Assembly: GCA_003138515.1 (NCBI GenBank)
Contig: PLGG01000056.1
Coordinates: forward strand, 5,608-69,607
Length of the DNA stretch: 64,000 nucleotides
Source: Acidobacteriaceae bacterium
GTDB lineage: Bacteria; Acidobacteriota; Terriglobia; Terriglobales; Acidobacteriaceae
Direction of reading: 5' to 3'
The translations under genes were made by a program, and so were the position numbers. Shown in pieces: positions 1 through 64,000 of this stretch (the stretch's first letter is position 1; each line of letters starts with the position of its first letter). The notes below the pieces were generated by a model that searched no databases, had not been told where the DNA came from, and saw only the letters and a list, made by a program, of their open reading frames with translations.

Positions 1-1083
1 CACTGACTGTGTCGCGGCCGTGTTCAAGTTCACATTTCCAAACGCAATCGTGGTGGCGTTCACGCTGAGCGTGGCCACTCCTGTGCCCAGTTGCAACGCG
101 AAGGTCTTTGCCACGCTGTTGGCACTTGCGGTCAGCGTCACCGTCTGAGCTGTGCTCACCGAGGATACCGTGGCCGTGAAGCTGGCGGTTGTGGCTCCCG
201 CAGCGACGGTCACGCTGGCAGGGACGACAACAGCTGAGTTGTTGCTGGCCAGGCTGACCGCAAATCCCCCGCTCGGCGCTGCCGCGTTCAGCGTTACGGT
301 GCAGCTATCCGTTCCCGCTCCGGTCATCGACCCACTGGCGCAGGTCAGCGCGCTCAACACGGGCACGCTCGGGCCCAGCTGCAGCGCGAAGGTTTTTGCA
401 ACACCGTTGGCGCTGGCGGTCAGCGTCACCGTCTGAGCTGTGCTCACCGCGGACACGGTTGCCGTGAAGCTCGCGGTCGTCGATCCAGCGGCCACAGCCA
501 CTGACGCGGGCACGGTTACAGCCGAGTTGTTGCTGGCCAGGCTGACCGCAAATCCGCCGCTCGGCGCTGCCGCGTTCAGCGTTACGGAGCAGCTATCGGT
601 ACCCGCCCCGGTCATCGATGAGCTCGTGCAGCTCAGGCTCGTCAAAGCCGCTGTGCTGGCGGAGGTTCCTGTACCGCTGAGGCCGGCCACTATCGTTCCG
701 TTCCCCCAGGCATTGCTGGCAATCGTCAGCTGGCCCGCCGCTGTTCCCGTCGAAGTGGGAGAGAAGTTCACGTTGAAGGTATATTTGGCGCCGGGGGCAA
801 CCGAAATTGGCAAAGCGCTTCCGCCACTGATAGAGAAGGCCTGCCCCGACACACTCACTTGCGAAACCTTCACTGGTGCCCATCCCTGATTCACAAGAGA
901 AACGCTTGTGCTGGCCATTGTTCCTATCGTTACTCCTCCCAAACTGACCGGGTTCGGAGATACCTTCAGGAATCCTGTTCTTGCGGCCGCACTAATAGTT
1001 GCTCCACCGAATAAGAACAAAAGCGAAACGCAGAATAAAGAAACTCCAAGGCCGCAGCCTTGCTGTGCGCCGTGAGCACGCAC
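1..1083 (-). CDS. Large repetitive cell-surface protein, N-terminal part (3' end runs off the left window edge); paralog of 2103..5756
   Basis: Absent from the ORF track because the window edge truncates it. Reverse-strand translation from GTG at 1083 gives a hydrophobic signal-like N-terminus (GLGVSLFCVSLLFLFGGATISAAA). A beta-sandwich-type segment follows (VSPNPVSLGGVTIG..SVSLVNQG..VSVSGQAFSISGG..YTFNVNFSPTSTGTAAGQLTIASN). Then come two ~96-aa units, LSC.S.SMTGAGTDSC.VTLNAAAPSGGFAVSLASNNSAV.VPASV.VAAGSTTASFTATVS.VSTAQTVTLTASANGV.KTFALQLG, the same unit seen in 2103..5756. The + strand ORFs 152..436 and 440..889 are its antisense shadows. The start codon is uncertain. Confidence 0.7.
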   Translation of the reverse strand, partial: MRAHGAQQGCGLGVSLFCVSLLFLFGGATISAAARTGFLKVSPNPVSLGGVTIGTMASTSVSLVNQGWAPVKVSQVSVSGQAFSISGGSALPISVAPGAKYTFNVNFSPTSTGTAAGQLTIASNAWGNGTIVAGLSGTGTSASTAALTSLSCTSSSMTGAGTDSCSVTLNAAAPSGGFAVSLASNNSAVTVPASVAVAAGSTTASFTATVSAVSTAQTVTLTASANGVAKTFALQLGPSVPVLSALTCASGSMTGAGTDSCTVTLNAAAPSGGFAVSLASNNSAVVVPASVTVAAGATTASFTATVSSVSTAQTVTLTASANSVAKTFALQLGTGVATLSVNATTIAFGNVNLNTAATQSV

Positions 1084-1225
1084 ATGCGTGTCCTGGCAAT
1101 TCGACCGTCTAGTACGGCCACAAGCTGTCTCTGCCGTTGTCAATTCATCTTTCAACGGCGCGCAAGAAAGGATGTCGCGCAATTGCATCATTTGTCAGCC
1201 CCTTTTCGAAGCGTGTTGCATCATA

Positions 1226-1388
1226 GCCCGCAGCCATGGGACTGCTGGCGCCCGGATGCTCATGCTGAGTCAACCAAGTCGATCATTGAGTGCCTATCGG
1301 CGGGACAACGCAGGGCAGCAGGTTTTCTTACGAATCGTGCCGCATCTTGGCCCGCAGCCGTGGGACTGCTGGCGACTCGATGCTCATG
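1226..1388 (-). repeat. Two 39-nt direct repeats (1226..1264 and 1350..1388, period 124 nt) upstream of the 1..1083 gene
   Basis: GCCCGCAGCC(A/G)TGGGACTGCTGGCG(CCCG/ACTC)GATGCTCATG occurs twice, with 35/39 positions identical. Each copy contains the start of a short ATG ORF on the minus strand (1195..1263 and 1328..1387). Confidence 0.8.
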
Positions 1389-2010
1389 TTTAATCTAGCT
1401 AGCCTATTTGGCGCTAACTCGTTAAACTATGCAGTGAGATAGGTCACGACTTATCTCCTGGCTCATTACTTTTGTAAGTGGATTCCTGAAGGACTCGCTC
1501 GAGATTGGTTTCAACGGGTAAGTTAAACTCTTACTTACCGGTCGCAATCGTCAACGGCGGAGCTTTCTAATCTCTAATTTGCGCAAACGACATTGTGAAG
1601 GCCTCGTATCTACCCTTCTCGGCTTTTCGGATACGCGACATGCGCCTTGGTTAAATGGCTTCATCCGCGTGACCGAACCGCTTCGTTGGCACAGCTATCC
1701 CTTCACATCGAACCTTCGCTTGCAACCAACGCAGATATCTTTCCAAATTGAGGATAACTGGAGCAGTTTCTAAACTTGATCTTGTATTCCTTATTCGCAA
1801 TTCCCGTGCCAAACCAGTCGCATCGGGATTGATTATTCCATCGTCTTCATATAACTGGTCTTGAGGTCCGGCGCGCAGGTATGGGCGCGCCTTCGCTCAT
1901 GCACAGAGCGGCCGCCGAGCATGTAAGTTATACTCACCCACGTATAATTTGCCCTCTTCCAGGTGCGATTCCGCCTGCCGCTCACTCCGTCTCTGCTTCG
2001 AGCAGCCGCT

Positions 2011-2040
2011 AAAAGAAAGGGGCCCGCGCGGGCCCCTCTT
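2011..2040 (-). terminator. Rho-independent terminator after the 2103..5756 gene
   Basis: On the minus strand AGGGGCCC-GCGC-GGGCCCCT forms a perfect 8-bp GC stem with a 4-nt loop (2018..2037). It is followed by TTCTTTT and lies about 65 nt past the stop at 2103. Confidence 0.75.
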
Positions 2041-2102
2041 GGTCGTTCTTTGCTTCGCTTGCTGAATCTGAATGTTACGCGGCAGATCTCCGGCGAACAT
2101 TC

Positions 2103-5100
2103 CTACGGAATCGGTATCGCAGCCATGTTCGACGGAGCGCTGGTAGCTCCGGAGGCGTCAACACTCTCCACGATGTAGTCGTAAGTCTGGCTATTGAGCA
2201 CCGTGGTATCCACGTAGGTGGTTTGGGTAACTGCGGTGGAATTAAGTTGCTGATAGGTGGTGCTTCCACTCGGCGCACGATAGACGTTATAACCAGCGAC
2301 TGGGTCCGTGGAGCTCGCAGGCGCATTCCAGGTCAAGTTCACCTGGTACACAAGTGCAATGCCTGTGCCAGTCAGGCCGATCACGGTGGACGATCCCGTA
2401 GACGAATTGCTGGTAATCGTTACCTGGCCCGTGAACGCCACCGCTGTGGCCGGATCGAACTGCACGCTGATCGTGGCCGTTTGATTCGGGTTCAGGGTCA
2501 TCGGGAACGGACCTCCAGAGATCGTGAACCCGGTTCCGCTCACTGCCGCTGCGCTTACCCTCACTGCCGCGGTCCCTGTCGACGTCAGGATCAATGACTG
2601 GGTCGCCGGCGAATTCAAATTCACATTGCCGAAGGCGATCGTAGCAGCGTTCATGCTGAGTGTGGGTACTCCGGCGCCCAACTGCAATGCAAAGGTCTTG
2701 GTTGCACTGTTGGCGCTGGCGGTCAGTGTGACGGTCTGAGCGGTGCTGACCGAGGACACGGTGGCCGTGAAGATTCCGGCGGTCGATCCTGCCGCCACGG
2801 TAACAGTAGCAGGCACGGTAACCGCCGAGTTATTGCTGGCCAGGCTGACAGCGAATCCACCGCTGGCCGCAGCCACGTTCAGTGTGACCGTGCAGCTATC
2901 GCTTCCCGCACTGGTCATCGACCCGCTCGTGCAGCTCAGCCCGCTCAATATTGGCACGCCCGTGCCGCTTAGGCTGATCAAGGTAGAGCTTCCGCTCGAC
3001 GAGTTGCTGGTCAGAGTCAACGAGCCGGCTGCCGCTCCTGCTGTCGCCGGATCGAACTGCACTGTGAGCGTGGCAGTCTGATTGGGGTTCAGGGTGATCG
3101 GGAAAGTGATTCCAGAGATGGTGTAGCCGCTTCCGGTCAGACTAGCTGCGCTGATCGTCACTGCCGAAGTCCCGGTCGAGGACAGAGTCAATGTCTGCGT
3201 CGTGGCCGTATTCACATTGACATTGCCAAACGAAAGGCTGGACGAACTCACGCCGAGCCCAATCGCCGACACCCCCAACTGCAATGCAAAGGTTTTGGCT
3301 GCACTGTTGGCGCTGGCGGTCAGTGTAACGGTCTGAGCGGTGCTGACCGAGGACACGGTGGCCGTGAAGATTCCGGCGGTCGATCCTGCCGCCACGGTAA
3401 CAGTAGCAGGCACGGTAACCGCCGAGTTATTGCTGGCCAGGCTGACAGCGAATCCACCGCTGGCCGCAGCCACGTTCAGTGTGACCGTGCAGTTGTCGCT
3501 TCCCGCACCGGTCATCGACCCGCTCGTGCAGCTCAGCCCGCTCAATATTGGCAGGCCCGTGCCGCTTAGGCTGATCAAGGTCGAGGTCCCGTACGACGAA
3601 TTGCTGGTCAACGTGAGTTGGCCGGTTGCTGCTCCTGCCGTCGCCGGATCGAACTGCACAGTGAGCGTGGCAGTCTGATTGGGGTTCAGGGTGATCGGGA
3701 AGGTAATTCCAGAGACGGTGAAACCGCTTCCCGCGACGGTGGCTGCAGTCACGGTCACTGCCGAAGTCCCGGTCGAGGACAAGGTCAGTGTCTGCGTCGT
3801 GGCCGTATTCACGTTGATGTTGCCAAACGAAAGGCTGGACGTGCTGACGTTAAGCGCTATCGCCGCCGCTCCCAGTTGCAGGCCGAATGTCTCTGTCACG
3901 CCGTTTGCCGACGCCGTCAAGGTCACTGCCTGTGCCACGTTAACCGCCGATACGGTTGCCGCAAAGGTCGCGCTCGTAGCTCCGCCCGCCACGGTCACTT
4001 GGGCCGGAACGGTCAATGCCGGGTTGTTGCTGGCCACGCTGACGGCAAAGCCGCCGCTAGCTGCCGCGGTGTTCAGTGTGACCGTGCAGCTATCGGTCCC
4101 CGCCGCGGTCATCGACGTATTTGCGCAATTCAAGCCAGTCAGCACCGGAACTCCCGTGCCGCTCAAATCGACGGCCGTCGAGGATCCGGTCGCCGAGTTA
4201 CTGTTGAAAGTGAGCGAACCTGAGGTCGTTCCCGCGGCGGTCGGGTTGAATTGCACATTGAGTGTCGCCGTTTGATTTGGATTCAAGGTCAGCGGGAAAA
4301 CCGCCCCGGTGGCCGCGAAACCGGTCCCTGCGAGCGTTGCCGCGTTGATCGTCAGCGGCGAATTCCCCGTTGACGAGAGAGTCAGCGACTGAGCCGCCGC
4401 CGCACTCACGTTGACGCTGCCAAACGAGAGGCTTGGAGTGCTAAGGCTGAGCTTAGCCGCGGAGGCAATCAGTTGCAGGCCAAATGTCTCTGCCGAGGTG
4501 CCCGCGCTCGCCGTCAGCGTTGCGGACTCCGCCGAGTTCACCGGGGAGATATTCGCCGTAAAGCCGGCGCTCATTGCGCCCGCCGCCACGGTCACCGAGC
4601 CTGGAACGGTCACCAGTGAATTGCTGCTGGCGAGACTTACTGCAAATCCGCCGCTGGCCGCCGCCGTGTTCAGCGTAACGATGCAGCTATCGGTTCCCGA
4701 CCCGATGATTGATCCGTTTGTGCAATTCAGTCCAGCCAGCCCCGGCACGCCCGTGCCGCTCAGGTCCACCACCATCGATGCCCCATTCGAAGAATTGCTG
4801 TTCACCGACAGTTGCCCTGTTTCTGCGCCTGCTGCGCCGGGGTCAAACTGCACGCTTAATGTCGTCGTTTGACCTGGGGCCAGTGTCACCGGCAGGCCTT
4901 GGCCTGTGATAGTAAAGCCGGCGCCCGTCAAAGATGCCGCGCTTACCGTCACCGGCATCGTTCCCGTTGACGAAAGAACCAATGGATGCGTAACCGCCGA
5001 GTTCACCGGTACCGTGCCAAAGGTCAGGTTGTTGGCGCTGATCCCCAAAACGGGGATTGCTGCGCCCAGCTCAACAGCGAATGTCTCCGCCACGCCGCCA

Positions 5101-5756
5101 ACGCTCGCGGTCAACGTAGCCGCTTGCACTGTCGTGACCGGCAAGACACTCGCGGCAAAGGTCGCGCTGCTCGCGCCTGTCGGCACCATCACCAAGGCCG
5201 GAACTGTTACCGCGCTGTCGTTGCTTGCCAGGGCCACATTCAGGCCGCCGCTGGCTGCGCTTGCATTCAGTGTCACTGTGCATGTGTCGCTGAATGGTCC
5301 CGTAATCGATCCGCTTTCGCAATTCAGCCCGGTCAGCACCGGCACGCCCATGCCGCTCAGGGCAACCGCCGCCGAGGACGCATTCGATGCGTTGCTGGCA
5401 ATGGTCAGTTGGCCGGTCGCCGACCCTGATGCCGCGGGGACGAATTGGATGGTAACTGTAACGCTGGCATTCGCGCCGACACTCATCGGCACGCTGCTTC
5501 CGCCGCTCATCGAGAAGGGCTGCCCAGTCAGATTCAACGCGGAGATCTGAACCGCCGCCGATCCCGTATTCGTTAGCGTGATGCTCGTGCTCGCGGTCTT
5601 GCCGACAGCCACCTGGCCGAAATCGACCGTGCTCAATGACGTGATCAGCGTTCCCGTCGCCGAATTCGTCGCGGCGATGGACCCACCGCAACCGCTCAGA
5701 GCAATGCTGCAAGAAAAAGCCAGCAGCACAATTAAACTTAACTTCAAATGGCGCAT
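2103..5756 (-). CDS. Giant repetitive surface lipoprotein: choice-of-anchor-D/ASH-like beta-sandwich domains alternating with a Cys-pair domain, C-terminal FN3-like domain
   Basis: ORF 2103..5813. The preferred start is M20 (5756), with GGAGGG 4 nt upstream, giving MRHLKLSLIVLLAFSCSIALSGCGG (lipobox L-S-G-C). Six units of type LSFG.VNVN...TQ.LTL.S.G...V.....L.G.GF...G..FP.TL.PNQTA.L.VQFDP..AG...G.LT..SNS..G.S....LSGTG alternate with five units L.C.SGS.TG.G.D.C.VTLN.AAASGGF.V.LASN....VP. The C-terminus NLTWNAP...VAGYNVYR...YQQLN...TTYVD..V...TYDYIVESVD..G..S is FN3-like. Confidence 0.85.
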   Translation of the reverse strand: MRHLKLSLIVLLAFSCSIALSGCGGSIAATNSATGTLITSLSTVDFGQVAVGKTASTSITLTNTGSAAVQISALNLTGQPFSMSGGSSVPMSVGANASVTVTIQFVPAASGSATGQLTIASNASNASSAAVALSGMGVPVLTGLNCESGSITGPFSDTCTVTLNASAASGGLNVALASNDSAVTVPALVMVPTGASSATFAASVLPVTTVQAATLTASVGGVAETFAVELGAAIPVLGISANNLTFGTVPVNSAVTHPLVLSSTGTMPVTVSAASLTGAGFTITGQGLPVTLAPGQTTTLSVQFDPGAAGAETGQLSVNSNSSNGASMVVDLSGTGVPGLAGLNCTNGSIIGSGTDSCIVTLNTAAASGGFAVSLASSNSLVTVPGSVTVAAGAMSAGFTANISPVNSAESATLTASAGTSAETFGLQLIASAAKLSLSTPSLSFGSVNVSAAAAQSLTLSSTGNSPLTINAATLAGTGFAATGAVFPLTLNPNQTATLNVQFNPTAAGTTSGSLTFNSNSATGSSTAVDLSGTGVPVLTGLNCANTSMTAAGTDSCTVTLNTAAASGGFAVSVASNNPALTVPAQVTVAGGATSATFAATVSAVNVAQAVTLTASANGVTETFGLQLGAAAIALNVSTSSLSFGNINVNTATTQTLTLSSTGTSAVTVTAATVAGSGFTVSGITFPITLNPNQTATLTVQFDPATAGAATGQLTLTSNSSYGTSTLISLSGTGLPILSGLSCTSGSMTGAGSDNCTVTLNVAAASGGFAVSLASNNSAVTVPATVTVAAGSTAGIFTATVSSVSTAQTVTLTASANSAAKTFALQLGVSAIGLGVSSSSLSFGNVNVNTATTQTLTLSSTGTSAVTISAASLTGSGYTISGITFPITLNPNQTATLTVQFDPATAGAAAGSLTLTSNSSSGSSTLISLSGTGVPILSGLSCTSGSMTSAGSDSCTVTLNVAAASGGFAVSLASNNSAVTVPATVTVAAGSTAGIFTATVSSVSTAQTVTLTASANSATKTFALQLGAGVPTLSMNAATIAFGNVNLNSPATQSLILTSTGTAAVRVSAAAVSGTGFTISGGPFPMTLNPNQTATISVQFDPATAVAFTGQVTITSNSSTGSSTVIGLTGTGIALVYQVNLTWNAPASSTDPVAGYNVYRAPSGSTTYQQLNSTAVTQTTYVDTTVLNSQTYDYIVESVDASGATSAPSNMAAIPIP
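2700..3893 (-). repeat. Near-identical tandem duplication of a 597-bp (199-codon) unit inside the 2103..5756 gene
   Basis: About 2700..3296 versus 3297..3893. The antisense shadow ORFs 2743..3081 and 3340..3678 have equal length, are offset by exactly 597 nt and share their first 55 residues. I see about 150 nt with no mismatch. More diverged copies of the unit continue to about 5500. Confidence 0.85.
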
Positions 5757-6139
5757 AGGCCCTCCGAACGAGCGCAAATCCTTCATCGGCGCGCGAACGA
5801 GTTTTATCGCCAAGGCAAACTGAGGTAATCAATATAGATTACTAATGTGTACAAGTATATGCACAATGATGGGTACTGATGAAGGTTACTATACAGTACG
5901 TTTGGGGGATGTTAGGCCGCAGTGGTAATCCCACGTTCGTGTTACCTGCCCAGGCGGGCAAAACAACCCTCGAGACCGGGGTCAGCATTTTTGGGGTATC
6001 GATTGCAGAAGGTTTTTCAGAATCTAATAATTACGGCCGCCAGAATGGGGCCAGCTCCGCGGCCCGGTCTACGGCCTCTCTCCGGCCTGACCTGACCAAA
6101 GTGCTGTGACGGGCGCCACAGCCACTATTTCCCAAGAAT

Positions 6140-7297
6140 CTAGAGTACGGCCTTCGCGATTGCCGCCAGTTGCATGAACGACGTGCCTTCGTAGATCTTT
6201 CCAATCTTCGCGTCGCGGTAAAGTTTCTCCACTGGGCTCTCCGTCACAAATCCCGCCCCGCCAAGAACCTCCACCGCAAGGCTCGCCACGCGCTCCGCCA
6301 TCTGCGCCGCGTAGTACTTGCACATGGCCGCTTCCTTGCGGAACTCTTGGCCCCCATCCTTCAATCGTGCAGCGTTGTAGACCAGCAGCCTCGCGGCCTC
6401 GATCTCGGTCGCCATCTCCGCCAGTTGAAACTGCATCGCCTGGAACTCCGCGATGGGCTTCCCGAATTGCTTCCGTTCCTTCGCATGCTTTACGGCGTGG
6501 CCCCACGCGCCTTCAGCCAGCCCAAGCATCTGCGCGCCGATGCCGATCCGCCCGCCATTCAACGTCTCCATCGCAATCCTGTAGCCCTTGCCCGCCTCGC
6601 CCAGCAATTGCGCCGCTGGAATCGCGCACTCGTCCAGAATCAGCTCGCAGGTGCTCGACGCGCGAATTCCCAGCTTGTCTTCTTTCCTCCCGATCGCGAA
6701 TCCCGGCGTATCTTTCTCCACCACGAATGCGGTGATGCCTTTATAGCCGGCGCTCGCGTCCACGGTGGCAAAGACGATAAACAATCCTGCCTCCTTGGCG
6801 TTGCTGATCCAAAGCTTGCGCCCGCTCAAAACGTACTCGCCGCCACGTTTTTCCGCCCGCGTCTGCAAAGCAAACGCGTCCGACCCAGAGCCCGCCTCGC
6901 TCAGCGCGTAGGCGCCAACCGTATCTGCCGCAAGCCGCCGCAAATATTTCAGCTTCTGTTCCGGAGTGCCCCAATCGAGCAGCGCGCTCGCCACCAGCGT
7001 GTTCTGCACGTCCACTACCAGCGCCACCGACGGGTCGACTGTCGAGAGCGTCTCCACCGCCAGCGCCGAATCGAAAAACGATCCTCCGCTCCCGCCAAAC
7101 TCCTCCGGGATCTCGATCCCCATCAGGCCCAGCTCAAAAAGCCTGCCCAGCAGCGCCGCGTCCATCTGCTGTTCCTCATCCATCCGGCGCACAAGCGGCG
7201 CTATTTCATCGCGGGCGAACTTCCGCATGCTGTCACGGAAGAGAGTCTCTTCTTCGCTGAGTTGTGTGATAGGCGCGCCAGACGAAACAGGTTTCAA
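6140..7297 (-). CDS. Acyl-CoA dehydrogenase (short/branched-chain type)
   Basis: 385-aa ORF carrying both ACAD signatures: [14 protein letters not shown] and [31 protein letters not shown]. Confidence 0.9.
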
Positions 7298-7389
7298 GGC
7301 TTTTTGCCTCCGAACATCCGCTCCTTATGATCACGGATGCACTTGCAATGATATGCTGCGCTCGGGACGTGGAAGATCCCGCTCTTCCC

Positions 7390-8157
7390 ATGCAGATTGC
7401 GAATCACGTCTTTCTTGTCACCGGCGGCGCATCGGGATTGGGCGCAGCCACGGCGCACCTGCTCGTCAGTGAAGGCGCATCCGTCGTCATCGCCGACACC
7501 AACCGTCCAGCGGGCGAGGCCTTGGCCGCCGATCTGGGCGCATCCGCCCGCTTCGCCCTCACCGACGTTACCAGCGAACCCGACGCGCAGGCCGCCGTCG
7601 ATCTCGCCTTCAGCGCCTTTGGCCACCTGCACTCGCTCATCAATTGCGCCGGAATCGCCCCCTCCGAAAAAGTCATCGGCCGCGAAGGCCCTCACGGCTT
7701 GGACTCTTTTGCGAAGGCCGTCAGCATCAACCTCGTCGGCACCTTCAACATGATCCGCCTTGCCGCCGCCGCCATCGCAAAAGAAACGCCTGGCCAGGAC
7801 GGTGAGCGCGGCGTCATCGTCAACTCCGCCTCCATTGCGGCCTTCGATGGCCAAATTGGCCAGGCAGCCTACGCTGCTTCAAAGGGCGCCGTTGTCGCGC
7901 TCACCCTGCCCGTTGCCCGCGAGCTGGCGCGCTTCGGCATTCGCGTGGTCACTATCGCTCCAGGAGTCTTCGCCACGCCGATGGTGGCCGGCTTCTCGCC
8001 CGAGGTGCAGGACGCGCTCGCGAAAAGCGTTCCATTTCCCGCCCGCCTCGGCCAGCCCGCGGAATTCGCGGCACTGGTAAAGCACATCTGCGAAAACTCC
8101 ATGCTCAACGGCGAAACCATTCGCCTCGACGGCGCACTGCGCATGGCTCCGCGCTAA
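7390..8157 (+). CDS. Short-chain dehydrogenase/reductase, 3-hydroxyacyl-CoA dehydrogenase type-2 (HSD17B10)-like
   Basis: In-frame ATG at 7390 within ORF 7327..8157 gives [18 protein letters not shown] (TGxxxGxG Rossmann motif). The catalytic motif YAASKGAV (YxxxK) is present. The gene sits between an ACAD and a thiolase. Confidence 0.85.
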
Positions 8158-8209
8158 TGAGCGAGAGTTGATGAGTCAGGTTTGCCCGCCGAGAAATGAG
8201 GGAACACGA

Positions 8210-9448
8210 ATGCCCCTTTCCGATCCCATCGTGCCCGACCCCGTCGTGATTGTTGGCTCTGCTCGCACCCCCATCGGCGCGTTCCAGGGCGACCTCAAAG
8301 ACCTCGCCGCTCCCCAACTCGCCGCCGCCGCCATCCGCGCCAGTGTCGAGCGCGCCGGAGTTCCCCGCGACGGAACTTCTTCCGACGCATTCGACGAAGT
8401 CCTCCTCGGCTGCGTTCTTCCTGCCGGCCTCGGCCAGGCTCCCGCGCGTCAGGCCGCTCTTGCTGCAGGGCTGTCCGCTTCGACCGGTGCAGTCACCATC
8501 AACAAAATGTGCGGCTCCGGCATGAAGGCCGTCATGCTGGCGCACGATCTGCTCCTCGCAGGCAGCGCCAAAATCATCGTCGCCGGCGGCATGGAAAGCA
8601 TGAGCAACGCCCCCTATCTCCTCGACCGCGCCCGTTCCGGCTATCGCATCGGCCACGGCCGCCTCATCGACCACATGTTTCTCGATGGCCTTGAAGACGC
8701 CTACGACAAAGGCCGCCTGATGGGCACATACGCCGAAGATTGCGCCCAGGCCTACGCGTTTTCACGGGAGGCGCAGGACGAATTTGCGCTCGCATCCCTC
8801 ACCCGCGCGCAAAAAGCCACCGCCGAAGGCAGTTTTTCCAGCGAGATTGTTCCCCTCACCGTGACCGCCGGCAAAACCGCCGGGGCCCCAAGAATTGACC
8901 GGATTGTCTCCCACGACGAGCTCCCGCTCAAAGCCACTCCCGACAAAATACCTCACCTCAAGCCGGCCTTTCGCGAAGGAGGAACGGTCACCGCCGCAAA
9001 CTCGAGCGCCATTTCTGACGGTGCCGCCGCGCTCGTCCTCATGCGGCGCTCTGAAGCCGATCGCCGCGGCATCAAGCCGCTCGCCTCCATCGCTGGCCAC
9101 TCCACCTTTGCAAACACGCCCGCGGTCTTTCCCACGGCGCCCATCGGCGCTGTCCGCGGGCTGCTCGACCGCACGGGCTGGTCTCTTCCGAATATCGACT
9201 TGTTCGAAATCAACGAGGCGTTCGCCGTTGTGGTCATGGCGGCTATGCGCGACCTCGGCCTGCCCCACGAAAACGTCAACGTCCACGGCGGCGCCTGTGC
9301 GCTCGGCCATCCCATCGGCGCTTCCGGCGCGCGCATTATCGTCACGCTGCTCGCGGCCCTCGCGCAACGCAATCTCAGCCGCGGCATCGCCTCGCTCTGC
9401 ATCGGCGGTGGAGAAGCCACAGCCATTGCAATCGAGCGACTCACCTGA
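8210..9448 (+). CDS. Acetyl-CoA C-acyltransferase (thiolase II)
   Basis: ATG at 8210 is preceded by GAGGGA. Thiolase motifs present: NKMCGSGMKAV (active-site Cys), NVHGGACALGHPIGASGARI and CIGGGEA. Confidence 0.9.
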   Translation: MPLSDPIVPDPVVIVGSARTPIGAFQGDLKDLAAPQLAAAAIRASVERAGVPRDGTSSDAFDEVLLGCVLPAGLGQAPARQAALAAGLSASTGAVTINKMCGSGMKAVMLAHDLLLAGSAKIIVAGGMESMSNAPYLLDRARSGYRIGHGRLIDHMFLDGLEDAYDKGRLMGTYAEDCAQAYAFSREAQDEFALASLTRAQKATAEGSFSSEIVPLTVTAGKTAGAPRIDRIVSHDELPLKATPDKIPHLKPAFREGGTVTAANSSAISDGAAALVLMRRSEADRRGIKPLASIAGHSTFANTPAVFPTAPIGAVRGLLDRTGWSLPNIDLFEINEAFAVVVMAAMRDLGLPHENVNVHGGACALGHPIGASGARIIVTLLAALAQRNLSRGIASLCIGGGEATAIAIERLT

Positions 9449-9503
9449 TTTCTTTTTGAAAAGGGAATCCGCGCCTCGAACGCGCCCGGCCAAACACTAC
9501 GCT

Positions 9504-10439
9504 CTACGCGCCCGCCAGCGCAGCCTCACCCATGCTGCCATTTACATCCGGCTCGGCCTCTGTGGCCGCAGGCGCGTCCACCGGCACATGGGCCAGCTCC
9601 CACGCCGAGCGATCCTTCATCAGCCGCGACACAAACGCCGTGTGCATTGCGTGCCCAGCCCGAACGGCCACCACGTGACCCTCCAGCCTGCGCCCCGCCA
9701 GCGCCAGGTCGCCAATCAGGTCAAGCACCTTGTGCCGCACGTACTCGTCCGGAAAGCGCAACGGTCCATTTTCCGGCCCGTTCGCCCCTAAGATAATCGC
9801 GTTCTCCGCGCTCGCTCCGCGAATCAGCCCCATGTCGCGCAGCTTCCCCTCATCCGCCTTGTAGCCAAACGTGCGCGCCGGAGCAATCTCGCTCCCATAA
9901 GTCTCCGCCGCCAGATCGATGCAGGTCTTCTGCTGGCCGATCGGCGCGGGAAAGTCGATCGTGTAGGAGACGCGATAGCCGGCCCCTGGGTAAACGCCAA
10001 TAAACTTGTCGCCCTCGCGCACCTCGACCGGTTGAAGCACTCGAATCGTCTCGCGCTTGCGCCGTTGCTCGCGGATCCCCACGCTTTGAAACGCCTCCAC
10101 ATAGGGCAGTGCGCTCCCATCCAGAATCGGCAATTCCAGATTGTCGATCTCCACAATCACGTTGTCGACGCCCATCCCAATCAGCGCTGAGAGCAGATGC
10201 TCCGTCGTCGAGATGAGCACGCTCTGTCGCATCAAGCTCGTCGCGTAGCTCACCTTGGCCACGTTGCGGCCCGTTGCAGGAATCTCAAAGTTGTCCAGAT
10301 CGGTGCGCCGGAAAACAATTCCCGACCCCGCTGGTGCGGGCAGTAGCCGCATCGTCACTGGAGCGCCCGAGTGCAGTCCCACGCCCGAGAATTCAAGTGC
10401 CTCTGCGATCGTCTGTTCCTGGTGTGCTCTTTGACCCAA
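9504..10439 (-). CDS. lpxC: UDP-3-O-acyl-N-acetylglucosamine deacetylase
   Basis: LpxC motifs: GVGLHSG, TTEHLLSAL, HKVLDLIGDL, GHAMH. The longest ORF reaches 10526. A TTG at 10439 with GGAGAGG 4 nt upstream gives a typical LpxC N-terminus, so the start is uncertain. Confidence 0.85.
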   Translation of the reverse strand: MGQRAHQEQTIAEALEFSGVGLHSGAPVTMRLLPAPAGSGIVFRRTDLDNFEIPATGRNVAKVSYATSLMRQSVLISTTEHLLSALIGMGVDNVIVEIDNLELPILDGSALPYVEAFQSVGIREQRRKRETIRVLQPVEVREGDKFIGVYPGAGYRVSYTIDFPAPIGQQKTCIDLAAETYGSEIAPARTFGYKADEGKLRDMGLIRGASAENAIILGANGPENGPLRFPDEYVRHKVLDLIGDLALAGRRLEGHVVAVRAGHAMHTAFVSRLMKDRSAWELAHVPVDAPAATEAEPDVNGSMGEAALAGA

Positions 10440-10643
10440 AGTGCCTCTCCGGCTTTGAAAGCCTTTCCCTTGTTTAGAATAGACGCCGCACAGAAATCGG
10501 GTTGTGTGGCATTTTTGCCACACCATGCGTCAATTTGAGCCACCGAGCCTTTCTCGTAACCTCTCCGGAAACTGCCCATAACTGTCGTAGAATCAGAGAG
10601 TCTTTCGGACTCGATCGACTCGAATCTGGCGAAAAAGGCACGA

Positions 10644-11831
10644 ATGTCGCTGGCACCTAACTCGAAGATTCCCATGCGCGCTCTGCTGGCCGGCGCCCGC
10701 CGCAAGCAGGCGAGTCTGATCGCCTTCACCCGCCAGTTGGTTCAGGTCGAATCCCCCTCCGACGAAAAATCCGCAGTCGATGCTTGCGTGGCCTTGGCCG
10801 CTGCGCGCGGCAAGCAGTTGGGCGGTCGCGTCAAAACCTACCGCCAGACTGGCTTCGGCAATGTCCTCGAACTCCGCTTTGGCCCGCGGAAATCAACCCC
10901 GCCCGCCGCCAAACCCATCCTGCTCCTCGGCCATCTCGACACGGTCTGGCCTCTCGGCACGCTTCAGACCATGCCCTGCCGTCTGAGTGCCGGCCGTCTC
11001 TGGGGCCCCGGAACCCTCGACATGAAGGCCGGTGTCGCCATGGCGTTCACCGCTATTGAAATGCTCACCGAGGCGGACTTGCTCTGCCATGAAATCGTGG
11101 TCCTCCTCAATGGCGACGAGGAGATTGGCAGCACCGTTTCGCGCCCGATCACGGAAAAACTCGCGAAGACCTGCGCCTCCGTCTACGTCCTCGAGCCCGC
11201 GCAAGGCCTGGCCTACAAAACGGCCCGAAAGGGCATCGGCAATTGGCGCGTCGACGTAAAAGGAGTCGCAGCCCACGCCGGAGTCGACTTCGAAAAAGGC
11301 GCGAACGCCATTCGCGAGTTGGCTCGCGTCATCGAAACCGTCAGCGGCTGGTCCGAAACGTCGCCCGATCTCAACCGCGGCCTCACCGTCAGCGTCGGCA
11401 TCGCTGGCGGCGGCACCAAGACCAACGTAATCCCCGCCCACGCCTGGGCCGAAGTCGAAGCCCGCATCGCGCGCCGCACTGACGGCCCGCGCATCGAACG
11501 CAAATTCGCTGCCCTCAAATCGCTTAAATTAACTAACCCGCGCTGCTCGCTCACCGTCACCGGCGGCATCAACCGCCCGCCCATGGAGCGTAGCCGCGGA
11601 ACGGTGCGCCTCTTCCGCAAAGCGCAAGCGCTCGCTCACGAGCTGGGCTTCACGCTCAACGAAGCCTCCACTGGCGGCGGCTCCGACGGCAACTTCACCG
11701 CCGCTCTCGGAATCCCCACCCTCGACGGAATGGGCGCAGTCGGCGAAGGTGCGCACGCCCAGCACGAATCGGTTTTCGTCGAGCATCTTGCTCCCCGCAC
11801 CGCGCTCCTCGCGGCCATGCTGGCGGGTTGA
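10644..11831 (+). CDS. M20/M25/M40 family metallopeptidase (carboxypeptidase G2-like)
   Basis: 395-aa ORF with GHLDTV, GPGTLDMKAG and NGDEEIGS metal-site motifs. Confidence 0.8.
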   Translation: MSLAPNSKIPMRALLAGARRKQASLIAFTRQLVQVESPSDEKSAVDACVALAAARGKQLGGRVKTYRQTGFGNVLELRFGPRKSTPPAAKPILLLGHLDTVWPLGTLQTMPCRLSAGRLWGPGTLDMKAGVAMAFTAIEMLTEADLLCHEIVVLLNGDEEIGSTVSRPITEKLAKTCASVYVLEPAQGLAYKTARKGIGNWRVDVKGVAAHAGVDFEKGANAIRELARVIETVSGWSETSPDLNRGLTVSVGIAGGGTKTNVIPAHAWAEVEARIARRTDGPRIERKFAALKSLKLTNPRCSLTVTGGINRPPMERSRGTVRLFRKAQALAHELGFTLNEASTGGGSDGNFTAALGIPTLDGMGAVGEGAHAQHESVFVEHLAPRTALLAAMLAG

Positions 11832-11896
11832 CGCACGCTCATCGCCTTCGGCCTGATAAACTTCGGTGGGTAATCCACTCGGAGATATTCGCAACC

Positions 11897-12811
11897 ATGA
11901 ATCGCTTTGTTCCCATCCTCTTCCTGGCGGCATGTGCTTCTGCCGTATTCGCTCAAACCCCCGCCGCAACGCCCGCTGCCGGCTCAGCAACGCCCAAAAG
12001 CTCTTCTCCCGCGTCCACCGCCGCCAAGCCCGCCACCGCCAATTCGGCCGCAGCCGCTGCCCCCGCGCCCATGCCCTGGCTCAAGCTCCCTCCCGGCGTG
12101 CCCAGGGTGACTCACCTTCTGGTCAAGATGCCCTTCGCCCTGCGCTATGAAGACATCACCGTCGGCAAGGGTGCTGAAGGCGAGTCCGGCAAGCTCTGGC
12201 ACCTCAAGTACACCGGCTGGCGCGCCGCCGACGGCGTCAAGTTCGACTCATGGGACGATCATAAGCAGCCCGCAATTGGACCCGATGGCAAGCCCGAGCT
12301 CGGTTCCGATGGAAAACCCAAGATGGGCGATCCCGTCCCCATCGCAATCCCGCAAGGAATGGGCCGCGTAATCCCCGGCTTCGACTACGGCCTCGAAGGC
12401 ATGAAGATCGGTGGCAAGCGCCGCATCTTCATTCCCTGGCAAATGGCCTATGGTACGCGCGCCATGCCCGATCGGCCCGACCACCCCGGCATTCCCGCCA
12501 AGTCCGATCTCATCTTCGACGTCGAGCTGGTGGATGTGACCGAGATGCAGGCCCCGCATCCACCCATGATGCCCGGCAATCGTCCCGTGCCGCCTGGAGC
12601 TCCGCATCCCGGCGCAAGCGCCCCACCCAGTCCTGCTCCCGCTGCGCCTACGGCTCCATCTGCGGCCCCATCAACTCAACCGGCCGCGCCCGCCGCTTCT
12701 TCAACGCCATCAGCTCAGCCGGCTGCTCCGGCCGCAACCACTCCGCCCGCTTCGGCGCCCGCTCAACCGACCACGCCGCCGCCTTCCGGCGTCCAGGCCC
12801 AACCCAAATAA
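11897..12811 (+). CDS. Secreted FKBP-type peptidyl-prolyl isomerase with a Pro/Ala-rich C-terminal tail
   Basis: ATG at 11897 gives the signal peptide MNRFVPILFLAACASAVFAQ. The FKBP core is VIPGFDYGLEGMKIGGKRRIFIPWQMAYG...LIFDVELVDV. The last ~90 aa are PA-rich low complexity. Confidence 0.85.
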   Translation: MNRFVPILFLAACASAVFAQTPAATPAAGSATPKSSSPASTAAKPATANSAAAAAPAPMPWLKLPPGVPRVTHLLVKMPFALRYEDITVGKGAEGESGKLWHLKYTGWRAADGVKFDSWDDHKQPAIGPDGKPELGSDGKPKMGDPVPIAIPQGMGRVIPGFDYGLEGMKIGGKRRIFIPWQMAYGTRAMPDRPDHPGIPAKSDLIFDVELVDVTEMQAPHPPMMPGNRPVPPGAPHPGASAPPSPAPAAPTAPSAAPSTQPAAPAASSTPSAQPAAPAATTPPASAPAQPTTPPPSGVQAQPK

Positions 12812-12815
12812 ATCG

Positions 12816-12865
12816 GTTGCCCCATCCTTCGCCTTTTTCTGGCGAAGGGTGGGATCGCACGAACC
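12816..12865. repeat. REP-like hairpin element, copy A (likely bidirectional terminator between FKBP and amidase genes)
   Basis: GTTGCCCCATCCTTCGCC-TTTTTCT-GGCGAAGGGTGGGATCGCACGAACC has 12-13 bp arms. It is closely related to copy B at 24477..24527. Confidence 0.75.
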
Positions 12866-12868
12866 GCC

Positions 12869-14854
12869 TCAGTCCAGCTTCGGGTGCAGTTTCAGGAACC
12901 CGGTCGCTTCCTGGTAAGCGTGCGAAAAAGCCGCCAGCTTTGCGTCCTGGTAGAGCGCGCCGAGGAAAGTAATCGACACCGGCGTCCCCGGCCCGCCAAT
13001 ATTGTCGTGGTTCCCGTCGTCGACCGCGGGTGGCGCCGGCGCGTCAGCGCCGCGCAGACCATTTGGCAGAATCACAGCCGGATTGCCCGTCAAATTCGTC
13101 GCAATCAACTGCTCGTCGGTCGAGGGCGTCACGATCACATCCACTTTTTCAAACAGTTTCGCAAACTGGCGCACTCCAAGTGTCCGCGCGCGATTGGCCT
13201 GGATGTACTCAACCGCCGGATAAAACCGCGCGATGCGGAAGTCGTTCGGCCAATCCTCCGGCCCCTGTTCCGTCAGCAGCTTGTCGCGGCCGCTCATCGT
13301 CAGGTCGTCGAACGCCGCCGCGGCCTCTGCCGTCAGCAGCGGAACCATCGCGTCCCACGGCAGCTTCGGCAGCTCCACCGGAATCAGATTCACGCCCATC
13401 TTGGTCAGCTTGTCCAGCGCGACCTGCTCATATTTCTTGTCGTACGTGCGCCGCGTGTACTCGTCCTGCGCGGCCGCATTCGCATCTTCCCGCTTCTTCG
13501 TATCCTCCGGCGTCTCCCCAGCCACAGCCTCCTTCAGTTGCAGAGGCGGCAGTGGATCGAAATCGCTCTTGAAATACCCAACGCGCAACGATCGCCAATC
13601 GGCGTCCGGATTCCAGTGGAAGTCGATGCTCGCTCCGGCCGACAGATCTTTCCCATCGGGTCCGTGGATCACGTCGAGCACCAGCGCGCAATCCTCCACC
13701 GATCGGCAAATCGGCCCCAGCTTGTCCATCGTCCAGCTCAGCGCCATCGCTCCCGTGCGCGGCACCATGCCGAAGCTTGGCCTCAACCCCGAACAGCCGC
13801 ATCGCGTCGAAGGCGACGAAATCGACCCCAGCGTCTCCGACCCGATTGCAAATCCCACGCACCCCGCCGCCACTGCGCTCGCCGAGCCTGCCGACGATCC
13901 GCTCGATCCCAACGCGGGATTCCACGGATTCCGCGTCCTTCCTCCGAACCACTTGTCGCCCATCGCCAGCGCGCCCAGCGAAAACTTCGCCACCAGCACC
14001 GCCCCCGCGGCATCCAGCCGTTGCACCACGGTCGCGTCCTCGTTGAACGTCTGCTGCTCAAACCCTCCCGCGCCCCACGTCGTCGGATACCCTTTGACCG
14101 AAAGCAAATCCTTCGCGCCCCACGGAATCCCGTGCAGCGGCCCGCGATAAAGCCCGCTCTCCAGGTCCTCATCGGCCGCCTTAGCCTGGGCCATCGCCCG
14201 GTCTTTCAGCAGCGTGATCACGAAATGGAGTTGTGAGTCGTACCGCTTCAGGCGACCGATGTACATCTGGGTCAGTGCCACCGACGTAACCTTCCGGTGC
14301 CAGATCAAATTGGCCAGCTCGAGAACCGAGGCAAACGCCAGCTCCTCGAGATTCGCGGAAACTTTCGGCGCTGCCGATTCCGCGTCATCAAAAACCAGTT
14401 GCGGAGTGGTGCCTTGAAACACAACACTGCTCTCCGCCGGCTTCGCTGCCGGCCCCGGATGAAACGCGAACGCCGGCGGCACACTGTTCTCGATCTTCAG
14501 CGCGCGAATCTGTCCGTACGCATCGCGCTGATCGTTCAGCCCGTCGAGCATCATCTTCTTCTGCTCGTCGCTGAACGGCCCCACGCCCGCCAGTTCCGCT
14601 GCCCGGTCAATCATCTCGGTAGTAATCTTCGGTAACGCCGGCGCCTTGGCCTCATTGCTCGTATTCGCGCTCGCCGCGTGATTCGCCCCCGGACCCGAGG
14701 CTGGACCAGCCGCCGGGCTCGCCGCTGAGGGAGCCGTCTCCTGCGCCTGCGCGGCCAGCGTGTAAAGAATTCCCGGCAGCAGCGGAGAAGCAATCCCCGC
14801 GCTGGTGCACGCATTCAAAAAAGCTCGGCGGTTCAAGAACGGCGCTGGCTTCAT
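12869..14854 (-). CDS. Amidase-signature family enzyme, probable Tat-exported
   Basis: Internal ATG at 14854 gives MKPAPFLNRRAFLNA (twin-arginine motif). The amidase signature GSSGSSAGSASAVAAG is present, as is GAKDL. The longer ORF to 15055 would overlap the divergent ArsR gene. Confidence 0.85.
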   Translation of the reverse strand: MKPAPFLNRRAFLNACTSAGIASPLLPGILYTLAAQAQETAPSAASPAAGPASGPGANHAASANTSNEAKAPALPKITTEMIDRAAELAGVGPFSDEQKKMMLDGLNDQRDAYGQIRALKIENSVPPAFAFHPGPAAKPAESSVVFQGTTPQLVFDDAESAAPKVSANLEELAFASVLELANLIWHRKVTSVALTQMYIGRLKRYDSQLHFVITLLKDRAMAQAKAADEDLESGLYRGPLHGIPWGAKDLLSVKGYPTTWGAGGFEQQTFNEDATVVQRLDAAGAVLVAKFSLGALAMGDKWFGGRTRNPWNPALGSSGSSAGSASAVAAGCVGFAIGSETLGSISSPSTRCGCSGLRPSFGMVPRTGAMALSWTMDKLGPICRSVEDCALVLDVIHGPDGKDLSAGASIDFHWNPDADWRSLRVGYFKSDFDPLPPLQLKEAVAGETPEDTKKREDANAAAQDEYTRRTYDKKYEQVALDKLTKMGVNLIPVELPKLPWDAMVPLLTAEAAAAFDDLTMSGRDKLLTEQGPEDWPNDFRIARFYPAVEYIQANRARTLGVRQFAKLFEKVDVIVTPSTDEQLIATNLTGNPAVILPNGLRGADAPAPPAVDDGNHDNIGGPGTPVSITFLGALYQDAKLAAFSHAYQEATGFLKLHPKLD

Positions 14855-14934
14855 GCGACGGATGGTAAATCGCGCGGCCACCAGCGGCAAACTCTCGCCG
14901 GCCGGCGCCCAAACAAAAGTCACGAATTTTTCAC

Positions 14935-14964
14935 TTGACATATTCCCATATGAGCATGTATTGT
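14935..14964 (+). promoter_or_regulatory. Candidate sigma70-type promoter for the ArsR-family gene
   Basis: TTGACA (14935..14940), an 18-nt spacer, then TATTGT (14959..14964), just upstream of the ATG at 14972. Pattern match only. Confidence 0.3.
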
Positions 14965-14971
14965 CTTTTCC

Positions 14972-15346
14972 ATGGCCAGAGCTGCAACCACCTCCGACGC
15001 CTTCAATGCTGTTGCCGAACCCCGGCGCCGCCAGATTCTCCTCTTTCTCGCGCACGATGAGCGCCAGGTAGGCGAAATCGTCACGGCCATCGGCCTCGAC
15101 CAGCCGTCCGTCTCAAAGCACCTTGGCGTGCTCCGCCGCGTCAATCTCGTCCGCGTACGCCGCAACGGCCGCCACCGTCTCTACCGCACCAACGCCGCGG
15201 CCATCCAGCCGCTCCACCAGTGGACCGAGACATTCGAGCGATACTGGCAGCACCAATTGACCCGGGTTAAAGAACGCGCCGAGCGCGTTCAGGCCGAGAT
15301 TGACCGCGGCGGCAACCCAACGCAGTCAACAATTCCGAAGCACTGA
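14972..15346 (+). CDS. ArsR/SmtB family transcriptional regulator
   Basis: The winged-HTH pattern is EPRRRQILLFL...VGEIVTAIGLDQPSVSKHLGVLRRVNLV. Confidence 0.85.
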   Translation: MARAATTSDAFNAVAEPRRRQILLFLAHDERQVGEIVTAIGLDQPSVSKHLGVLRRVNLVRVRRNGRHRLYRTNAAAIQPLHQWTETFERYWQHQLTRVKERAERVQAEIDRGGNPTQSTIPKH

Positions 15347-15394
15347 GGGCCCGCAGTCCATGACCCAAATTCTCAACTTTCCCACGGAGGATGT

Positions 15395-15853
15395 ATGACC
15401 ACAACGACAGTTCCCGATCTCGAATCTCTCAGTTTCAAAATCGAACAGGAGATTCGCGTGCGCGCCTCGCTCGAAGTCACCTTCGCAGCGCTTCTCGATC
15501 AGCTTGCTTCTGGTTTCGAAAAGGACGACGGCACGTCCATGCCTTTCAAGCTTGAGGCTTGGCCAGGCGGCCGCTGGTTCCGCGACCTCGGCGACGGCAA
15601 CGGCCATTGCTGGGCCACCGTGCAGGCCATCAAGCGCCCCACGCTGCTCGAGTTCAGCGGTCCGCTGATGATGTCTTTCCCTGTCGCCAACAACGTGCAA
15701 TACCGCCTCAGCCAGGAGGGCGGCGAGACCATCATCAAGTTCCATCACACCGGCTTCGGAAACGTTCCGGGGGACTTCAAGAAGGGAATGAGAGGCGGCT
15801 GGACAAAGATCAACGAAACCGTCCGTCAGCGCGCCGAGAATTCCAAATCGTAA
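15395..15853 (+). CDS. SRPBCC (AHSA1/START-like) family protein
   Basis: 152 aa, with the size and pattern (..W.GG.W......G....W..V....P...L.F.G..) typical of Aha1-domain proteins encoded next to ArsR regulators. Confidence 0.7.
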   Translation: MTTTTVPDLESLSFKIEQEIRVRASLEVTFAALLDQLASGFEKDDGTSMPFKLEAWPGGRWFRDLGDGNGHCWATVQAIKRPTLLEFSGPLMMSFPVANNVQYRLSQEGGETIIKFHHTGFGNVPGDFKKGMRGGWTKINETVRQRAENSKS

Positions 15854-15938
15854 AGAGCGCCCGCGTCAGCGGACGAATGAAGGCAAAATCTACACGCACG
15901 CCGGGACAACCCATTCCCGCTCACCTCAGGAGGTTCGT

Positions 15939-16046
15939 ATGTGTCCAGTATGCGTAGCAACCACGGCCGCCATCTTGGCAGGCAGCACCGCCGGCACTGG
16001 CGGAATCGCAGCCTTCATCGCAAAATGGTTTCGTCGCGGCAAATAA
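15939..16046 (+). CDS. 35-codon hydrophobic mini-protein with N-terminal CPVC motif (not in the ORF track)
   Basis: ATG at 15939 is preceded by a perfect AGGAGG 5 nt upstream. Translation is MCPVCVATTAAILAGSTAGTGGIAAFIAKWFRRGK*, one predicted TM helix with a basic C-terminus. It lies in the same orientation inside the ArsR/SRPBCC/DUF899 cluster. Confidence 0.5.
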   Translation: MCPVCVATTAAILAGSTAGTGGIAAFIAKWFRRGK

Positions 16047-16093
16047 CCGGGTAATTAACTCCCCCAACACAAATCGCAGCAAAGGAGGTCGCT

Positions 16094-16909
16094 ATGGCAA
16101 CCACGGCGACAGAAATCAAGAGCCCCAAAGTCGTCTCTCATGACGAATGGATCGCAGCCCGCAAAGAGTTTCTAAAGAAAGAGAAAGAGTTCACCTGCCA
16201 GCGCGACGAGCTCAGCCGCCTGCGCCGCGCCCTCCCCTGGGAGAAGGTCGAAAAGAACTACAAATTCCAAACCACCAGCGGCAATGTCTCGCTCTCCGAT
16301 CTCTTCGGCGGCCGCAGCCAGCTCATCATCTATCACTTCATGTTCGGGCCGGGATGGAAAGAAGGCTGCCCCAGTTGCTCCTACATCTCCGACCATTTCG
16401 ACGGCATGACCATCCACCTCGCCAACCGCGACGTCACCCTCGCCGTGGTTTCGCACGCGCCCATCTCTGAAATCGAAACCTTCAAACACCGCATGGGTTG
16501 GAAGTTTCGCTGGCTCTCCTCGAATTCGAGCGACTTCAACTTCGACTACCAGGCCTCGCTCAAGCCCGAGGACGCCGGCCAGAAAAAGATCTACTACAAC
16601 TACGAGCTGATCCCACAGTTTCCCAGCGAGGAGCTGCCTGGACTCAGCGTCTTCGCCAAGGATGCAAGCGGAACGATCTTCCACACCTACTCCACCTACG
16701 CGCGCGGCCTCGACATTTTGGTTGGCGCGTACAACTTTCTCGACCTGGTCCCCAAGGGCCGCGACGAATCAGGCCTCAAGCACACCATGGCTTGGGTACG
16801 CCACCACGACAAGTACGATCAAGGCTACGTTGTCGATCCGAACCAGGGGTATGTTCAGCCCGAGGTGGTCAAGATCGCGACCACGGGCGGCAAGTGTTGT
16901 CACGACTGA
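16094..16909 (+). CDS. DUF899 thioredoxin-like family protein
   Basis: 271 aa with HDEWIAARKEFLKKEKEFT..RD.LS..RR.LPW..V...Y.F....G...L.DLF.GRSQLIIYHFMFGP.W..GCPSCS, the characteristic DUF899 N-terminus and CxxC. Confidence 0.8.
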   Translation: MATTATEIKSPKVVSHDEWIAARKEFLKKEKEFTCQRDELSRLRRALPWEKVEKNYKFQTTSGNVSLSDLFGGRSQLIIYHFMFGPGWKEGCPSCSYISDHFDGMTIHLANRDVTLAVVSHAPISEIETFKHRMGWKFRWLSSNSSDFNFDYQASLKPEDAGQKKIYYNYELIPQFPSEELPGLSVFAKDASGTIFHTYSTYARGLDILVGAYNFLDLVPKGRDESGLKHTMAWVRHHDKYDQGYVVDPNQGYVQPEVVKIATTGGKCCHD

Positions 16910-17013
16910 GGCCGTCACTCCGGGGATTGAAACGCACAACGGCGCGCGAAATCACGGTGCCGGCGATAACTCAGGCCACTGCAATTGATCGAAAGACAAG
17001 AAGGAGAGAAGCG

Positions 17014-17490
17014 ATGAAGGATCAGAACCTCAACCATTCGTTTACGGTCGACCAAACTCCGGAAGAAGTTTTCGCTGCCATCAACGATGTTCGCGGATGG
17101 TGGTCAGGAGAAATTGAAGGCTCAACCGACAAACTCGGCGCTGAGTTTACCTACCGTTACAAAGACGTCCACTACAGCAAACAGAAGATCACCGAGCTTG
17201 TCCCCGGCAAGAAAGTCGTTTGGCTTGTTTTGGACAGCTACTTGTCCTTCGTTGAGGACAAAACCGAGTGGAATGGCACAAAGGTCGTTTTTGAAATCTC
17301 CAAAAAAGGCAACAAGACCGAAGTCCTCTTCACTCACGTCGGCTTAGCGCCCCAAATCGAGTGTTTCAAAGCCTGTTCCGACGCATGGGGCTTTTATGTC
17401 ACAGGTAGTCTCCGGAACCTGATTGCCACAGGAAAAGGCGAGCCCAACAAGAAAGAAAAGAAAGAACGCGAAGCAGTGATGCAATCGTGA
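17014..17490 (+). CDS. SRPBCC (AHSA1-like) family protein
   Basis: ATG at 17014 is preceded by AAGGAGAG. Translation begins MKDQNLNHSFTVDQTPEEVFAAINDVRGWW. The longer ORF from 16498 overlaps the DUF899 gene and is rejected. Confidence 0.75.
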   Translation: MKDQNLNHSFTVDQTPEEVFAAINDVRGWWSGEIEGSTDKLGAEFTYRYKDVHYSKQKITELVPGKKVVWLVLDSYLSFVEDKTEWNGTKVVFEISKKGNKTEVLFTHVGLAPQIECFKACSDAWGFYVTGSLRNLIATGKGEPNKKEKKEREAVMQS

Positions 17491-17496
17491 GGCGCG

Positions 17497-17901
17497 ATGG
17501 CTCGTGAGTTCACCGTCTCCGCGACGATTCCCGCTTCGCCGAAGCAGGTCTATGACGCGTGGCTATCGAGCAAGGGCCACACCCAAATGACCGAAGCCGG
17601 GGCCAAGGTGTCCGCGCGCGTCGGTGGCTCGTTCACCGCGTGGGACGGATACATCTCGGGCAAGAACTTGAAGCTCAAGCCCGGCAAGCAAATCGTCCAG
17701 GCGTGGCGCACCACCGAGTTTGCCTCGTCCGACCAGGATTCGCATGTTGAAATCCTGCTCGTAAAGTCGCGCGGTGGCACAAAGCTCACGCTTTACCACA
17801 GCAACCTTCCCGGCGGCCAGAGCGACTACCGCTCGGGCTGGCGGGAGTGCTACTTCGAGCCCATGAAGAAGTACTTCAAGGCCATCGCGAAGCCCGTGTA
17901 A
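17497..17901 (+). CDS. SRPBCC (AHSA1-like) family protein
   Basis: 134 aa; FTVSATIPASPKQVYDAWLSSKGHTQMT...GG.F.AWDGYISGKNLKL.PGK.IVQAWR is an Aha1-domain pattern. Confidence 0.75.
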   Translation: MAREFTVSATIPASPKQVYDAWLSSKGHTQMTEAGAKVSARVGGSFTAWDGYISGKNLKLKPGKQIVQAWRTTEFASSDQDSHVEILLVKSRGGTKLTLYHSNLPGGQSDYRSGWRECYFEPMKKYFKAIAKPV

Positions 17902-20733
17902 TTACTTCCCCACCTCCGCCAGCAGCGCCTCCGCCCGATGCAGCGCGTCGCGCCGTTTCTGCTTTTCGCTCTCAATGTCCGCCGGAGCCCATGTCGATCC
18001 GCCGATGCGCCGCGATGTGTCGCTCAACCGCTGCTCGAATTCCTTGTCCAGCCCGGCCACGTCCGCCCGCGCCTGTTTGAGCGCTTCGAGGAAATGGACA
18101 AGCTCTCCGTCGATCCGCCCGGGGTAGTAACTGATCAAATCGCCGGTTTGCAACGCATCCCTCAGCGCAATCGAGGGTCCCGCAACCGGCCCTGTTTGCT
18201 GCAGCGCATCTTCGACGCCGCGTAGCCGCGTCATCTCCCCGGCAAATCCATCCAGCTCCGCGCGTTGCGCAACCCGGCCATTCGCGCGCTGCACCACCAC
18301 GACAACTTTCGCGCTCACGCTTTCGCTCGGCACCGGAATCACCGTCGTCAGCGTGTTCCCCTCGAACGTCCACCCACCTGCCTCGCCCGGCTTAACGAAC
18401 CCCACTGCCTTTCCGTTCACCGTCACCGCTACCGGCGGCCAATCCGCCGGCAGCCGCACTTCGTATCCGCGCGTCCTCAGCATTCCGGGATAGCTGCCCC
18501 CAACCGGCCCAATCTCCACGCGAAGCGTGTCGCCATTCTCGGTCGCTTTCACAGGCGTCCGCGCAAACACGCCGCGTTGATTCTCAACTGCCACGCCCGA
18601 ATCCTCATAAACCGAATAGCTCGACGCCGCGCCTGCCGCGAGCGGCCACACGTTCACGATCAGCGGATCGACAGCCTTCTCGCCCGTGTGCAGCATTGCC
18701 GGCTGCATCGGAAGAATCGTGCCCGCTCGCACATACACCGGAATCTGATCGATCGTAAAGCTGCGCTCCACGGTCGCCGGCCCCGCAAAATGTTTTCCCG
18801 TCGGCCACTCGATCCAGTCGCCCCCCTGCGAATCCGATTTCGGCAGCCACACCTGCTCCGTCGCGAGGCCCGTGATCTTGTCCGCGGGCGCGGTCACCGG
18901 GCTCACGATCAACTGGTCGCCGAAGAGGTATTCGTTCTTGCTTGTGTAGGCCGCATCGTCTTCCGGCCAGTCGTAATAGAGCGGCCTGAAGAACGCCACG
19001 CCCGTGTCGTATGTCCGCCGCGCCTCCGTATAAAGGTACGGCTGCATTGCTTCGCGCATCCGGTAAGCCGACCGCATCACGGCCGAATACGGCTCGGGAT
19101 AGGCCCAGATCCGCCGTTCAGAATCCGGATTCTTCGTCGTGTGCGTCCGCAAGATGGGACTGAACGTGCCGAACTGAATCCACCGCGTGTACAGCTCCGG
19201 ATCGACGGCGCCCGGCATATGCCCGCCGATGTCGTGGCTCCAGAACGCGTAGCCCACGTTGGCTGCCGTAGCCGTGAACCAAGGCTGAAACGCGAGCGAG
19301 TCCCACACCGAAATCGTGTCGCCCGAAAATCCAATCTCATACCTGTGATTTCCCAGCCCGCCCCAGCGATGAAACAGCAGCGGCCGCTTGCCCTCGCGTT
19401 GCTGATCGGTAAAGTGCACATAGTTCAGCCACCAGGTGGGGTTCACGCCGGGCAAGTCCGTCGACGACTGCTGCTGCCAGTCGAGCCACCAGAAGTCCAC
19501 GCCCTGCTTTTCCAGGGGATGCAGCACCAGGTTCAGATAATTCGTCGCCCACTTCTTGTCGGTCGGGTCAAATGGGATGTATTTCTTCGTTGCCGGGTCG
19601 ATCCCCATCGCGCGCGCCATCGCCGGATACGCCTGCTCCCACGGCTCGATCCCCGACGCCGGATGCAGATTCATCGTCGTCTTGAGTCCATCCTCGTGCA
19701 GCTTTTTCAAAAACGCGTCGGGATCGGGAAACAGCACCTTGTTCCACGTGTATCCCGTCCATCCAAGTTGTTGCCCCGACTGGTCCACCGCGCCCATGGC
19801 TCTCAGTTGCTCATCGCTCATGTGCCAGTCCATGTCGATCACCATCACGTCCAGCGGAGTGTCGTTCTCCCTGAAGTCCCTCGCCAGCTCGTCGAATTGT
19901 TCGTCGCTATACGCCCAGTAGCGCGACCACCATACTCCGAACGCAAACCTCGGCGGCAGCGGAATCCGGCCCGCCACAAGCACAAAATCGCCCAGCGCCT
20001 TCCGGTAATCGTGTCCGTATCCGAAAAAGTACCAGTCGGTGTACGCGCCGGCCTTCTCGTTCGCCGGCCGTTCCATCACCCACGGCCACACGCTCTTCTC
20101 GCCGTCAAGAAACCGGAAATCCGCCGAGTCGAACAGCGGCCGCGTCGAGTCATCCACCAGCGCCCATCCCGCTCGCGACACCAATCCCTGGTCGATCGGT
20201 TCCTCGGTCTTCGATCCGAGCGCCGTGTCGAGGGTGCGCGTCGTCCCCATCAAATTCTGTGGATCGCTGTCGCCGGGATGCCACACCACATCCTTGCCGT
20301 CGACGGTGAGTGTGATGGACAGATTGTCAGCGGTGAAATGCCCATCGCCCGTAGGATCGTACGTAAGCGTCAGCGCGTCAGTCTTGATCGTCCTTAGCTG
20401 CGAGCTACCTTCAGACTCGGTCCCGCTCACAAACTTCGGCACCGGCAGCCTTCGATTGATGAACACAAACGAAGCGTGGTCCTCAAATTTCCCATCCGCC
20501 GACCACTCCATCCGAATCAACTGCGGCGTCAGCACAGTGAATCGCGCGTGGCCCAGAGTGACAATCGCCTTCGGATCGGCCACGGGATCATCTGGCAGCG
20601 CCGAAACAGCCAGATGACCCGCCCCTGTTTGAGCCGCCCCACCCGGCGCGTTCGACCTCGCGGTGCCCGCGCATCCCACTGCCACAACCGCAATCCCTAA
20701 CCAACGCCAAAACGCTCGCATCGTCGCTCCCAT
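17902..20733 (-). CDS. Glycoside hydrolase family 31 (alpha-xylosidase/alpha-glucosidase-like), secreted
   Basis: Start at ATG 20733 (GGAG upstream) gives MGATMRAFWRWLGIAVVAVGCAGTARS. GH31 motifs present: RIPLPPRFAFGVWWSRYWAY, DVMVIDMDWH, GVDFWWLDWQQ, GFSGDT. The 888-nt upstream extension of the listed ORF is antisense to lpxB. Confidence 0.85.
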   Translation of the reverse strand: MGATMRAFWRWLGIAVVAVGCAGTARSNAPGGAAQTGAGHLAVSALPDDPVADPKAIVTLGHARFTVLTPQLIRMEWSADGKFEDHASFVFINRRLPVPKFVSGTESEGSSQLRTIKTDALTLTYDPTGDGHFTADNLSITLTVDGKDVVWHPGDSDPQNLMGTTRTLDTALGSKTEEPIDQGLVSRAGWALVDDSTRPLFDSADFRFLDGEKSVWPWVMERPANEKAGAYTDWYFFGYGHDYRKALGDFVLVAGRIPLPPRFAFGVWWSRYWAYSDEQFDELARDFRENDTPLDVMVIDMDWHMSDEQLRAMGAVDQSGQQLGWTGYTWNKVLFPDPDAFLKKLHEDGLKTTMNLHPASGIEPWEQAYPAMARAMGIDPATKKYIPFDPTDKKWATNYLNLVLHPLEKQGVDFWWLDWQQQSSTDLPGVNPTWWLNYVHFTDQQREGKRPLLFHRWGGLGNHRYEIGFSGDTISVWDSLAFQPWFTATAANVGYAFWSHDIGGHMPGAVDPELYTRWIQFGTFSPILRTHTTKNPDSERRIWAYPEPYSAVMRSAYRMREAMQPYLYTEARRTYDTGVAFFRPLYYDWPEDDAAYTSKNEYLFGDQLIVSPVTAPADKITGLATEQVWLPKSDSQGGDWIEWPTGKHFAGPATVERSFTIDQIPVYVRAGTILPMQPAMLHTGEKAVDPLIVNVWPLAAGAASSYSVYEDSGVAVENQRGVFARTPVKATENGDTLRVEIGPVGGSYPGMLRTRGYEVRLPADWPPVAVTVNGKAVGFVKPGEAGGWTFEGNTLTTVIPVPSESVSAKVVVVVQRANGRVAQRAELDGFAGEMTRLRGVEDALQQTGPVAGPSIALRDALQTGDLISYYPGRIDGELVHFLEALKQARADVAGLDKEFEQRLSDTSRRIGGSTWAPADIESEKQKRRDALHRAEALLAEVGK

Positions 20734-20877
20734 TTCCGCTCCACCGGGAAGACTACCACCGCCGCATGAGCACCCGGCAACTTGTAGCGCCGGCGTCCCG
20801 CCGGCTGTCGTGCGGGCGTCCTCGCCCGCACATCCCGCTATCATTGGGTCAAGCCGGCCTTTGCCGGCGCACGATCC

Positions 20878-22284
20878 ATGACCCCCACCATCTTCATCTC
20901 GGCAGGAGAAGCCAGCGGCGAGCACTACGGCGCCCTCCTCGCCGCTTCCATCCAGCAAAAACTTGCTCCAAAAGGTGAAATAGTGGAGCTGATCGGCATG
21001 GGTGGCCCGCGCATGGCCGCCGCCGGCGTCAACTGCATCGTCCGCGCTGAAGACATGGCCGTCATGGGCCTCACCGAAGTGGTCCTCCACCTTCCCCGCA
21101 TCTACCGCGAGTTCCGCAAGCTCAAGCGCGCCATCCGCGCCCATCGCCCCACCGTCGCCGTCCTCATTGACTTCCCCGAGATCAACTTCCGTCTCGCCCG
21201 CGAATTCCACCGCCTCGACATTCCCGTCATCTACTTCGTCAGCCCTCAGCTCTGGGCCTGGAAGCAGCACCGGATCAAGCTGGTCCGCGAATACGTCCGC
21301 CGCATGCTCGTCATCTTTCCCTTCGAGGAGCCCTATTACCGCGCCCGCGGCGTCGATGCCGAATTCGTCGGCCACCCCCTCGCCGATCTGCCCCAACCCT
21401 CCATCACCCGCGAGCAATTCGCCGCCGAAAACAACCTCGACCCCACCCGCATCTGGATCGGCCTCCTCCCCGGCAGCCGCCTCCGCGAGATCGAAGACCA
21501 CCTCCCCGAAATGCTTGCCGCCGCCCGCGCCCTGGCCGCAGCCCGAGCCCTTACCGCTGCGCGAGTCCTCGCCCCGCCCGCGTCGCAACCAACCAGCACT
21601 TCGCCCGGCGTTCCATCGCACGCCCTAACTCTCGCCGCAGCTCCCGCCCATCCCGCACCGCCCTACGACTTCCTCATTCCTCTGGCTCCCACCCTCGACG
21701 CCGCCCAGCGCGCCAAGGTCCAGCGAATCGTTGATGATCGCGGTTCCAACCTCAGCATTCGACTCATCAGCGATCGAGGCGCCGAAGGCGCGGTCAGCCC
21801 CACCGCAGGTGGCGTCCACGACGCCCGCGCCACCCTCCTCCATGCCCGAGCCTCAGTCGTCGCCAGCGGCACCGCCACCGTCGAAGCCGCCCTCATCGGC
21901 AACCCTTTTGTCGTGGTCTATCGCGTCTCGCCGCTCACGTATGCGATCGCCAGGCGAATGGTCAAGGTCCCCCACGTGGCCATGGCCAATCTCATCGCCG
22001 GCAAACGCGTGGTTCCAGAGCTCATTCAGCACGACTTCAATGCCGCAAATATCGTCCAACACCTCAGTCCGCTGCTACCCGACGGCCCCGCTCGTGAGTC
22101 CATGATGAAGGAGTTGGCAGCGATTCGGGAGGCGCTCCATACGCGTGAGGCCAATCAGCCCTCGCAAACCAAGGCCGCCCAATCCGCCATCGAACGGGTA
22201 GCCGCTATCGTAGTGAATGAGGTCGAATCGCTTTCCCCGGCGCCTGCGGCAACTGCCGAGTCTGCCCAAACGGCCAGCCGCTGA
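20878..22284 (+). CDS. lpxB: Lipid-A-disaccharide synthase with an internal Ala/Pro-rich insertion
   Basis: MTPTIFISAGEASGEHYGA...GMGGPRM...MGLTEV......FPEINFRLA...IPVIYFVSPQLWAWKQHRI are LpxB hallmarks. The protein is 468 aa, longer than typical LpxB. Confidence 0.85.
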   Translation: MTPTIFISAGEASGEHYGALLAASIQQKLAPKGEIVELIGMGGPRMAAAGVNCIVRAEDMAVMGLTEVVLHLPRIYREFRKLKRAIRAHRPTVAVLIDFPEINFRLAREFHRLDIPVIYFVSPQLWAWKQHRIKLVREYVRRMLVIFPFEEPYYRARGVDAEFVGHPLADLPQPSITREQFAAENNLDPTRIWIGLLPGSRLREIEDHLPEMLAAARALAAARALTAARVLAPPASQPTSTSPGVPSHALTLAAAPAHPAPPYDFLIPLAPTLDAAQRAKVQRIVDDRGSNLSIRLISDRGAEGAVSPTAGGVHDARATLLHARASVVASGTATVEAALIGNPFVVVYRVSPLTYAIARRMVKVPHVAMANLIAGKRVVPELIQHDFNAANIVQHLSPLLPDGPARESMMKELAAIREALHTREANQPSQTKAAQSAIERVAAIVVNEVESLSPAPAATAESAQTASR

Positions 22285-22334
22285 ATCCGATCGGCAGCGC
22301 CGACGAATCAACCCCAACCCGCCGTAACCAAGAA

Positions 22335-24428
22335 TTGACCGGCGGCAGCACAATGAGCGAACGAATGAATCGAACCCTGAAAGATTTGCACTCCGCGGCC
22401 AGCCGCATCATTAGCCTGCTTCAGCCGTTCCGCAACTGCGGAACCGCTCTCGCCCCGGCCCTCCTCACCGCCGCCCTCGCCGCGACCGCCGCACTCCCCG
22501 CCGCCGCGCAAGTCGCCCGTCCCGCGCTCAACATCACCGGCTACGTCATTGACGCCGAGCTCGATACCACCACCCACCACCTCGCGGCCACCTCCCAGGT
22601 CACCTTTACCGCTCCCGCCAATCTTGACGTGGTCACCTTCGGCTTCCATCCCGCGCTCAAAGTCACCAAAATCACCGACGACTCCGGCAAGCAGCTTGAA
22701 GCCGAGCGCACCGCCGACGGCTCCATCCGCGTCACAGCGAACACGCCCTTCGTTGACGGCCAGCCGGCGCATTGGACTTTCGTCTATGACGGCGTCATCA
22801 CCGGCAACGAAGACGGCCCCATCGAAGGCCTCAAGCTCGCCGCCATTCAGGAACCCATCAGCTACCTTCTCTACCCCGCCCGCTGGTTTCCCTCCACCGG
22901 ATTAATGACCGACCGCTTCACCGCCGACCTGCACATCCGCGTCCCGCAGGGGATGCGCGTCTTCGCCAGCGGCTCCTCAGGCGCCTCCAAACCCGTCACC
23001 CTCACCGGCGGCAAGCCTGGCGACGAGTACGACTTCAAATGGGCCAAGCCCGGCTTCCCCGGGACCGTTATTGCCGGCCGCTTTCTGCCGCCGGTTTCTG
23101 CGGGCGCAGGCAACGTCAAGGTCTACGTCACCATCACCCACCAGGCCTCGGTCAACGCGTTGGCGCAAACCGCCACCAGCGAATACAACTTCTTCACCGA
23201 CACCTTCGGCCTGCCTCCCACGCCCCGCATCAACATCGTCGAGCTGCCCGACGACACCCTGCCCGCCGTCTACGCGCCAGAGCTGGCCGCCATCATGGGC
23301 TCCCGCACCGGCGACAAATCCGGCATTCGCCTCCTCGCCAACACCATCGCCCACCAGTGGTGGGGACTCGAAATCAGCCCCAAAACCCTCGACGACGCCT
23401 GGATCACCAACGGCATGTCGCGCTACGGCGAGCTCATGTATGTCGAGGATCAGAACGGCCAGAGCGCCCTCAAAGCCGCCATGGAAGACGTGGCCGCGGG
23501 CGCGCTCGCCTATGACACCATTCCCCTCACCAGCGTTGGCCGTCTCGATCCCTTCTCGCCTCAGTTCCAGTCCATGACCCTCGAAAAGGGCGCCATGATC
23601 TTCCACATGCTGCGCTGGGAGGTCGGAGACAAGGCCTTTCCTGACGTCCTCAAAGGCGCGCTCAGCCAGTATTCAGGCGGCTCCATCCGCACCGGCGACT
23701 TCGAGAAGGTGGCCGAGGCCGAGAGCCAGAAGGAGCTGGTGCCCTTCTTCTCCCAGTGGATCGACGGAACCGGCGCGCCCACATTCACCAACAAGTATTC
23801 CGTCTACCGCCTCGGCAACAACAAGGGCTTCCGCACCATCGGCGAAATCAACCAGGATCTCGACCTCTTCCGCATGCCCGTCGATCTGCGCATCGAGACC
23901 GACGGCAAAACCGTCAATCAGAGCGTCGAGGTCGTCGGCACCGATACGCAATACGTCGTCGACACCTTCGGCCGCCCTCGCCGCATCAGCGTCGATCCCA
24001 ATGACTGGGTGCTCAAAGCCAGCCCGGACCTCCAGGTCCGCATCTCCATCCTCAAAGGCCAGCAACTGGTCGCGCAAAACGACCTTCTCGGCGCCATCGC
24101 CGAATACAAGAAGGCCCTCCAGGCCAATTCGTCCAGCTCGCTGGCCAGCTATCGCACTGGCGAAGTACTCTTCACCCAGTGCAACTATCAGGCCAGCGTC
24201 AACGCCTTCCGCGACGCCCTCCGCGGCGACGACGAGCCACCCTGGACCGAGGTTTGGAGCCACATCGCCGTCGGCAAAATCTTCGACGTCACCGGCCAGC
24301 GCGACCGCGCCGTCGCCGAGTACCGTCTCGCCGTCCAGACCAACGACAACACCCAGGGCGCAGTCAACGAAGCCCGCCAGTACCTGCAAAAGCCCTTCAC
24401 CCAGCCCGAAGGCACATGCGCGCACTAG
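22335..24428 (+). CDS. M1 (aminopeptidase N)-family homolog with degenerate zinc site, plus C-terminal TPR-like region; secreted
   Basis: A signal-like segment LLTAALAATAALPAAAQ is present. Where the M1 zinc site should be, the sequence reads NTIAHQWWG...(18 aa)...N instead of HExxH-x18-E, followed by GAMIFHMLRWEVGDKAF. The C-terminal ~130 aa look TPR-like. The start could also be 22353 or 22365. Confidence 0.7.
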   Translation: MTGGSTMSERMNRTLKDLHSAASRIISLLQPFRNCGTALAPALLTAALAATAALPAAAQVARPALNITGYVIDAELDTTTHHLAATSQVTFTAPANLDVVTFGFHPALKVTKITDDSGKQLEAERTADGSIRVTANTPFVDGQPAHWTFVYDGVITGNEDGPIEGLKLAAIQEPISYLLYPARWFPSTGLMTDRFTADLHIRVPQGMRVFASGSSGASKPVTLTGGKPGDEYDFKWAKPGFPGTVIAGRFLPPVSAGAGNVKVYVTITHQASVNALAQTATSEYNFFTDTFGLPPTPRINIVELPDDTLPAVYAPELAAIMGSRTGDKSGIRLLANTIAHQWWGLEISPKTLDDAWITNGMSRYGELMYVEDQNGQSALKAAMEDVAAGALAYDTIPLTSVGRLDPFSPQFQSMTLEKGAMIFHMLRWEVGDKAFPDVLKGALSQYSGGSIRTGDFEKVAEAESQKELVPFFSQWIDGTGAPTFTNKYSVYRLGNNKGFRTIGEINQDLDLFRMPVDLRIETDGKTVNQSVEVVGTDTQYVVDTFGRPRRISVDPNDWVLKASPDLQVRISILKGQQLVAQNDLLGAIAEYKKALQANSSSSLASYRTGEVLFTQCNYQASVNAFRDALRGDDEPPWTEVWSHIAVGKIFDVTGQRDRAVAEYRLAVQTNDNTQGAVNEARQYLQKPFTQPEGTCAH

Positions 24429-24476
24429 CGCTCATTCGGGTGTCGCGCACTCGATTCTCGACCTACCCACAAAAAT

Positions 24477-24527
24477 GGGTGCCCCATCCTTCCGCGTTTT
24501 TTGCGGAAGGGTGGGAGACCACGAACC
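24477..24527. repeat. REP-like hairpin element, copy B (terminator position after the M1-like gene)
   Basis: GGGTGCCCCATCCTTCCGCG-TTTTTT-GCGGAAGGGTGGGAGACCACGAACC has the same architecture and tail (CACGAACC) as copy A at 12816..12865. Confidence 0.75.
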
Positions 24528-24579
24528 CCAATCGTCGGGGCGCGCCGGCTGTTCGCCGCGCCCTCAATTTAGAGCCCGC

Positions 24580-24618
24580 TTGACATTATGTACACTTTAA
24601 TGTACATTTAACTGTACA
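24580..24618 (+). promoter_or_regulatory. Promoter with three phased TGTACA palindromes (putative autoregulatory operator)
   Basis: TTGACA (24580..24585), a 17-nt spacer, then TACATT (24603..24608). TGTACA occurs at 24589, 24601 and 24613, exactly 12 bp apart, overlapping the spacer, the -10 and the start region. GAGGAGG lies at 24621..24627 before the ATG at 24635. Confidence 0.6.
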
Positions 24619-24634
24619 TGAGGAGGGGTTTCCA

Positions 24635-24991
24635 ATGACTCCGCCAACTCTGAGAGAATCAGCCGACGCGTTCGACGAACGGCTTGAACTCTCCAACATC
24701 ACCGATCTGCGCCGGGACCTGCTAAAAAAGGTTGACGAGATCCACGAGAACCCCGCAATCCGGCTGCTCATCCTCAAGCATGGCCGACCCCAGGCGGTCT
24801 TATTGAGCGCCGAAGCATACGACGTTATGAAGAAGGCAGTAAAACTCTTGCTCGCTGAAAGTGACAAGTTGAGGCCGGAACAGATTATTGACGCTGCTAT
24901 CCGCCGATTTGAGGATGAACGTTCCACCGTGCCCGCTGACGTCAAGGTCGAGGTGCCGCAGGTATCCCGCGCCAAGGCCGCGGCCAGCTGA
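24635..24991 (+). CDS. Phd/YefM-family antitoxin-like protein (no adjacent toxin gene)
   Basis: ITDLRRDLLKKVDEIHENPAIRLLILKHGRPQAVLLSAEAYDVMKKAV matches the Phd/YefM N-terminal pattern (..r.nl...l..v....pv.I.+.g.p.aVL.s.eeY). The protein is 118 aa. Confidence 0.65.
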   Translation: MTPPTLRESADAFDERLELSNITDLRRDLLKKVDEIHENPAIRLLILKHGRPQAVLLSAEAYDVMKKAVKLLLAESDKLRPEQIIDAAIRRFEDERSTVPADVKVEVPQVSRAKAAAS

Positions 24992-25030
24992 GCTTCACCG
25001 TAAGAAGTTCGCCGAACCACTAACCACTAA

Positions 25031-25603
25031 TCACTGTCTCTGCGTTCTCCCCAGCGACAAAACCTGCAAATCCACCTTCGCCAGGCCCGACCGGGCCATC
25101 CCCAGCTTCTGCGCCGCGCCATAAGAGAGGTCGATAATCCGCCCCTCCTCGACCAGGTCGCCGCGATCCGTGATCCGGACCACAACCGACCGGCGGTTGT
25201 GCACGTTCACTACCCGCACAATCGACCCGAAGGGAAGCGATGGGTGGCAGGCCGTCATGGCATACATATCGTAGGTCTCGCCACTGGCCGTCTTGCGTCC
25301 GTTGAAGACGCCGCCGTACCAGGAGGCCACTCCACGAATCCTGTCTTTCCAATTCAGGGCGGCGGCGGTTGGGGCGTTCTGCGGCGGTTCCCGGTCGGCG
25401 AGCGATGCTGGCGTCGCACTCGCTGCAGGGGAAGCCGCAGGCGCGGTGAAGGCTGGTCTGGAAAGACTCGCATCCGCTTGCACTGTGCGCGCCGAAATCA
25501 ACACTACCAGCGCCACCATTGCAACGGCGGAGACACCAGCTACGAGACAAATCCATAGCGGTGCCTTTCGTCTTAAGTTGCGTGTTTTCCTTTTTATAAC
25601 CAT
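25031..25603 (-). CDS. rlpA: Septal ring lytic transglycosylase RlpA-family protein (DPBB domain)
   Basis: An N-terminal TM/signal segment is followed by GVASWYGGVFNGRKTASGETYDMYAMTACHPSLPFGSIVRVVNVHNRRSVVVRITDRG. Confidence 0.85.
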   Translation of the reverse strand: MVIKRKTRNLRRKAPLWICLVAGVSAVAMVALVVLISARTVQADASLSRPAFTAPAASPAASATPASLADREPPQNAPTAAALNWKDRIRGVASWYGGVFNGRKTASGETYDMYAMTACHPSLPFGSIVRVVNVHNRRSVVVRITDRGDLVEEGRIIDLSYGAAQKLGMARSGLAKVDLQVLSLGRTQRQ

Positions 25604-26014
25604 CCGGCAATTTTACTAGATCGCCACTGGCCGCCGTCAAATGTTGTCAAGATCGATAATGGGAATTTTGTTGAAAAAAACACCGCCGGACCCTCCCTCC
25701 GGGGATAAGGTATTTAGTCCGTTTGAGTTAACAGATTGCACCAAAATCAGTGCATGTTTTCCTATTTTGGGCACCGATTTCTGTGCAAAATCCGGCACAA
25801 ATAAGCAACTTGGCATCGCGAATGCGCATCGGCAATGTATGTTGTTGATGTGGTGACACTTATGTGTTTATTTTCGCCTCAAAATTTCTTTTTCAAGTTT
25901 GCCGATTAATTCGCCGGTTTTGCTAGCTTGGTCTTAGGGTCTGCATCGAACCTTCCGTTTGGTCGGGGGTTCAAGGCAGGCCCTTTGCCATTTCTGGCGA
26001 AGAAGGAGCTTTCC

Positions 26015-26521
26015 ATGCAATTGAACGCTGAGGGTTTGGATCTGATCAAGAAGTCCGAAGGTTTTCGCGATCGTGTCTATCGCGATGTCGCCGGTTTTCC
26101 CACCATCGGCTATGGGCACCTGATCAAGCCCACTGAATCCTTCCCCGACGGCATTGCCGAGCCGCAGGCCGCCGAAATCCTGGCCAGCGACGTTCAGGAC
26201 GCCGAACAGGCGGTCGCCCGGCTGGTCAAGGTCGCGCTGACCCAGGGCCAGTTCGACGCGCTGGTCGACTTTTGCTTCAACCTCGGCGCGGGCCGTCTGG
26301 CGGGCTCAACCCTTCTCCGCGAACTGAATGCCGGCCACCACGCCGCCGCCGCGCAGCAGTTGTTCGCATGGGACCATGCCGGTGGTTTCGTCAATGCCGG
26401 ACTCAAGGCCCGCCGCCAGGCCGAATTTGAGCTTTGGACCAGGGGCCCGGAAGCGATCCGCACTAGCGCAAAGCCACCGGCAGCAATCACACCGAGCCGC
26501 CCAGAAATAAGCGCTGCCTAA
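26015..26521 (+). CDS. GH24 phage-type lysozyme (muramidase)
   Basis: ATG at 26015 is preceded by GAAGGAG. GLDLIKKSEGFRDRVYRDVAGFPTIGYGH...LTQGQFDALVDFCFNLG is the T4-lysozyme-family core with the catalytic Glu. Confidence 0.85.
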   Translation: MQLNAEGLDLIKKSEGFRDRVYRDVAGFPTIGYGHLIKPTESFPDGIAEPQAAEILASDVQDAEQAVARLVKVALTQGQFDALVDFCFNLGAGRLAGSTLLRELNAGHHAAAAQQLFAWDHAGGFVNAGLKARRQAEFELWTRGPEAIRTSAKPPAAITPSRPEISAA

Positions 26522-26668
26522 TGGAACCATCCCAAACGCACAATCAACTGGAGAGAACGAAGATGAAAATCACCGCGACTGTCTCATCCACGACGGCTCC
26601 TGTTTTTCTACTCCCTACTCCCTATTGGCTATTCCCTGTCTCTCCGTTCCCTCGGTCCCCCGCCTTTC

Positions 26669-27082
26669 TAACCACTAACCACTACCCACTAACCACTGCC
26701 TTTACCCCACCCCCCCCATGCCCTTTTGTGAAACTGTGAATCTGTGAAACTGTGAAGCATTTGGAATCAGAGCCTTACAGCCACTCACTCCACAGTTTGA
26801 CAGTTTCTGTGAAACTGTGGAACGAGCAAGAAAAGACCGTGAATTGAAATCCAAACCACTCAAACTAAGACGGATAGCGGCAGGCTGATCGCCGAAAACC
26901 GATTTCCGAAAATCGCTGAAAAACAACCGATTTTCGAAAATCGCAGAATACTGGCCGCTCGGAGCTGAAAACTGCGAGCTGAAACCAGAATCCCGAAACC
27001 TGCTTTGATCGTTCTTGTTTTCGGAAGCTGTTGCGTTTCGCTCGGCACGAATGGAGCTAAAAGCTAGCAGCTAGAAGCTGCG
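26669..27082. repeat. Mosaic of short-period repeats and palindromes in a non-coding spacer
   Basis: (TAACCAC)x4 at 26669..26698. C4AC8 at 26705..26717. (TGTGAANC)x4 with 8-nt period at 26728..26758. Hairpin CCACAGTTT/AAACTGTGG at 26790..26820. Palindromes CGATTTCCGAAAATCG (26900..26915) and CGATTTTCGAAAATCG (26928..26943). GAGCTGAAA x2 at 26962 and 26976. AGCTAAAAGCTAGCAGCTAGAAGCT at 27054..27082. Confidence 0.85.
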
Positions 27083-27349
27083 ACTCGCGCTCTCCTCGAT
27101 CACCTCGAGCCGCTCCTCAGCTTTCAAATAGCCTTTGCGCCTAAACCAATCTTCCATCGATGTCTGCAGCCGATCGAGCGGAACGCGGTTTCCCGCTTCC
27201 AGAACTCCATCTCCAGCGGGAAACGTATCGTCGAAAATCGCATCGTTGGTGAAATTCCGCATGGCGAAGTTGTCGATCTGCCGGATCGGGCAGGCGTGGC
27301 GCTCGCCCGCGGCGTCGATTCGATTCACACTTAGTCGCCGCGCAAACAT
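27071..27349 (-). CDS. Hypothetical protein (92 aa)
   Basis: Only an ORF with non-repetitive composition. I recognise no motif, and the start is uncertain. Confidence 0.4.
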   Translation of the reverse strand: MFARRLSVNRIDAAGERHACPIRQIDNFAMRNFTNDAIFDDTFPAGDGVLEAGNRVPLDRLQTSMEDWFRRKGYLKAEERLEVIEESASRSF

Positions 27350-27506
27350 GGATCAACTCTAGAACGCCGGGCCTGGAACGCCGAGCTAAAACGTCGAAAA
27401 ACCAAGCCTTCTCTAACAAAGCAGGGCAAGCAACTTGCAGGCCGGTGGGCAGCATCGATAGGGTGAATGCTTCAGGGCTCCTAAGACTTCGCCGGAGGAC
27501 GACCGA

Positions 27507-27848
27507 ATGAGGCTCCTTTTACAATGGCTGCTCAGCGCCCTCGCGCTGCTGCTCGTTTCCCATTTTGTGCCGGGTTTTCACGTCAATGGCTTGCTTCCGG
27601 CGCTGATTGCCGCAGTGGTGATCGGGCTGCTCAACGCCACTCTCGGGCTGTTCCTCAAGATCATCACAATTCCCTTCAGCATCATCACACTGGGAATCTT
27701 CCTGCTCGTCATCAACGGCATCATGATTCTTTTGGCCTCGACCGTTGTCCCAGGCTTCCACGTGAGCGGCTTCGGCCCAGCCTTCTGGGGCGCGGTCGTG
27801 CTGGCGCTGCTCGGCATGCTCATCCGCGCGATCGTCAAGGACTCTTAG
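27507..27848 (+). CDS. Phage holin family IV / DUF360 (YvlD-like) membrane protein
   Basis: 113 aa with four hydrophobic helices and a duplicated VPGFHV.G motif. GGAGGA lies upstream. Confidence 0.7.
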   Translation: MRLLLQWLLSALALLLVSHFVPGFHVNGLLPALIAAVVIGLLNATLGLFLKIITIPFSIITLGIFLLVINGIMILLASTVVPGFHVSGFGPAFWGAVVLALLGMLIRAIVKDS

Positions 27849-27882
27849 GGCGGGGGGCTTACCTGAGCGTGTCAGCCGGCAA

Positions 27883-28440
27883 CTAGTACTCGGGGGTGCC
27901 GGTCGCAGAGGAATGGCCGCTTCCATGCGAGGTAATCTTATGGCGAGCGGCAGGCTTCTTCGCCGCCTTCGTCTCTGCCGCGTCAGCCTTTGCGGGTTCG
28001 CTCGACTTGACCGGTTGTGGTGCCGCAGGCCCGGGCAGCGTCAACGGTGTGCGCATCGCGCCCGCTCCCGAGAAACCTCCTGGTGCTTGAATTCGCCCCG
28101 GCATCCGCGCTGGCATCACGATCACCTTTGCCGGCTGGTTGTGCTCCACGCGCATGTAAACGCCCCAGCCTCCGCCAGCTACGACAAAAACAATCGCCGC
28201 CGCGGCCGCGGTGCGCATCCAGCCACTCTCGGGGCGAATGGCCCTCGGCCAGGCCAGAACACGCCCGCGGTCCAGAGCACGGTCGCGGTTCGGTGCGGCA
28301 CTCAGGGCCGCATTCACACGGTCTTCAAGACCGTCGGGCGCAGGTAAGCTCGCAACCAGCCGCAGAGTCTCTTCCGCCGGGCCCAATGCGGATTCAGACG
28401 CGGATTCAGAAGCCGTCAGATTGTGAGGGTTCGAATTCAT
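27883..28440 (-). CDS. Putative anti-sigma factor (single-pass membrane protein)
   Basis: Its start overlaps the stop of the ECF sigma gene (ATGA at 28437..28440). It has one TM helix (AAAAAIVFVVAGGGWGVYM). There is no recognisable zf-HC2 motif, so the call rests on context. Confidence 0.5.
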   Translation of the reverse strand: MNSNPHNLTASESASESALGPAEETLRLVASLPAPDGLEDRVNAALSAAPNRDRALDRGRVLAWPRAIRPESGWMRTAAAAAIVFVVAGGGWGVYMRVEHNQPAKVIVMPARMPGRIQAPGGFSGAGAMRTPLTLPGPAAPQPVKSSEPAKADAAETKAAKKPAARHKITSHGSGHSSATGTPEY

Positions 28441-29033
28441 CGCAAACTCCTCTGGTGTTCGAGCAGGCCCGCCATCAGGTTCCGTGCCCGGAAAAGCCTT
28501 GATCGCACGCTGGACTCGCTAATCCCCAGCACTAAAGCAATCTCCACGCTGGTGAGTTCTTCAAAGGCCGAAAGCATTAGCACCTGCCGCTCTTTAGTCG
28601 GCAATTTCTCCACGCAGGCAAGCACATGGGCGTGATGTTGCGCCGCCGCCGCGATCTCTTCGGCGGAAAGGCCCGTCGAGGGCAGTACTCGCGCTAGCTC
28701 CGCAACATCGTCGGTCTCAGGACGCGTCTTGGCACGGCGCTTGCGGTCGAGCACGATGTTCCAAACAATGCGAATCAGCCAGACGCGATGATCGCGCACC
28801 TCGCCCAGCGAATCGCGATGGCGCAGGACGCGCACAAACGTCTCCTGCACGGCATCTTCGGCATCGGATTGATTGCGGAGAACGGAAAAGGCTACGCGGT
28901 AGAGGGTGCCGGCATACTGGTCGACTAACGCGGCAAGCGCTTCATCTTCCGCGCAACGGCGGGCTTCGTCATTCACCGCGCTCGTCGGACTCTCCATCCA
29001 CCCTGCGACAATGGCCTGGCTGGTGCTCATCAC
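28437..29033 (-). CDS. ECF-type RNA polymerase sigma-70 family factor
   Basis: Region 2 reads LYRVAFSVLRNQSDAEDAVQETFVRVLRH...W...I..N...D. Region 4 reads LPTKERQVLMLSAFEELTSVEIALVLGISESSVRSRLFRAR. Confidence 0.9.
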   Translation of the reverse strand: MMSTSQAIVAGWMESPTSAVNDEARRCAEDEALAALVDQYAGTLYRVAFSVLRNQSDAEDAVQETFVRVLRHRDSLGEVRDHRVWLIRIVWNIVLDRKRRAKTRPETDDVAELARVLPSTGLSAEEIAAAAQHHAHVLACVEKLPTKERQVLMLSAFEELTSVEIALVLGISESSVRSRLFRARNLMAGLLEHQRSLR

Positions 29034-29167
29034 TCACCAGACGCAGCCAGTGAAGAAAATGCTCAGGTAAGCGAAGCATGCCCTCGCTTTGCAGGGAAAA
29101 GGCTCAAAGATCGGCGTTTCCCTGTACCGGCCTGCGCGGATTGCCGGACTTCCCGGCCTGCGCAATC

Positions 29168-29872
29168 CTACTTGGCGCCTAGCTTCTGCGCTGCGATCTG
29201 CCCGGCGGCCCCATCCTTGTCCGCATCCTTCACCTTGGCCCACAGCGCGCGGGCCATGTCCTGCTTGCCCTCGGCGACGTAAAGGTCGGCCAGGTCGAGC
29301 TGGGCCACGCTGGTTGACACCGTAGCGGAAGGCTTGGCGGCGATCTCGTTATAGAGCGCGATCGCATCGTTGTCGCGGGAAGTCTGGCGGTATAGGCCCG
29401 CCAGTGCCAGCTTTGCCAGGTTGGCCACATTGCGATCCCACGAGCCGGCCGCCGTTTTCAGCTCGGTCTCGGCATTGCCGTTTTGGCCCAGCTCCTCGTA
29501 AGTAACGCCCGCAAAATAGTGCGCTTTGGTCCCCTCCGGCAGCCAGCCGTAATCGTGAGCGATAGCCACGAACTCGCGATTGGCTTCCGTAGCGCGCGCG
29601 GCAGCGGTGGTATACGAGCCGGCATCAGGTGGGGCACCCGGGGTCGCCAGCGGCGTCGTGTACACGTCCAGCGCCCCGCCCAGCGCGGCGTTTGCCGCCG
29701 ACGAGCGAAAGTTCCAGAAAATCAGTCCGCCGATCGCGGCAACCAGAACAACACCGATTCCGAGGCTCAAGCGTACTGCGGCGGCCTGGTGCTCGCCTAT
29801 CCAACTGGCGCTGCTTGCGGCAGCTTGTGCAAATTTGTCCTTCTTCAGGGCGTGACGGGTTCGAGTATCCAC
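29168..29872 (-). CDS. YfgM-like membrane-anchored tetratricopeptide-repeat protein
   Basis: A short cytoplasmic N-terminus, one TM helix (LSLGIGVVLVAAIGGLIFW) and a TPR-like helical periplasmic part. Confidence 0.6.
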   Translation of the reverse strand: MDTRTRHALKKDKFAQAAASSASWIGEHQAAAVRLSLGIGVVLVAAIGGLIFWNFRSSAANAALGGALDVYTTPLATPGAPPDAGSYTTAAARATEANREFVAIAHDYGWLPEGTKAHYFAGVTYEELGQNGNAETELKTAAGSWDRNVANLAKLALAGLYRQTSRDNDAIALYNEIAAKPSATVSTSVAQLDLADLYVAEGKQDMARALWAKVKDADKDGAAGQIAAQKLGAK

Positions 29873-30066
29873 GAGGTCTTTCTTGTCCTTTGCCGGTATC
29901 CTTGCAGGCGGGTCTGAACAGTAGAAAATGGTGCCACTGCAACCCGATTAGTGTATCAGCGCGGTTCGAGCACAGTCCACCGAGGCACGGATGCCGCGGG
30001 ACTCTCCTTTTCCGCGAAGAGTGCTGCATGCTTGCCGCCGCACGGCCGGAACGGTACCCTTAAAAC

Positions 30067-30444
30067 ATGTACGAGGACTTTCACGTCACCGACCGCTGGA
30101 GCGGCGAAGACCTTCACTGCCGCTGGAAGGGGACAATCGTGGCCATCGCCACGCGCCACGCCGACGCCGTCGACATTCGTTTCGACGTGAATGGCCGCCC
30201 CATGTGGATCGCGTTGCCCTGCACCGCCTGGGTGGAGCAGAAGAAGCGCTCCGGCAAAGTAATCACCGATCAACTGGCGGCGCAGGTTGCAGGACGATAT
30301 TTGAAGCAACTGGTCGAAGAAGGCTACGACTCCCGGCGCGAGATCTACACCCTGACCGTTGCCGATGTGCTCGATCAGCTTGACGCCGTGGTTGCCGAAG
30401 CCAGAACGCAGGGCGCTATGCCTGCGCTGCCGGTAGGACCATAG
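30067..30444 (+). CDS. Hypothetical protein (125 aa)
   Basis: ORF with ordinary composition and no motif I recognise. Confidence 0.45.
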   Translation: MYEDFHVTDRWSGEDLHCRWKGTIVAIATRHADAVDIRFDVNGRPMWIALPCTAWVEQKKRSGKVITDQLAAQVAGRYLKQLVEEGYDSRREIYTLTVADVLDQLDAVVAEARTQGAMPALPVGP

Positions 30445-30633
30445 AAAAAGCCGTAGCGAAGCAGCGCGCCAGCGCGTCCAACATACGCACGCCTTCCGAT
30501 CGTCTTCTCATGAATCGTAGCGCCGCCATTCTTCTATTCGCCGCTGCCGCCGTTCTCTTCCTCGGGGGGGTCTGCCAGCGCCGCGCAAACTCCCAAACCC
30601 GCTCCCAATGCGCCCCTGCCCAATGCCGGCGAG

Positions 30634-31380
30634 TTGTTGCAGCGGGCGCTCGCCAATGAACGCAAACTGGCCGCCGAGCGGGAAAAATACGATTGCCGCA
30701 TTAATGACCGGACCATTGAAACCGACGGCAAGGGCAACACCAAGAAAGACACTGCGGTTGTGTCGGATCTGTTTTACGTCAACGGCGTTGCTATCGAGCG
30801 CACCCTCCAGAAAGACAGCAAAGATCTATCCGCCGACGACCAGCATAAGCAGGACGACCATGTGATGAAAGAGACGCTCAAATACACCGACCAGGCCAAT
30901 GCGCAGAAAGAAGAAGACAAGCAGAACCAGGAACTTGAAGATTTTATGGTAGCCATGATGCTGGCCAACGGGCGCCGCGAAAATGTCGACGGCCATAGCG
31001 TGCTTTTCTACGACATCTTGCCCAACCCGAGATTCGAGGCGAAGAATCTGAACCAGCATCTGGCCCAGGTGATGCAGGGCAAGGTTTCCATCGACGAGCA
31101 GACCGGCGAATTGATCGATATCAACGTGACTTCAGTCGCGGATTTGAAAATTGGCGGCGGGCTGGTGGCAAATGTGCACAAAGGCCTATGGCTGCATATC
31201 CATAATCAGCCGCGTCCCGATGGCGTCTGGCTCACCGATTTCGCCGAAGGCTCAGGCGATGCGCGCGCCGCGTTGTTCTTGCATCCCTACTTCCGATTCA
31301 AGGAAACCGCGGACAATTGCCATCTCTACACGGCCACGGCCACTCAAGTGGGACCGGTGCAGGTGGTCAAGCAGCCGTAG
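30634..31380 (+). CDS. Hypothetical secreted protein; the mature part is separated from its apparent signal peptide by a frameshift in a G7 run
   Basis: This is the ORF as listed. A signal-peptide ORF starting at ATG 30510 (MNRSAAILLFAAAAVLFLGG) falls out of frame at GGGGGGG (30564..30570). The 30634 frame is open back to 30514 and reads SASAAQTPKPAPNAPLPNAGELLQRAL. Confidence 0.6.
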   Translation: MLQRALANERKLAAEREKYDCRINDRTIETDGKGNTKKDTAVVSDLFYVNGVAIERTLQKDSKDLSADDQHKQDDHVMKETLKYTDQANAQKEEDKQNQELEDFMVAMMLANGRRENVDGHSVLFYDILPNPRFEAKNLNQHLAQVMQGKVSIDEQTGELIDINVTSVADLKIGGGLVANVHKGLWLHIHNQPRPDGVWLTDFAEGSGDARAALFLHPYFRFKETADNCHLYTATATQVGPVQVVKQP

Positions 31381-31394
31381 ACCGGATCGACACT

Positions 31395-34300
31395 CTAGCT
31401 TTCCGCCTGCGCCTGCTCCACATCGCCGCGCCTGAGCAAGCGGCTCAAGATCACATACAGGACAGGAATAAACACGAGATTCAGCACGGTGGAGAGCAGC
31501 ATTCCGCCGACAATCGTCGTTCCGACTGACTGGCGGCCAAGCGCGCCCGCTCCGGTGGCGAACACCAGCGGCAGAACGCCCATGATGAATGCGAACGAGG
31601 TCATGAGAATCGGCCGCAGGCGCAACTCGGCGGCTTCGATCGCGGCCTCGGCGATGGTTCGGCCCTTGCGCCGCAACTGTTCGGCAAACTCGACAATCAG
31701 AATCGAATTCTTCGCAGAGAGGCCAATGAGCATCACGAGGCCGATTTGGCAATACACGTCGTTGGCCAGCCCCCGGAGCGAAATGAGCCCAAGCGCCCCC
31801 AGCACCGCCATCGGCACCGCCAGCAGAATGATGAACGGCAGCGCGAAGCTCTCGTATTGCGCCGAAAGCGTCAGATACACGACCAGAATGCCCAGCCCGA
31901 AGATGACGAGGGCCTTGCCGCTGGACTCGAGTTCGTCGAGTGTGAGGCCCGTCCACTCGAAGCTCATGCCGTGCATCATGTTGTCTGTAGCCAACTTCTC
32001 CATGCTCACGAGCGCCTGCCCTGAGCTGACGCCGGGAGCGGCCGACCCGTCGATTTCCACCGCGCGAAAGAGATTGTAGTGCGTAATTACCGGCGGTCCC
32101 GCGCTATCGGCGACCGTGACCAGGTTGTCGAGTGGAACCATCTGGCCGGAATCGGAGCGCACGTAGTAGCTGTGCAGGTCGCTGGCCTTCATGCGGAAGG
32201 GCTGGTCGGCCTCCACGTAAACGCGATAAGTGCGGCTGTTGTAGTCGAAGTCGTTGATGTACTCCGAGCCCATGAAGACGTTGAGCGTGGTTGCGATCTG
32301 GGTGATTGAGACTCCCATCGCTTTCGCCTTCTCGCGGTCGATCGTCACCAGTTCCTGCGGGTCGTTGGCAGAGAAAGTGGTGAACAAGTCAGTCAGATCC
32401 TTGTGCGTGGCGCCCGCGTTCACAACCTGATGCGCTACGCGATCCAGATCGCTGAGCGTATTGCCGCCCTGATCCTGCAGCATGAACTGGAACCCGCCGA
32501 AGCTGCCCACACCCTCCACCGCCGGCGGCTGTATTGCGGCCACAAGGCCGCCATTGGGGGCAAACATCAACATCTGCAATTTGGGTGCGACATCTTTGAT
32601 GATGTCAGCCGTCGAGTACGCTCTTTCACCGCGCTCATTCGTTGTGTTGGTGTTCACAAACATCATGCCCGCGTTGGACGCGCTGCCGGCAAAGCTGAAG
32701 CCCAGAATGGAGAATAATCCGCCCACGTGGGGATTCTGCGCAATGATGGCGGCTCCCTCGTCGGAGAGTGCCGTGGTGTAGGCAAGCGAGGAACCCGGCG
32801 GCGCCTGCACAATCACCATGAAGTAGCCCTGGTCTTCCTGCGGAATGAAGCCCGTGGGAACTACGCGGTAGATCCACACCGTTGCGGCCAGCCCGGCGAA
32901 GAAGACCAGCAGAAGAATATAGCGCAGTTGCAGCGCGACATGAATGATGCGCGCGTACGTACTGGCCAGCCAACCGATGAAAGCGTCGGCGCCGTGAATG
33001 AATGCCGCGAAAGCGCGAGAGACCAGCCCGATATGGAGAAAATCCAGCTGGCGAGAACGAGCCTCTTCGCCCCTCAGGAAAAGCGCCGACATCGCCGGCG
33101 AAAGCGTAAGCGCGTTGAACGCCGAGATGGCGATGGAAAATGCGATAGTGAGCGAAAACTGGCGATAGAGAATGCCGGTCGTGCCGGGGAAGAATGAGAC
33201 CGGCACAAACACGGCGATCAGCACCAGTGAAGTGGCGATGACCGCGCTCGTCACTTCTTTCATGGCGCGCGAAGTGGCCTCACGCGCCTTGGAGTGTTCC
33301 ATATGAATGTGGCGTTGCACATTCTCGATGACCACAATCGCGTCGTCGACCACCAGGCCTGTAGCCAGTGTGATGCCGAAGAGCGTGAGCGAATTGATGG
33401 AGAAATTGAAGATCCGGATAAACGCAAAGGTTCCGATGAGCGAAACGGGAATAGTGACGGCCGGAATGATTGTGGCGCGCCAATCGAGCAGAAACAGAAA
33501 AATGACAGTGATGACGATAATGACGGCTATGGCCAGCGTGATCAGCACTTCGCGAATCGATTCGCCCACCGCCGTCGTGGAGTCGAAAGCGACTGCGTAG
33601 TGGAGGCCGGGCGGGAAGCTCTTTGAGAGCTGTTCCAGCGCGGCTTTGGCCTTGCGGTCCACCTCGAGGGAGTTCGCATTCGACAGTTGCTCCACTCCGA
33701 GGCCCATCGCGCTATGGCCCTGGTATTTAAGCCCGGTGCCATAACTTTCGGCGCCCACCTCCGCGTGGCCCACGTCCTTCAGTTGCACCAGGCCATTGGG
33801 CGAATTCTTGACAATAATGTTGTCGAACTCTTCGGGGCTGGTGAGCCGGCCCACGACACGCACTGGAATCTGGTAAGCCTGCTTCGAGTCGGCTGGCGGC
33901 TGCCCTAGCTGTCCGGCCGGAACCTCGACGTTCTGTTCCTCGAGCGCATTCACCACGTCGGTTGCGGTCAGGCCGCGGGCGGCCAGCCGCACCGGGTCGA
34001 GCCACACGCGCATGGCATACTTGCGTGCGGCGAAGTCCACGACATCGCCCACACCCGGCACGCGCTTGAGCGCATCGACGACGTAGATGTCGAGATAGTT
34101 GGAGATGTATTCGTCTGAGTAGCGGCCGTCGAGCGTATAGAATCCCGCTCCGAAGACAAAGTTGTAGTTCGATTTCAGAACGCTGATGCCCGTGGAAACC
34201 ACCTCGCCCGGCAGGCGGCCCTCCACGCTGGCCACGCGGTTCTGCACGTCTACTGCCGCGATGTCCAGGTTGTATCCCGTCTGGAAGGTGATGTCGATTT

Positions 34301-34568
34301 CGGCGCTGCCGCTGTTCGTGCTCGTCGAACTGATGTAGCGCATCCCCTCCACGCCGTTGATCGCTTCTTCCAGAGGAATCGTGACGGCCTTCTCGACTGT
34401 TTCCGCATCCGCCCCCACGTAATTTGCGGAAACTGAAACCACGGGCGGCGCCAGCGAGGGATACATGGCCACCGGAAGATTGGGAATGCAGATGGCTCCC
34501 GCCAGAATGATCAGCAGGGCGCAAACCGTAGCGAAGACCGGGCGATGAATGAAAAAGTCTACAAACAC
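31395..34568 (-). CDS. RND efflux transporter permease (AcrB/HAE1 family)
   Basis: 1057 aa. MFVDFFIHRPVFATVCALLIILAG is the canonical AcrB N-terminus, and the 12-TM / two-large-loop architecture is present. Confidence 0.95.
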   Translation of the reverse strand: MFVDFFIHRPVFATVCALLIILAGAICIPNLPVAMYPSLAPPVVSVSANYVGADAETVEKAVTIPLEEAINGVEGMRYISSTSTNSGSAEIDITFQTGYNLDIAAVDVQNRVASVEGRLPGEVVSTGISVLKSNYNFVFGAGFYTLDGRYSDEYISNYLDIYVVDALKRVPGVGDVVDFAARKYAMRVWLDPVRLAARGLTATDVVNALEEQNVEVPAGQLGQPPADSKQAYQIPVRVVGRLTSPEEFDNIIVKNSPNGLVQLKDVGHAEVGAESYGTGLKYQGHSAMGLGVEQLSNANSLEVDRKAKAALEQLSKSFPPGLHYAVAFDSTTAVGESIREVLITLAIAVIIVITVIFLFLLDWRATIIPAVTIPVSLIGTFAFIRIFNFSINSLTLFGITLATGLVVDDAIVVIENVQRHIHMEHSKAREATSRAMKEVTSAVIATSLVLIAVFVPVSFFPGTTGILYRQFSLTIAFSIAISAFNALTLSPAMSALFLRGEEARSRQLDFLHIGLVSRAFAAFIHGADAFIGWLASTYARIIHVALQLRYILLLVFFAGLAATVWIYRVVPTGFIPQEDQGYFMVIVQAPPGSSLAYTTALSDEGAAIIAQNPHVGGLFSILGFSFAGSASNAGMMFVNTNTTNERGERAYSTADIIKDVAPKLQMLMFAPNGGLVAAIQPPAVEGVGSFGGFQFMLQDQGGNTLSDLDRVAHQVVNAGATHKDLTDLFTTFSANDPQELVTIDREKAKAMGVSITQIATTLNVFMGSEYINDFDYNSRTYRVYVEADQPFRMKASDLHSYYVRSDSGQMVPLDNLVTVADSAGPPVITHYNLFRAVEIDGSAAPGVSSGQALVSMEKLATDNMMHGMSFEWTGLTLDELESSGKALVIFGLGILVVYLTLSAQYESFALPFIILLAVPMAVLGALGLISLRGLANDVYCQIGLVMLIGLSAKNSILIVEFAEQLRRKGRTIAEAAIEAAELRLRPILMTSFAFIMGVLPLVFATGAGALGRQSVGTTIVGGMLLSTVLNLVFIPVLYVILSRLLRRGDVEQAQAES

Positions 34569-34584
34569 TTATGAGCCCTCTTTC

Positions 34585-35874
34585 CTACGAGACCGTCGCG
34601 GGCTGCGTGTGTTTGCTCTTCCTTGCCCGGGCCCTATGATGCTTTTTGTGATGAGGACGGTAAGCCGCCTTACGGGGCGCTCCGCCGCTCTCCGCCTGCG
34701 TCTCTTCTGCTTTCGCGTGAGGTCCGCTCGCTTGCCCTGGCGAGGGTGCCGCTTGCGGCGGTCCGCCCATCGGCATCACGGGCATACCATCCACCAGAAA
34801 CTGCGTTGCCGATACGATCACGCTGTCGCCTGCATTCAGCCCTGAAACAATGGAGTAATTGTTTCCCACCGTGTCGCCGAGCACAACTGAAGTGCGGTGC
34901 GCCACGGCCATTCCATTTTGCTTTAGCACCACGAACACGAAACTCTCTTCACCTTGCCGCGTCACCGCCAGCACCGGAACAACCGCCATCGGTTTTGTGC
35001 TCCAGATGACCCGAGCTTTGACGATCTGCGCATTGCGCAGCCCTTCCGGCCCCGCTTGCACAGGAGCCTTCACTAGAATCCCTTGCAGCGTGCTATCCAC
35101 TTCCGACGAAACGAAATCGATCCGCGTCTTCTCCAGCACCTTGCCGCTGTTGTCTGTCAGGTTCACAGCCAGCCCTTGGTGCACCTCGGCGGCGCGCTCG
35201 GTGGGAATGTAGATATACGCTTCAAGATGGCTGTTTTCGTCGATTGTGGTGAGAACCGTAGCCGGCGATTGATTGGGAGAAACGTAGTCGCCAACGTGAA
35301 CAGGAATGTCGCCCACTATGCCATCGAAGGGCGCGCGGATGGCGTAATAACCCAGCAGTTGTTCCCCCGCCTTGCGCGCTTCTACTGCCGACTGATAGTC
35401 CGCCTTCGCATTCTGGAAAGCCTGCTGTGCCTGCTCGTACGCGTCGCGGCTGGTCACACCCGCCTCATACAGCTTGCGCTGCCGCTCCACCTCGACCGTG
35501 TCGTAGTCGTCAAGCGCTTTTTTCTGCAGCTCGGTTGCCCGCAATGAGTCCACCGTAGCCCGCTGTTGGCGCGCATCGATCTCCATCAGCAGCTGGCCGG
35601 CCTTCACCGGGTCACCGGAGTGGACTCGAATATCCGTAAGCTGTCCGCTCACCTGCGGCAGCAGCGCGGTCGACCGGCGCGACTTGATAGTGGCAACATA
35701 CTCGCTGCTTTGCGCCACAGGCGCCATCGTCACGGTTACGGTCTGCACCGGCAAGGCCTGCATCTCGGCTCCGCCGGCCGGCGCCGCTGGCTTCTTCTGG
35801 CAGCCGGTAGCGGCCAATCCTGCCAGGATCACGCAACTTATCGTATAAATGCGTCGGAATCTGATTTGAGTCAC
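34585..35874 (-). CDS. RND efflux periplasmic adaptor (membrane fusion protein) lipoprotein with a basic C-terminal tail
   Basis: Lipobox LAATGC. Barrel-sandwich hybrid, hairpin and beta-barrel regions are present (GQLLMEID....A....L, IRAPFDGIVG). The gene lies directly upstream of the RND permease. The last ~60 aa are Pro/Ala- then His/Lys/Arg-rich. Confidence 0.9.
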   Translation of the reverse strand: MTQIRFRRIYTISCVILAGLAATGCQKKPAAPAGGAEMQALPVQTVTVTMAPVAQSSEYVATIKSRRSTALLPQVSGQLTDIRVHSGDPVKAGQLLMEIDARQQRATVDSLRATELQKKALDDYDTVEVERQRKLYEAGVTSRDAYEQAQQAFQNAKADYQSAVEARKAGEQLLGYYAIRAPFDGIVGDIPVHVGDYVSPNQSPATVLTTIDENSHLEAYIYIPTERAAEVHQGLAVNLTDNSGKVLEKTRIDFVSSEVDSTLQGILVKAPVQAGPEGLRNAQIVKARVIWSTKPMAVVPVLAVTRQGEESFVFVVLKQNGMAVAHRTSVVLGDTVGNNYSIVSGLNAGDSVIVSATQFLVDGMPVMPMGGPPQAAPSPGQASGPHAKAEETQAESGGAPRKAAYRPHHKKHHRARARKSKHTQPATVS

Positions 35875-36330
35875 TCGATTCTTCCTCTAGCTACCGTGAC
35901 CGCCGCGGTCTGCAATGGACTAGTTTGGCAGGCAGGCCCAGGAGCGTCTCCGCCATCACCGTTGCCGGATTCGCATCGTTGCGGAACTCGCCTTGAACAT
36001 GCGTTACGCGGATCTGGGTAACTGACACAAAAACAGTGCGGCGCGGTCTATTGCAGCGTCCGCTTCGATGTGAATCTCCATCGAGGATAGCGCACAACAC
36101 GGCTACGCGATGGTGACGCTTCTGGTTCCGGCTTGTGCTGCCCTTAACAGTCCCGTATGCGCCGCTCTTGACGGTCTCGCAATTGGCGCTTGCCGCAACG
36201 TGCTAGTTTAGATGCTTGAGAGCGCTGCTCGGCTCCAACCATTCGCTTTGACACGCTATAGCCGAGTTGATAGCCTCAAGGATAAGGGTACCTGCGGCCA
36301 ATCTTACCTCTGCGCTCTGCTCTCCCAGCC

Positions 36331-36408
36331 GTCCCCGTCGTCTAGCCCGGCCTAGGACACCGCCCTTTCACGGCGATAACACGGGTTCAAATCCCGTCGG
36401 GGACGCCA
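36331..36408 (+). tRNA. tRNA-Glu (anticodon UUC)
   Basis: Acceptor stem GTCCCCG/CGGGGAC, anticodon stem-loop CGCC-CTTTCAC-GGCG, T-arm GGGTTCAAATCCC and an encoded CCA. Confidence 0.9.
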
Positions 36409-36442
36409 ACAAATCTCCTGGGCTGGGGCACCTTCCCACACG

Positions 36443-36476
36443 CAAAAACCCCATCCAAGCGAAGCCGGGATGGGGC
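36443..36476 (-). terminator. Hairpin terminator downstream of the DUF3303 gene (also 3' of tRNA-Glu)
   Basis: The CCCCATCC/GGATGGGG stem (36449..36456 and 36468..36475) is followed on the minus strand by TTTTT. Confidence 0.6.
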
Positions 36477-36506
36477 GTTCATTTGCCGGGCTAATTGCTT
36501 GCGTGG

Positions 36507-36785
36507 CTATTTGCCGAAGACCTTTTTCGCTGCGGCTCCGGCAGCGGCGTCCTCGATGACCGGATGGATTTCCAACTCCAGAACGTCTGCCCATTCGGCG
36601 GCGTGCTCGGCGAGAGCCTCCGGTCCACTCGCTTCAATGAGGTGCCAGCCAAGCGTTGAGCCCGGAACGTGCCAGCGGCCGATTGTTTTGGCTCCTTCGG
36701 GCGCTGGGCCGCCCGATTTCAAGAATTGGTCAAGTGCAGTCTTGTATTTACCGGGGGTCGTCTTCCACACCACCATGAATTTCAT
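36507..36785 (-). CDS. DUF3303 family protein
   Basis: 92 aa. MKFMVVWKTTPGKYKTALDQFLKSGGPAPEGAKTIGRWHVPGS..GW.L.E......AEHAAEWAD.LELEI.PVIED matches my memory of DUF3303. Confidence 0.7.
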   Translation of the reverse strand: MKFMVVWKTTPGKYKTALDQFLKSGGPAPEGAKTIGRWHVPGSTLGWHLIEASGPEALAEHAAEWADVLELEIHPVIEDAAAGAAAKKVFGK

Positions 36786-36988
36786 GAATTCTCCTCCTCG
36801 GGGAATGTTTGCTCGGGGAAAGCTTGATGGTTGAGATTGCTTGACCCGTGAGGCTCGGCTTGGGCCAAGGAGAGCGGGCTTAAGGCTATACCGCTGGAGG
36901 GGGAAATAGTAAAGAGGATTCTTGGCGTGGTGGGAACCAGTGCTGGCAGATCTAGGACGGAGTGGTAGACCTGAAGGGCGGGGGCGTT

Positions 36989-38689
36989 CTACGACGCGTC
37001 AATCAGCCGCTTCAATTCGACAACGTACACCGGGTTCGCGTCTCCAAGTGTGAGCCTTTGAGATGCGCCCGGGAAGCCTTGGTAGTCGGTGAGGGTTGAT
37101 TCTTGGACTGCTTCCACGCCGAGGCCCCTCCTCATGGCTTGTATGCGGTCGGCCTCTGTGACCTCCCAGATTACGACGACGTTGATCTCGTTAAACATCT
37201 TTCGCTCGTCGGTGAAATCGCCGAACAGGCCTGCCAGATCAAATTTGAATTCGATTACCAGGCGACGCGTCTTCCATTTGGCGTAAAGGTCGTATCGTTC
37301 TTTGTAACCGGAGATGAGAGGCTTCACATCTTTAAACTCGCCTCTTCCAATCTGTTCAAAGAACATGGCCGCTACCGTTGCCTCTTGGCTGTTCGGGCGC
37401 TTTGCAAATCTAGATTTCTTGCTGTTAAGGTCCGGCAGCCCGTCAATTTCCTCGAATACTTGATCGCGGTCCCACTGAGCGATTTCTGGGTCAATGTCCC
37501 CGCCCATGTATCGTCTGGTTATGTTGATGAATTCCCTGAAATTGTCGTACGCGATCTCCCGGAGCATTGCTTGCTGGCGTCCGTGAACTGACTTGCGCCC
37601 AATGTCGAAATTCAATGTCGGGTCGTCAACGATTATGAAAAAGTTGGGTACGTACCCCGCAGAGCCGCGTGGCTTCAGTTCAATGGAAACACCGGTGAGC
37701 ATCCCTTTCGTGGAGGTTTCGAATCCGCCCGCAAACTGTACCCGGGGTTCGTTCTCTGCGGGCGAGGTAGCGTCGTCTGGGGGGAAGACCACGCCCATTC
37801 CCTGCGAGAGTTTGCGCCAGTATTCTCGTCTCGGCACGAAGAAGGACCAATAGCGTATTTCGCGACCAGCCTTTTGGCTCTTTCCCTTAGTCCAGACGAT
37901 CTTGTTCATCAACTTCCTACGTTTTTCCTGGTCCGACCTGTCCTGCTCGGCAACCCATTCCTTGAAATTATCGAGGTCTTCCGTGTCGGAGGATTTCGTA
38001 GGCTCGGTTGGGAGAAGGTACTCACAATCAAACACGCTTGAAAACTGGTTGCCGCCCTTGTCGGTATATACAAAGCTAACGTCTGCATTCAGGGGAGTGT
38101 CCCAGATGAAACCCGTGTCGCCAATCGCGGTCTTTACCCTTAGTAGGAAAATAAGTTCTTCGAAGGAGTAATCAAAGATCGGATGGGCTTGGTCGGACAC
38201 GGAAATTTCGACCCGCGTTCCAATCTCTTCGCTCTTTGCAGTCTTTTCCAGGTCGAGGATTAGTTGGTCATCGCTTTTGGATTGGACCCATGCGGACGCT
38301 CCTTGGATTGTCGCGACGCATGCGCCTTTTGCACTGCCGGATTCCAGTCGAAAGCTGGAGCTGGAGAAAATGACGAACTTAATCCCAACTCCCTTTTCGC
38401 CAATCTGATTCGGTTTCCCGGGCTTATTTGTGCCGAATGGTCGGAGAAGTTTTTCGACTTCGTTTGGGTCGATTCCAGTTCCGTTGTCCGAAACGGAGAT
38501 TTGCCTCGCAGCCGCGTTGATGGCAAGCTCTATGTGCCCCTTGACCGGATTGCCCTCTCTTATTGCGTCGATCGCGTTCTGAGTCAGTTCGGAAAGAAGG
38601 TCCCATTCGTGGCTGTAGCTATCCAAGATACCTTGAATCTGGTGTCTGATCTCTTCTGTGTCAGGTTTCAGGAACTCGACTTTTGACAT
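36989..38689 (-). CDS. MORC/MutL/Hsp90-type GHKL ATPase with a C-terminal PD-(D/E)xK-like region (566 aa)
   Basis: Bergerat-fold motifs: ELTQNAIDA (E34, N38, D41), DNGTGI (aa 68-73), GEKGVGIKF (aa 97-105). The C-terminus reads ..YDLYAKWKTRRLVIEFKFD.. (D467...E480-x-K482, at 37244..37252). G+C is visibly lower than in the flanking genes. Confidence 0.75.
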   Translation of the reverse strand: MSKVEFLKPDTEEIRHQIQGILDSYSHEWDLLSELTQNAIDAIREGNPVKGHIELAINAAARQISVSDNGTGIDPNEVEKLLRPFGTNKPGKPNQIGEKGVGIKFVIFSSSSFRLESGSAKGACVATIQGASAWVQSKSDDQLILDLEKTAKSEEIGTRVEISVSDQAHPIFDYSFEELIFLLRVKTAIGDTGFIWDTPLNADVSFVYTDKGGNQFSSVFDCEYLLPTEPTKSSDTEDLDNFKEWVAEQDRSDQEKRRKLMNKIVWTKGKSQKAGREIRYWSFFVPRREYWRKLSQGMGVVFPPDDATSPAENEPRVQFAGGFETSTKGMLTGVSIELKPRGSAGYVPNFFIIVDDPTLNFDIGRKSVHGRQQAMLREIAYDNFREFINITRRYMGGDIDPEIAQWDRDQVFEEIDGLPDLNSKKSRFAKRPNSQEATVAAMFFEQIGRGEFKDVKPLISGYKERYDLYAKWKTRRLVIEFKFDLAGLFGDFTDERKMFNEINVVVIWEVTEADRIQAMRRGLGVEAVQESTLTDYQGFPGASQRLTLGDANPVYVVELKRLIDAS

Positions 38690-38764
38690 CTTTGGCCTCT
38701 TCCGAGTGACCCTTTTGGCCTCTTTCCAGGTCGCCTAAGATCTTAACCTAACGAGCGTCGCCAT

Positions 38765-39952
38765 TTATCCAACAGGCATAGGTTTCCCCAGCATCGCTTT
38801 TATGCCGCGTAACGCCTGCCTCGTACGTTCTTCGTTCTCGATGAGGGCGAAGCGGACGTGGTTGTCGCCATAGTCGCCGAAGCCGATGCCCGGAGAGACG
38901 GCGGTTTTGGCTTCCGTCAAAAGCAGCTTTGAGAACTCGAGCGACTTGAGGTCGCGATAGGGCTCCGGAATCTGCGCCCAGACGAACATGGTGGCTCGGG
39001 GCTTGGCCACGCTCCAGCCGGCCTTGTTGAGGCCTTCGACGAGGACGTCGCGGCGGCGGCGATAGTTATCGCAAATCTGCGCGACACACTCCTGCGGCCC
39101 TTCAAGAGCGGCGATGGCGGCGACCTGGATGGGCGTGAAGGTGCCGTAGTCAAAATAGCTCTTGAGGCGGGCGAGCGCGTTGACCAGGCGCTGATTGCCG
39201 ACCATGAAGCCGACGCGCCAGCCGGGCATGTTGTAGGACTTGGAGAGCGTGAAGAACTCGACGGCGACTTCTTTGGCGCCGGGAACCTGCATGACGCTAG
39301 GCGGCTTGTAGCCGTCGAAAGCGATGTCGGCGTAGGCGAGGTCCTGGATGAGATAGAAGCCGTGCTCGCGGGCAAGCGCGACGAGGCGCGCGAGGAAAGG
39401 CAATTCGACACATTCGGTGGTGGGGTTCGAAGGGAAGTTGACGATGAGGGCCTTGGGGCGCGGCGTCATGCGCGGGATGATTTCTTCGAGCTGGGCGAGG
39501 AAACTTTCCTGGTTGTGGACGGGGACGCTGACGATGTGAGCTCCGGCGATGACCGGACCGTAAATATGGATGGGGTAGCTGGGGTTGGGAACGAGGACGG
39601 TATCGCGCGAGTCGAGGATGGCGAGACAAAGGTGGGCGATGCCCTCCTTGGAGCCGATGGTGACGATGGCCTCGGAGTCGGGGTCGAGATCGACGTCGTA
39701 GCGCGACTTGTACCAGTTGCAGACGGCCTTGCGCAGGCGGGGCAGGCCGCGGGAGACGGAGTAGCGGTGCGTGGTGGGCTTCCTGACCGCCTCAACGAGC
39801 TTATCTACTATATGGGGCGGCGTGGCGCCGTCAGGGTTGCCCATGCCGAAGTCGATGATGTCTTCGCCACGGCGGCGCGCGGCGGACTTCATCTCGCCGG
39901 TGATGTTGAAGACGTAGGCGGGAAGGCGCTGAATGCGGGAAAACTCGTCCAT
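38765..39952 (-). CDS. Class I/II PLP-dependent aminotransferase (AlaC/alanine transaminase-like)
   Basis: RLPAYVF.......AARRRGEDIIDFGMGNPD; the PLP-lysine motif LSKSYNMPGWRVGF; 395 aa. Confidence 0.85.
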   Translation of the reverse strand: MDEFSRIQRLPAYVFNITGEMKSAARRRGEDIIDFGMGNPDGATPPHIVDKLVEAVRKPTTHRYSVSRGLPRLRKAVCNWYKSRYDVDLDPDSEAIVTIGSKEGIAHLCLAILDSRDTVLVPNPSYPIHIYGPVIAGAHIVSVPVHNQESFLAQLEEIIPRMTPRPKALIVNFPSNPTTECVELPFLARLVALAREHGFYLIQDLAYADIAFDGYKPPSVMQVPGAKEVAVEFFTLSKSYNMPGWRVGFMVGNQRLVNALARLKSYFDYGTFTPIQVAAIAALEGPQECVAQICDNYRRRRDVLVEGLNKAGWSVAKPRATMFVWAQIPEPYRDLKSLEFSKLLLTEAKTAVSPGIGFGDYGDNHVRFALIENEERTRQALRGIKAMLGKPMPVG

Positions 39953-39972
39953 GATGACTCCAGTGTAAGACC

Positions 39973-40028
39973 AGTGGATAGTGATTAGTGGTTAGTGATT
40001 AGTGACCAGCGTTCAGTGGATAGTGGTC
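39973..40028. repeat. Heptad microsatellite tract (AGTGRNN)x8
   Basis: AGTGGAT AGTGATT AGTGGTT AGTGATT AGTGACC AGCGTTC AGTGGAT AGTGGTC, lying 21 nt upstream of the aminotransferase start. Related tracts occur at 25017..25036, 26669..26698 and 50846..50876. Confidence 0.85.
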
Positions 40029-40328
40029 TGGAACCGAGCGACGGAGGGACTAAGCGACAAGTCCTCCGCGCGAATGCTCTGACTCTGAACTGCGAACTGA
40101 ATTTTGGGGATGAGGTGAAGCGGGAGTCTAGGCGGCGGGAGCCGCCGCAGCCGCGGCTGCGCGGGCGGCGATGAGAGCGCGATGGATGGCGGGCTGCTGC
40201 ATGGAATCCATTATAGCGAAAGAGTGCAGCGAGACAGGCAGGGGCGAAGGGACAAGGAGAGCCCCCGGGGCCATGGGCCGCGGAACGGTGAGCGGGGCGC
40301 GAGGGGCGTGAAGCTTTCCTGTCCTCGA

Positions 40329-40703
40329 TTATTCCGAAGCGCCGACAACGTTGTATTTGCGCGTCGCGCCGTCGGGAAAGAGGAGCTCGTAGGTGCGCGA
40401 GTATTCGTAGGAATGCGAAGTATCTTCTTTGAGGATTCTTGCTTTGTAGTCGCCAGGGACAATCACTTCCTTGCTGGGACTTTGGTCATCGAGTTCGACC
40501 TTCTTCCCATCAATTAAAACTGACAACGACAAGATCATGAAACACATCGACCCCTTGTCATCAGACGAGCACTGGTCAACGAATCGCGATGATTGCACAT
40601 GAACGGCGATGGTGTAGTCCGCGGGGTTGGGCTTGTCAGCCAGTGCCAACACGGGGGCCAAGAGAAAAATTGCGAAGAGAGCTATCTTCATCGCTTCCTC
40701 CAA
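40329..40703 (-). CDS. Small exported hypothetical protein
   Basis: Signal peptide MKIALFAIFLLAPVLALA (likely start 40691). Lower G+C than the surroundings and no motif I recognise. Confidence 0.5.
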   Translation of the reverse strand: MEEAMKIALFAIFLLAPVLALADKPNPADYTIAVHVQSSRFVDQCSSDDKGSMCFMILSLSVLIDGKKVELDDQSPSKEVIVPGDYKARILKEDTSHSYEYSRTYELLFPDGATRKYNVVGASE

Positions 40704-40938
40704 CGCTGTTCAGGATAAACCCGCGGAACGGGCGGGGTTTGGCGGCGGTTTTGGCGGGCGGACACGGCTTGCCGCAAAACTGTTCACTTTTGACCAGTGT
40801 TTCAGCCATTCGGTGGGAGAATGGATGCGGGACTAGTTCGCCGCACCGAGCGGGGCCGCACCGCTTCCATGGGGGGAAGCACGGCCTGAATCCGTTGATC
40901 GCGCCCGCGCAGCCACTCTTCCTGCTGAGAGATGGCCT

Positions 40939-42531
40939 ATGAACGCGCTGCTCGTCTACCCGGAATTTCCTGAAACATTTTGGAGCTTCAGACACGCGCT
41001 CAAGTTTTTGGGCAAGCGGGCGGCGCAGCCTCCGCTGGGCCTGATGACGGTGGCGGCGCTGCTGCCGGTTGCGTGGAAGAAGCGGCTGGTGGACACGAAT
41101 GTGGAGCGGCTGCGGGATCGCGACCTGAAGTGGGCCGACGTGGTGTTCGTGAGCGGGATGCACATCCAGCGCGAGTCGCTGGTGGAGATTGTGGAGCGTT
41201 GCCGCGCGCGCGGATTGCGCACGGTTGTGGGCGGCCCCATTGCGAGCAGCGTGCCGGCGGCCGAGCTGAAAGCGGACCATGTGGTGATCGGCGAGGCCGA
41301 GAGCCTGATCGGCGATCTGTCGCGGGCGCTGGAAGCGGGAACGGCGCGGCCCGAGTATCAGGCGGCGGAACGGCCGGAGATGGCGTCGAGCCCGCTGCCC
41401 GACCTGAGCCTGATCAAGATGAGGCGCTACTCGACGATGACGGTGCAGTACTCGCGCGGGTGCCCGTTTAATTGCGAGTTCTGCGACATTATCGAGATTT
41501 ACGGGCGGCGGCCGCGGACCAAGGCCGTGGCGCAGGTACTGGCGGAGCTGGATCAGTTGCTGGCTGCGGGTTGGCGCGAGACCGTGTTTATCGTGGACGA
41601 CAATTTCATCGGCAACAAGGCGCGGGCGAAGGAACTGCTGCGAGCGATGGCGGAGTGGCGCGAGGAGACAGGCGCGCGATTCGACTTTATTACCGAAGCG
41701 TCATTGAACCTGGCCGACGATGTGGAGCTGATGCAGTTGATGAAGGACGCTGGCTTCAGATCGGTATTTCTTGGCGTGGAGACGCCCGATGAGTCGGGCC
41801 TGATTGCAAGCAACAAGCTGCAGAACACGCGGCGGAGTTTGCTGGAGAGCGTGGCCACGATCCAGAGCTACGGGCTACAGGTGATGGGCGGATTCATCCT
41901 GGGATTCGATACGGATAAGGAAGACATTTTCGACCGCATGGTGGAGTTCATCCAGAAGAGCGGGATTCCGATTGCGATGGTGGGGCTGTTGCAGGCGATG
42001 CCGGGGACGCAACTGTTCCGGCGCTTGCGGCGGGAAGACCGGATTGTGGACGCGGGCGGCGGCAATAACACGTTTTGCGACAGGCTGAACTTTTTGCCGC
42101 GCATGGATTCGGCCAAGCTGATCGAAGGCTATCGCGACGTAATGAAGAGAATTTATAACTGCGAGGCCTACTACGAGAGGGTGAAGCTCTATCTGAACCG
42201 TGCGCATCCCAAGCCGGCGAAACGGGCGGCGGGCGAGCGGGCGAAGAAGCTGGCGACTCCCCCATTTCTGACCCGCGACAACATGCGCGCGCTGGCGAAT
42301 TCGATTGTGCGGCAGGGAGTGCTTGGGCGGCACCAGTGGAGCTACTGGAAGTTTCTTGCCTCAGCGGCGACGAAATACCGGCGCTGTTTTGGTACTGCCA
42401 TGACGCTGGCGGTGATGGGCTATCACTTCCAGGTGATGACGCGGAAGCTGAGCAAGGCGATGGACAAAGCCACAAAGGCTGCGAAAGCAGAAAACGAACT
42501 GCTCGCCACGACAGATGGTTCAGCCCGGTAG
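40939..42531 (+). CDS. B12-binding radical SAM protein with DUF4070-type C-terminus
   Basis: N-terminal cobalamin-binding-domain pattern (LLVYPEFP..FWSF..AL...G.....PPLGL..VAALLP), radical SAM cluster motif CPFNCEFC, 530 aa. Confidence 0.8.
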   Translation: MNALLVYPEFPETFWSFRHALKFLGKRAAQPPLGLMTVAALLPVAWKKRLVDTNVERLRDRDLKWADVVFVSGMHIQRESLVEIVERCRARGLRTVVGGPIASSVPAAELKADHVVIGEAESLIGDLSRALEAGTARPEYQAAERPEMASSPLPDLSLIKMRRYSTMTVQYSRGCPFNCEFCDIIEIYGRRPRTKAVAQVLAELDQLLAAGWRETVFIVDDNFIGNKARAKELLRAMAEWREETGARFDFITEASLNLADDVELMQLMKDAGFRSVFLGVETPDESGLIASNKLQNTRRSLLESVATIQSYGLQVMGGFILGFDTDKEDIFDRMVEFIQKSGIPIAMVGLLQAMPGTQLFRRLRREDRIVDAGGGNNTFCDRLNFLPRMDSAKLIEGYRDVMKRIYNCEAYYERVKLYLNRAHPKPAKRAAGERAKKLATPPFLTRDNMRALANSIVRQGVLGRHQWSYWKFLASAATKYRRCFGTAMTLAVMGYHFQVMTRKLSKAMDKATKAAKAENELLATTDGSAR

Positions 42532-42547
42532 ATTCCCAGGAATTTGA

Positions 42548-43573
42548 TTATGCGCCAGTGGTGAGCACGACACGAAAACGCGCCTTGCCGCTCATCATGC
42601 GGTTGAAGGCTTCCTCGGCCTTTTCCAGCGGATAGGTTTCGATCATTGGCTTGATGCCGGTGAGCGCGCTGAAGTTGAGCGTGTCTTCAGAGTCCATGCC
42701 CGTGCCGGAGGGCCAGCCGGCAATGGAACGGCGGGGGATGACGAGCACTCCCGCGTTGACTTCGAATGGCTTGTCGGGGACACCGACGACGATCAGCTTG
42801 CCGCCGGGAACGATGCCGAGGACCGCGGAGGCGAGTGCCTCAGCATTGGTGAGCGTGGAGAGGATGACCACGGCGCCTCCGAGTTTTTGAAGTTCCTTGG
42901 CTGGGTCCTGCGTCGTGGAGTCGATGTAGACATGCGCGCCGAGTTGCTTGGCGAGCGGGCCCTTGTCGGCTCCTCGCGCGATGGCGACAGTTCGGTAGCC
43001 GCTTTTGGCGGCGTATTGCACGCCGAGATGGCCGAGCCCGCCGATGCCGAGGATGGCGACCGTGTCTCCAGGACGCGCTCCGCTGTTGCGAAGGGCGTTA
43101 TAGGTGGTGATGCCGGCACAGAGAAGCGGCGCGGCATCGGCGTCGGCGAGGCTTTCCGGAATGAATGCGAGGGCGTTGGCCGGGGCGATGACGTAGTCGG
43201 CATAGCCGCCGTCGAAGGTGATGCCTGAGATCTGGCCGTTCTGGCAGAGGACGAAATCGCCGCGACGGCAGGGCTCGCAGAAGTTGCAGTGGCCGCCGTG
43301 CCAGCCCAGGCCCACGCGCTGGCCCACCTTGAAGAGCGGCACGTCGGCGCCCACGGCATCGACAACGCCGGCTACCTCATGGCCGGGAACGCGAGGGTAG
43401 TCGATCTCGAGGAAGCCGCCGAACTTTGTGACGGCGTCACTGTGGCAAACACCGCAGGCCTGAACGCGAATGCGCACATGGCCGGGGCCGGGATCGGGAA
43501 ATTCCTTTGTGACGAGTTGAAACGCTCCGCCGGCGGCGGGAACCTGGATGGCACGGCCAGTGACTGGGGGCAT
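42548..43573 (-). CDS. Zinc-dependent alcohol dehydrogenase family oxidoreductase
   Basis: ATG at 43573 is preceded by AGGAGA. Motifs GVCHSD, GHEVAGVV and GIGGLGH are present. The upstream 54-codon extension of the listed ORF is rejected. Confidence 0.85.
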   Translation of the reverse strand: MPPVTGRAIQVPAAGGAFQLVTKEFPDPGPGHVRIRVQACGVCHSDAVTKFGGFLEIDYPRVPGHEVAGVVDAVGADVPLFKVGQRVGLGWHGGHCNFCEPCRRGDFVLCQNGQISGITFDGGYADYVIAPANALAFIPESLADADAAPLLCAGITTYNALRNSGARPGDTVAILGIGGLGHLGVQYAAKSGYRTVAIARGADKGPLAKQLGAHVYIDSTTQDPAKELQKLGGAVVILSTLTNAEALASAVLGIVPGGKLIVVGVPDKPFEVNAGVLVIPRRSIAGWPSGTGMDSEDTLNFSALTGIKPMIETYPLEKAEEAFNRMMSGKARFRVVLTTGA

Positions 43574-43722
43574 GGGGGAAATTCTCCTGGTGGTTGGTGA
43601 GATGACTGGCGATGGTGGCGGGATGCAAGGAGATCGCTGTGGGAATGTGAATTGTTGATTTGGATGCGGCGGCGCGAACGGCACAGGTGCAGGCGGGCTA
43701 CAAACTTTATACTTGTTGGGAC

Positions 43723-44976
43723 ATGCAAGATTCACTACCGCAGAAGTTTCTACCTGTTGCCGAGCAGATGGATCTGCTTGAGAAGGGCGCGGCGGAGATC
43801 ATCCGCGTGGCCGACCTTCGCGAACGCCTTGAGGAGAGCCGCAAGACCGGACGGCCGCTGAGAGTGAAGGCGGGGTTCGACCCCACCGCTCCCGATCTCC
43901 ACCTGGGCCACACCGTGCTGATGCGCAAGCTGCGGCACTTTCAGCAGCTGGGGCACACGGTGATTTTTCTGGTGGGCGATTTCACGTCGCTGATCGGCGA
44001 TCCGACGGGTCGCAACGTGACGCGCAAGCCGCTGACGCGCGCCGAGATCGACAAGAATGCCGAAACGTACAAGCAGCAGGTGTTCCGGATTCTCGACGAG
44101 AAGACGACCGAGGTGCGCTACAACTCGGAGTGGCTGGGCAAGCTGGGGTACGAGGAGACGATCCGGCTGACGGCGCACTTTACAGTGAGCCAGATGCTCG
44201 AGCGCGATGAGTTCCACAAACGTTTCCAGGAGGAACAGCCGATCAGTTTGCACGAGCTGCTGTACCCGGTGATGCAGGGGTACGACTCCGTGTGCCTGGA
44301 GTGCGACGTGGAACTGGGCGGGACGGACCAGAAGTTTAATCTCTTGTGCGGGCGCGAACTGCAGCGGCACTACGGGCAGAAGCCGCAGATCGTGCTGATG
44401 ACGCCGATTTTGGAAGGCCTCGACGGCGTGCAGAAGATGAGCAAGTCTCTCAACAACGCGATCGGGATCAACGAGCCGGCGAGCGAGATGTACGGCAAGT
44501 TGATGAGCATCTCGGATGAGCTGATGTGGAAATATTTTGTCTTGTTGACGGACCTTCGCGGCTCACAAGTTGAAGAATTGAAAAGCAATGTTGCCTCAGG
44601 TGTTCTACACCCGATGGCTGCAAAGAAGCTCCTCGCCGTTACCATTGCGGCAGACTTCCACGGAGCGGTAGCTGCAAAAGAGGCGGAGACAAATTGGGCG
44701 CGAATGTTTCAACAGAAGAAGATGGCCGAGGACCTGGAAGAGGTTGCGATCGCCTTCGGTGGCGTAGTGGACTCGCAGGGCTTCCTTGTGATTCCAAAGT
44801 TGCTGGTGCAGACGGGGTTGGCGGCAAGCAATAGCGAAGCCAATCGGAAGATTGCAGAGGGCGCCGTCAAGTTGGACGGTGATGTGTTTGGCGGTCTGAG
44901 GGTTAAGCTCCCTGACCTTCCGGCGCGGATCGCGGTGCGGCTGGGGAAGCGGGCGAAGATAGCGGTGATCCAGTGA
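43723..44976 (+). CDS. tyrS: Tyrosine--tRNA ligase (type 2)
   Basis: HIGH motif as DLHLGH, KMSKS motif present, C-terminal S4-like domain (SNSEANRKIAEGAVKLDG). Confidence 0.9.
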   Translation: MQDSLPQKFLPVAEQMDLLEKGAAEIIRVADLRERLEESRKTGRPLRVKAGFDPTAPDLHLGHTVLMRKLRHFQQLGHTVIFLVGDFTSLIGDPTGRNVTRKPLTRAEIDKNAETYKQQVFRILDEKTTEVRYNSEWLGKLGYEETIRLTAHFTVSQMLERDEFHKRFQEEQPISLHELLYPVMQGYDSVCLECDVELGGTDQKFNLLCGRELQRHYGQKPQIVLMTPILEGLDGVQKMSKSLNNAIGINEPASEMYGKLMSISDELMWKYFVLLTDLRGSQVEELKSNVASGVLHPMAAKKLLAVTIAADFHGAVAAKEAETNWARMFQQKKMAEDLEEVAIAFGGVVDSQGFLVIPKLLVQTGLAASNSEANRKIAEGAVKLDGDVFGGLRVKLPDLPARIAVRLGKRAKIAVIQ

Positions 44977-45044
44977 GCCGCGGGGCGAAGAGGCCTTGGG
45001 GACCCGGCGAAAGGCGGGCAACATGATTCGCATTTGAGTACGGC

Positions 45045-45668
45045 CTATGTCGGCGTTGGCCGTTCGTAGGACGAGATTAATTCGAAGTATCGATCTTTCA
45101 TCGTTTCGGCGTGTTCTGCTTCTCCGTAGGCCATGTAAAACAGGGTTCCAACTAGAAATAGGACATAGTCGGCGTAGTAGACGCACAGAAATGCGTCCTC
45201 TTCGAAGCAGGCTTCCTTTTTCCCAACCCGCTGGAATCGCCTAATGATGTGTATGGCTCCGGAGTGCGTGAAGTCATTCAGTATGGCCAGATCTGGCAGC
45301 TGTGTCTTGAATTCTGGAATTTTGCTATTCCGCACAAGGTCGGTAATAATGCGTGAAATATCTGGGAAGCTCCTCTGCGAAAAGCTGGTGATTCTCTTGA
45401 CGGCCTGATCGGACGCACAAGTGTCCATCCAAATGAGGCGGTAGCCTGTTTCGATGAGCGAGCGTAGCAGGGCCAGCGCGCTGCTGGCTAACCCAAACAT
45501 CAACAGGGCTCCGATGGCGCGATGATGTTCGAAGAGGGTGTCGAAAAGACCAGCCATATAAAAGTGCTTTGGATCTGGGCTCTTTAGCTTTAATTTGCCA
45601 CCCGCAGCAAGAATGCGAAAGGACGCGCTCTTTTGAATGTTCCTTTTGGGCCTGCCGTCCTTAAGCAT
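45045..45668 (-). CDS. Hypothetical all-helical protein in a low-GC insert
   Basis: 207-aa ORF between tyrS and the phosphohexomutase gene, with visibly lower G+C. I cannot assign a family with confidence. Confidence 0.5.
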   Translation of the reverse strand: MLKDGRPKRNIQKSASFRILAAGGKLKLKSPDPKHFYMAGLFDTLFEHHRAIGALLMFGLASSALALLRSLIETGYRLIWMDTCASDQAVKRITSFSQRSFPDISRIITDLVRNSKIPEFKTQLPDLAILNDFTHSGAIHIIRRFQRVGKKEACFEEDAFLCVYYADYVLFLVGTLFYMAYGEAEHAETMKDRYFELISSYERPTPT

Positions 45669-45794
45669 GGGTGAAGACTAAACGTTGGCAGTGACCCCCG
45701 CAAGGAATGGCTACTATTCCAGCGTGGATTTCGCCAGATTCAGGCAGGAATTCAAATAGATTACGTCAGGAAGTAGGTCTGCGCCGCCGTGGCC

Positions 45795-47246
45795 TCACAA
45801 GTTAAGCGCAAACGCGCGCGCGGAGTCGAGGAGTTTGGCGACGGATTCTTTCGAGCAGGATTCGGCATAGATGCGCAGGAGGGGCTCGGTGCCGCTGGCG
45901 CGCAGCAGCAGCCAGGTTTCGGCGGCCTTGGGCTTGGTGGTCGCTTCGGGGTTGTCGAGGAAGAACTTCACACCGTCGAGATCTTCCTGGCAGAAGATAG
46001 CCATGCCGGCGAAGACTGGGTTGCCGGGCTTGAGAGCGTGGGCGCGGGCGATGACGGCGTTCTTCTGGGCCTCGGGCAAATGAAGGTCGATGCGGCCGTA
46101 CTGGTGCTCGCCGTACTCGGCCTGCAAGTCGGCGACAAGCTGGCCGAGAGTCTTCTTTTCCTGGGCCATGACGTTGGCGAGCAGCAGGCAGTTGAGCAGG
46201 CCGTCGCGCTCGGGCAGGTGGCGCTGGAAGCCGATGCCGCCCGACTCCTCGCCGCCCATGACGATTTCGCGCTCCAGCATGAGGTCGACGACATACTTGA
46301 AGCCGATGCCGTGCTCGATGAGCTCGCGGCCATATTTCCTGGCGATGCGGTCGAGCATCTTTGTGGTGTTGAAGGCGCGAGTGACTGCGCCGGGCCAGCC
46401 TTTGTACTGCAAGACCCAGCTCAGCAGTGCGGAATAGATTTTGTGCGGGTCGACGAAGTTGCCGTGCTCGTCGATAGCGCCGATGCGGTCGGCGTCGCCG
46501 TCGGTGCAGAGGCCGGCCTGGCAGCCGTTGGCCACGACCGCTTCGCCGAGGGCGCGGATGTTGGGCTCGATGGGCTCGGGATTGATGCCGGGAAAGAGCG
46601 GGTCGGGGTTGGAGCGAATTTGCACGTGAGCCACGCCGATGCGAGCGAAGATGTCGGCGAGGATAGTGCCGCCCGCGCCGTACATGGAATCGATGCAGAA
46701 CTTCATGCCGGACTTCGAGATGAGATCGAGGTCGGCGAAGTCCTCTATGGATTTGAGGTAGGTGGGCAGGAAGTCGACTTCCGTAACGGGCGCGGGCTGA
46801 GAGGCGCGCGGGGCGGGTTTGCCGAGATACGACTCGATCGCCGTGATCATGGCGGGCTGGCCCGAGCCGCCGTACCAGCCCTTGTACTTGACCCCGTTCC
46901 ACTCCGCGGGGTTGTGCGAGGAGGTGATCATAATGCCGCCGGCTGCGCCGCGCTCGCGCACGCCCCAGCTGAGGGCCGGCGTGGGAGTGACTGCGGTCGC
47001 GAGCAGGACGGGAATGCCCGTGGCTGCGACGACTTCAGCGCATGCCTGGGCAAATGCCTTGGAGCCGAAGCGCGTGTCATAGCCGATGCAGAGACCCTTT
47101 GCGGGATCCTCCTGTGCGGAGCCTTTGCGGGAATGAATATAGGCGGCGATAGCCTCAGCGGCGATGCGGACGTTCGAGAAGGTGAAGTCGTCGGCGATGA
47201 CGCCGCGCCAGCCGTCGGTGCCGAATTTGATGACAGGTTGAGGCAT
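45795..47246 (-). CDS. Phosphoglucomutase/phosphomannomutase family protein
   Basis: ATG at 47246 gives MPQPVIKFGTDGWRG. Phosphoserine loop ITSSHNPAEWNG and Mg site DGDADR are present. Confidence 0.9.
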   Translation of the reverse strand: MPQPVIKFGTDGWRGVIADDFTFSNVRIAAEAIAAYIHSRKGSAQEDPAKGLCIGYDTRFGSKAFAQACAEVVAATGIPVLLATAVTPTPALSWGVRERGAAGGIMITSSHNPAEWNGVKYKGWYGGSGQPAMITAIESYLGKPAPRASQPAPVTEVDFLPTYLKSIEDFADLDLISKSGMKFCIDSMYGAGGTILADIFARIGVAHVQIRSNPDPLFPGINPEPIEPNIRALGEAVVANGCQAGLCTDGDADRIGAIDEHGNFVDPHKIYSALLSWVLQYKGWPGAVTRAFNTTKMLDRIARKYGRELIEHGIGFKYVVDLMLEREIVMGGEESGGIGFQRHLPERDGLLNCLLLANVMAQEKKTLGQLVADLQAEYGEHQYGRIDLHLPEAQKNAVIARAHALKPGNPVFAGMAIFCQEDLDGVKFFLDNPEATTKPKAAETWLLLRASGTEPLLRIYAESCSKESVAKLLDSARAFALNL

Positions 47247-47522
47247 CGTTGGTTTTCGGTGCAACTTGGGAAGCAAAGGAAAACAATAACAGGCGGAGCG
47301 GAGAGAGCGCACGGGGTTGGCCAAGGTTCGAGACTGGCTTAGAGAGAGGACGGCGAGCGGAAGGTCAGGAAACCGGCAAAGGCGCAGACGGCGCAGGGAT
47401 TGAAAACAAGCGGCGGGAAGTGAACGGGCGCGAGGGCTAGAATAGGGGCCAACCGTTGGTAGAGCAGAGACGGTTCTTTTCTCGCCGGCCCAAGAATTTG
47501 GTCAGAAGATTCGCTCGAGGAT

Positions 47523-50500
47523 TTGCCCATGTCGATTCTCAGCAGAACGGCAGGCGTTGCATTGCTGGCGGCGGCAACAGCCACGGCGGCGTGCGCGCAG
47601 CAAGTCAAGGCACAAAGCGGCGGAGTTCAGCGCGGCATCCAGCCGGAGAGCAGCGATGAGCCGGCGGTGAAGAACGGCCACCAGTACATCGTGGCGATCG
47701 GCATCGATCACTACGAGAACTGGCCGATTCTGAGCACGGCGGTGAGCGACGCATCGGAATTCGCCAAGCTGCTGACGAGCAAATTCGGATTTGAATATGC
47801 AGCGGAGCCGCTGACGGAAAAGAACGCCACGCGCGAGGCGATTATTTCGTTGCTTGAAGACGACCTGCCAACGCGGTTGAAACCTGAAGACTCGCTGGTG
47901 ATCTTCTTCGCCGGCCATGGAACCACGCACCCCTACAAGGTGGGCGATGAGGCGCGATCCGATGGATTCATTGTTCCGGTGGACGCGCGCGCGCCGGGCG
48001 CGAACGAGCACTGGAGCGACTACCTGAAGATCGAGGAGTTGTTGCACACGATCGACTCCCTGCCCGCGTCTCATATTCTTGTCATCCTGGACAGTTGCCA
48101 CAGCGGCATGGCGCTGGGGAACAAGTTCATGACGAGCCGCGCCGATACGCGTTTCGAGCGGGACATGCTGGTGAAGGTGAGCCGCAAGGTGATCGCCAGC
48201 GCGCAGGGCGACCAGCTTGCCTCCGACAGCGGCCCGCTGCCGAATCACTCGCTGTTTACGGGGCTGATGATTCAGGGACTGACGAACGGGAATGCGGACA
48301 GCTATGGGGAGGGATTTGTTACATCGAGCCAACTGGGCGCTTTTGCGCAGCACCAAGTCGCGGTTGCGGCGGGCTCGAAGCAGACTCCGCTGTTTGGCGC
48401 CTTCGACGATGACCAGGGAGGCGAATTGGTGATCCATATGGGCTCTGGAGCCCAACCGGCCGCGGCGGACGGAGCGAACCCGGCGACGACTTTTACGAAA
48501 TACGAAGCGCTGGAGCTGGATCGGCTGAAGAAGGACGGGAACCGCTATTGGCAAAATGACGATCCGCTGAAGAATTTTCCTGCGGCGCGAAGTGTGGCGC
48601 TCAAACTGTGCGACGCGGGCGACGACAGCGTCAAATACTGGGGATGCGAACAGGCCGCGCGGAGTTTCCGCAGCGGGCTTGGCGGAGGCACCGACTACGC
48701 GCAAGCGGCGAGCCTGGCGCAGCACGCCTGCGACGGCAAAGATACCGACGCGTGCGTTCTGCTGGCGTCGCTCTACCAAACGGGAGAGAGCATCGAGCCC
48801 GATCTCGAAAGCGCGGTGAGACTCTTCCAGGATTCATGCAACAAAGGGAACCTGCGCGGCTGCTTTGGCCTGGGCAGGCTCTACATGGATGGCCACGGAG
48901 TCGCCAAGGATTACGCGCAGGCGAAGACGCTGTTCACCAAGGTGTGCGACGGCGGCGAGATGACAGGCTGCAATGGCCTGGGCGCGCTCTATAGCTTCGG
49001 CGATGGAGTGACCCGGGATTACGCGCAAGCGATGAGCTACTGGCAGAAGGCCTGCGACGGCGGCATTGGGAGGGCCTGCGAAAACATTGGCCAGTTGTAC
49101 TGGTTTGGAAAAAGCGTCAGCAAGGACCCGGTGCAGGCAGCGAACTTTTACCGCAAAGGCTGCTCGGGCGGCGAAATGGAAAGCTGCGCAGAGCTGGGAT
49201 GGATGTACGAAAACGGACAGGGCGTGAGCAAGGATCAGCCGCAGGCGCTGACGCTCTACAAGCAATCCTGCGACGGCGAATCGGCGACAGGTTGCAACGA
49301 GCTGGGCAACCATTACCAGCTTGGCGACGGGTTGACCAAGGACCTGGCGCTGGCGGCAGTGAATTTTCGCAAGGCCTGCGACGCCAGCGCGGGCATTTGG
49401 GGTTGCAACAACCTGGGTTTGCTGTACGAGCGGGGCCAGGGAGTGGGTCAGGATGTGACCGAGGCACTGCGCCTGTACCGCAAGGCGTGCGATGCCGGCC
49501 AGATGATTGCCTGCACCAACGCGGGAAACATGTATGTGAATGGGCGCGGCACGTCGAAGGACGAGGGAGAAGCGGTACACATGTTCCGCACTTCGTGTGA
49601 TGGAAACTACCTGGCCGGTTGCGTGCAGCTTGGATACATGCTTGCGTTTGGACAGGGCGCGACGAAAAATGAGCCCCAGGCGATCGGGCTTTTCCGCAAG
49701 GCATGCGACGGCGGCGATACGAGGGGTTGCCTTGGACTTGGCGCCATGTTTGAGAGCGGCCAGGGCGTGGCCAAGGACGAATCGCAAGCGGCGAAGTTGT
49801 ATGGCAAGGCCTGCGACGCAGGCAACTTTGCAGGCTGCACCGATCTGGGCAACCTGACCGTGAGCGGCCGCGGTGTGGCCAAGGACGAGGCGGCGGGATT
49901 CGCGCTCTACAAGAAAGGCTGCGATGGCGGCGATATGAACGGCTGCGTGAACTACGCGCTGGCCTATGAATCGGGCCAGGGCGTGGCTAAGGATGAAGCG
50001 CAGGCCGCGCAACTGTTCCAGAAGAACTGCGACGCAGGCGACCTGCGGAGCTGCACGCAGCTCGGCTATTTGTATTACAACGGGATCGGCGTGGCCAAGG
50101 ACCAGACGAAGGTGTTTCAACTGACGCAGAAGTCCTGCGATGGCGGCGTGATGCTGGCCTGCTCCAATTTGGCCGCTACGTACTACTTGGCTGTGGGAAT
50201 CGCAAAGGATGAACCCAAGGCCATGACGCTGGATCGCCAGGCTTGTGATGGCGGCGAACCGAGAGGCTGCGCGGGCATCGCCGCTTTTGGTTTCATGGAT
50301 CAAGAGGGATTCGATTCGGCAAAGGATTACGGTGGCCAGTTGACCAACTATCACAAGGCCTGCGACAGCGGTGACATGAAGGGCTGCGCAGCCCTGGCTT
50401 TCATGGTGCGCAATGCCCTGGGAACAACGAGGGACCTTGGCGCCGCCAATTACCTGGCGCTGAAAGCTTGTGACGGCGGCGTGATGGTCTCCTGCGTGGG

Positions 50501-50843
50501 GTACGGCGCAATCCTGTACGCCGGCGACGGCGTGAAGCAGGACTTGGCGCAGGCGCTGAGCTTCGAGCATAAGGCGTGCGACGGCGGCGCGATGGCGGGC
50601 TGCGTCTACGTTGGATTCTTCTACCAAAATGGCATTGGCGCGCCGATCGACGCCGTGCAAGCCGGTGATTTCTACCGCAAAGCCTGCGACGGCGGCGAGC
50701 CGACGGGCTGCCGCGTTGTAGGCTGGCTTTACCGGAACGGCCTGGGCGTAGCGCTGGATGAAATGACGGCGCTCAGTTTCTATCACAAGGCCTGTGAAGC
50801 CGGCGATCAGACGTCGTGCTCGGAGTTGAAGGCAAATCCGTAA
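47523..50843 (+). CDS. Secreted caspase-family (peptidase C14, orthocaspase) domain fused to about 20 Sel1 repeats
   Basis: Signal peptide MPMSILSRTAGVALLAAATATAACAQ. C14 catalytic dyad contexts are IFFAGHG (H132, 47916..47918) and ILDSCHSG (C192, 48096..48098). From about aa 330 to the end come uninterrupted 36-aa Sel1 units (A..(L/F)(Y/F).KAC(D/S)GG...(G/A)C..LG.(L/M)Y..G.GV.KD...). Confidence 0.85.
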   Translation: MPMSILSRTAGVALLAAATATAACAQQVKAQSGGVQRGIQPESSDEPAVKNGHQYIVAIGIDHYENWPILSTAVSDASEFAKLLTSKFGFEYAAEPLTEKNATREAIISLLEDDLPTRLKPEDSLVIFFAGHGTTHPYKVGDEARSDGFIVPVDARAPGANEHWSDYLKIEELLHTIDSLPASHILVILDSCHSGMALGNKFMTSRADTRFERDMLVKVSRKVIASAQGDQLASDSGPLPNHSLFTGLMIQGLTNGNADSYGEGFVTSSQLGAFAQHQVAVAAGSKQTPLFGAFDDDQGGELVIHMGSGAQPAAADGANPATTFTKYEALELDRLKKDGNRYWQNDDPLKNFPAARSVALKLCDAGDDSVKYWGCEQAARSFRSGLGGGTDYAQAASLAQHACDGKDTDACVLLASLYQTGESIEPDLESAVRLFQDSCNKGNLRGCFGLGRLYMDGHGVAKDYAQAKTLFTKVCDGGEMTGCNGLGALYSFGDGVTRDYAQAMSYWQKACDGGIGRACENIGQLYWFGKSVSKDPVQAANFYRKGCSGGEMESCAELGWMYENGQGVSKDQPQALTLYKQSCDGESATGCNELGNHYQLGDGLTKDLALAAVNFRKACDASAGIWGCNNLGLLYERGQGVGQDVTEALRLYRKACDAGQMIACTNAGNMYVNGRGTSKDEGEAVHMFRTSCDGNYLAGCVQLGYMLAFGQGATKNEPQAIGLFRKACDGGDTRGCLGLGAMFESGQGVAKDESQAAKLYGKACDAGNFAGCTDLGNLTVSGRGVAKDEAAGFALYKKGCDGGDMNGCVNYALAYESGQGVAKDEAQAAQLFQKNCDAGDLRSCTQLGYLYYNGIGVAKDQTKVFQLTQKSCDGGVMLACSNLAATYYLAVGIAKDEPKAMTLDRQACDGGEPRGCAGIAAFGFMDQEGFDSAKDYGGQLTNYHKACDSGDMKGCAALAFMVRNALGTTRDLGAANYLALKACDGGVMVSCVGYGAILYAGDGVKQDLAQALSFEHKACDGGAMAGCVYVGFFYQNGIGAPIDAVQAGDFYRKACDGGEPTGCRVVGWLYRNGLGVALDEMTALSFYHKACEAGDQTSCSELKANP

Positions 50844-50845
50844 AC

Positions 50846-50876
50846 CAGTGAACAGCGAACAGTGGACAGCGAGCGG
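50846..50876. repeat. Heptad tract (CAGYGRA)x4 immediately after the caspase-Sel1 stop codon
   Basis: CAGTGAA CAGCGAA CAGTGGA CAGCGAG. Confidence 0.7.
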
Positions 50877-50969
50877 CAACGGTCCCGTGATGCAGGCCAG
50901 ACGCGCAGCAGTGTAAACTAGCAGAGACCCCAGAAGCCGGTTCGCCAAGGCGGGCCGGCTGCGTTATGT

Positions 50970-51046
50970 CGGGACGTGGCTCAGCCTGGTAGAGCACTCG
51001 CTTGGGGTGCGAGGGGTCGGCAGTTCAAATCTGCCCGTCCCGACCA
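50970..51046 (+). tRNA. tRNA-Pro (anticodon GGG)
   Basis: Acceptor stem CGGGACG/CGTCCCG, anticodon stem-loop CTCGC-TTGGGGT-GCGAG, T-arm GGCAGTTCAAATCTGCC, discriminator A and an encoded CCA. Confidence 0.9.
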
Positions 51047-51163
51047 TTTAACCGCTAAGTCTCCTCGTGCGGCATCGCGAAAGCAGGACAGAACTGCCGA
51101 TCCGCGAAGCGACTGCGCACTGAATCTGGTTTGTGAGGAGCGCAAGGCGAAGCCGAGCGTGTG

Positions 51164-51192
51164 CGGCAGTTCACATCTGCCCGTCCCGACCA
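51164..51192 (+). repeat. Direct copy of the 3' 29 nt of tRNA-Pro (att-like scar)
   Basis: CGGCAGTTCACATCTGCCCGTCCCGACCA matches tRNA positions 51018..51046 (CGGCAGTTCAAATCTGCCCGTCCCGACCA) at 28/29 positions, 146 nt downstream. Confidence 0.85.
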
Positions 51193-51383
51193 ATTCTTAG
51201 AATCAATAACTTACAGAATTTATCTCCGTAATTTGGACCCTAGAGTGAGTACTCGAGCCCCGTGCGGATTTTCGGCCTCCATATTCAAATGCGGAGGAAC
51301 GCAACAATGGGAGCTCCGATATAGCGCATAACACTTCAGTCTCAGGTCCAGAATCACCCAAATCGTGTACACTTTGCGTGACC

Positions 51384-52202
51384 ATGCAGTTCAAGAAAGC
51401 ACCGCTCATTGAACTTGTCGCCGAGTTCCGGTGGGTGCCCGACACCGCAGTTCCCTTGTTCGCACCACCCAACGCCCCGGGCCAGGTTGCCACTCCACTC
51501 CCGTTGGTTGACCCAGGGCGCTATGAGTCATTTTTCTCGAATTTCTCGAGGGCAATCGCCGAACGCGGTTATGCGAGAACCGAGCGATTGATTCCTGCCG
51601 GGTGGCCGTTTCCCTTCCAACTGCCCGTATTGAGGTTCAGGCACTCTGACTTCGAGAAGAGCCAGAGTACCCTGTACCAACTTGGTGCGGGCATTTTCTC
51701 GGCTCATGCTATTCCGCCGTATCGCAATTGGGAATCGTTTAAGCCTGTAATCAACGACGGGCTCGAAGTCCTGATGGGCAACATGCTGCCGGATGAGCAT
51801 GTTTCGAGGTTCACAACAGTCGTGTTGCGATACATCGATCGATTCACCGCCGAGTTTTCGGAGGGCATGCCCTCTCGGGATTTTATTGAGCAGATATTTC
51901 GCATCCGCCTGGACCTCCCCGCCGTGCTTCGCGATGAGGCTGTTGATGAGCGGATTATTGACCAAACGCTCTTGCTCCGCATCCCACTTAAGTCTGGGTT
52001 GTTGATGACCCTGGGGATCAACCCGCCGACCCAGCCGCCTGGAGGTGGAATCGTGCTCGACACTGCGGTCGGTTCTCAAGAATCCGTGGCGTTCGATGTT
52101 CGCGCTGCAGTGGAAATGCTCGAGGCTGCTCATACGTCCATACGGCACGTTTTCACCAGCCTTACTGAGCCAATTTACGCAAAGATGGAGCCGCAGCCAT
52201 GA
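51384..52202 (+). CDS. TIGR04255-like uncharacterised protein
   Basis: MQFKKAPLIELVAEFRW resembles the characteristic TIGR04255 N-terminus (..aPL.E...E.RF). About 272 aa and low G+C. The assignment is from memory of the family and is unverified. Confidence 0.6.
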   Translation: MQFKKAPLIELVAEFRWVPDTAVPLFAPPNAPGQVATPLPLVDPGRYESFFSNFSRAIAERGYARTERLIPAGWPFPFQLPVLRFRHSDFEKSQSTLYQLGAGIFSAHAIPPYRNWESFKPVINDGLEVLMGNMLPDEHVSRFTTVVLRYIDRFTAEFSEGMPSRDFIEQIFRIRLDLPAVLRDEAVDERIIDQTLLLRIPLKSGLLMTLGINPPTQPPGGGIVLDTAVGSQESVAFDVRAAVEMLEAAHTSIRHVFTSLTEPIYAKMEPQP

Positions 52203-52759
52203 TAGTTCCGCCCTATTTGGTTGATCGCCCTACGCTTGAACTGGTCGAGACGATGCCTGCTCAACCACCTATTGGGATGTTGTGGATTAACACGGTAAGA
52301 GGTCTTGTGCCGACAGTCGCGCCCGTTCGTAGTTTCCGAAATGAAATGGTTACCAAATCCAATCGGTTCGCAAACCTCGGCCCCGGCTGGCTCGGGCCAA
52401 ACAGCTGCGAGATTCCGAGGACCACGTCAGCACGAATTTTGGAGCTTGCCGTGTCTCTTGAGCAGATCGAAGGGTTGCCCAATCCAGAGATGACTCCAAA
52501 TATTCACGGGACTATCTCTCTGGAATGGGAGAGCGCCAGAGGCGAGGCATACTTGGAATATGGCACCAACGAAATAAGCGGCTTTGTGCGCTTCGAGAAC
52601 GAGCCCATTGAGCACATCGAAGCAGTTGCTACGCTGCCGGTCTCTTTTTTCACGCTTGTGCGGGACCGGCTCTTTCCCATCTCGCAGGCGCACTCAGTCA
52701 CAACTGAAGGGTTGGGTCCCTATAGCTATGCTTTTGCGACGACTCGGGCGTTGGCTTAG
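52199..52759 (+). CDS. Hypothetical protein, translationally coupled to the upstream gene
   Basis: The ATGA start/stop overlap lies at 52199..52202. 186 aa with no motif I recognise. Confidence 0.6.
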   Translation: MIVPPYLVDRPTLELVETMPAQPPIGMLWINTVRGLVPTVAPVRSFRNEMVTKSNRFANLGPGWLGPNSCEIPRTTSARILELAVSLEQIEGLPNPEMTPNIHGTISLEWESARGEAYLEYGTNEISGFVRFENEPIEHIEAVATLPVSFFTLVRDRLFPISQAHSVTTEGLGPYSYAFATTRALA

Positions 52760-53261
52760 AGGGCTTTTCTGCTTTTCTTTGCCGGTTAAGGTGTCAGATT
52801 CGGAGAACCTGATACGAGGCATCTACTACGAGGTGCACCTCGACGATGTCGGCTCCCTGAAGTGGCAAGCGTATGACCCAACGCCCGGCACAGATGAAGT
52901 CTCGGTCATGCGGTCTGCGCGTCTTTCGCCAAATGCGTGCAAGCGAAAAGCAAAGTCTATCGAGAGAGCTCCGAGGAAGCTTTATCGTGGGCTGGCCGCC
53001 CTAAGTTCTGGTGCGATTAAAACAGCTGGGATGGCGGTCGTCGATTCTCGGCACGTCGATTGCGGCCACGCAGACATCAAGACGGGTGTGGTCACGCAAA
53101 GGAGACTTCCGAACGTCCCGCGCGACCCGCGCGAAGTGGCGCGTGTGAAAAAAGTGGCCGAGAAACTTATAGAACTGTCGCAGTACTATCCAGATTCAAG
53201 GATCGAAAGCGCGAAGTGGGAGGGTGAAGGTTTACTAGCCCCGCTCCGTAAAGACATCTAG
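52728..53261 (+). CDS. Hypothetical protein, third gene of the islet operon
   Basis: This frame is open from 52584. The first ATG, at 52728, overlaps the previous gene by 32 nt. Alternative starts are TTG at 52779 and GTG at 52791. No motif I recognise. Confidence 0.5.
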   Translation: MLLRRLGRWLRGLFCFSLPVKVSDSENLIRGIYYEVHLDDVGSLKWQAYDPTPGTDEVSVMRSARLSPNACKRKAKSIERAPRKLYRGLAALSSGAIKTAGMAVVDSRHVDCGHADIKTGVVTQRRLPNVPRDPREVARVKKVAEKLIELSQYYPDSRIESAKWEGEGLLAPLRKDI

Positions 53262-53569
53262 TCGCGAGGGTTTTCCAAGCCATGCAGCCTGTTGACTCCG
53301 CCACCAACGTGACTTTTGTCATGTACCCAAAAGCAGATTCTTCGCGCATTGTGGAGAGACAAGGCAAAGAACCCAACATGGGCCTCTGACCGGCCGCTTG
53401 TGATCCGCCGCTCGTAATCTGGATTGATCGGCTCATACGCCACCAATGGATTTGGAAGCGGAACATTTCCCCCCGGGGCTGCGTCTCCTCGAATTGTCTT
53501 GAGAGCCACTGCTGCGGAAGACTCGCGGCGAGCGGCGAAGAAATCGGATCATCGAGGGAAAGGCGGCGC

Positions 53570-55461
53570 ATGTACTCCCCCTACTCGCGTCAAGCATTGC
53601 AATCAGGCGTCCACAAGCACAAAGAACTCTGGATCGTAGCCTGCGCACTCGTTCTTCTACCGGCCTTCATCGGGTTGGCGGGTTGCACGAAGCCGCTCCC
53701 AATCACCAAAGAAGTTGCCGCGCCGACGATCGGCACCTTTTCCGCGAGCCCTATGTCCATCATCGCGGGCTCAAGCACCACGCTGAATTGGGCGACTACA
53801 GGAGCGACGGGCATCGCCGTCACGCCGGGGACCTTTGCATCCACATCGGCGAGCGGGTCGGTGGTTCTGAGCCCGACGGCGACGACCACGTACACGCTGA
53901 CGGCGACGAATAGCACCGGCACAGCGGCGTCGATATTGACTGTGACGGTGACCCAGCCAACCCTGCCCACGATCAGCTCGTTCACGGCGAGCCCAACGAG
54001 CATTACCCTGGGCGGGATCAGCACGCTGAGTTGGACAACTTCAGGCGCGACGACGCTCAATATTGCGCCGGGGAACCTCGCGTCGACCTCGGCGAGCGGC
54101 ACAGTGAATGTGAGCCCCGAGACGACAACCACTTACGTTCTGACAGCGACCAATGCGGCGGGATCGGTGACGGCTTCTGCGAAGGTGGCTCTGACATCGA
54201 CGGGTGGGCCGTTAAATATCACCACTACAAGCTGCGCCGGAGGAACGCAGAACACGGCGTATGCGGGCTGCACGATTGCCGCGACCGGCGGGGCTCCACC
54301 ATACAGTTTTTCTGTCGACGACAGCGGCAGCTATCCTCCGCTGCCGGAGGGAATGTCGATGGACGCATCGACGGGTGAGATAACCAGCCCGCTGATCGGC
54401 GGCCAGGGAACGTACATTCCCGAGATTGTGGTGACGGATGCGACGTCCGCAACAGCGAAGGCGCAGATCAATTTCGCCATCAACGGCAGCAATGCGTTTC
54501 TCAAGAACGTCTTTACGGCGGCTTCAATCTTTCACCATCGCGTGGACGCAGCGACGACCAACCTGCCCGTGGATACGTCGCCCGCGGCGCCGATATACAG
54601 CGGCTATTTGCCTGCGACGGTCAAGCCATTCTTCGGCAACAACTCGAATGCTCCGTTCCCGAATGGGATTCCGGCGATCGAGGTGCCGTATAACCAGCCC
54701 GATGTTTCGGTGGCGACGACGGTCTACCAGTCGTACTTTGCTTCGGGTCCGATTCCGGCTTACGCGCCGGTTGAGGGCACTAGTAACTCGTCGGGAGACC
54801 GGCACGTGCTGGTGTACCTGGAGCCAGGCAACGGAAAGAATCCGGCGCTCTATGAAATGTGGCAGGGAGTTTACCTGGACGGCCCGTGGACCGACTCTTC
54901 GAACGCGGAGTGGCCCAATGTGGCGACGGATGCGCTGACGCCACAGGGGCAGGGGACGTCAGATGCCGCGGGCTTGCCGGTGGCGCCCCTGCTGGCGAAT
55001 GCGGATGAGGTAATTGGAACTGGCACCCCGAGCGGGCCGAACGGCACGGCACAGCATCCGATTCGATTCACGCTGAATCATATGTTGAACTACTGGGTGT
55101 GGCCTGCCACGCAAACGGCGGGAACGGGAAGCTGCAAAGACAGTTCCGGCGCTGCAATTTCCACGGAGTCAGAGATTTCGCAGGCGGCGCCGCCGGCGAA
55201 ATTTATCGGCTGAAGGCTTCCGTGACCACGCCGGCTTGCGCGGCCACAAGTCCGCAGGCGGCCATCATTATTACCGGGTTCCGGAATTACGGAATCATTC
55301 TGGCCGACAACGGCGACAGCGGCGGATTGATCGGCACACCCGACGCGCGCTGGAACGACGCCGATCTCTCGTGCCTGACGAGCCTTATTCTGTCGGACTT
55401 TGAGCCGGTGAATGTGTCGAGCCTGATGGTGACCAACGGCAGCGGTGCGACCAGCCACTAG
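53570..55461 (+). pseudogene. Surface lipoprotein with Ig-like repeats, split by a frameshift near 55190..55200
   Basis: ORF 53570..55213 has a lipobox (FIGLAGC) and two ~85-aa repeats (I..F.ASP.SI..G.S..L.W.T.GAT...I.PG...S.SASG.V.V.P..TTTY.LTA.N..G). ORF 55099..55461, in the -1 frame, carries what reads as the same protein's C-terminus (GEIYRLKAS...SPQAAIIITGFRNYGIILADNGDSGGLIGTPDARWNDADL...SDFEPV). Confidence 0.55.
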
Positions 55462-55498
55462 GGCGCACGAACCGCCGTGCATTCTCGTGTTGGGGGAA

Positions 55499-55771
55499 TT
55501 AGTGCGCTGGGGGAACGAAGTCGGCGGGCAGGGCTGAGCCGGAGCCGAAGAAAAAGTCCTCCATCTGTTCGACGAGGAACTGCTGCGCCTGCGGCAGCCA
55601 GGGCTGGAGACGGTACTCGTTCAACAACATCTTCTGGCGGCCTAGCCACTCGTCCCACGCCGCTTTCGAGACATTCTTATAGATCTTCTGGCCAAACTCC
55701 GAGTCGAAGGGCGGCTCGTCGAGGCCTTCCATTTCCTTCTTGTAGCGAACGCAAAAAACCATGTGCGCCAT
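55499..55771 (-). CDS. yggX: Fe(2+)-trafficking / oxidative-damage protection protein YggX
   Basis: From M27 of the listed ORF: MAHMVFCVRYKKEMEGLDEPPF...G.KIY.NVSK.AW.EWL..Q.ML.NE.RL is the YggX pattern. The protein is 90 aa. Confidence 0.8.
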   Translation of the reverse strand: MAHMVFCVRYKKEMEGLDEPPFDSEFGQKIYKNVSKAAWDEWLGRQKMLLNEYRLQPWLPQAQQFLVEQMEDFFFGSGSALPADFVPPAH

Positions 55772-56002
55772 GCAAATTGCTCCCAGATGCCATTGTAATT
55801 GGATTACCCGGAGAATCTCGGCTTGCTGCGGTTGGCCTCCGTTGCCCACGACCGGCGTTCAAGTTTCGCGCGGAGCATCGCTGCCTGAGCAAATCTGACC
55901 AGACCGGATCTCTCGCTTCGGACCACAATGATTAGTGACGCTTGATCTACTTCCCGGAAGCGGCAATCTCAGAACGAGCAGCCCGATCAAAAAGGAGCTT
56001 CC

Positions 56003-56374
56003 ATGTCCGATGTGAATGTGTCTGGCGCCAATGTATCTGGCCTCTCCGACAACGCCGCCGGTGGTCTTTCCTACATCACGATCATCCCGGCCATTGTTTT
56101 CCTGATCGTTGAGCCCTACAAGAAAAGCGCCTTTGTACGCTTTAACGCCTGGCAGTCGATCTTCTTTTATGTTGCCTGGGCCGTAGTGCATATTCTGGTC
56201 GAGATCGCGCAGAATCTAGTTCCGACGGTCCTCTTCCTCACCATGTCCTTGTGGCAATTTGTGGATCTGGCTTTCTTTGTCGTGCTCGTGATCGTGTTCA
56301 TAAGCGCTTTCAACGGCAAGCGCTTTATGCTGCCCATCATTGGCGGACTGGCAGAGAGGCAAGCTAACCGGTAG
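56003..56374 (+). CDS. DUF4870-like small membrane protein
   Basis: GLSDNAAGGLSYITIIPAIVFLIVEPYKKSAFVRFNAWQSIFF is followed by hydrophobic helices. It is paralogous to 56668..57018. Confidence 0.7.
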   Translation: MSDVNVSGANVSGLSDNAAGGLSYITIIPAIVFLIVEPYKKSAFVRFNAWQSIFFYVAWAVVHILVEIAQNLVPTVLFLTMSLWQFVDLAFFVVLVIVFISAFNGKRFMLPIIGGLAERQANR

Positions 56375-56397
56375 CCGGCCCCCAACGGCACCTGGTG

Positions 56398-56429
56398 CAG
56401 GAACGGCCTCCGCAAGGAGGCCGTTCCTG
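56398..56429 (+). terminator. Hairpin terminator after the first DUF4870 gene
   Basis: CAGGAACGGCCTCC-GCAA-GGAGGCCGTTCCTG is a perfect 14-bp stem. The downstream tract is TGTGTGTG, not a clean U-run. Confidence 0.6.
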
Positions 56430-56667
56430 TGTGTGCCAACTACCCATCCCGCCCCGGCCTGTTCCACCCAGCCCTCCTCGCATGCGGACCAGGCCCGCGC
56501 CCTCGCGCGGAAATTCTCTTGACAAGGGGCCGGGCGGCAGGTTGTTCTATCTCCACCCCAATTGACGGTCCGCGGCCGCATAGGCTGAACCCCCGGTGCC
56601 CGGGCCGTGCGTAGAAGTGAGTCAATCCCCGTCCCCTTCAACCGTCTTTCTTGAAAGGAGAGTTGCT

Positions 56668-57018
56668 ATGGCCGACGAACCCAACACTGCAGCAGCCAAC
56701 TCAGGACTATCGGACAATGCCGCGGGGGCAATCGCCTACATCACGATCATCCCGGCGATCATTTTTCTGATTGTGGAACCGTACAACAAGAATTCGTTTG
56801 TTCGCTTTCACTCGTGGCAATCCATCTTTCTTGGCATTGCCGCCTTCGCTATTCAAATCGTGCTCTCTGTGATCCCGGTGGTTGGATGGATCATCATCCC
56901 ATTCTTCCTGATCGGTTTCCTGATCGTCTGGATCATGTGCCTGGTCAAGGCGTCAAAGGGAGAACGGTGGAAGCTGCCACTGATCGGCGACTTTGCCGAG
57001 AAACAGGCAAACGCCTAG
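56668..57018 (+). CDS. DUF4870-like small membrane protein (paralog)
   Basis: ATG at 56668 is preceded by AAAGGAGAG. GLSDNAAGAIAYITIIPAIIFLIVEPYNKNSFVRFHSWQSIFL. Confidence 0.75.
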   Translation: MADEPNTAAANSGLSDNAAGAIAYITIIPAIIFLIVEPYNKNSFVRFHSWQSIFLGIAAFAIQIVLSVIPVVGWIIIPFFLIGFLIVWIMCLVKASKGERWKLPLIGDFAEKQANA

Positions 57019-57058
57019 GCGACATCCGCGCGGGGGGATTGGCCGATTTTCCTAGGCC

Positions 57059-59761
57059 TCAGCGCCTGCGGCCCTTTTTGAATCGCCGATTGCTCCCACC
57101 CTGGGGCGGCGGCGATGTGTTTTTGCGGTGGCTCTTCTTCGATTTCGATGGGCCCGGCGCGGCCTTTTTGCCGGTGAGCGGCAATTCCTCTTCGACAAGT
57201 GCAAACTGAAGCTTGCGTTCCTGCGCGAGGACGCGATCGAGAATCACTTGCACGCGGTCGCCTGCGCGGAAGCGGCGCCCCGTGCGCTCGCCGACAATCT
57301 CGTGCGTGTTCTCGCGCCAGATGTAGCGGTCGGCGCGAAGGGTGTCGATGGGGACGAGACCCTCGACGAAGAGATCGGTGAGCTCGACGAAGAGGCCGAA
57401 TTTGGCGGGGTTGAGGACGAGGGCGGCGAACTCGTCGCCCACGCGGTCCTGCATGAAGCGAACTTTTTTCCACTCCACCAATTCTCGCTCGGCTTCAGCA
57501 GCGCGGCGCTCGGTGTAGCTCGTTTCTTCGGCAATCTCTGCGAGTTCGGGCTCGGGTATGGGGTAGTTCAGCGGAGCTAGCGGGGTTAGCGGTGCTGGCG
57601 GAGCTAGCCTGGGCCCAGTTTTCGTCGCGGAGAGATGAGTTCCTCCCCGGGCTCGTCCTTCGGACTCGCGAGGATGGGGCACCCCGAGCTTGGTTTGACC
57701 CTCATTCGGGTGCAACCAGGGCGTGCCGAGACGTGAAGCGGTGATGGTGCGATGGCCGGGGACGCCGGCGCGGAGAAGCGTTTTCGCAATGCGGTGGACG
57801 ATGAGGTCGGGATAGCGGCGGATGGGCGAGGTGAAGTGAGTGTACGTGGGCGCGGCCAGGGCGAAGTGGCCTTCATTCACCTCGGAGTAGCGCGCCTGGC
57901 TGAGCGAGCGCAGCATGAGGTAGCTGAGGATGCGTTCTTCTGGTTTTCCTTCAATGCGCGCGGCCAGTTTCTGATACATGCGGGGCGTGACGGCGATGTC
58001 CTCAGGCACCTCGTGCTGGCGCGGATTGCGGCCCTGGCCGTGTGATTCACGGCGCTCGGCGCGGGTGACTAAGCGCTTCACAGGAAGTGGTCCGAGGCCG
58101 AGCGAATAACCAAATCCGGCGGCGAGCTCCTCGAATTGGACGACGCGGCGCGGATCGGGCTTCTCGTGGATGCGATAGAGCGAGGGAACGCCGAGGTCTT
58201 CAAGCCAGACGGCGACGCACTCGTTAGCGGCAAGCATGAACTCTTCGATGAGCCGGTTCGCCCAGGTGCGCTCAGCGCGGGTGACGCCGCGCATCTGGCC
58301 CTGCTCGTCGAACTCGATCACCGGCTCGGGCAGGTCAAAATCGATCGAGCCTCGCTCCTCGCGGCGCTGATTCATCAGGACGGCGAGCTTCTTCATCCGC
58401 TCGAAGCGCTCACGCGCCTCTGAGTTTTCGACAGGAGCATCTACGTCGCCTCCGCGGCGCTCGCGCGCCTCGGGGTCTTGGACGAGTGTGTCGGCTCGGT
58501 CAAGAATTGCGGACACCGCAGTGTAGGTCATGCGCGCCGCCGAACGAATGACGCCTTCGACGACTTGGAAGCCCTCGATATTGCCCGCTGGGTCGAGATC
58601 CATGAGGCAACTGAGCACGAGGCGGTCTTCGTTGGGGCGCAGGCTGCAGATGTCCGTCGAGAGCTCCTGCGGCAGCATCGGAATGGCGCGATCGGGAAAG
58701 TAGACGCTGGTGCCGCGGATGCGGGCTTCGAGATCGAGAGCCGAGCCGGGACGGACGTATTCGGACACGTCGGCAATGTGGACCTGGAGCTCGTAACCGC
58801 CGCCGGCGCGCTCGCGGACGAGAACGGCGTCGTCGAAGTCGCGTGCCGTCTCGCCGTCGATGGTAACGATGGGGAGCGAGCGGAAGTCTGCCCTGCGTGA
58901 GGCTATGTCTTGGTCGAAGTGCGCGACGCGGCGGGCTTCGGCGAGGACGGCGTCAGGAAAGATGCGCGGAAGTTGATGCTTGCGGATCATCATCTCCACG
59001 TCGACGCCAAAATCATCAGGCGAGCCGAGAATTTCAGTGACGCGGCCGATGGGCGGGCGTGTGGGCGTGGGCCAACTGGTGATTTCGACATCAACGACCA
59101 GGCCCTCAAGGCGCTCCGCGCTCTCGGGTCCTGAATGAGCGGGTGCTTCGCTACCGAGTACGCGATGCGGCGTTGAAGATCCGGCGGCAGATGGGATCTC
59201 CGCGCCGGGCGGGATCACGATGGACTGCGTCATGCGGTCGTCGAAGGGGATGACCACGTTGTGACGCCCGCGATCGGCACGCGCGATGCGAAATGTCCCG
59301 ACGACGGTGGGATTCGACCGCTCGAGAATCCGCACGATGCGGCCCTGCTGCCGGCCATCGGCTTTGGGAGGCTCGATTTCGACCAAAACCTGATCGCCCT
59401 GCATGGCGGCGTTGATCTCGCTGGGCGGAATGAAGATGTCCTGCACTGCAGGATGAGTTTTTGAGCCCCCTGGGGCGGGTTTGCGATTAGGGCGGACGAA
59501 GCCATAGCCGTCGCGGTGCAGATCGAGGCGGCCAACGGCGAGATTCTCGCGGGCCGGGGGCCGGGAAGCAGCCCGTGGAAGGCCCCAATGCTCGCGGTCG
59601 AGTTGAATCAGCTTGCCTGCCACAGTGAGCCGGGCGAGGTGCTCCATAAGGAGGCGGCGTTCGCGGCCGCCGCCAAGCGAGAGTTCGCGGACCAACTGCT
59701 TATATCCAGCTTTTTGACCCGTCGAGGCGGCGATCCGGGCGAGCAACTCGCGATCGGTCAT
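57059..59761 (-). CDS. rnr: Ribonuclease R
   Basis: 900 aa. RNB core (IDGETARDFDDAV...VHIADVS...TSVYFPDRAIPMLP), S1 domain (GDEFAALVLNPAKFGLFVEL) and a basic C-terminal tail are present. Confidence 0.9.
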   Translation of the reverse strand: MTDRELLARIAASTGQKAGYKQLVRELSLGGGRERRLLMEHLARLTVAGKLIQLDREHWGLPRAASRPPARENLAVGRLDLHRDGYGFVRPNRKPAPGGSKTHPAVQDIFIPPSEINAAMQGDQVLVEIEPPKADGRQQGRIVRILERSNPTVVGTFRIARADRGRHNVVIPFDDRMTQSIVIPPGAEIPSAAGSSTPHRVLGSEAPAHSGPESAERLEGLVVDVEITSWPTPTRPPIGRVTEILGSPDDFGVDVEMMIRKHQLPRIFPDAVLAEARRVAHFDQDIASRRADFRSLPIVTIDGETARDFDDAVLVRERAGGGYELQVHIADVSEYVRPGSALDLEARIRGTSVYFPDRAIPMLPQELSTDICSLRPNEDRLVLSCLMDLDPAGNIEGFQVVEGVIRSAARMTYTAVSAILDRADTLVQDPEARERRGGDVDAPVENSEARERFERMKKLAVLMNQRREERGSIDFDLPEPVIEFDEQGQMRGVTRAERTWANRLIEEFMLAANECVAVWLEDLGVPSLYRIHEKPDPRRVVQFEELAAGFGYSLGLGPLPVKRLVTRAERRESHGQGRNPRQHEVPEDIAVTPRMYQKLAARIEGKPEERILSYLMLRSLSQARYSEVNEGHFALAAPTYTHFTSPIRRYPDLIVHRIAKTLLRAGVPGHRTITASRLGTPWLHPNEGQTKLGVPHPRESEGRARGGTHLSATKTGPRLAPPAPLTPLAPLNYPIPEPELAEIAEETSYTERRAAEAERELVEWKKVRFMQDRVGDEFAALVLNPAKFGLFVELTDLFVEGLVPIDTLRADRYIWRENTHEIVGERTGRRFRAGDRVQVILDRVLAQERKLQFALVEEELPLTGKKAAPGPSKSKKSHRKNTSPPPQGGSNRRFKKGRRR

Positions 59762-60052
59762 ACGCCAAGATTAAGGCAAGTTGAAAGGCTGAGTACTTTT
59801 GGCGGGTAGAGACTGCACAGAAAACATGGACTTGCCGTAGAATGGGGGATACGCGTGGTCCTGGCGGAGCCGGATGCGCGTTGTCCTGGCGGAGCCTGAA
59901 GATTGACTCGACCGATTGCAGGCAGCCGAGGAGATAGCCGCAGCGAGTGTTGCAACGGCGAGCGGATTTACATTTTTTGGGTGCGAGCCTTTGGCCCTGC
60001 CTTGGCATCCCCAGTCCTCAGCGGACAGAAAAGGAAGAAACCCTTGAGCGCA

Positions 60053-60577
60053 ATGTGGAAACCAAGCCAGACTGGATCGACGTCCCCAACTCTTACACCG
60101 GAGCCGCCGCGCGCCGCGCCTCCGGCGATCGCGCCTGAAAACCCCTCCCGCTTGCAGGCGGGAAGCGCCGATCAAGCTACCCTCGGCAAAGGCCTGTTCA
60201 TCAAAGGCGAGATTAGTGGCTCCGAGTCCTTATATATTGACGGCAAGGTGGAGGGCGCGATCACCCTCCCCGGCAACCGCGTGACCATCGGGCGAAACGG
60301 CCAAGTGTCGGCCAACATCACCGCTCGCGAAGTTGTTGTCCTGGGCAAGGTGAAGGGCAACGTCTCGGCCACCGACCGCGTGGACATTCGCGCGGAAGGC
60401 TCGCTGCACGGCGACGTGGCGGCGGCGCGCATCAGCATTGAAGATGGCGCCTTCTTCAAGGGCGGCATCGACATCCGCAAGCCCGACTCGAAGCCGTTGC
60501 AGGCGACCGGAACTTCGGGACCGGTTGCAGTTCCCGGCCCAGCGCCGTCCATCCAAGAGGCGCACAACCCCGCGTAG
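60053..60577 (+). CDS. Bactofilin family cytoskeletal protein
   Basis: ATG at 60053. The beta-helix core is LFIKGEISGSESLYIDGKVEGAITLPGNRVTIGRNGQVSANITAREVVVLGKVKGNVSATDRVDIRAEGSLHGDV. Confidence 0.85.
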   Translation: MWKPSQTGSTSPTLTPEPPRAAPPAIAPENPSRLQAGSADQATLGKGLFIKGEISGSESLYIDGKVEGAITLPGNRVTIGRNGQVSANITAREVVVLGKVKGNVSATDRVDIRAEGSLHGDVAAARISIEDGAFFKGGIDIRKPDSKPLQATGTSGPVAVPGPAPSIQEAHNPA

Positions 60578-60722
60578 GCGTAGCGGCTAGTTCGGCGGCG
60601 TCCCGAATTCACGCATCGAGCACAAGCGCTTCCGCGTCGCAGGAGGCGCTTGTGTTTTTTGAAGCGTGCAGAAGCGCAGGCCCGTCCTGCTCTGCCCGCG
60701 CGGGGTTGGACGCGGCGAGACT

Positions 60723-62405
60723 TCAGCCGAGCCGCAGGCGGCGCATGGCGACCCTGGGCAGCGCCGAGCCGGATCGATCGAGAACCCACATTGTAACGAC
60801 GGTCCAGGCTGCGGCGCCGGCGAGGAGGATCGCTGCGTCAGCAAGGGAGCGGGCATGGTGTAGCTGGGCCATGCGCGGCAGATGGCGGAACAGGGCTAAG
60901 AGAGCCCATGCAACGAGTCCGGTGGCCGCGCCACCCGCACAGGAGGCCAGCAGGCAACGGCCCATCTCAGCGTAGTCGAGACTGGCAAGCGAGACCATAC
61001 GGCGCTTGTGCAGCAGCAAGGCGAGAGTGAGGGCCTGCAGAAGGATTCCGGCGTCGGACGCGAGAGCCAGTCCGGCAGCTCCCCACATTCTGTACCCGAG
61101 CCCGTACAGGGGGAAGGCGACAAAGAGAATGATGGTGCTGGCGAGCATGGGAAGCCAGGTGATTCCGGCCGCATAGAAGGCGCGCGCATAGATGGCCTGC
61201 GCGGACCAGGCCAAGAGCGAGAGAGTATAGAAAGCGAAGAACCATGCGGTGAGATTCACATCGCCCGGCGTGAATCGTCCACCGCCGAAGATCAACTCCA
61301 CAATAGGGTGCGAAAGCGCGATCATCGCCGATGTAGCGAGAAGGCTGAGGGCAACCACGCGGGACACGGAGTCGGCGACTCCGGTGGCAAATTCAAAGCG
61401 TTCATCCTTCGCCCAGAGCTGAGCGAAGAACGGCATGGAAGCAACGCCAGCCGCTTGCGCCAGCATCGCCATGGGCGCGGAGAACAGCTGCTTGGCATTG
61501 GCTAGGCGCGTGATATCACCGGCTGCGTGCGATGCGTAGAAGCCCGCGAAATACTGATCGAGGAACGGCAGCGTAAAGCCGAACATGAGCGGCAGGGTCA
61601 TGAACAGCCACATGCGGAGGCCGGGATGGTGAAGATCGATCTCCCAGCGAAAGCGAATCCGTTCCCGGGCCGCGCCCCACGCATTGATGCCAAGCGAGCC
61701 AAAGAGGAATCCCGCGGTGGCTCCGATGGCGAGCGAACTGACGCCGAGCCTGCGGTGCAGCAGCACGCCGCAAGCAATGATGATCAGGTTGTAGAGGATC
61801 GGGGTGACCGCCTGGTAGAGGAATTGTTTTCGCACCAGCAACGTCGCGCCCAGAACGCTGCCGGCAAAAAGAAAAATCTGGGCGGGAAGCAGAATCCGCG
61901 TCATGTGCGCGCAGAGCGCGACCTGCGCGGCGGGAAAGCCCGGATTGGTCCACCGAACGAACGGAGCGGCGAAAAGCATCAACACGATCGACGCGGCGGC
62001 GAGCACAAGCACCATCAGGTTGAGCACCGTGAACAAAAGGCGCTCGCCTTCGTTTTCCTCGCCACGTTCGCGGTAGCGATTCAGAATCGTGACGAAGGTG
62101 ATGGAAACAGCTCCGCCGACGAGGAAATTGTTCATCAGGTCAGGAAGGCGGAACGCGGCCATGTACGCGTCGGTCTGGGGGCCGGCACCGAACACCCAGG
62201 CGATGTATTTGCCGCGCGCCAGGCCCACCAGGCCGGATGCAACCGATGACGCTGCGAGCAGCACCGATGCCGAAAATGCGGAATGCGTATGGGAGGGACG
62301 CAGGACGCGGAGCACGCGCGCCCACCATGGGGGCGGCGGCAGAGTTTCCACCTCGGCTGCAAAATCCAGCCGCGGGGGATCACGGTCTGAGGGCGGGCTG
62401 GTCAC
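60723..62405 (-). CDS. murJ: Lipid II flippase MurJ (MviN)
   Basis: 560 aa, polytopic. SASVLLAASSVASGLVGLARGKYIAWVFGAGPQTDAYMAAFRLPD is the MurJ N-terminal signature. Confidence 0.85.
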   Translation of the reverse strand: MTSPPSDRDPPRLDFAAEVETLPPPPWWARVLRVLRPSHTHSAFSASVLLAASSVASGLVGLARGKYIAWVFGAGPQTDAYMAAFRLPDLMNNFLVGGAVSITFVTILNRYRERGEENEGERLLFTVLNLMVLVLAAASIVLMLFAAPFVRWTNPGFPAAQVALCAHMTRILLPAQIFLFAGSVLGATLLVRKQFLYQAVTPILYNLIIIACGVLLHRRLGVSSLAIGATAGFLFGSLGINAWGAARERIRFRWEIDLHHPGLRMWLFMTLPLMFGFTLPFLDQYFAGFYASHAAGDITRLANAKQLFSAPMAMLAQAAGVASMPFFAQLWAKDERFEFATGVADSVSRVVALSLLATSAMIALSHPIVELIFGGGRFTPGDVNLTAWFFAFYTLSLLAWSAQAIYARAFYAAGITWLPMLASTIILFVAFPLYGLGYRMWGAAGLALASDAGILLQALTLALLLHKRRMVSLASLDYAEMGRCLLASCAGGAATGLVAWALLALFRHLPRMAQLHHARSLADAAILLAGAAAWTVVTMWVLDRSGSALPRVAMRRLRLG

Positions 62406-62514
62406 TGCTGTCGATTTTAACGGGATTTTACGCCACTGCTAAGATCGGGAACTTAGTTGACAAATCCCGCAGCTTGCCCTCGGGTTATATTCTGGTCACG
62501 GAGACTCCCGGCCA

Positions 62515-64000
62515 ATGAGCTCAATCGTCGCCGCCAGAATGAACTACAACCTGGCTCTGCCGTTTTATGAAAACTCTGTTGCCAGCCCTCAGGCCCTGGC
62601 GTTGTTTGTTGGTGATTCCCGATATTCGTACGGCGAACTGGCAAATTCTGCGCGGCGTATCTCCGGTTGGCTCGGCCTCAAAACCGGCGAGCGTTTGGGT
62701 AGAGTCGGAATTCTTGCTTCCCGCACTTTGGAAGCCTATGCGGGAGTGTTGGGGACGCTTTGGTCTGGCGCGGCGTATGTTCCCATCAAACCGGACACTC
62801 CCGAAGACCGCGTGATTCGCATTCTGCAGCAGACAAAACTGGACGCGTTAATCGCCGATCAGGCTGGATTGAACATGCTCTCAGATCGCGCGCTGGAAAA
62901 CGCGCCGAGGCGGATTTTGTTCGGGCCAGACGCAAAATCGCCGCAACGCGTTGCTGGATTCTCTGGAATCAGCGTTGAGAGCTTCAACGACCTATCCGAC
63001 GACGGACCCGCCCAGCCCGTAACCGTAACGGGAGATGCGCTGGCATATATCATTTTCACTTCCGGCACGACGGGGACGCCTAAAGGCGTGATGATCGAAA
63101 ACGAGAGCGTATGCCAATTTATCGAGATCATGCACCAACGATTCACACTGCGCGCCGATGATCGGGTGGCGGAAGCTTCGGAGCTGACTTTCGATGCCTC
63201 GGTCTTCGATATGTTTATGGCGTGGAGCTCGGGTGCGTCGCTCTACGTGGTGCCTGCCTCTCAGCTTATGGCGCCGGCGAAGTTCATCCGCGATCATGAA
63301 TTGACACTTTGGTTCTCGGTGCCATCGACTGCTTCGTTCATGGGGCGCATGAAGATGCTGAAGCCGGGCGCATTTCCGTCGTTGCGAATTTCCATCTTCG
63401 CCGGAGAGGCGCTGGCAGTCAGTACTGCCCAGGCATGGCAGATCGCCGCACCCAACAGCATCGTTGAGAATTTCTACGGACCGACGGAGTTGACGGTCGA
63501 TTGCATCGCACAGACCCTCGAAGATCCTCCCAATGTCACTCCGAATCGCGGAACGATGGCCATTGGAACGGTCTTCCCCGGTGTTCGCGCTGGGATTGTG
63601 GATGCGGATCTCAAGTTTCTGCCGCGGGGCGAAGAGGGTGAATTGGTCGTGTCCACGCGGCAAGCGGCGCGCGGATATTTCGAGGATCCTGAACTTACGG
63701 CAGCACGCTTTCCCACGCTGAACGGAGAGCGATGGTATCGCACAGGGGACCTGGCTTTCGAGGATGCTTCCGGAACGTTTCACCACCTGGGTCGAATTGA
63801 CAATCAGGTCAAGATACTCGGCAACAGAGTTGAACTTGAGGAAGTTGAAGCACACTTACGCGAGATTCTGGGCACAGACATGGTAGCGGCAGTGGCATGG
63901 CCACTGGTCGATAGCCGCGCTTCAGGCATTGTCGCTTTCCACTGTGCGCCCGGAGTGACCCGTGACGCTGCCCGCGATGAAATGAAGAAACGCGTGCCTG
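62515..64000 (+). CDS. Amino-acid adenylation (ANL superfamily, DltA/NRPS A-domain-like) enzyme, 3' end beyond the window
   Basis: Not in the ORF track because the window edge truncates it. From ATG 62515 the core motifs are LAYIIFTSGTTGTPKG (A3), NFYGPTE (A5), YRTGD (A8) and GRIDNQVKILGNRVELEEVE. Confidence 0.85.
   Translation, partial: MSSIVAARMNYNLALPFYENSVASPQALALFVGDSRYSYGELANSARRISGWLGLKTGERLGRVGILASRTLEAYAGVLGTLWSGAAYVPIKPDTPEDRVIRILQQTKLDALIADQAGLNMLSDRALENAPRRILFGPDAKSPQRVAGFSGISVESFNDLSDDGPAQPVTVTGDALAYIIFTSGTTGTPKGVMIENESVCQFIEIMHQRFTLRADDRVAEASELTFDASVFDMFMAWSSGASLYVVPASQLMAPAKFIRDHELTLWFSVPSTASFMGRMKMLKPGAFPSLRISIFAGEALAVSTAQAWQIAAPNSIVENFYGPTELTVDCIAQTLEDPPNVTPNRGTMAIGTVFPGVRAGIVDADLKFLPRGEEGELVVSTRQAARGYFEDPELTAARFPTLNGERWYRTGDLAFEDASGTFHHLGRIDNQVKILGNRVELEEVEAHLREILGTDMVAAVAWPLVDSRASGIVAFHCAPGVTRDAARDEMKKRVP

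Follow-up and report, generated by a model that had tools for sequence, protein, structure and literature searches.

Introduction

The locus described here raises the question of what purpose is served by three small genes on one strand, joined by overlapping or abutting junctions and adjoining a tRNA-Pro gene, as seen in the ORF list and the sequence of a 64,000-nt stretch of acidobacterial DNA (the whole of which is referred to below as the window). The original prediction, made from the letters alone, regarded them as a candidate accessory system in a context typical of defence or toxin-immunity genes. In the reading favoured here, to which a rough probability of 45% is given, the three genes, named g1, g2 and g3 in their order on the plus strand and together called the triad, are a self-contained, horizontally mobile operon, often part of the cargo of prophages, and make up a three-part conflict module of toxin-antitoxin or abortive-infection type that has not been described before. 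The evidence for and against this reading is presented together with that bearing on its alternatives.

Organization and composition of the locus

The gene arrangement given in the original prediction was recovered in full: the genes are co-oriented and tightly coupled, g1 and g2 share an ATGA at 52199..52202, and the frame of g3, which is open over 52584..53261, overlaps the end of g2 (Table 1). The frame of g1 begins at 51378 or 51384 in the ORF list, and ATG 51384 was adopted as start codon because the homologues begin with MQFK or MKFK. For g3, the likely start is ATG 52728, giving a protein of 177 aa and a 32-nt overlap with g2. This codon is the choice of the gene callers in the related loci L076 and L078, and the N-terminal helix encoded from there on is kept in relatives at 50-60% identity. 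TTG 52779 (160 aa, the start called in the databases) and GTG 52791 may serve as alternative starts.

Table 1. Features of the triad locus, with positions in the window.
Feature	Positions	Strand	Characteristics and support
tRNA-Pro, anticodon GGG; landmark 5' of the cassette	50970..51046	+	ARAGORN; Rfam tRNA 62.9 bits
32-nt direct repeat of the tRNA-Pro 3' end	51164..51195	+	reference copy 51018..51049, 30/32 identical
Mobile unit, 1.95-kb cassette	51342..53287	+	sole stretch common to window and L003; G+C 0.552
g1, 272 aa, TIGR04255 family, pI 5.5	51384..52202	+	NCBIfam 67.9 bits; AF2 pLDDT 80.5; dN/dS 0.117
g2, 186 aa, acidic, pI 5.0	52199..52759	+	ATGA overlap with g1 stop; dN/dS 0.168
g3, 177 aa, basic, pI 9.5-9.8, single-domain alpha/beta	52728..53261	+	AF2 pLDDT 90, pTM 0.83; dN/dS 0.190

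The lowered G+C content noted beforehand was also confirmed. The cassette holding the triad has a G+C fraction of 0.552 versus 0.605 on average over the window (sd 0.028 among stretches of equal size), which places it among the lowest 5.5%, and the GC3 values are 0.59-0.64 for the triad genes versus 0.73-0.77 for the flanking genes. The composition of the triad is foreign to its flanks.

The proposed location in a tRNA-linked islet, directly after an att-like repeat, stood up only with respect to the order of the elements. The triad does lie downstream of the second copy of the repeat, but the two copies enclose just 114 nt and do not bracket it. A search with a 17-mer from the repeat (0.21 chance matches expected) revealed no third copy in the window, no integrase ORF is present between 51,200 and 53,570, and no tRNA-derived repeat follows the triad on its 3' side in the related loci L001, L003 and L022. 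An integrative island bounded by a tRNA 3' end and a direct repeat, with an integrase inside, is therefore not what is found at this site, since the triad lies outside the repeat pair. Searches of the region yielded no non-coding RNA besides the tRNA, no sigma-70-like promoter, and no terminator-like matches meaningfully above expectation.

Conservation as an inherited unit

Co-occurrence of the homologues as a conserved triad had been set beforehand as a check, and it was observed at all 43 related loci counted (loci where g3 is matched strongly and 1500 nt or more of upstream sequence is available; about 37 of them carry distinct g3 sequences). Order and strand of the three genes are the same at each of these loci, and the junctions in the relatives overlap or leave no more than 13 nt. 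Moreover, the pairwise identities of the three proteins correlate with each other (r = 0.75-0.82 over 40 loci). The triad is inherited as a single unit. The dN/dS values of g1, g2 and g3 against a relative 84-91% identical (Table 1) show that it is under purifying selection.

These data also bear on the trivial explanation that the reading frames are open by chance or belong to decaying pseudogenes, and have no function. Spurious ORFs are indeed plentiful in high-G+C DNA, and three of the related loci (L003, L006 and L009) contain frameshifts or truncations. However, dN/dS values of 0.12-0.19, the retention of motifs and gene order in hundreds of homologues and the confident AF2 models all argue against it, and the changes in L003 are without exception insertions, partly in homopolymers, in a contig that may derive from long reads. 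The conservation effectively refutes this explanation, whose probability is negligible. Because the insertions in L003 may be assembly errors, the decayed copies were not used to infer which gene might be toxic. An apparent g2-g3 fusion (P0134) was discarded, since it looks like a chimera.

Mobility, hosts and prophage carriage

A blastn comparison of positions 47000..57000 of the window with the collected loci showed that the relative L003 shares nothing but the cassette, at 84.7% nucleotide identity, and that its copy is located after a different tRNA gene (Arg-TCT) and between different flanks. As the cassette is the only sequence in common and lies at another tRNA, it must move as a bare cassette, and it does so between different tRNA and non-tRNA sites. 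Its hosts include Acidobacteriaceae, Paraburkholderia and Rhodoferax.

The triad was further found on four IMG/VR viral contigs. The first is inovirus-like, with genes for a secretin, a G2P Rep protein and an integrase, and has a Gp49/HigB-like gene directly upstream of the triad; the second is Mu-like and contains baseplate genes; the remaining two are about 41 kb each, one of them encoding a tail-protein-like ORF. In Paraburkholderia, the triad is located at a prophage end between tRNA-Arg and phage tail genes, and a distant version in Pantoea is part of a prophage, inserted between the lysis cassette and the gene for the small terminase subunit. The g3-like protein of Pantoea gave no further matches, and the Pantoea triad was not found in E. 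coli genomes. By tblastn, no copy of the triad was detected in 50,697 sequenced phage genomes; in phage plus plasmid records, g2 and g3 had no match, and g1 retrieved only the Pantoea prophage copy, which resides on a megaplasmid and is the only one among the PLSDB plasmids.

A phage-serving "moron", i.e. a module for counter-defence, host takeover or lysogenic conversion that benefits the prophage, would account for the at least six instances in accessory slots of predicted prophages. However, most copies are chromosomal without nearby phage genes, including those of the window and of the near-identical strain L078, the sequenced phage genomes lack the triad, and counter-defence genes are typically single and small; such a role is accordingly given a slim chance.

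Genomic context and known defence systems

No match to a validated toxin, antitoxin or defence model was obtained for any of the three proteins in Pfam, NCBIfam, PHROGs or PADLOC v2. The PADLOC check foreseen in the original prediction returned just a partial match of g2 to the candidate PDC-M32A (see below). Enrichment near known defence genes, likewise listed there as a check, was not visible among 150 neighbouring ORFs from 22 loci, which represent 145 different Pfam families, mostly housekeeping, with generic PADLOC matches only. A housekeeping context of the homologues, named beforehand as an argument against a conflict function, is present in part: it applies to most neighbours, but several loci show prophages, integrases, resolvases or toxin-antitoxin genes, and resolvase, integrase, HipA, PIN-Phd and TIR genes occur within 4 kb of the triad at loci other than those described above.

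The absence of defence-island enrichment would be compatible with a pure addiction module of the toxin-antitoxin type, which stabilises carrier elements or sites without any antiviral role. The tight coupling of the genes, the opposite charges of g3 (basic) and g2 (acidic), and the proximity of the cassette to integrases, resolvases and other toxin-antitoxin genes are in accord with such a module. On the other hand, a minimal toxin-antitoxin pair needs fewer than three genes, no DNA-binding antitoxin-type domain (HTH or RHH) was detected in the three proteins, although toxin-antitoxin systems usually include a DNA-binding autoregulator, and the slots occupied in prophages (between lysis and terminase genes, or at a prophage end next to att) are those where one would sooner expect genes for exclusion or defence. 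Furthermore, PLSDB holds no plasmid copy apart from the Pantoea prophage. Addiction as the sole function is therefore considered unlikely.

The TIGR04255 protein g1

The resemblance of g1 to the TIGR04255 family, already recognized in the original prediction, extends over the full length of the protein: residues 2-268 align to model positions 1-251 of 252 (67.9 bits, E 1.2e-18), well above the curated NCBIfam cut-off of 30 bits, which is also passed by the g1 proteins of L001, L002, L004, L005 and Pantoea. By sequence, g1 is a full-length member of this family. The NCBIfam description ("sporadTIGR04255") assigns no function and mentions neither a partnership with g2 and g3 nor the predicted fold, and TIGR04255 is not mentioned in the papers that were searched.

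The AF2 model of g1 shows the secondary-structure order E-H-E-E-E-E-H followed by E-H..-E-E-E-H, and a duplicated beta-alpha-beta4-alpha fold similar to TBP and AdoMetDC is predicted. The best Foldseek match is an AdoMetDC prozyme (6bm7_F, E 7.7e-5, probability 0.99), followed by archaeal TBPs (1mp9 and 2z8u at probabilities of 0.66-0.77), YwmB and, weakly, RnlA (probability 0.18); no PDB chain was matched by sequence. Because the global TM-scores are low (0.24-0.32), the assignment is limited to the level of the fold. AdoMetDC enzymes contain a self-processing Glu-Ser site, which generates the pyruvoyl cofactor, as well as an active-site Cys and His. In the alignments of g1 homologues, the conserved positions are chiefly hydrophobic, plus E67-R68, Y113, W116 and Y150, and an invariant set of Ser, Cys or His residues is absent, leaving no obvious catalytic set. 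As judged from its conserved residues rather than from an alignment to AdoMetDC, g1 lacks the features of an AdoMetDC enzyme: the processing serine is missing, and E67-R68 is the conserved pair.

TBP-like domains are known as accessory modules of defence nucleases from RnlA (PMC8266594) and the prokaryotic Schlafens (PMC13056530). g1 shares with such domains the duplicated beta-alpha-beta4-alpha order, but it is a separate protein of 272 aa, whereas the TBP-like domain of RnlA-RnlB and similar nucleases is fused to the nuclease; a HEPN domain is absent from the triad.

The acidic protein g2, a proposed partner of g3

The original prediction found no name for g2 and g3, and this was confirmed for both by searches of Pfam, NCBIfam, PHROGs and PDB sequences, yet g2 turned out to match part of a PADLOC model. 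Its N-terminal third is variable and is followed by the conserved core GW.G ... P.P...P..GTI.LEWE...GEAYLE.G, which matches PDC-M32A with E 1.4e-5 at about model positions 262-343 of 375. The same partial match was obtained with 8/8 g2 homologues tested (best E 6.5e-9), supporting a domain common to g2 and PDC-M32A at the sequence level. The triad as a whole does not correspond to a PDC-M32 system, which consists of adjacent genes for PDC-M32B and a full-length PDC-M32A of about 375 aa: only some 80 of the 375 model positions are matched, g2 is half as long, and g1 and g3 have no counterpart in the PADLOC models at E <= 1. PDC-M32 is itself just a candidate, as PDC systems were nominated through their embedding in BREX, DISARM or type I RM loci (Payne et al., bioRxiv 10.1101/2024.01.29.577857), and the supplementary tables on these systems do not describe the PDC-M32 proteins. 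When phage proteins similar to PDC-M32A were sought under permissive settings with a g2 homologue as query, nothing usable came up.

The putative effector g3

The g3 family comprises at least 690 clusters at 50% identity. Among 112 diverse members, S59, R62, G88 and H114 are invariant and E26, R30, H37, C71, G113, D156 and W164 nearly so, while the triad-linked subfamily additionally conserves D56, K72, D106, S107 and R108 to at least 95%. The polar residues E26, R30, D56, K72, D106, S107, R108 and D156 reach at least 90% in one or both alignments. These residues and the confident, compact model suggest that g3 is an enzyme.

Structure prediction, proposed beforehand as a check, provided a confident model of g3 but no significant fold match (best Foldseek probability 0.23, TM-scores up to 0.31). 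The non-significant matches contain Tpt1 three times (6e3a with probability 0.23 and TM 0.28, and two viral models with TM 0.30-0.31), DarT (7omv), ExoA, PARP10 and AvrPphF, along with proteins of the HIT family, and may be taken to lean toward the ADP-ribosyltransferase/Tpt1 fold. In the model, R30 is located on strand 1, S59 and R62 on strand 2, and H114-A-[D/E/H]116 on strand 5, placing R30, S59 and H114-x-[D/E/H]116 at the strand positions of the R-S-E residues of ADP-ribosyltransferases (Tpt1/KptA, DarT and R-S-E toxins). Members of this superfamily are characterised by a split-sheet fold and by a catalytic triad, H-Y-E or R-S-E, on strands 1, 2 and 5. In g3, however, position 116 is occupied by D, E or H, so that neither an invariant acidic residue nor an invariant catalytic Glu is present, and neither a significant fold match nor a sequence-profile match connects g3 with these enzymes; a Pfam scan of the 112 members and a PDB profile search with g3 were both negative.

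Two further assignments of g3 were considered. HEPN RNases are all-alpha bundles with an Rx4-6H motif, to which R108-x5-H114 would correspond. This reading was rejected: the motif of g3 runs across a loop joining predicted strands 4 and 5, in a part of the alpha/beta model that is rich in beta structure, and no HEPN domain was matched in Pfam, PDB or Foldseek. Protease readings, either Ser-His-Asp (S59/H114/D156) or Cys-His with C71 at a helix N-terminus, find little support, as C71 is not invariant and the Foldseek matches include no protease fold.

The structural comparisons could also indicate a small accessory pathway without conflict function, in which nucleotides, RNA or small molecules are metabolised or repaired; g1 would then be an AdoMetDC/TBP-like subunit with a binding or enzymatic role, and g3 an enzyme that handles nucleotides in the manner of Tpt1, HIT or ART proteins. 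The AdoMetDC prozyme as top match of g1, the weak matches of g3 to RNA 2'-phosphotransferase and HIT hydrolases, the mostly housekeeping neighbours and the frequent position of the cassette beside tRNA genes would be in line with this. It is less easily reconciled with the patchy distribution, the different context at nearly every locus, the foreign composition and the carriage by prophages; g1 lacks the AdoMetDC processing serine and its conserved residues are chiefly hydrophobic, and no conserved metabolic partner gene is seen among the neighbours. A metabolic role is regarded as quite improbable.

Discussion

Given its constant gene order and the failure to match any characterised system, the triad is a credible candidate for a module not known so far, either toxin-antitoxin-like or directed against phages. 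From architecture and context we infer a function in defence, toxin-antitoxin action or another conflict, and go no further, because no validated family was matched and no defence-island enrichment is visible. In the tripartite conflict module proposed at the outset, g3 would be the effector, a basic enzyme of small size whose substrate contains phosphate (RNA, a nucleotide or NAD+), with R30, S59/R62 and H114-A-[D/E/H]116 potentially occupying the positions of the ADP-ribosyltransferase R-S-E triad. The acidic, translationally coupled and co-evolving g2 may keep g3 inactive or bridge it to g1, and g1 would be a sensor or a scaffold that binds nucleic acid or a ligand from the invader and releases or activates g3.

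A precedent is offered by CmdTAC, in which the toxin of a three-part system is an ADP-ribosyltransferase, and by other toxin-antitoxin-chaperone (TAC) defence systems (PMC11618068). As in these, the proposed model of the triad has three small, presumably co-transcribed genes, one of them for a putative and possibly ART-like effector enzyme, and two non-catalytic partners, one of which may sense infection. However, the triad shows no sequence match to the PADLOC PD-T4-9/CmdTAC models, contains no SecB-like chaperone and differs in gene order; the candidate sensor belongs to TIGR04255 and is predicted to be TBP-like, and the ART assignment of g3 is putative. A more specific version of the proposed module, put forward tentatively, would have TIGR04255-led triads as a widespread, often prophage-borne immunity of the abortive-infection type, in which a TBP-like sensor g1 acts via the adaptor g2 on a g3 with either a divergent ART-like (R-S-H/D) or a new fold. 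If true, this would provide the first function for the orphan TIGR04255 family.

As judged from the searches, all components lack a characterised homologue; the novelty claimed concerns these components and not a demonstrated new mechanism. If functional as proposed, the triad would give TIGR04255 a role together with two protein families new to Pfam, PHROGs, PADLOC and PDB, and would add a compact three-gene system of less than 2 kb to the mobile conflict and immune systems. It would also present a confidently modelled small putative enzyme without significant structural neighbour, and a TBP-like protein serving as stand-alone sensor. The triad has been encountered chiefly in Acidobacteria and Burkholderiales of soil and peat, which are under-sampled in defence-system screens.

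Gene Organization and Genomic Setting

An ORF scan shows 51384..53261 to be occupied by three co-oriented genes, g1 to g3 (see the table), whose coupling can be read directly in the sequence as originally noted: the ATG of g2 overlaps the TGA of g1 in an ATGA at 52199..52202, and g3, if started from ATG 52728, overlaps the end of g2 by 32 nt. This start is the most likely one, because it was chosen by independent gene calls in two relatives (L076 and the near-identical strain L078) and because the N-terminal amphipathic helix which it encodes is kept in relatives at 50-60% identity; TTG 52779 (160 aa, the database call) and GTG 52791 are possible alternatives. The 1.95-kb cassette holding the genes (51342..53287) also has the lower G+C content previously claimed for it, with 0.552 against a mean of 0.605 for the window (lowest 5.5% of same-size segments) and GC3 values of 0.59-0.64, compared with 0.73-0.77 for the genes on either side. 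G+C contents as low as this also occur at ~400-3000, ~25000-27800, and ~36100-39500, one of these patches starting at a tRNA-Glu (36331..36408), and a patch at 45000..45750 (G+C 0.52) holds a DUF6988/DUF5677 gene (45045..45668, minus strand); these patches may represent further small acquired islets.

Upstream of the triad there are indeed a tRNA-Pro and a second, att-like version of its 3' end (identity 30/32; by chance, 0.21 matches would be expected for one of its 17-mers). Between them, however, these copies hold only 114 nt without a gene (51050..51163), so that the triad stands outside the repeat, beyond its second copy. The interval looks like the scar of a lost integrative element or of a second integration event. 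A search of the cassette region for RNA families gave no match besides the tRNA. The flanks are ordinary chromosome: the gene ending 127 nt before the tRNA-Pro, which is also present in L078, codes for a protein with a Peptidase_C14 domain at the N-terminus and a long array of Sel1 repeats behind it (Sel1 E 4.6e-93). On the downstream side lie YggX and a gene for a protein without Pfam match, whose N-terminus is signal-peptide/lipoprotein-like and which contains repeats of a 'TTTYTLTATN'-type module. Farther downstream, 56003..56374 and 56596..57018 (plus strand) encode two tandem paralogous small membrane proteins with the common motif LSDNAAG..YITIIPAI.FLIVEPY.K..FVRF..WQSIF, the first of which shows a weak TIC20-like match.

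Coordinates of the triad, its neighbors, and the triad-tRNA loci.
Feature	Locus	Coordinates	Strand	Remarks
Caspase (Peptidase_C14) + Sel1-repeat protein	window	47523..50843	+	1106 aa; upstream of tRNA-Pro
tRNA-Pro(GGG)	window	50970..51046	+	upstream of triad
32-nt copy of tRNA-Pro 3' end	window	51164..51195
g1	window	51384..52202	+	272 aa from ATG 51384; homologues start MQFK/MKFK
g2	window	52199..52759	+	186 aa
g3	window	frame open 52584 to 53261	+	177 aa from the likeliest start, ATG 52728
547-aa protein	window	53570..55213	+	downstream flank
tRNA-triad, Pro-GGG	window	50970..51384
tRNA-triad, Arg-CCG	L001	6380..6666
tRNA-triad, Arg-TCT	L003	6448..6773
tRNA-triad, Ser-CGA	L022	4310..4583

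Conservation of the Triad

Over its full length g1 is a TIGR04255-family protein (67.9 bits, cut-off 30), and g2 and g3, already described as unnameable, have no family in Pfam, NCBIfam, or PHROGs and no sequence relative in the PDB. Word-indexed searches of 5.8 billion proteins returned only 22 close clusters for g3, 5 for g2, and 12 for the g1 subfamily, often on the same short contigs. When 1.84 billion representatives were searched exhaustively with a profile, 690 g3-family clusters emerged (476 at E <= 1e-10), nearly all of them single-domain proteins of 140-200 aa. The loci surveyed comprised 62 metagenomic, 3 genomic, and 4 distinct viral ones plus those from protein look-ups, and their six-frame ORFs were scored with HMMs of the three proteins. 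Where the g3 match is strong (E < 1e-40) and the locus extends at least 1500 nt beyond it on the upstream side, g1 and g2 precede g3 in unchanged order and orientation in 43/43 cases, representing about 37 distinct g3 sequences. Narrow HMMs recover 42 of these; L058 requires a broader g2 HMM, which also finds the g2 of L048 overlooked by the narrow one. Called gene boundaries within the triads overlap by 1-32 nt or leave gaps of at most 13 nt, and the pairwise identities of the three proteins correlate across 40 loci (r = 0.75-0.82). Comparison with an 84-91% identical relative gives dN/dS values of 0.117 for g1, 0.168 for g2, and 0.190 for g3, which speak against pseudogenised fragments; together with the invariable co-occurrence, these values essentially exclude that the ORFs are non-functional. 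The triad consists of genuine genes that constitute a single unit.

Mobility and Prophage Carriage

The cassette is mobile and accessory, with frequent mobile-element context, and its hosts include Acidobacteriaceae, Rhodoferax, an uncultured proteobacterium, and Paraburkholderia strydomiana. As judged from a blastn comparison of 47000..57000 with all loci, L003 shares with the window only the cassette, at 84.7% identity, from 42 nt before the g1 start to 26 nt past the g3 stop, and there it follows a tRNA-Arg(TCT), not a tRNA-Pro. Five insertions of 1-2 nt in the L003 copy (6731..8683), several in homopolymer runs, break g1 and g2 and leave g3 open; they may reflect long-read assembly error or true decay. 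Four loci have a co-oriented tRNA 180-340 nt upstream of the triad start, a different one each time and with no integrase in between; most triad loci are without a tRNA.

Other copies lie in phage-like surroundings. The element carrying the triad in L074/L082 is inovirus-like (secretin, G2P-type Rep, integrase), with a Gp49/HigB-like gene directly in front of the triad, and in L075/L080 Mu-like baseplate genes lie on its upstream side. Two IMG/VR contigs of ~41 kb (L079, L081) carry it close to the contig end, an ORF of L081 matching tail proteins of Burkholderiales phages at its C-terminus, and in L001 it stands between the tRNA-Arg and phage tail genes. A TIGR04255 gene with 189-aa and 149-aa genes also occurs in Pantoea sp. 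Lij88 (L011, plasmid NZ_CP118267, 5992..7840), flanked by holin/lysozyme/DUF2570 lysis genes and a small terminase subunit, in a P22-like prophage on a 634-kb megaplasmid. Its g1 is well conserved (E 2.4e-81 with a broad g1 HMM), and g2 and g3 are barely detectable (E 2e-3 and 0.07). These genes are nevertheless a distant version of the same triad, as indicated by the g1 score, by the positionally equivalent ORFs being the best matches of the g2 and g3 HMMs in the locus, and by the retained motifs GWDG, E..GR, SVTR, and H-A-E-I. That the triad is a moron serving the phage itself is an unlikely alternative reading.

Predicted Properties of the Proteins

The AF2 model of g1 (pLDDT 80.5, pTM 0.80) shows the element order beta-alpha-beta4-alpha, then beta-alpha(s)-beta3-alpha. 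Foldseek ranks the AdoMetDC prozyme (6bm7_F; E 7.7e-5, probability 0.99) first, ahead of the archaeal TBPs 1mp9 and 2z8u, ACT-type regulatory domains of aspartokinases, YwmB, Bet v1-type proteins, and, weakly, RnlA, all with low global TM-scores (0.2-0.35). Apart from E67-R68, most positions conserved in 45 homologues are hydrophobic or aromatic, a pattern unlike that of an enzyme active site. We infer that g1 is probably a duplicated TBP-like binding or scaffold protein.

The acidic g2 (pI 5.0) has a variable N-terminal third and a conserved core, GW.G ... P.P...P..GTI.LEWE...GEAYLE.G, that matches positions ~262-343 of the PADLOC phage-defence candidate PDC-M32A in 8/8 homologues (best E 6.5e-9). 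The PDC systems are candidates selected for their position inside BREX, DISARM, or type I RM loci. PDC-M32 itself comprises two genes, and the match is partial.

The g3 protein is basic (pI 9.5-9.8; family median 7.9). Its AF2 model (pLDDT 90, pTM 0.83) has predicted strands at 27-34, 57-62, 84-93, 103-106, 114-118, and 152-155 with interleaved helices. S59, R62, G88, and H114 are invariant across 112 diverse members and E26, R30, H37, C71, G113, D156, and W164 nearly so, while D56, K72, and D106-S107-R108 are additionally at least 95% conserved in the triad-linked set. The spacing of R108-x5-H114 resembles a HEPN motif, but its context is a beta-rich alpha/beta protein, and this assignment was rejected. 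Foldseek gave no significant match in PDB or BFVD; weak ones are to Tpt1/KptA (6e3a, probability 0.23, and two viral Tpt1 models), DarT, ExoA, PARP10, and AvrPphF, as well as three HIT proteins. In the model, R30, S59, and H114-x-[D/E/H]116 on predicted strands 1, 2, and 5 would occupy the positions of the ADP-ribosyltransferase R-S-E triad, which is a lead, not a demonstration. An accessory pathway of nucleotide or RNA metabolism is likewise an unlikely alternative reading.

Proposed Function and Neighboring Genes

The favored reading, at a probability of roughly 45%, is that the triad is a tripartite conflict module of the toxin-antitoxin or abortive-infection type. In it, g3 would be the enzymatic effector, with RNA, a nucleotide, or NAD+ as substrate; the acidic g2 would serve as neutraliser or adaptor, and g1 as a TBP-like sensor or scaffold. 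Precedents in function, without homology to the three proteins, come from CmdTAC, a toxin-antitoxin-chaperone system in which an mRNA ADP-ribosyltransferase toxin is freed once a partner senses capsid protein (PMC11618068), and from the TBP-like accessory domains of RnlA and bacterial Schlafens (PMC8266594; PMC13056530). None of the components is part of a characterized system, the only named relatives being the orphan family TIGR04255, for which a literature search found no paper mentioning it, and the partially matching candidate PDC-M32A; many comparable candidate systems exist. The original observation is confirmed, and its interpretation is supported in part: a conserved mobile triad of unknown genes is established, but not a defense function.

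Enrichment near defense genes was not seen in a scan of 150 neighboring ORFs of 22 loci, which gave 145 different Pfam families, mostly housekeeping, with two of the ORFs being integrases; PADLOC reported only generic hits among them (a UvrD/GajB-like helicase, a PD-T4-6-matching kinase, and a methyltransferase). A pure addiction module, the strongest of the rival readings, is rather unlikely. Within 4 kb of individual triads there are a resolvase (L010), an rve integrase (L003), HipA, IS elements, and an integrase fragment (L009), and Phd-PIN and XRE-type genes (L007). L002 carries at 11351..13721, 2.8 kb beyond its triad on the downstream side, a gene for a 367-aa TIR-domain protein and after it two genes for proteins of 247 and 140 aa without Pfam match; together these may constitute a separate defense-like operon.
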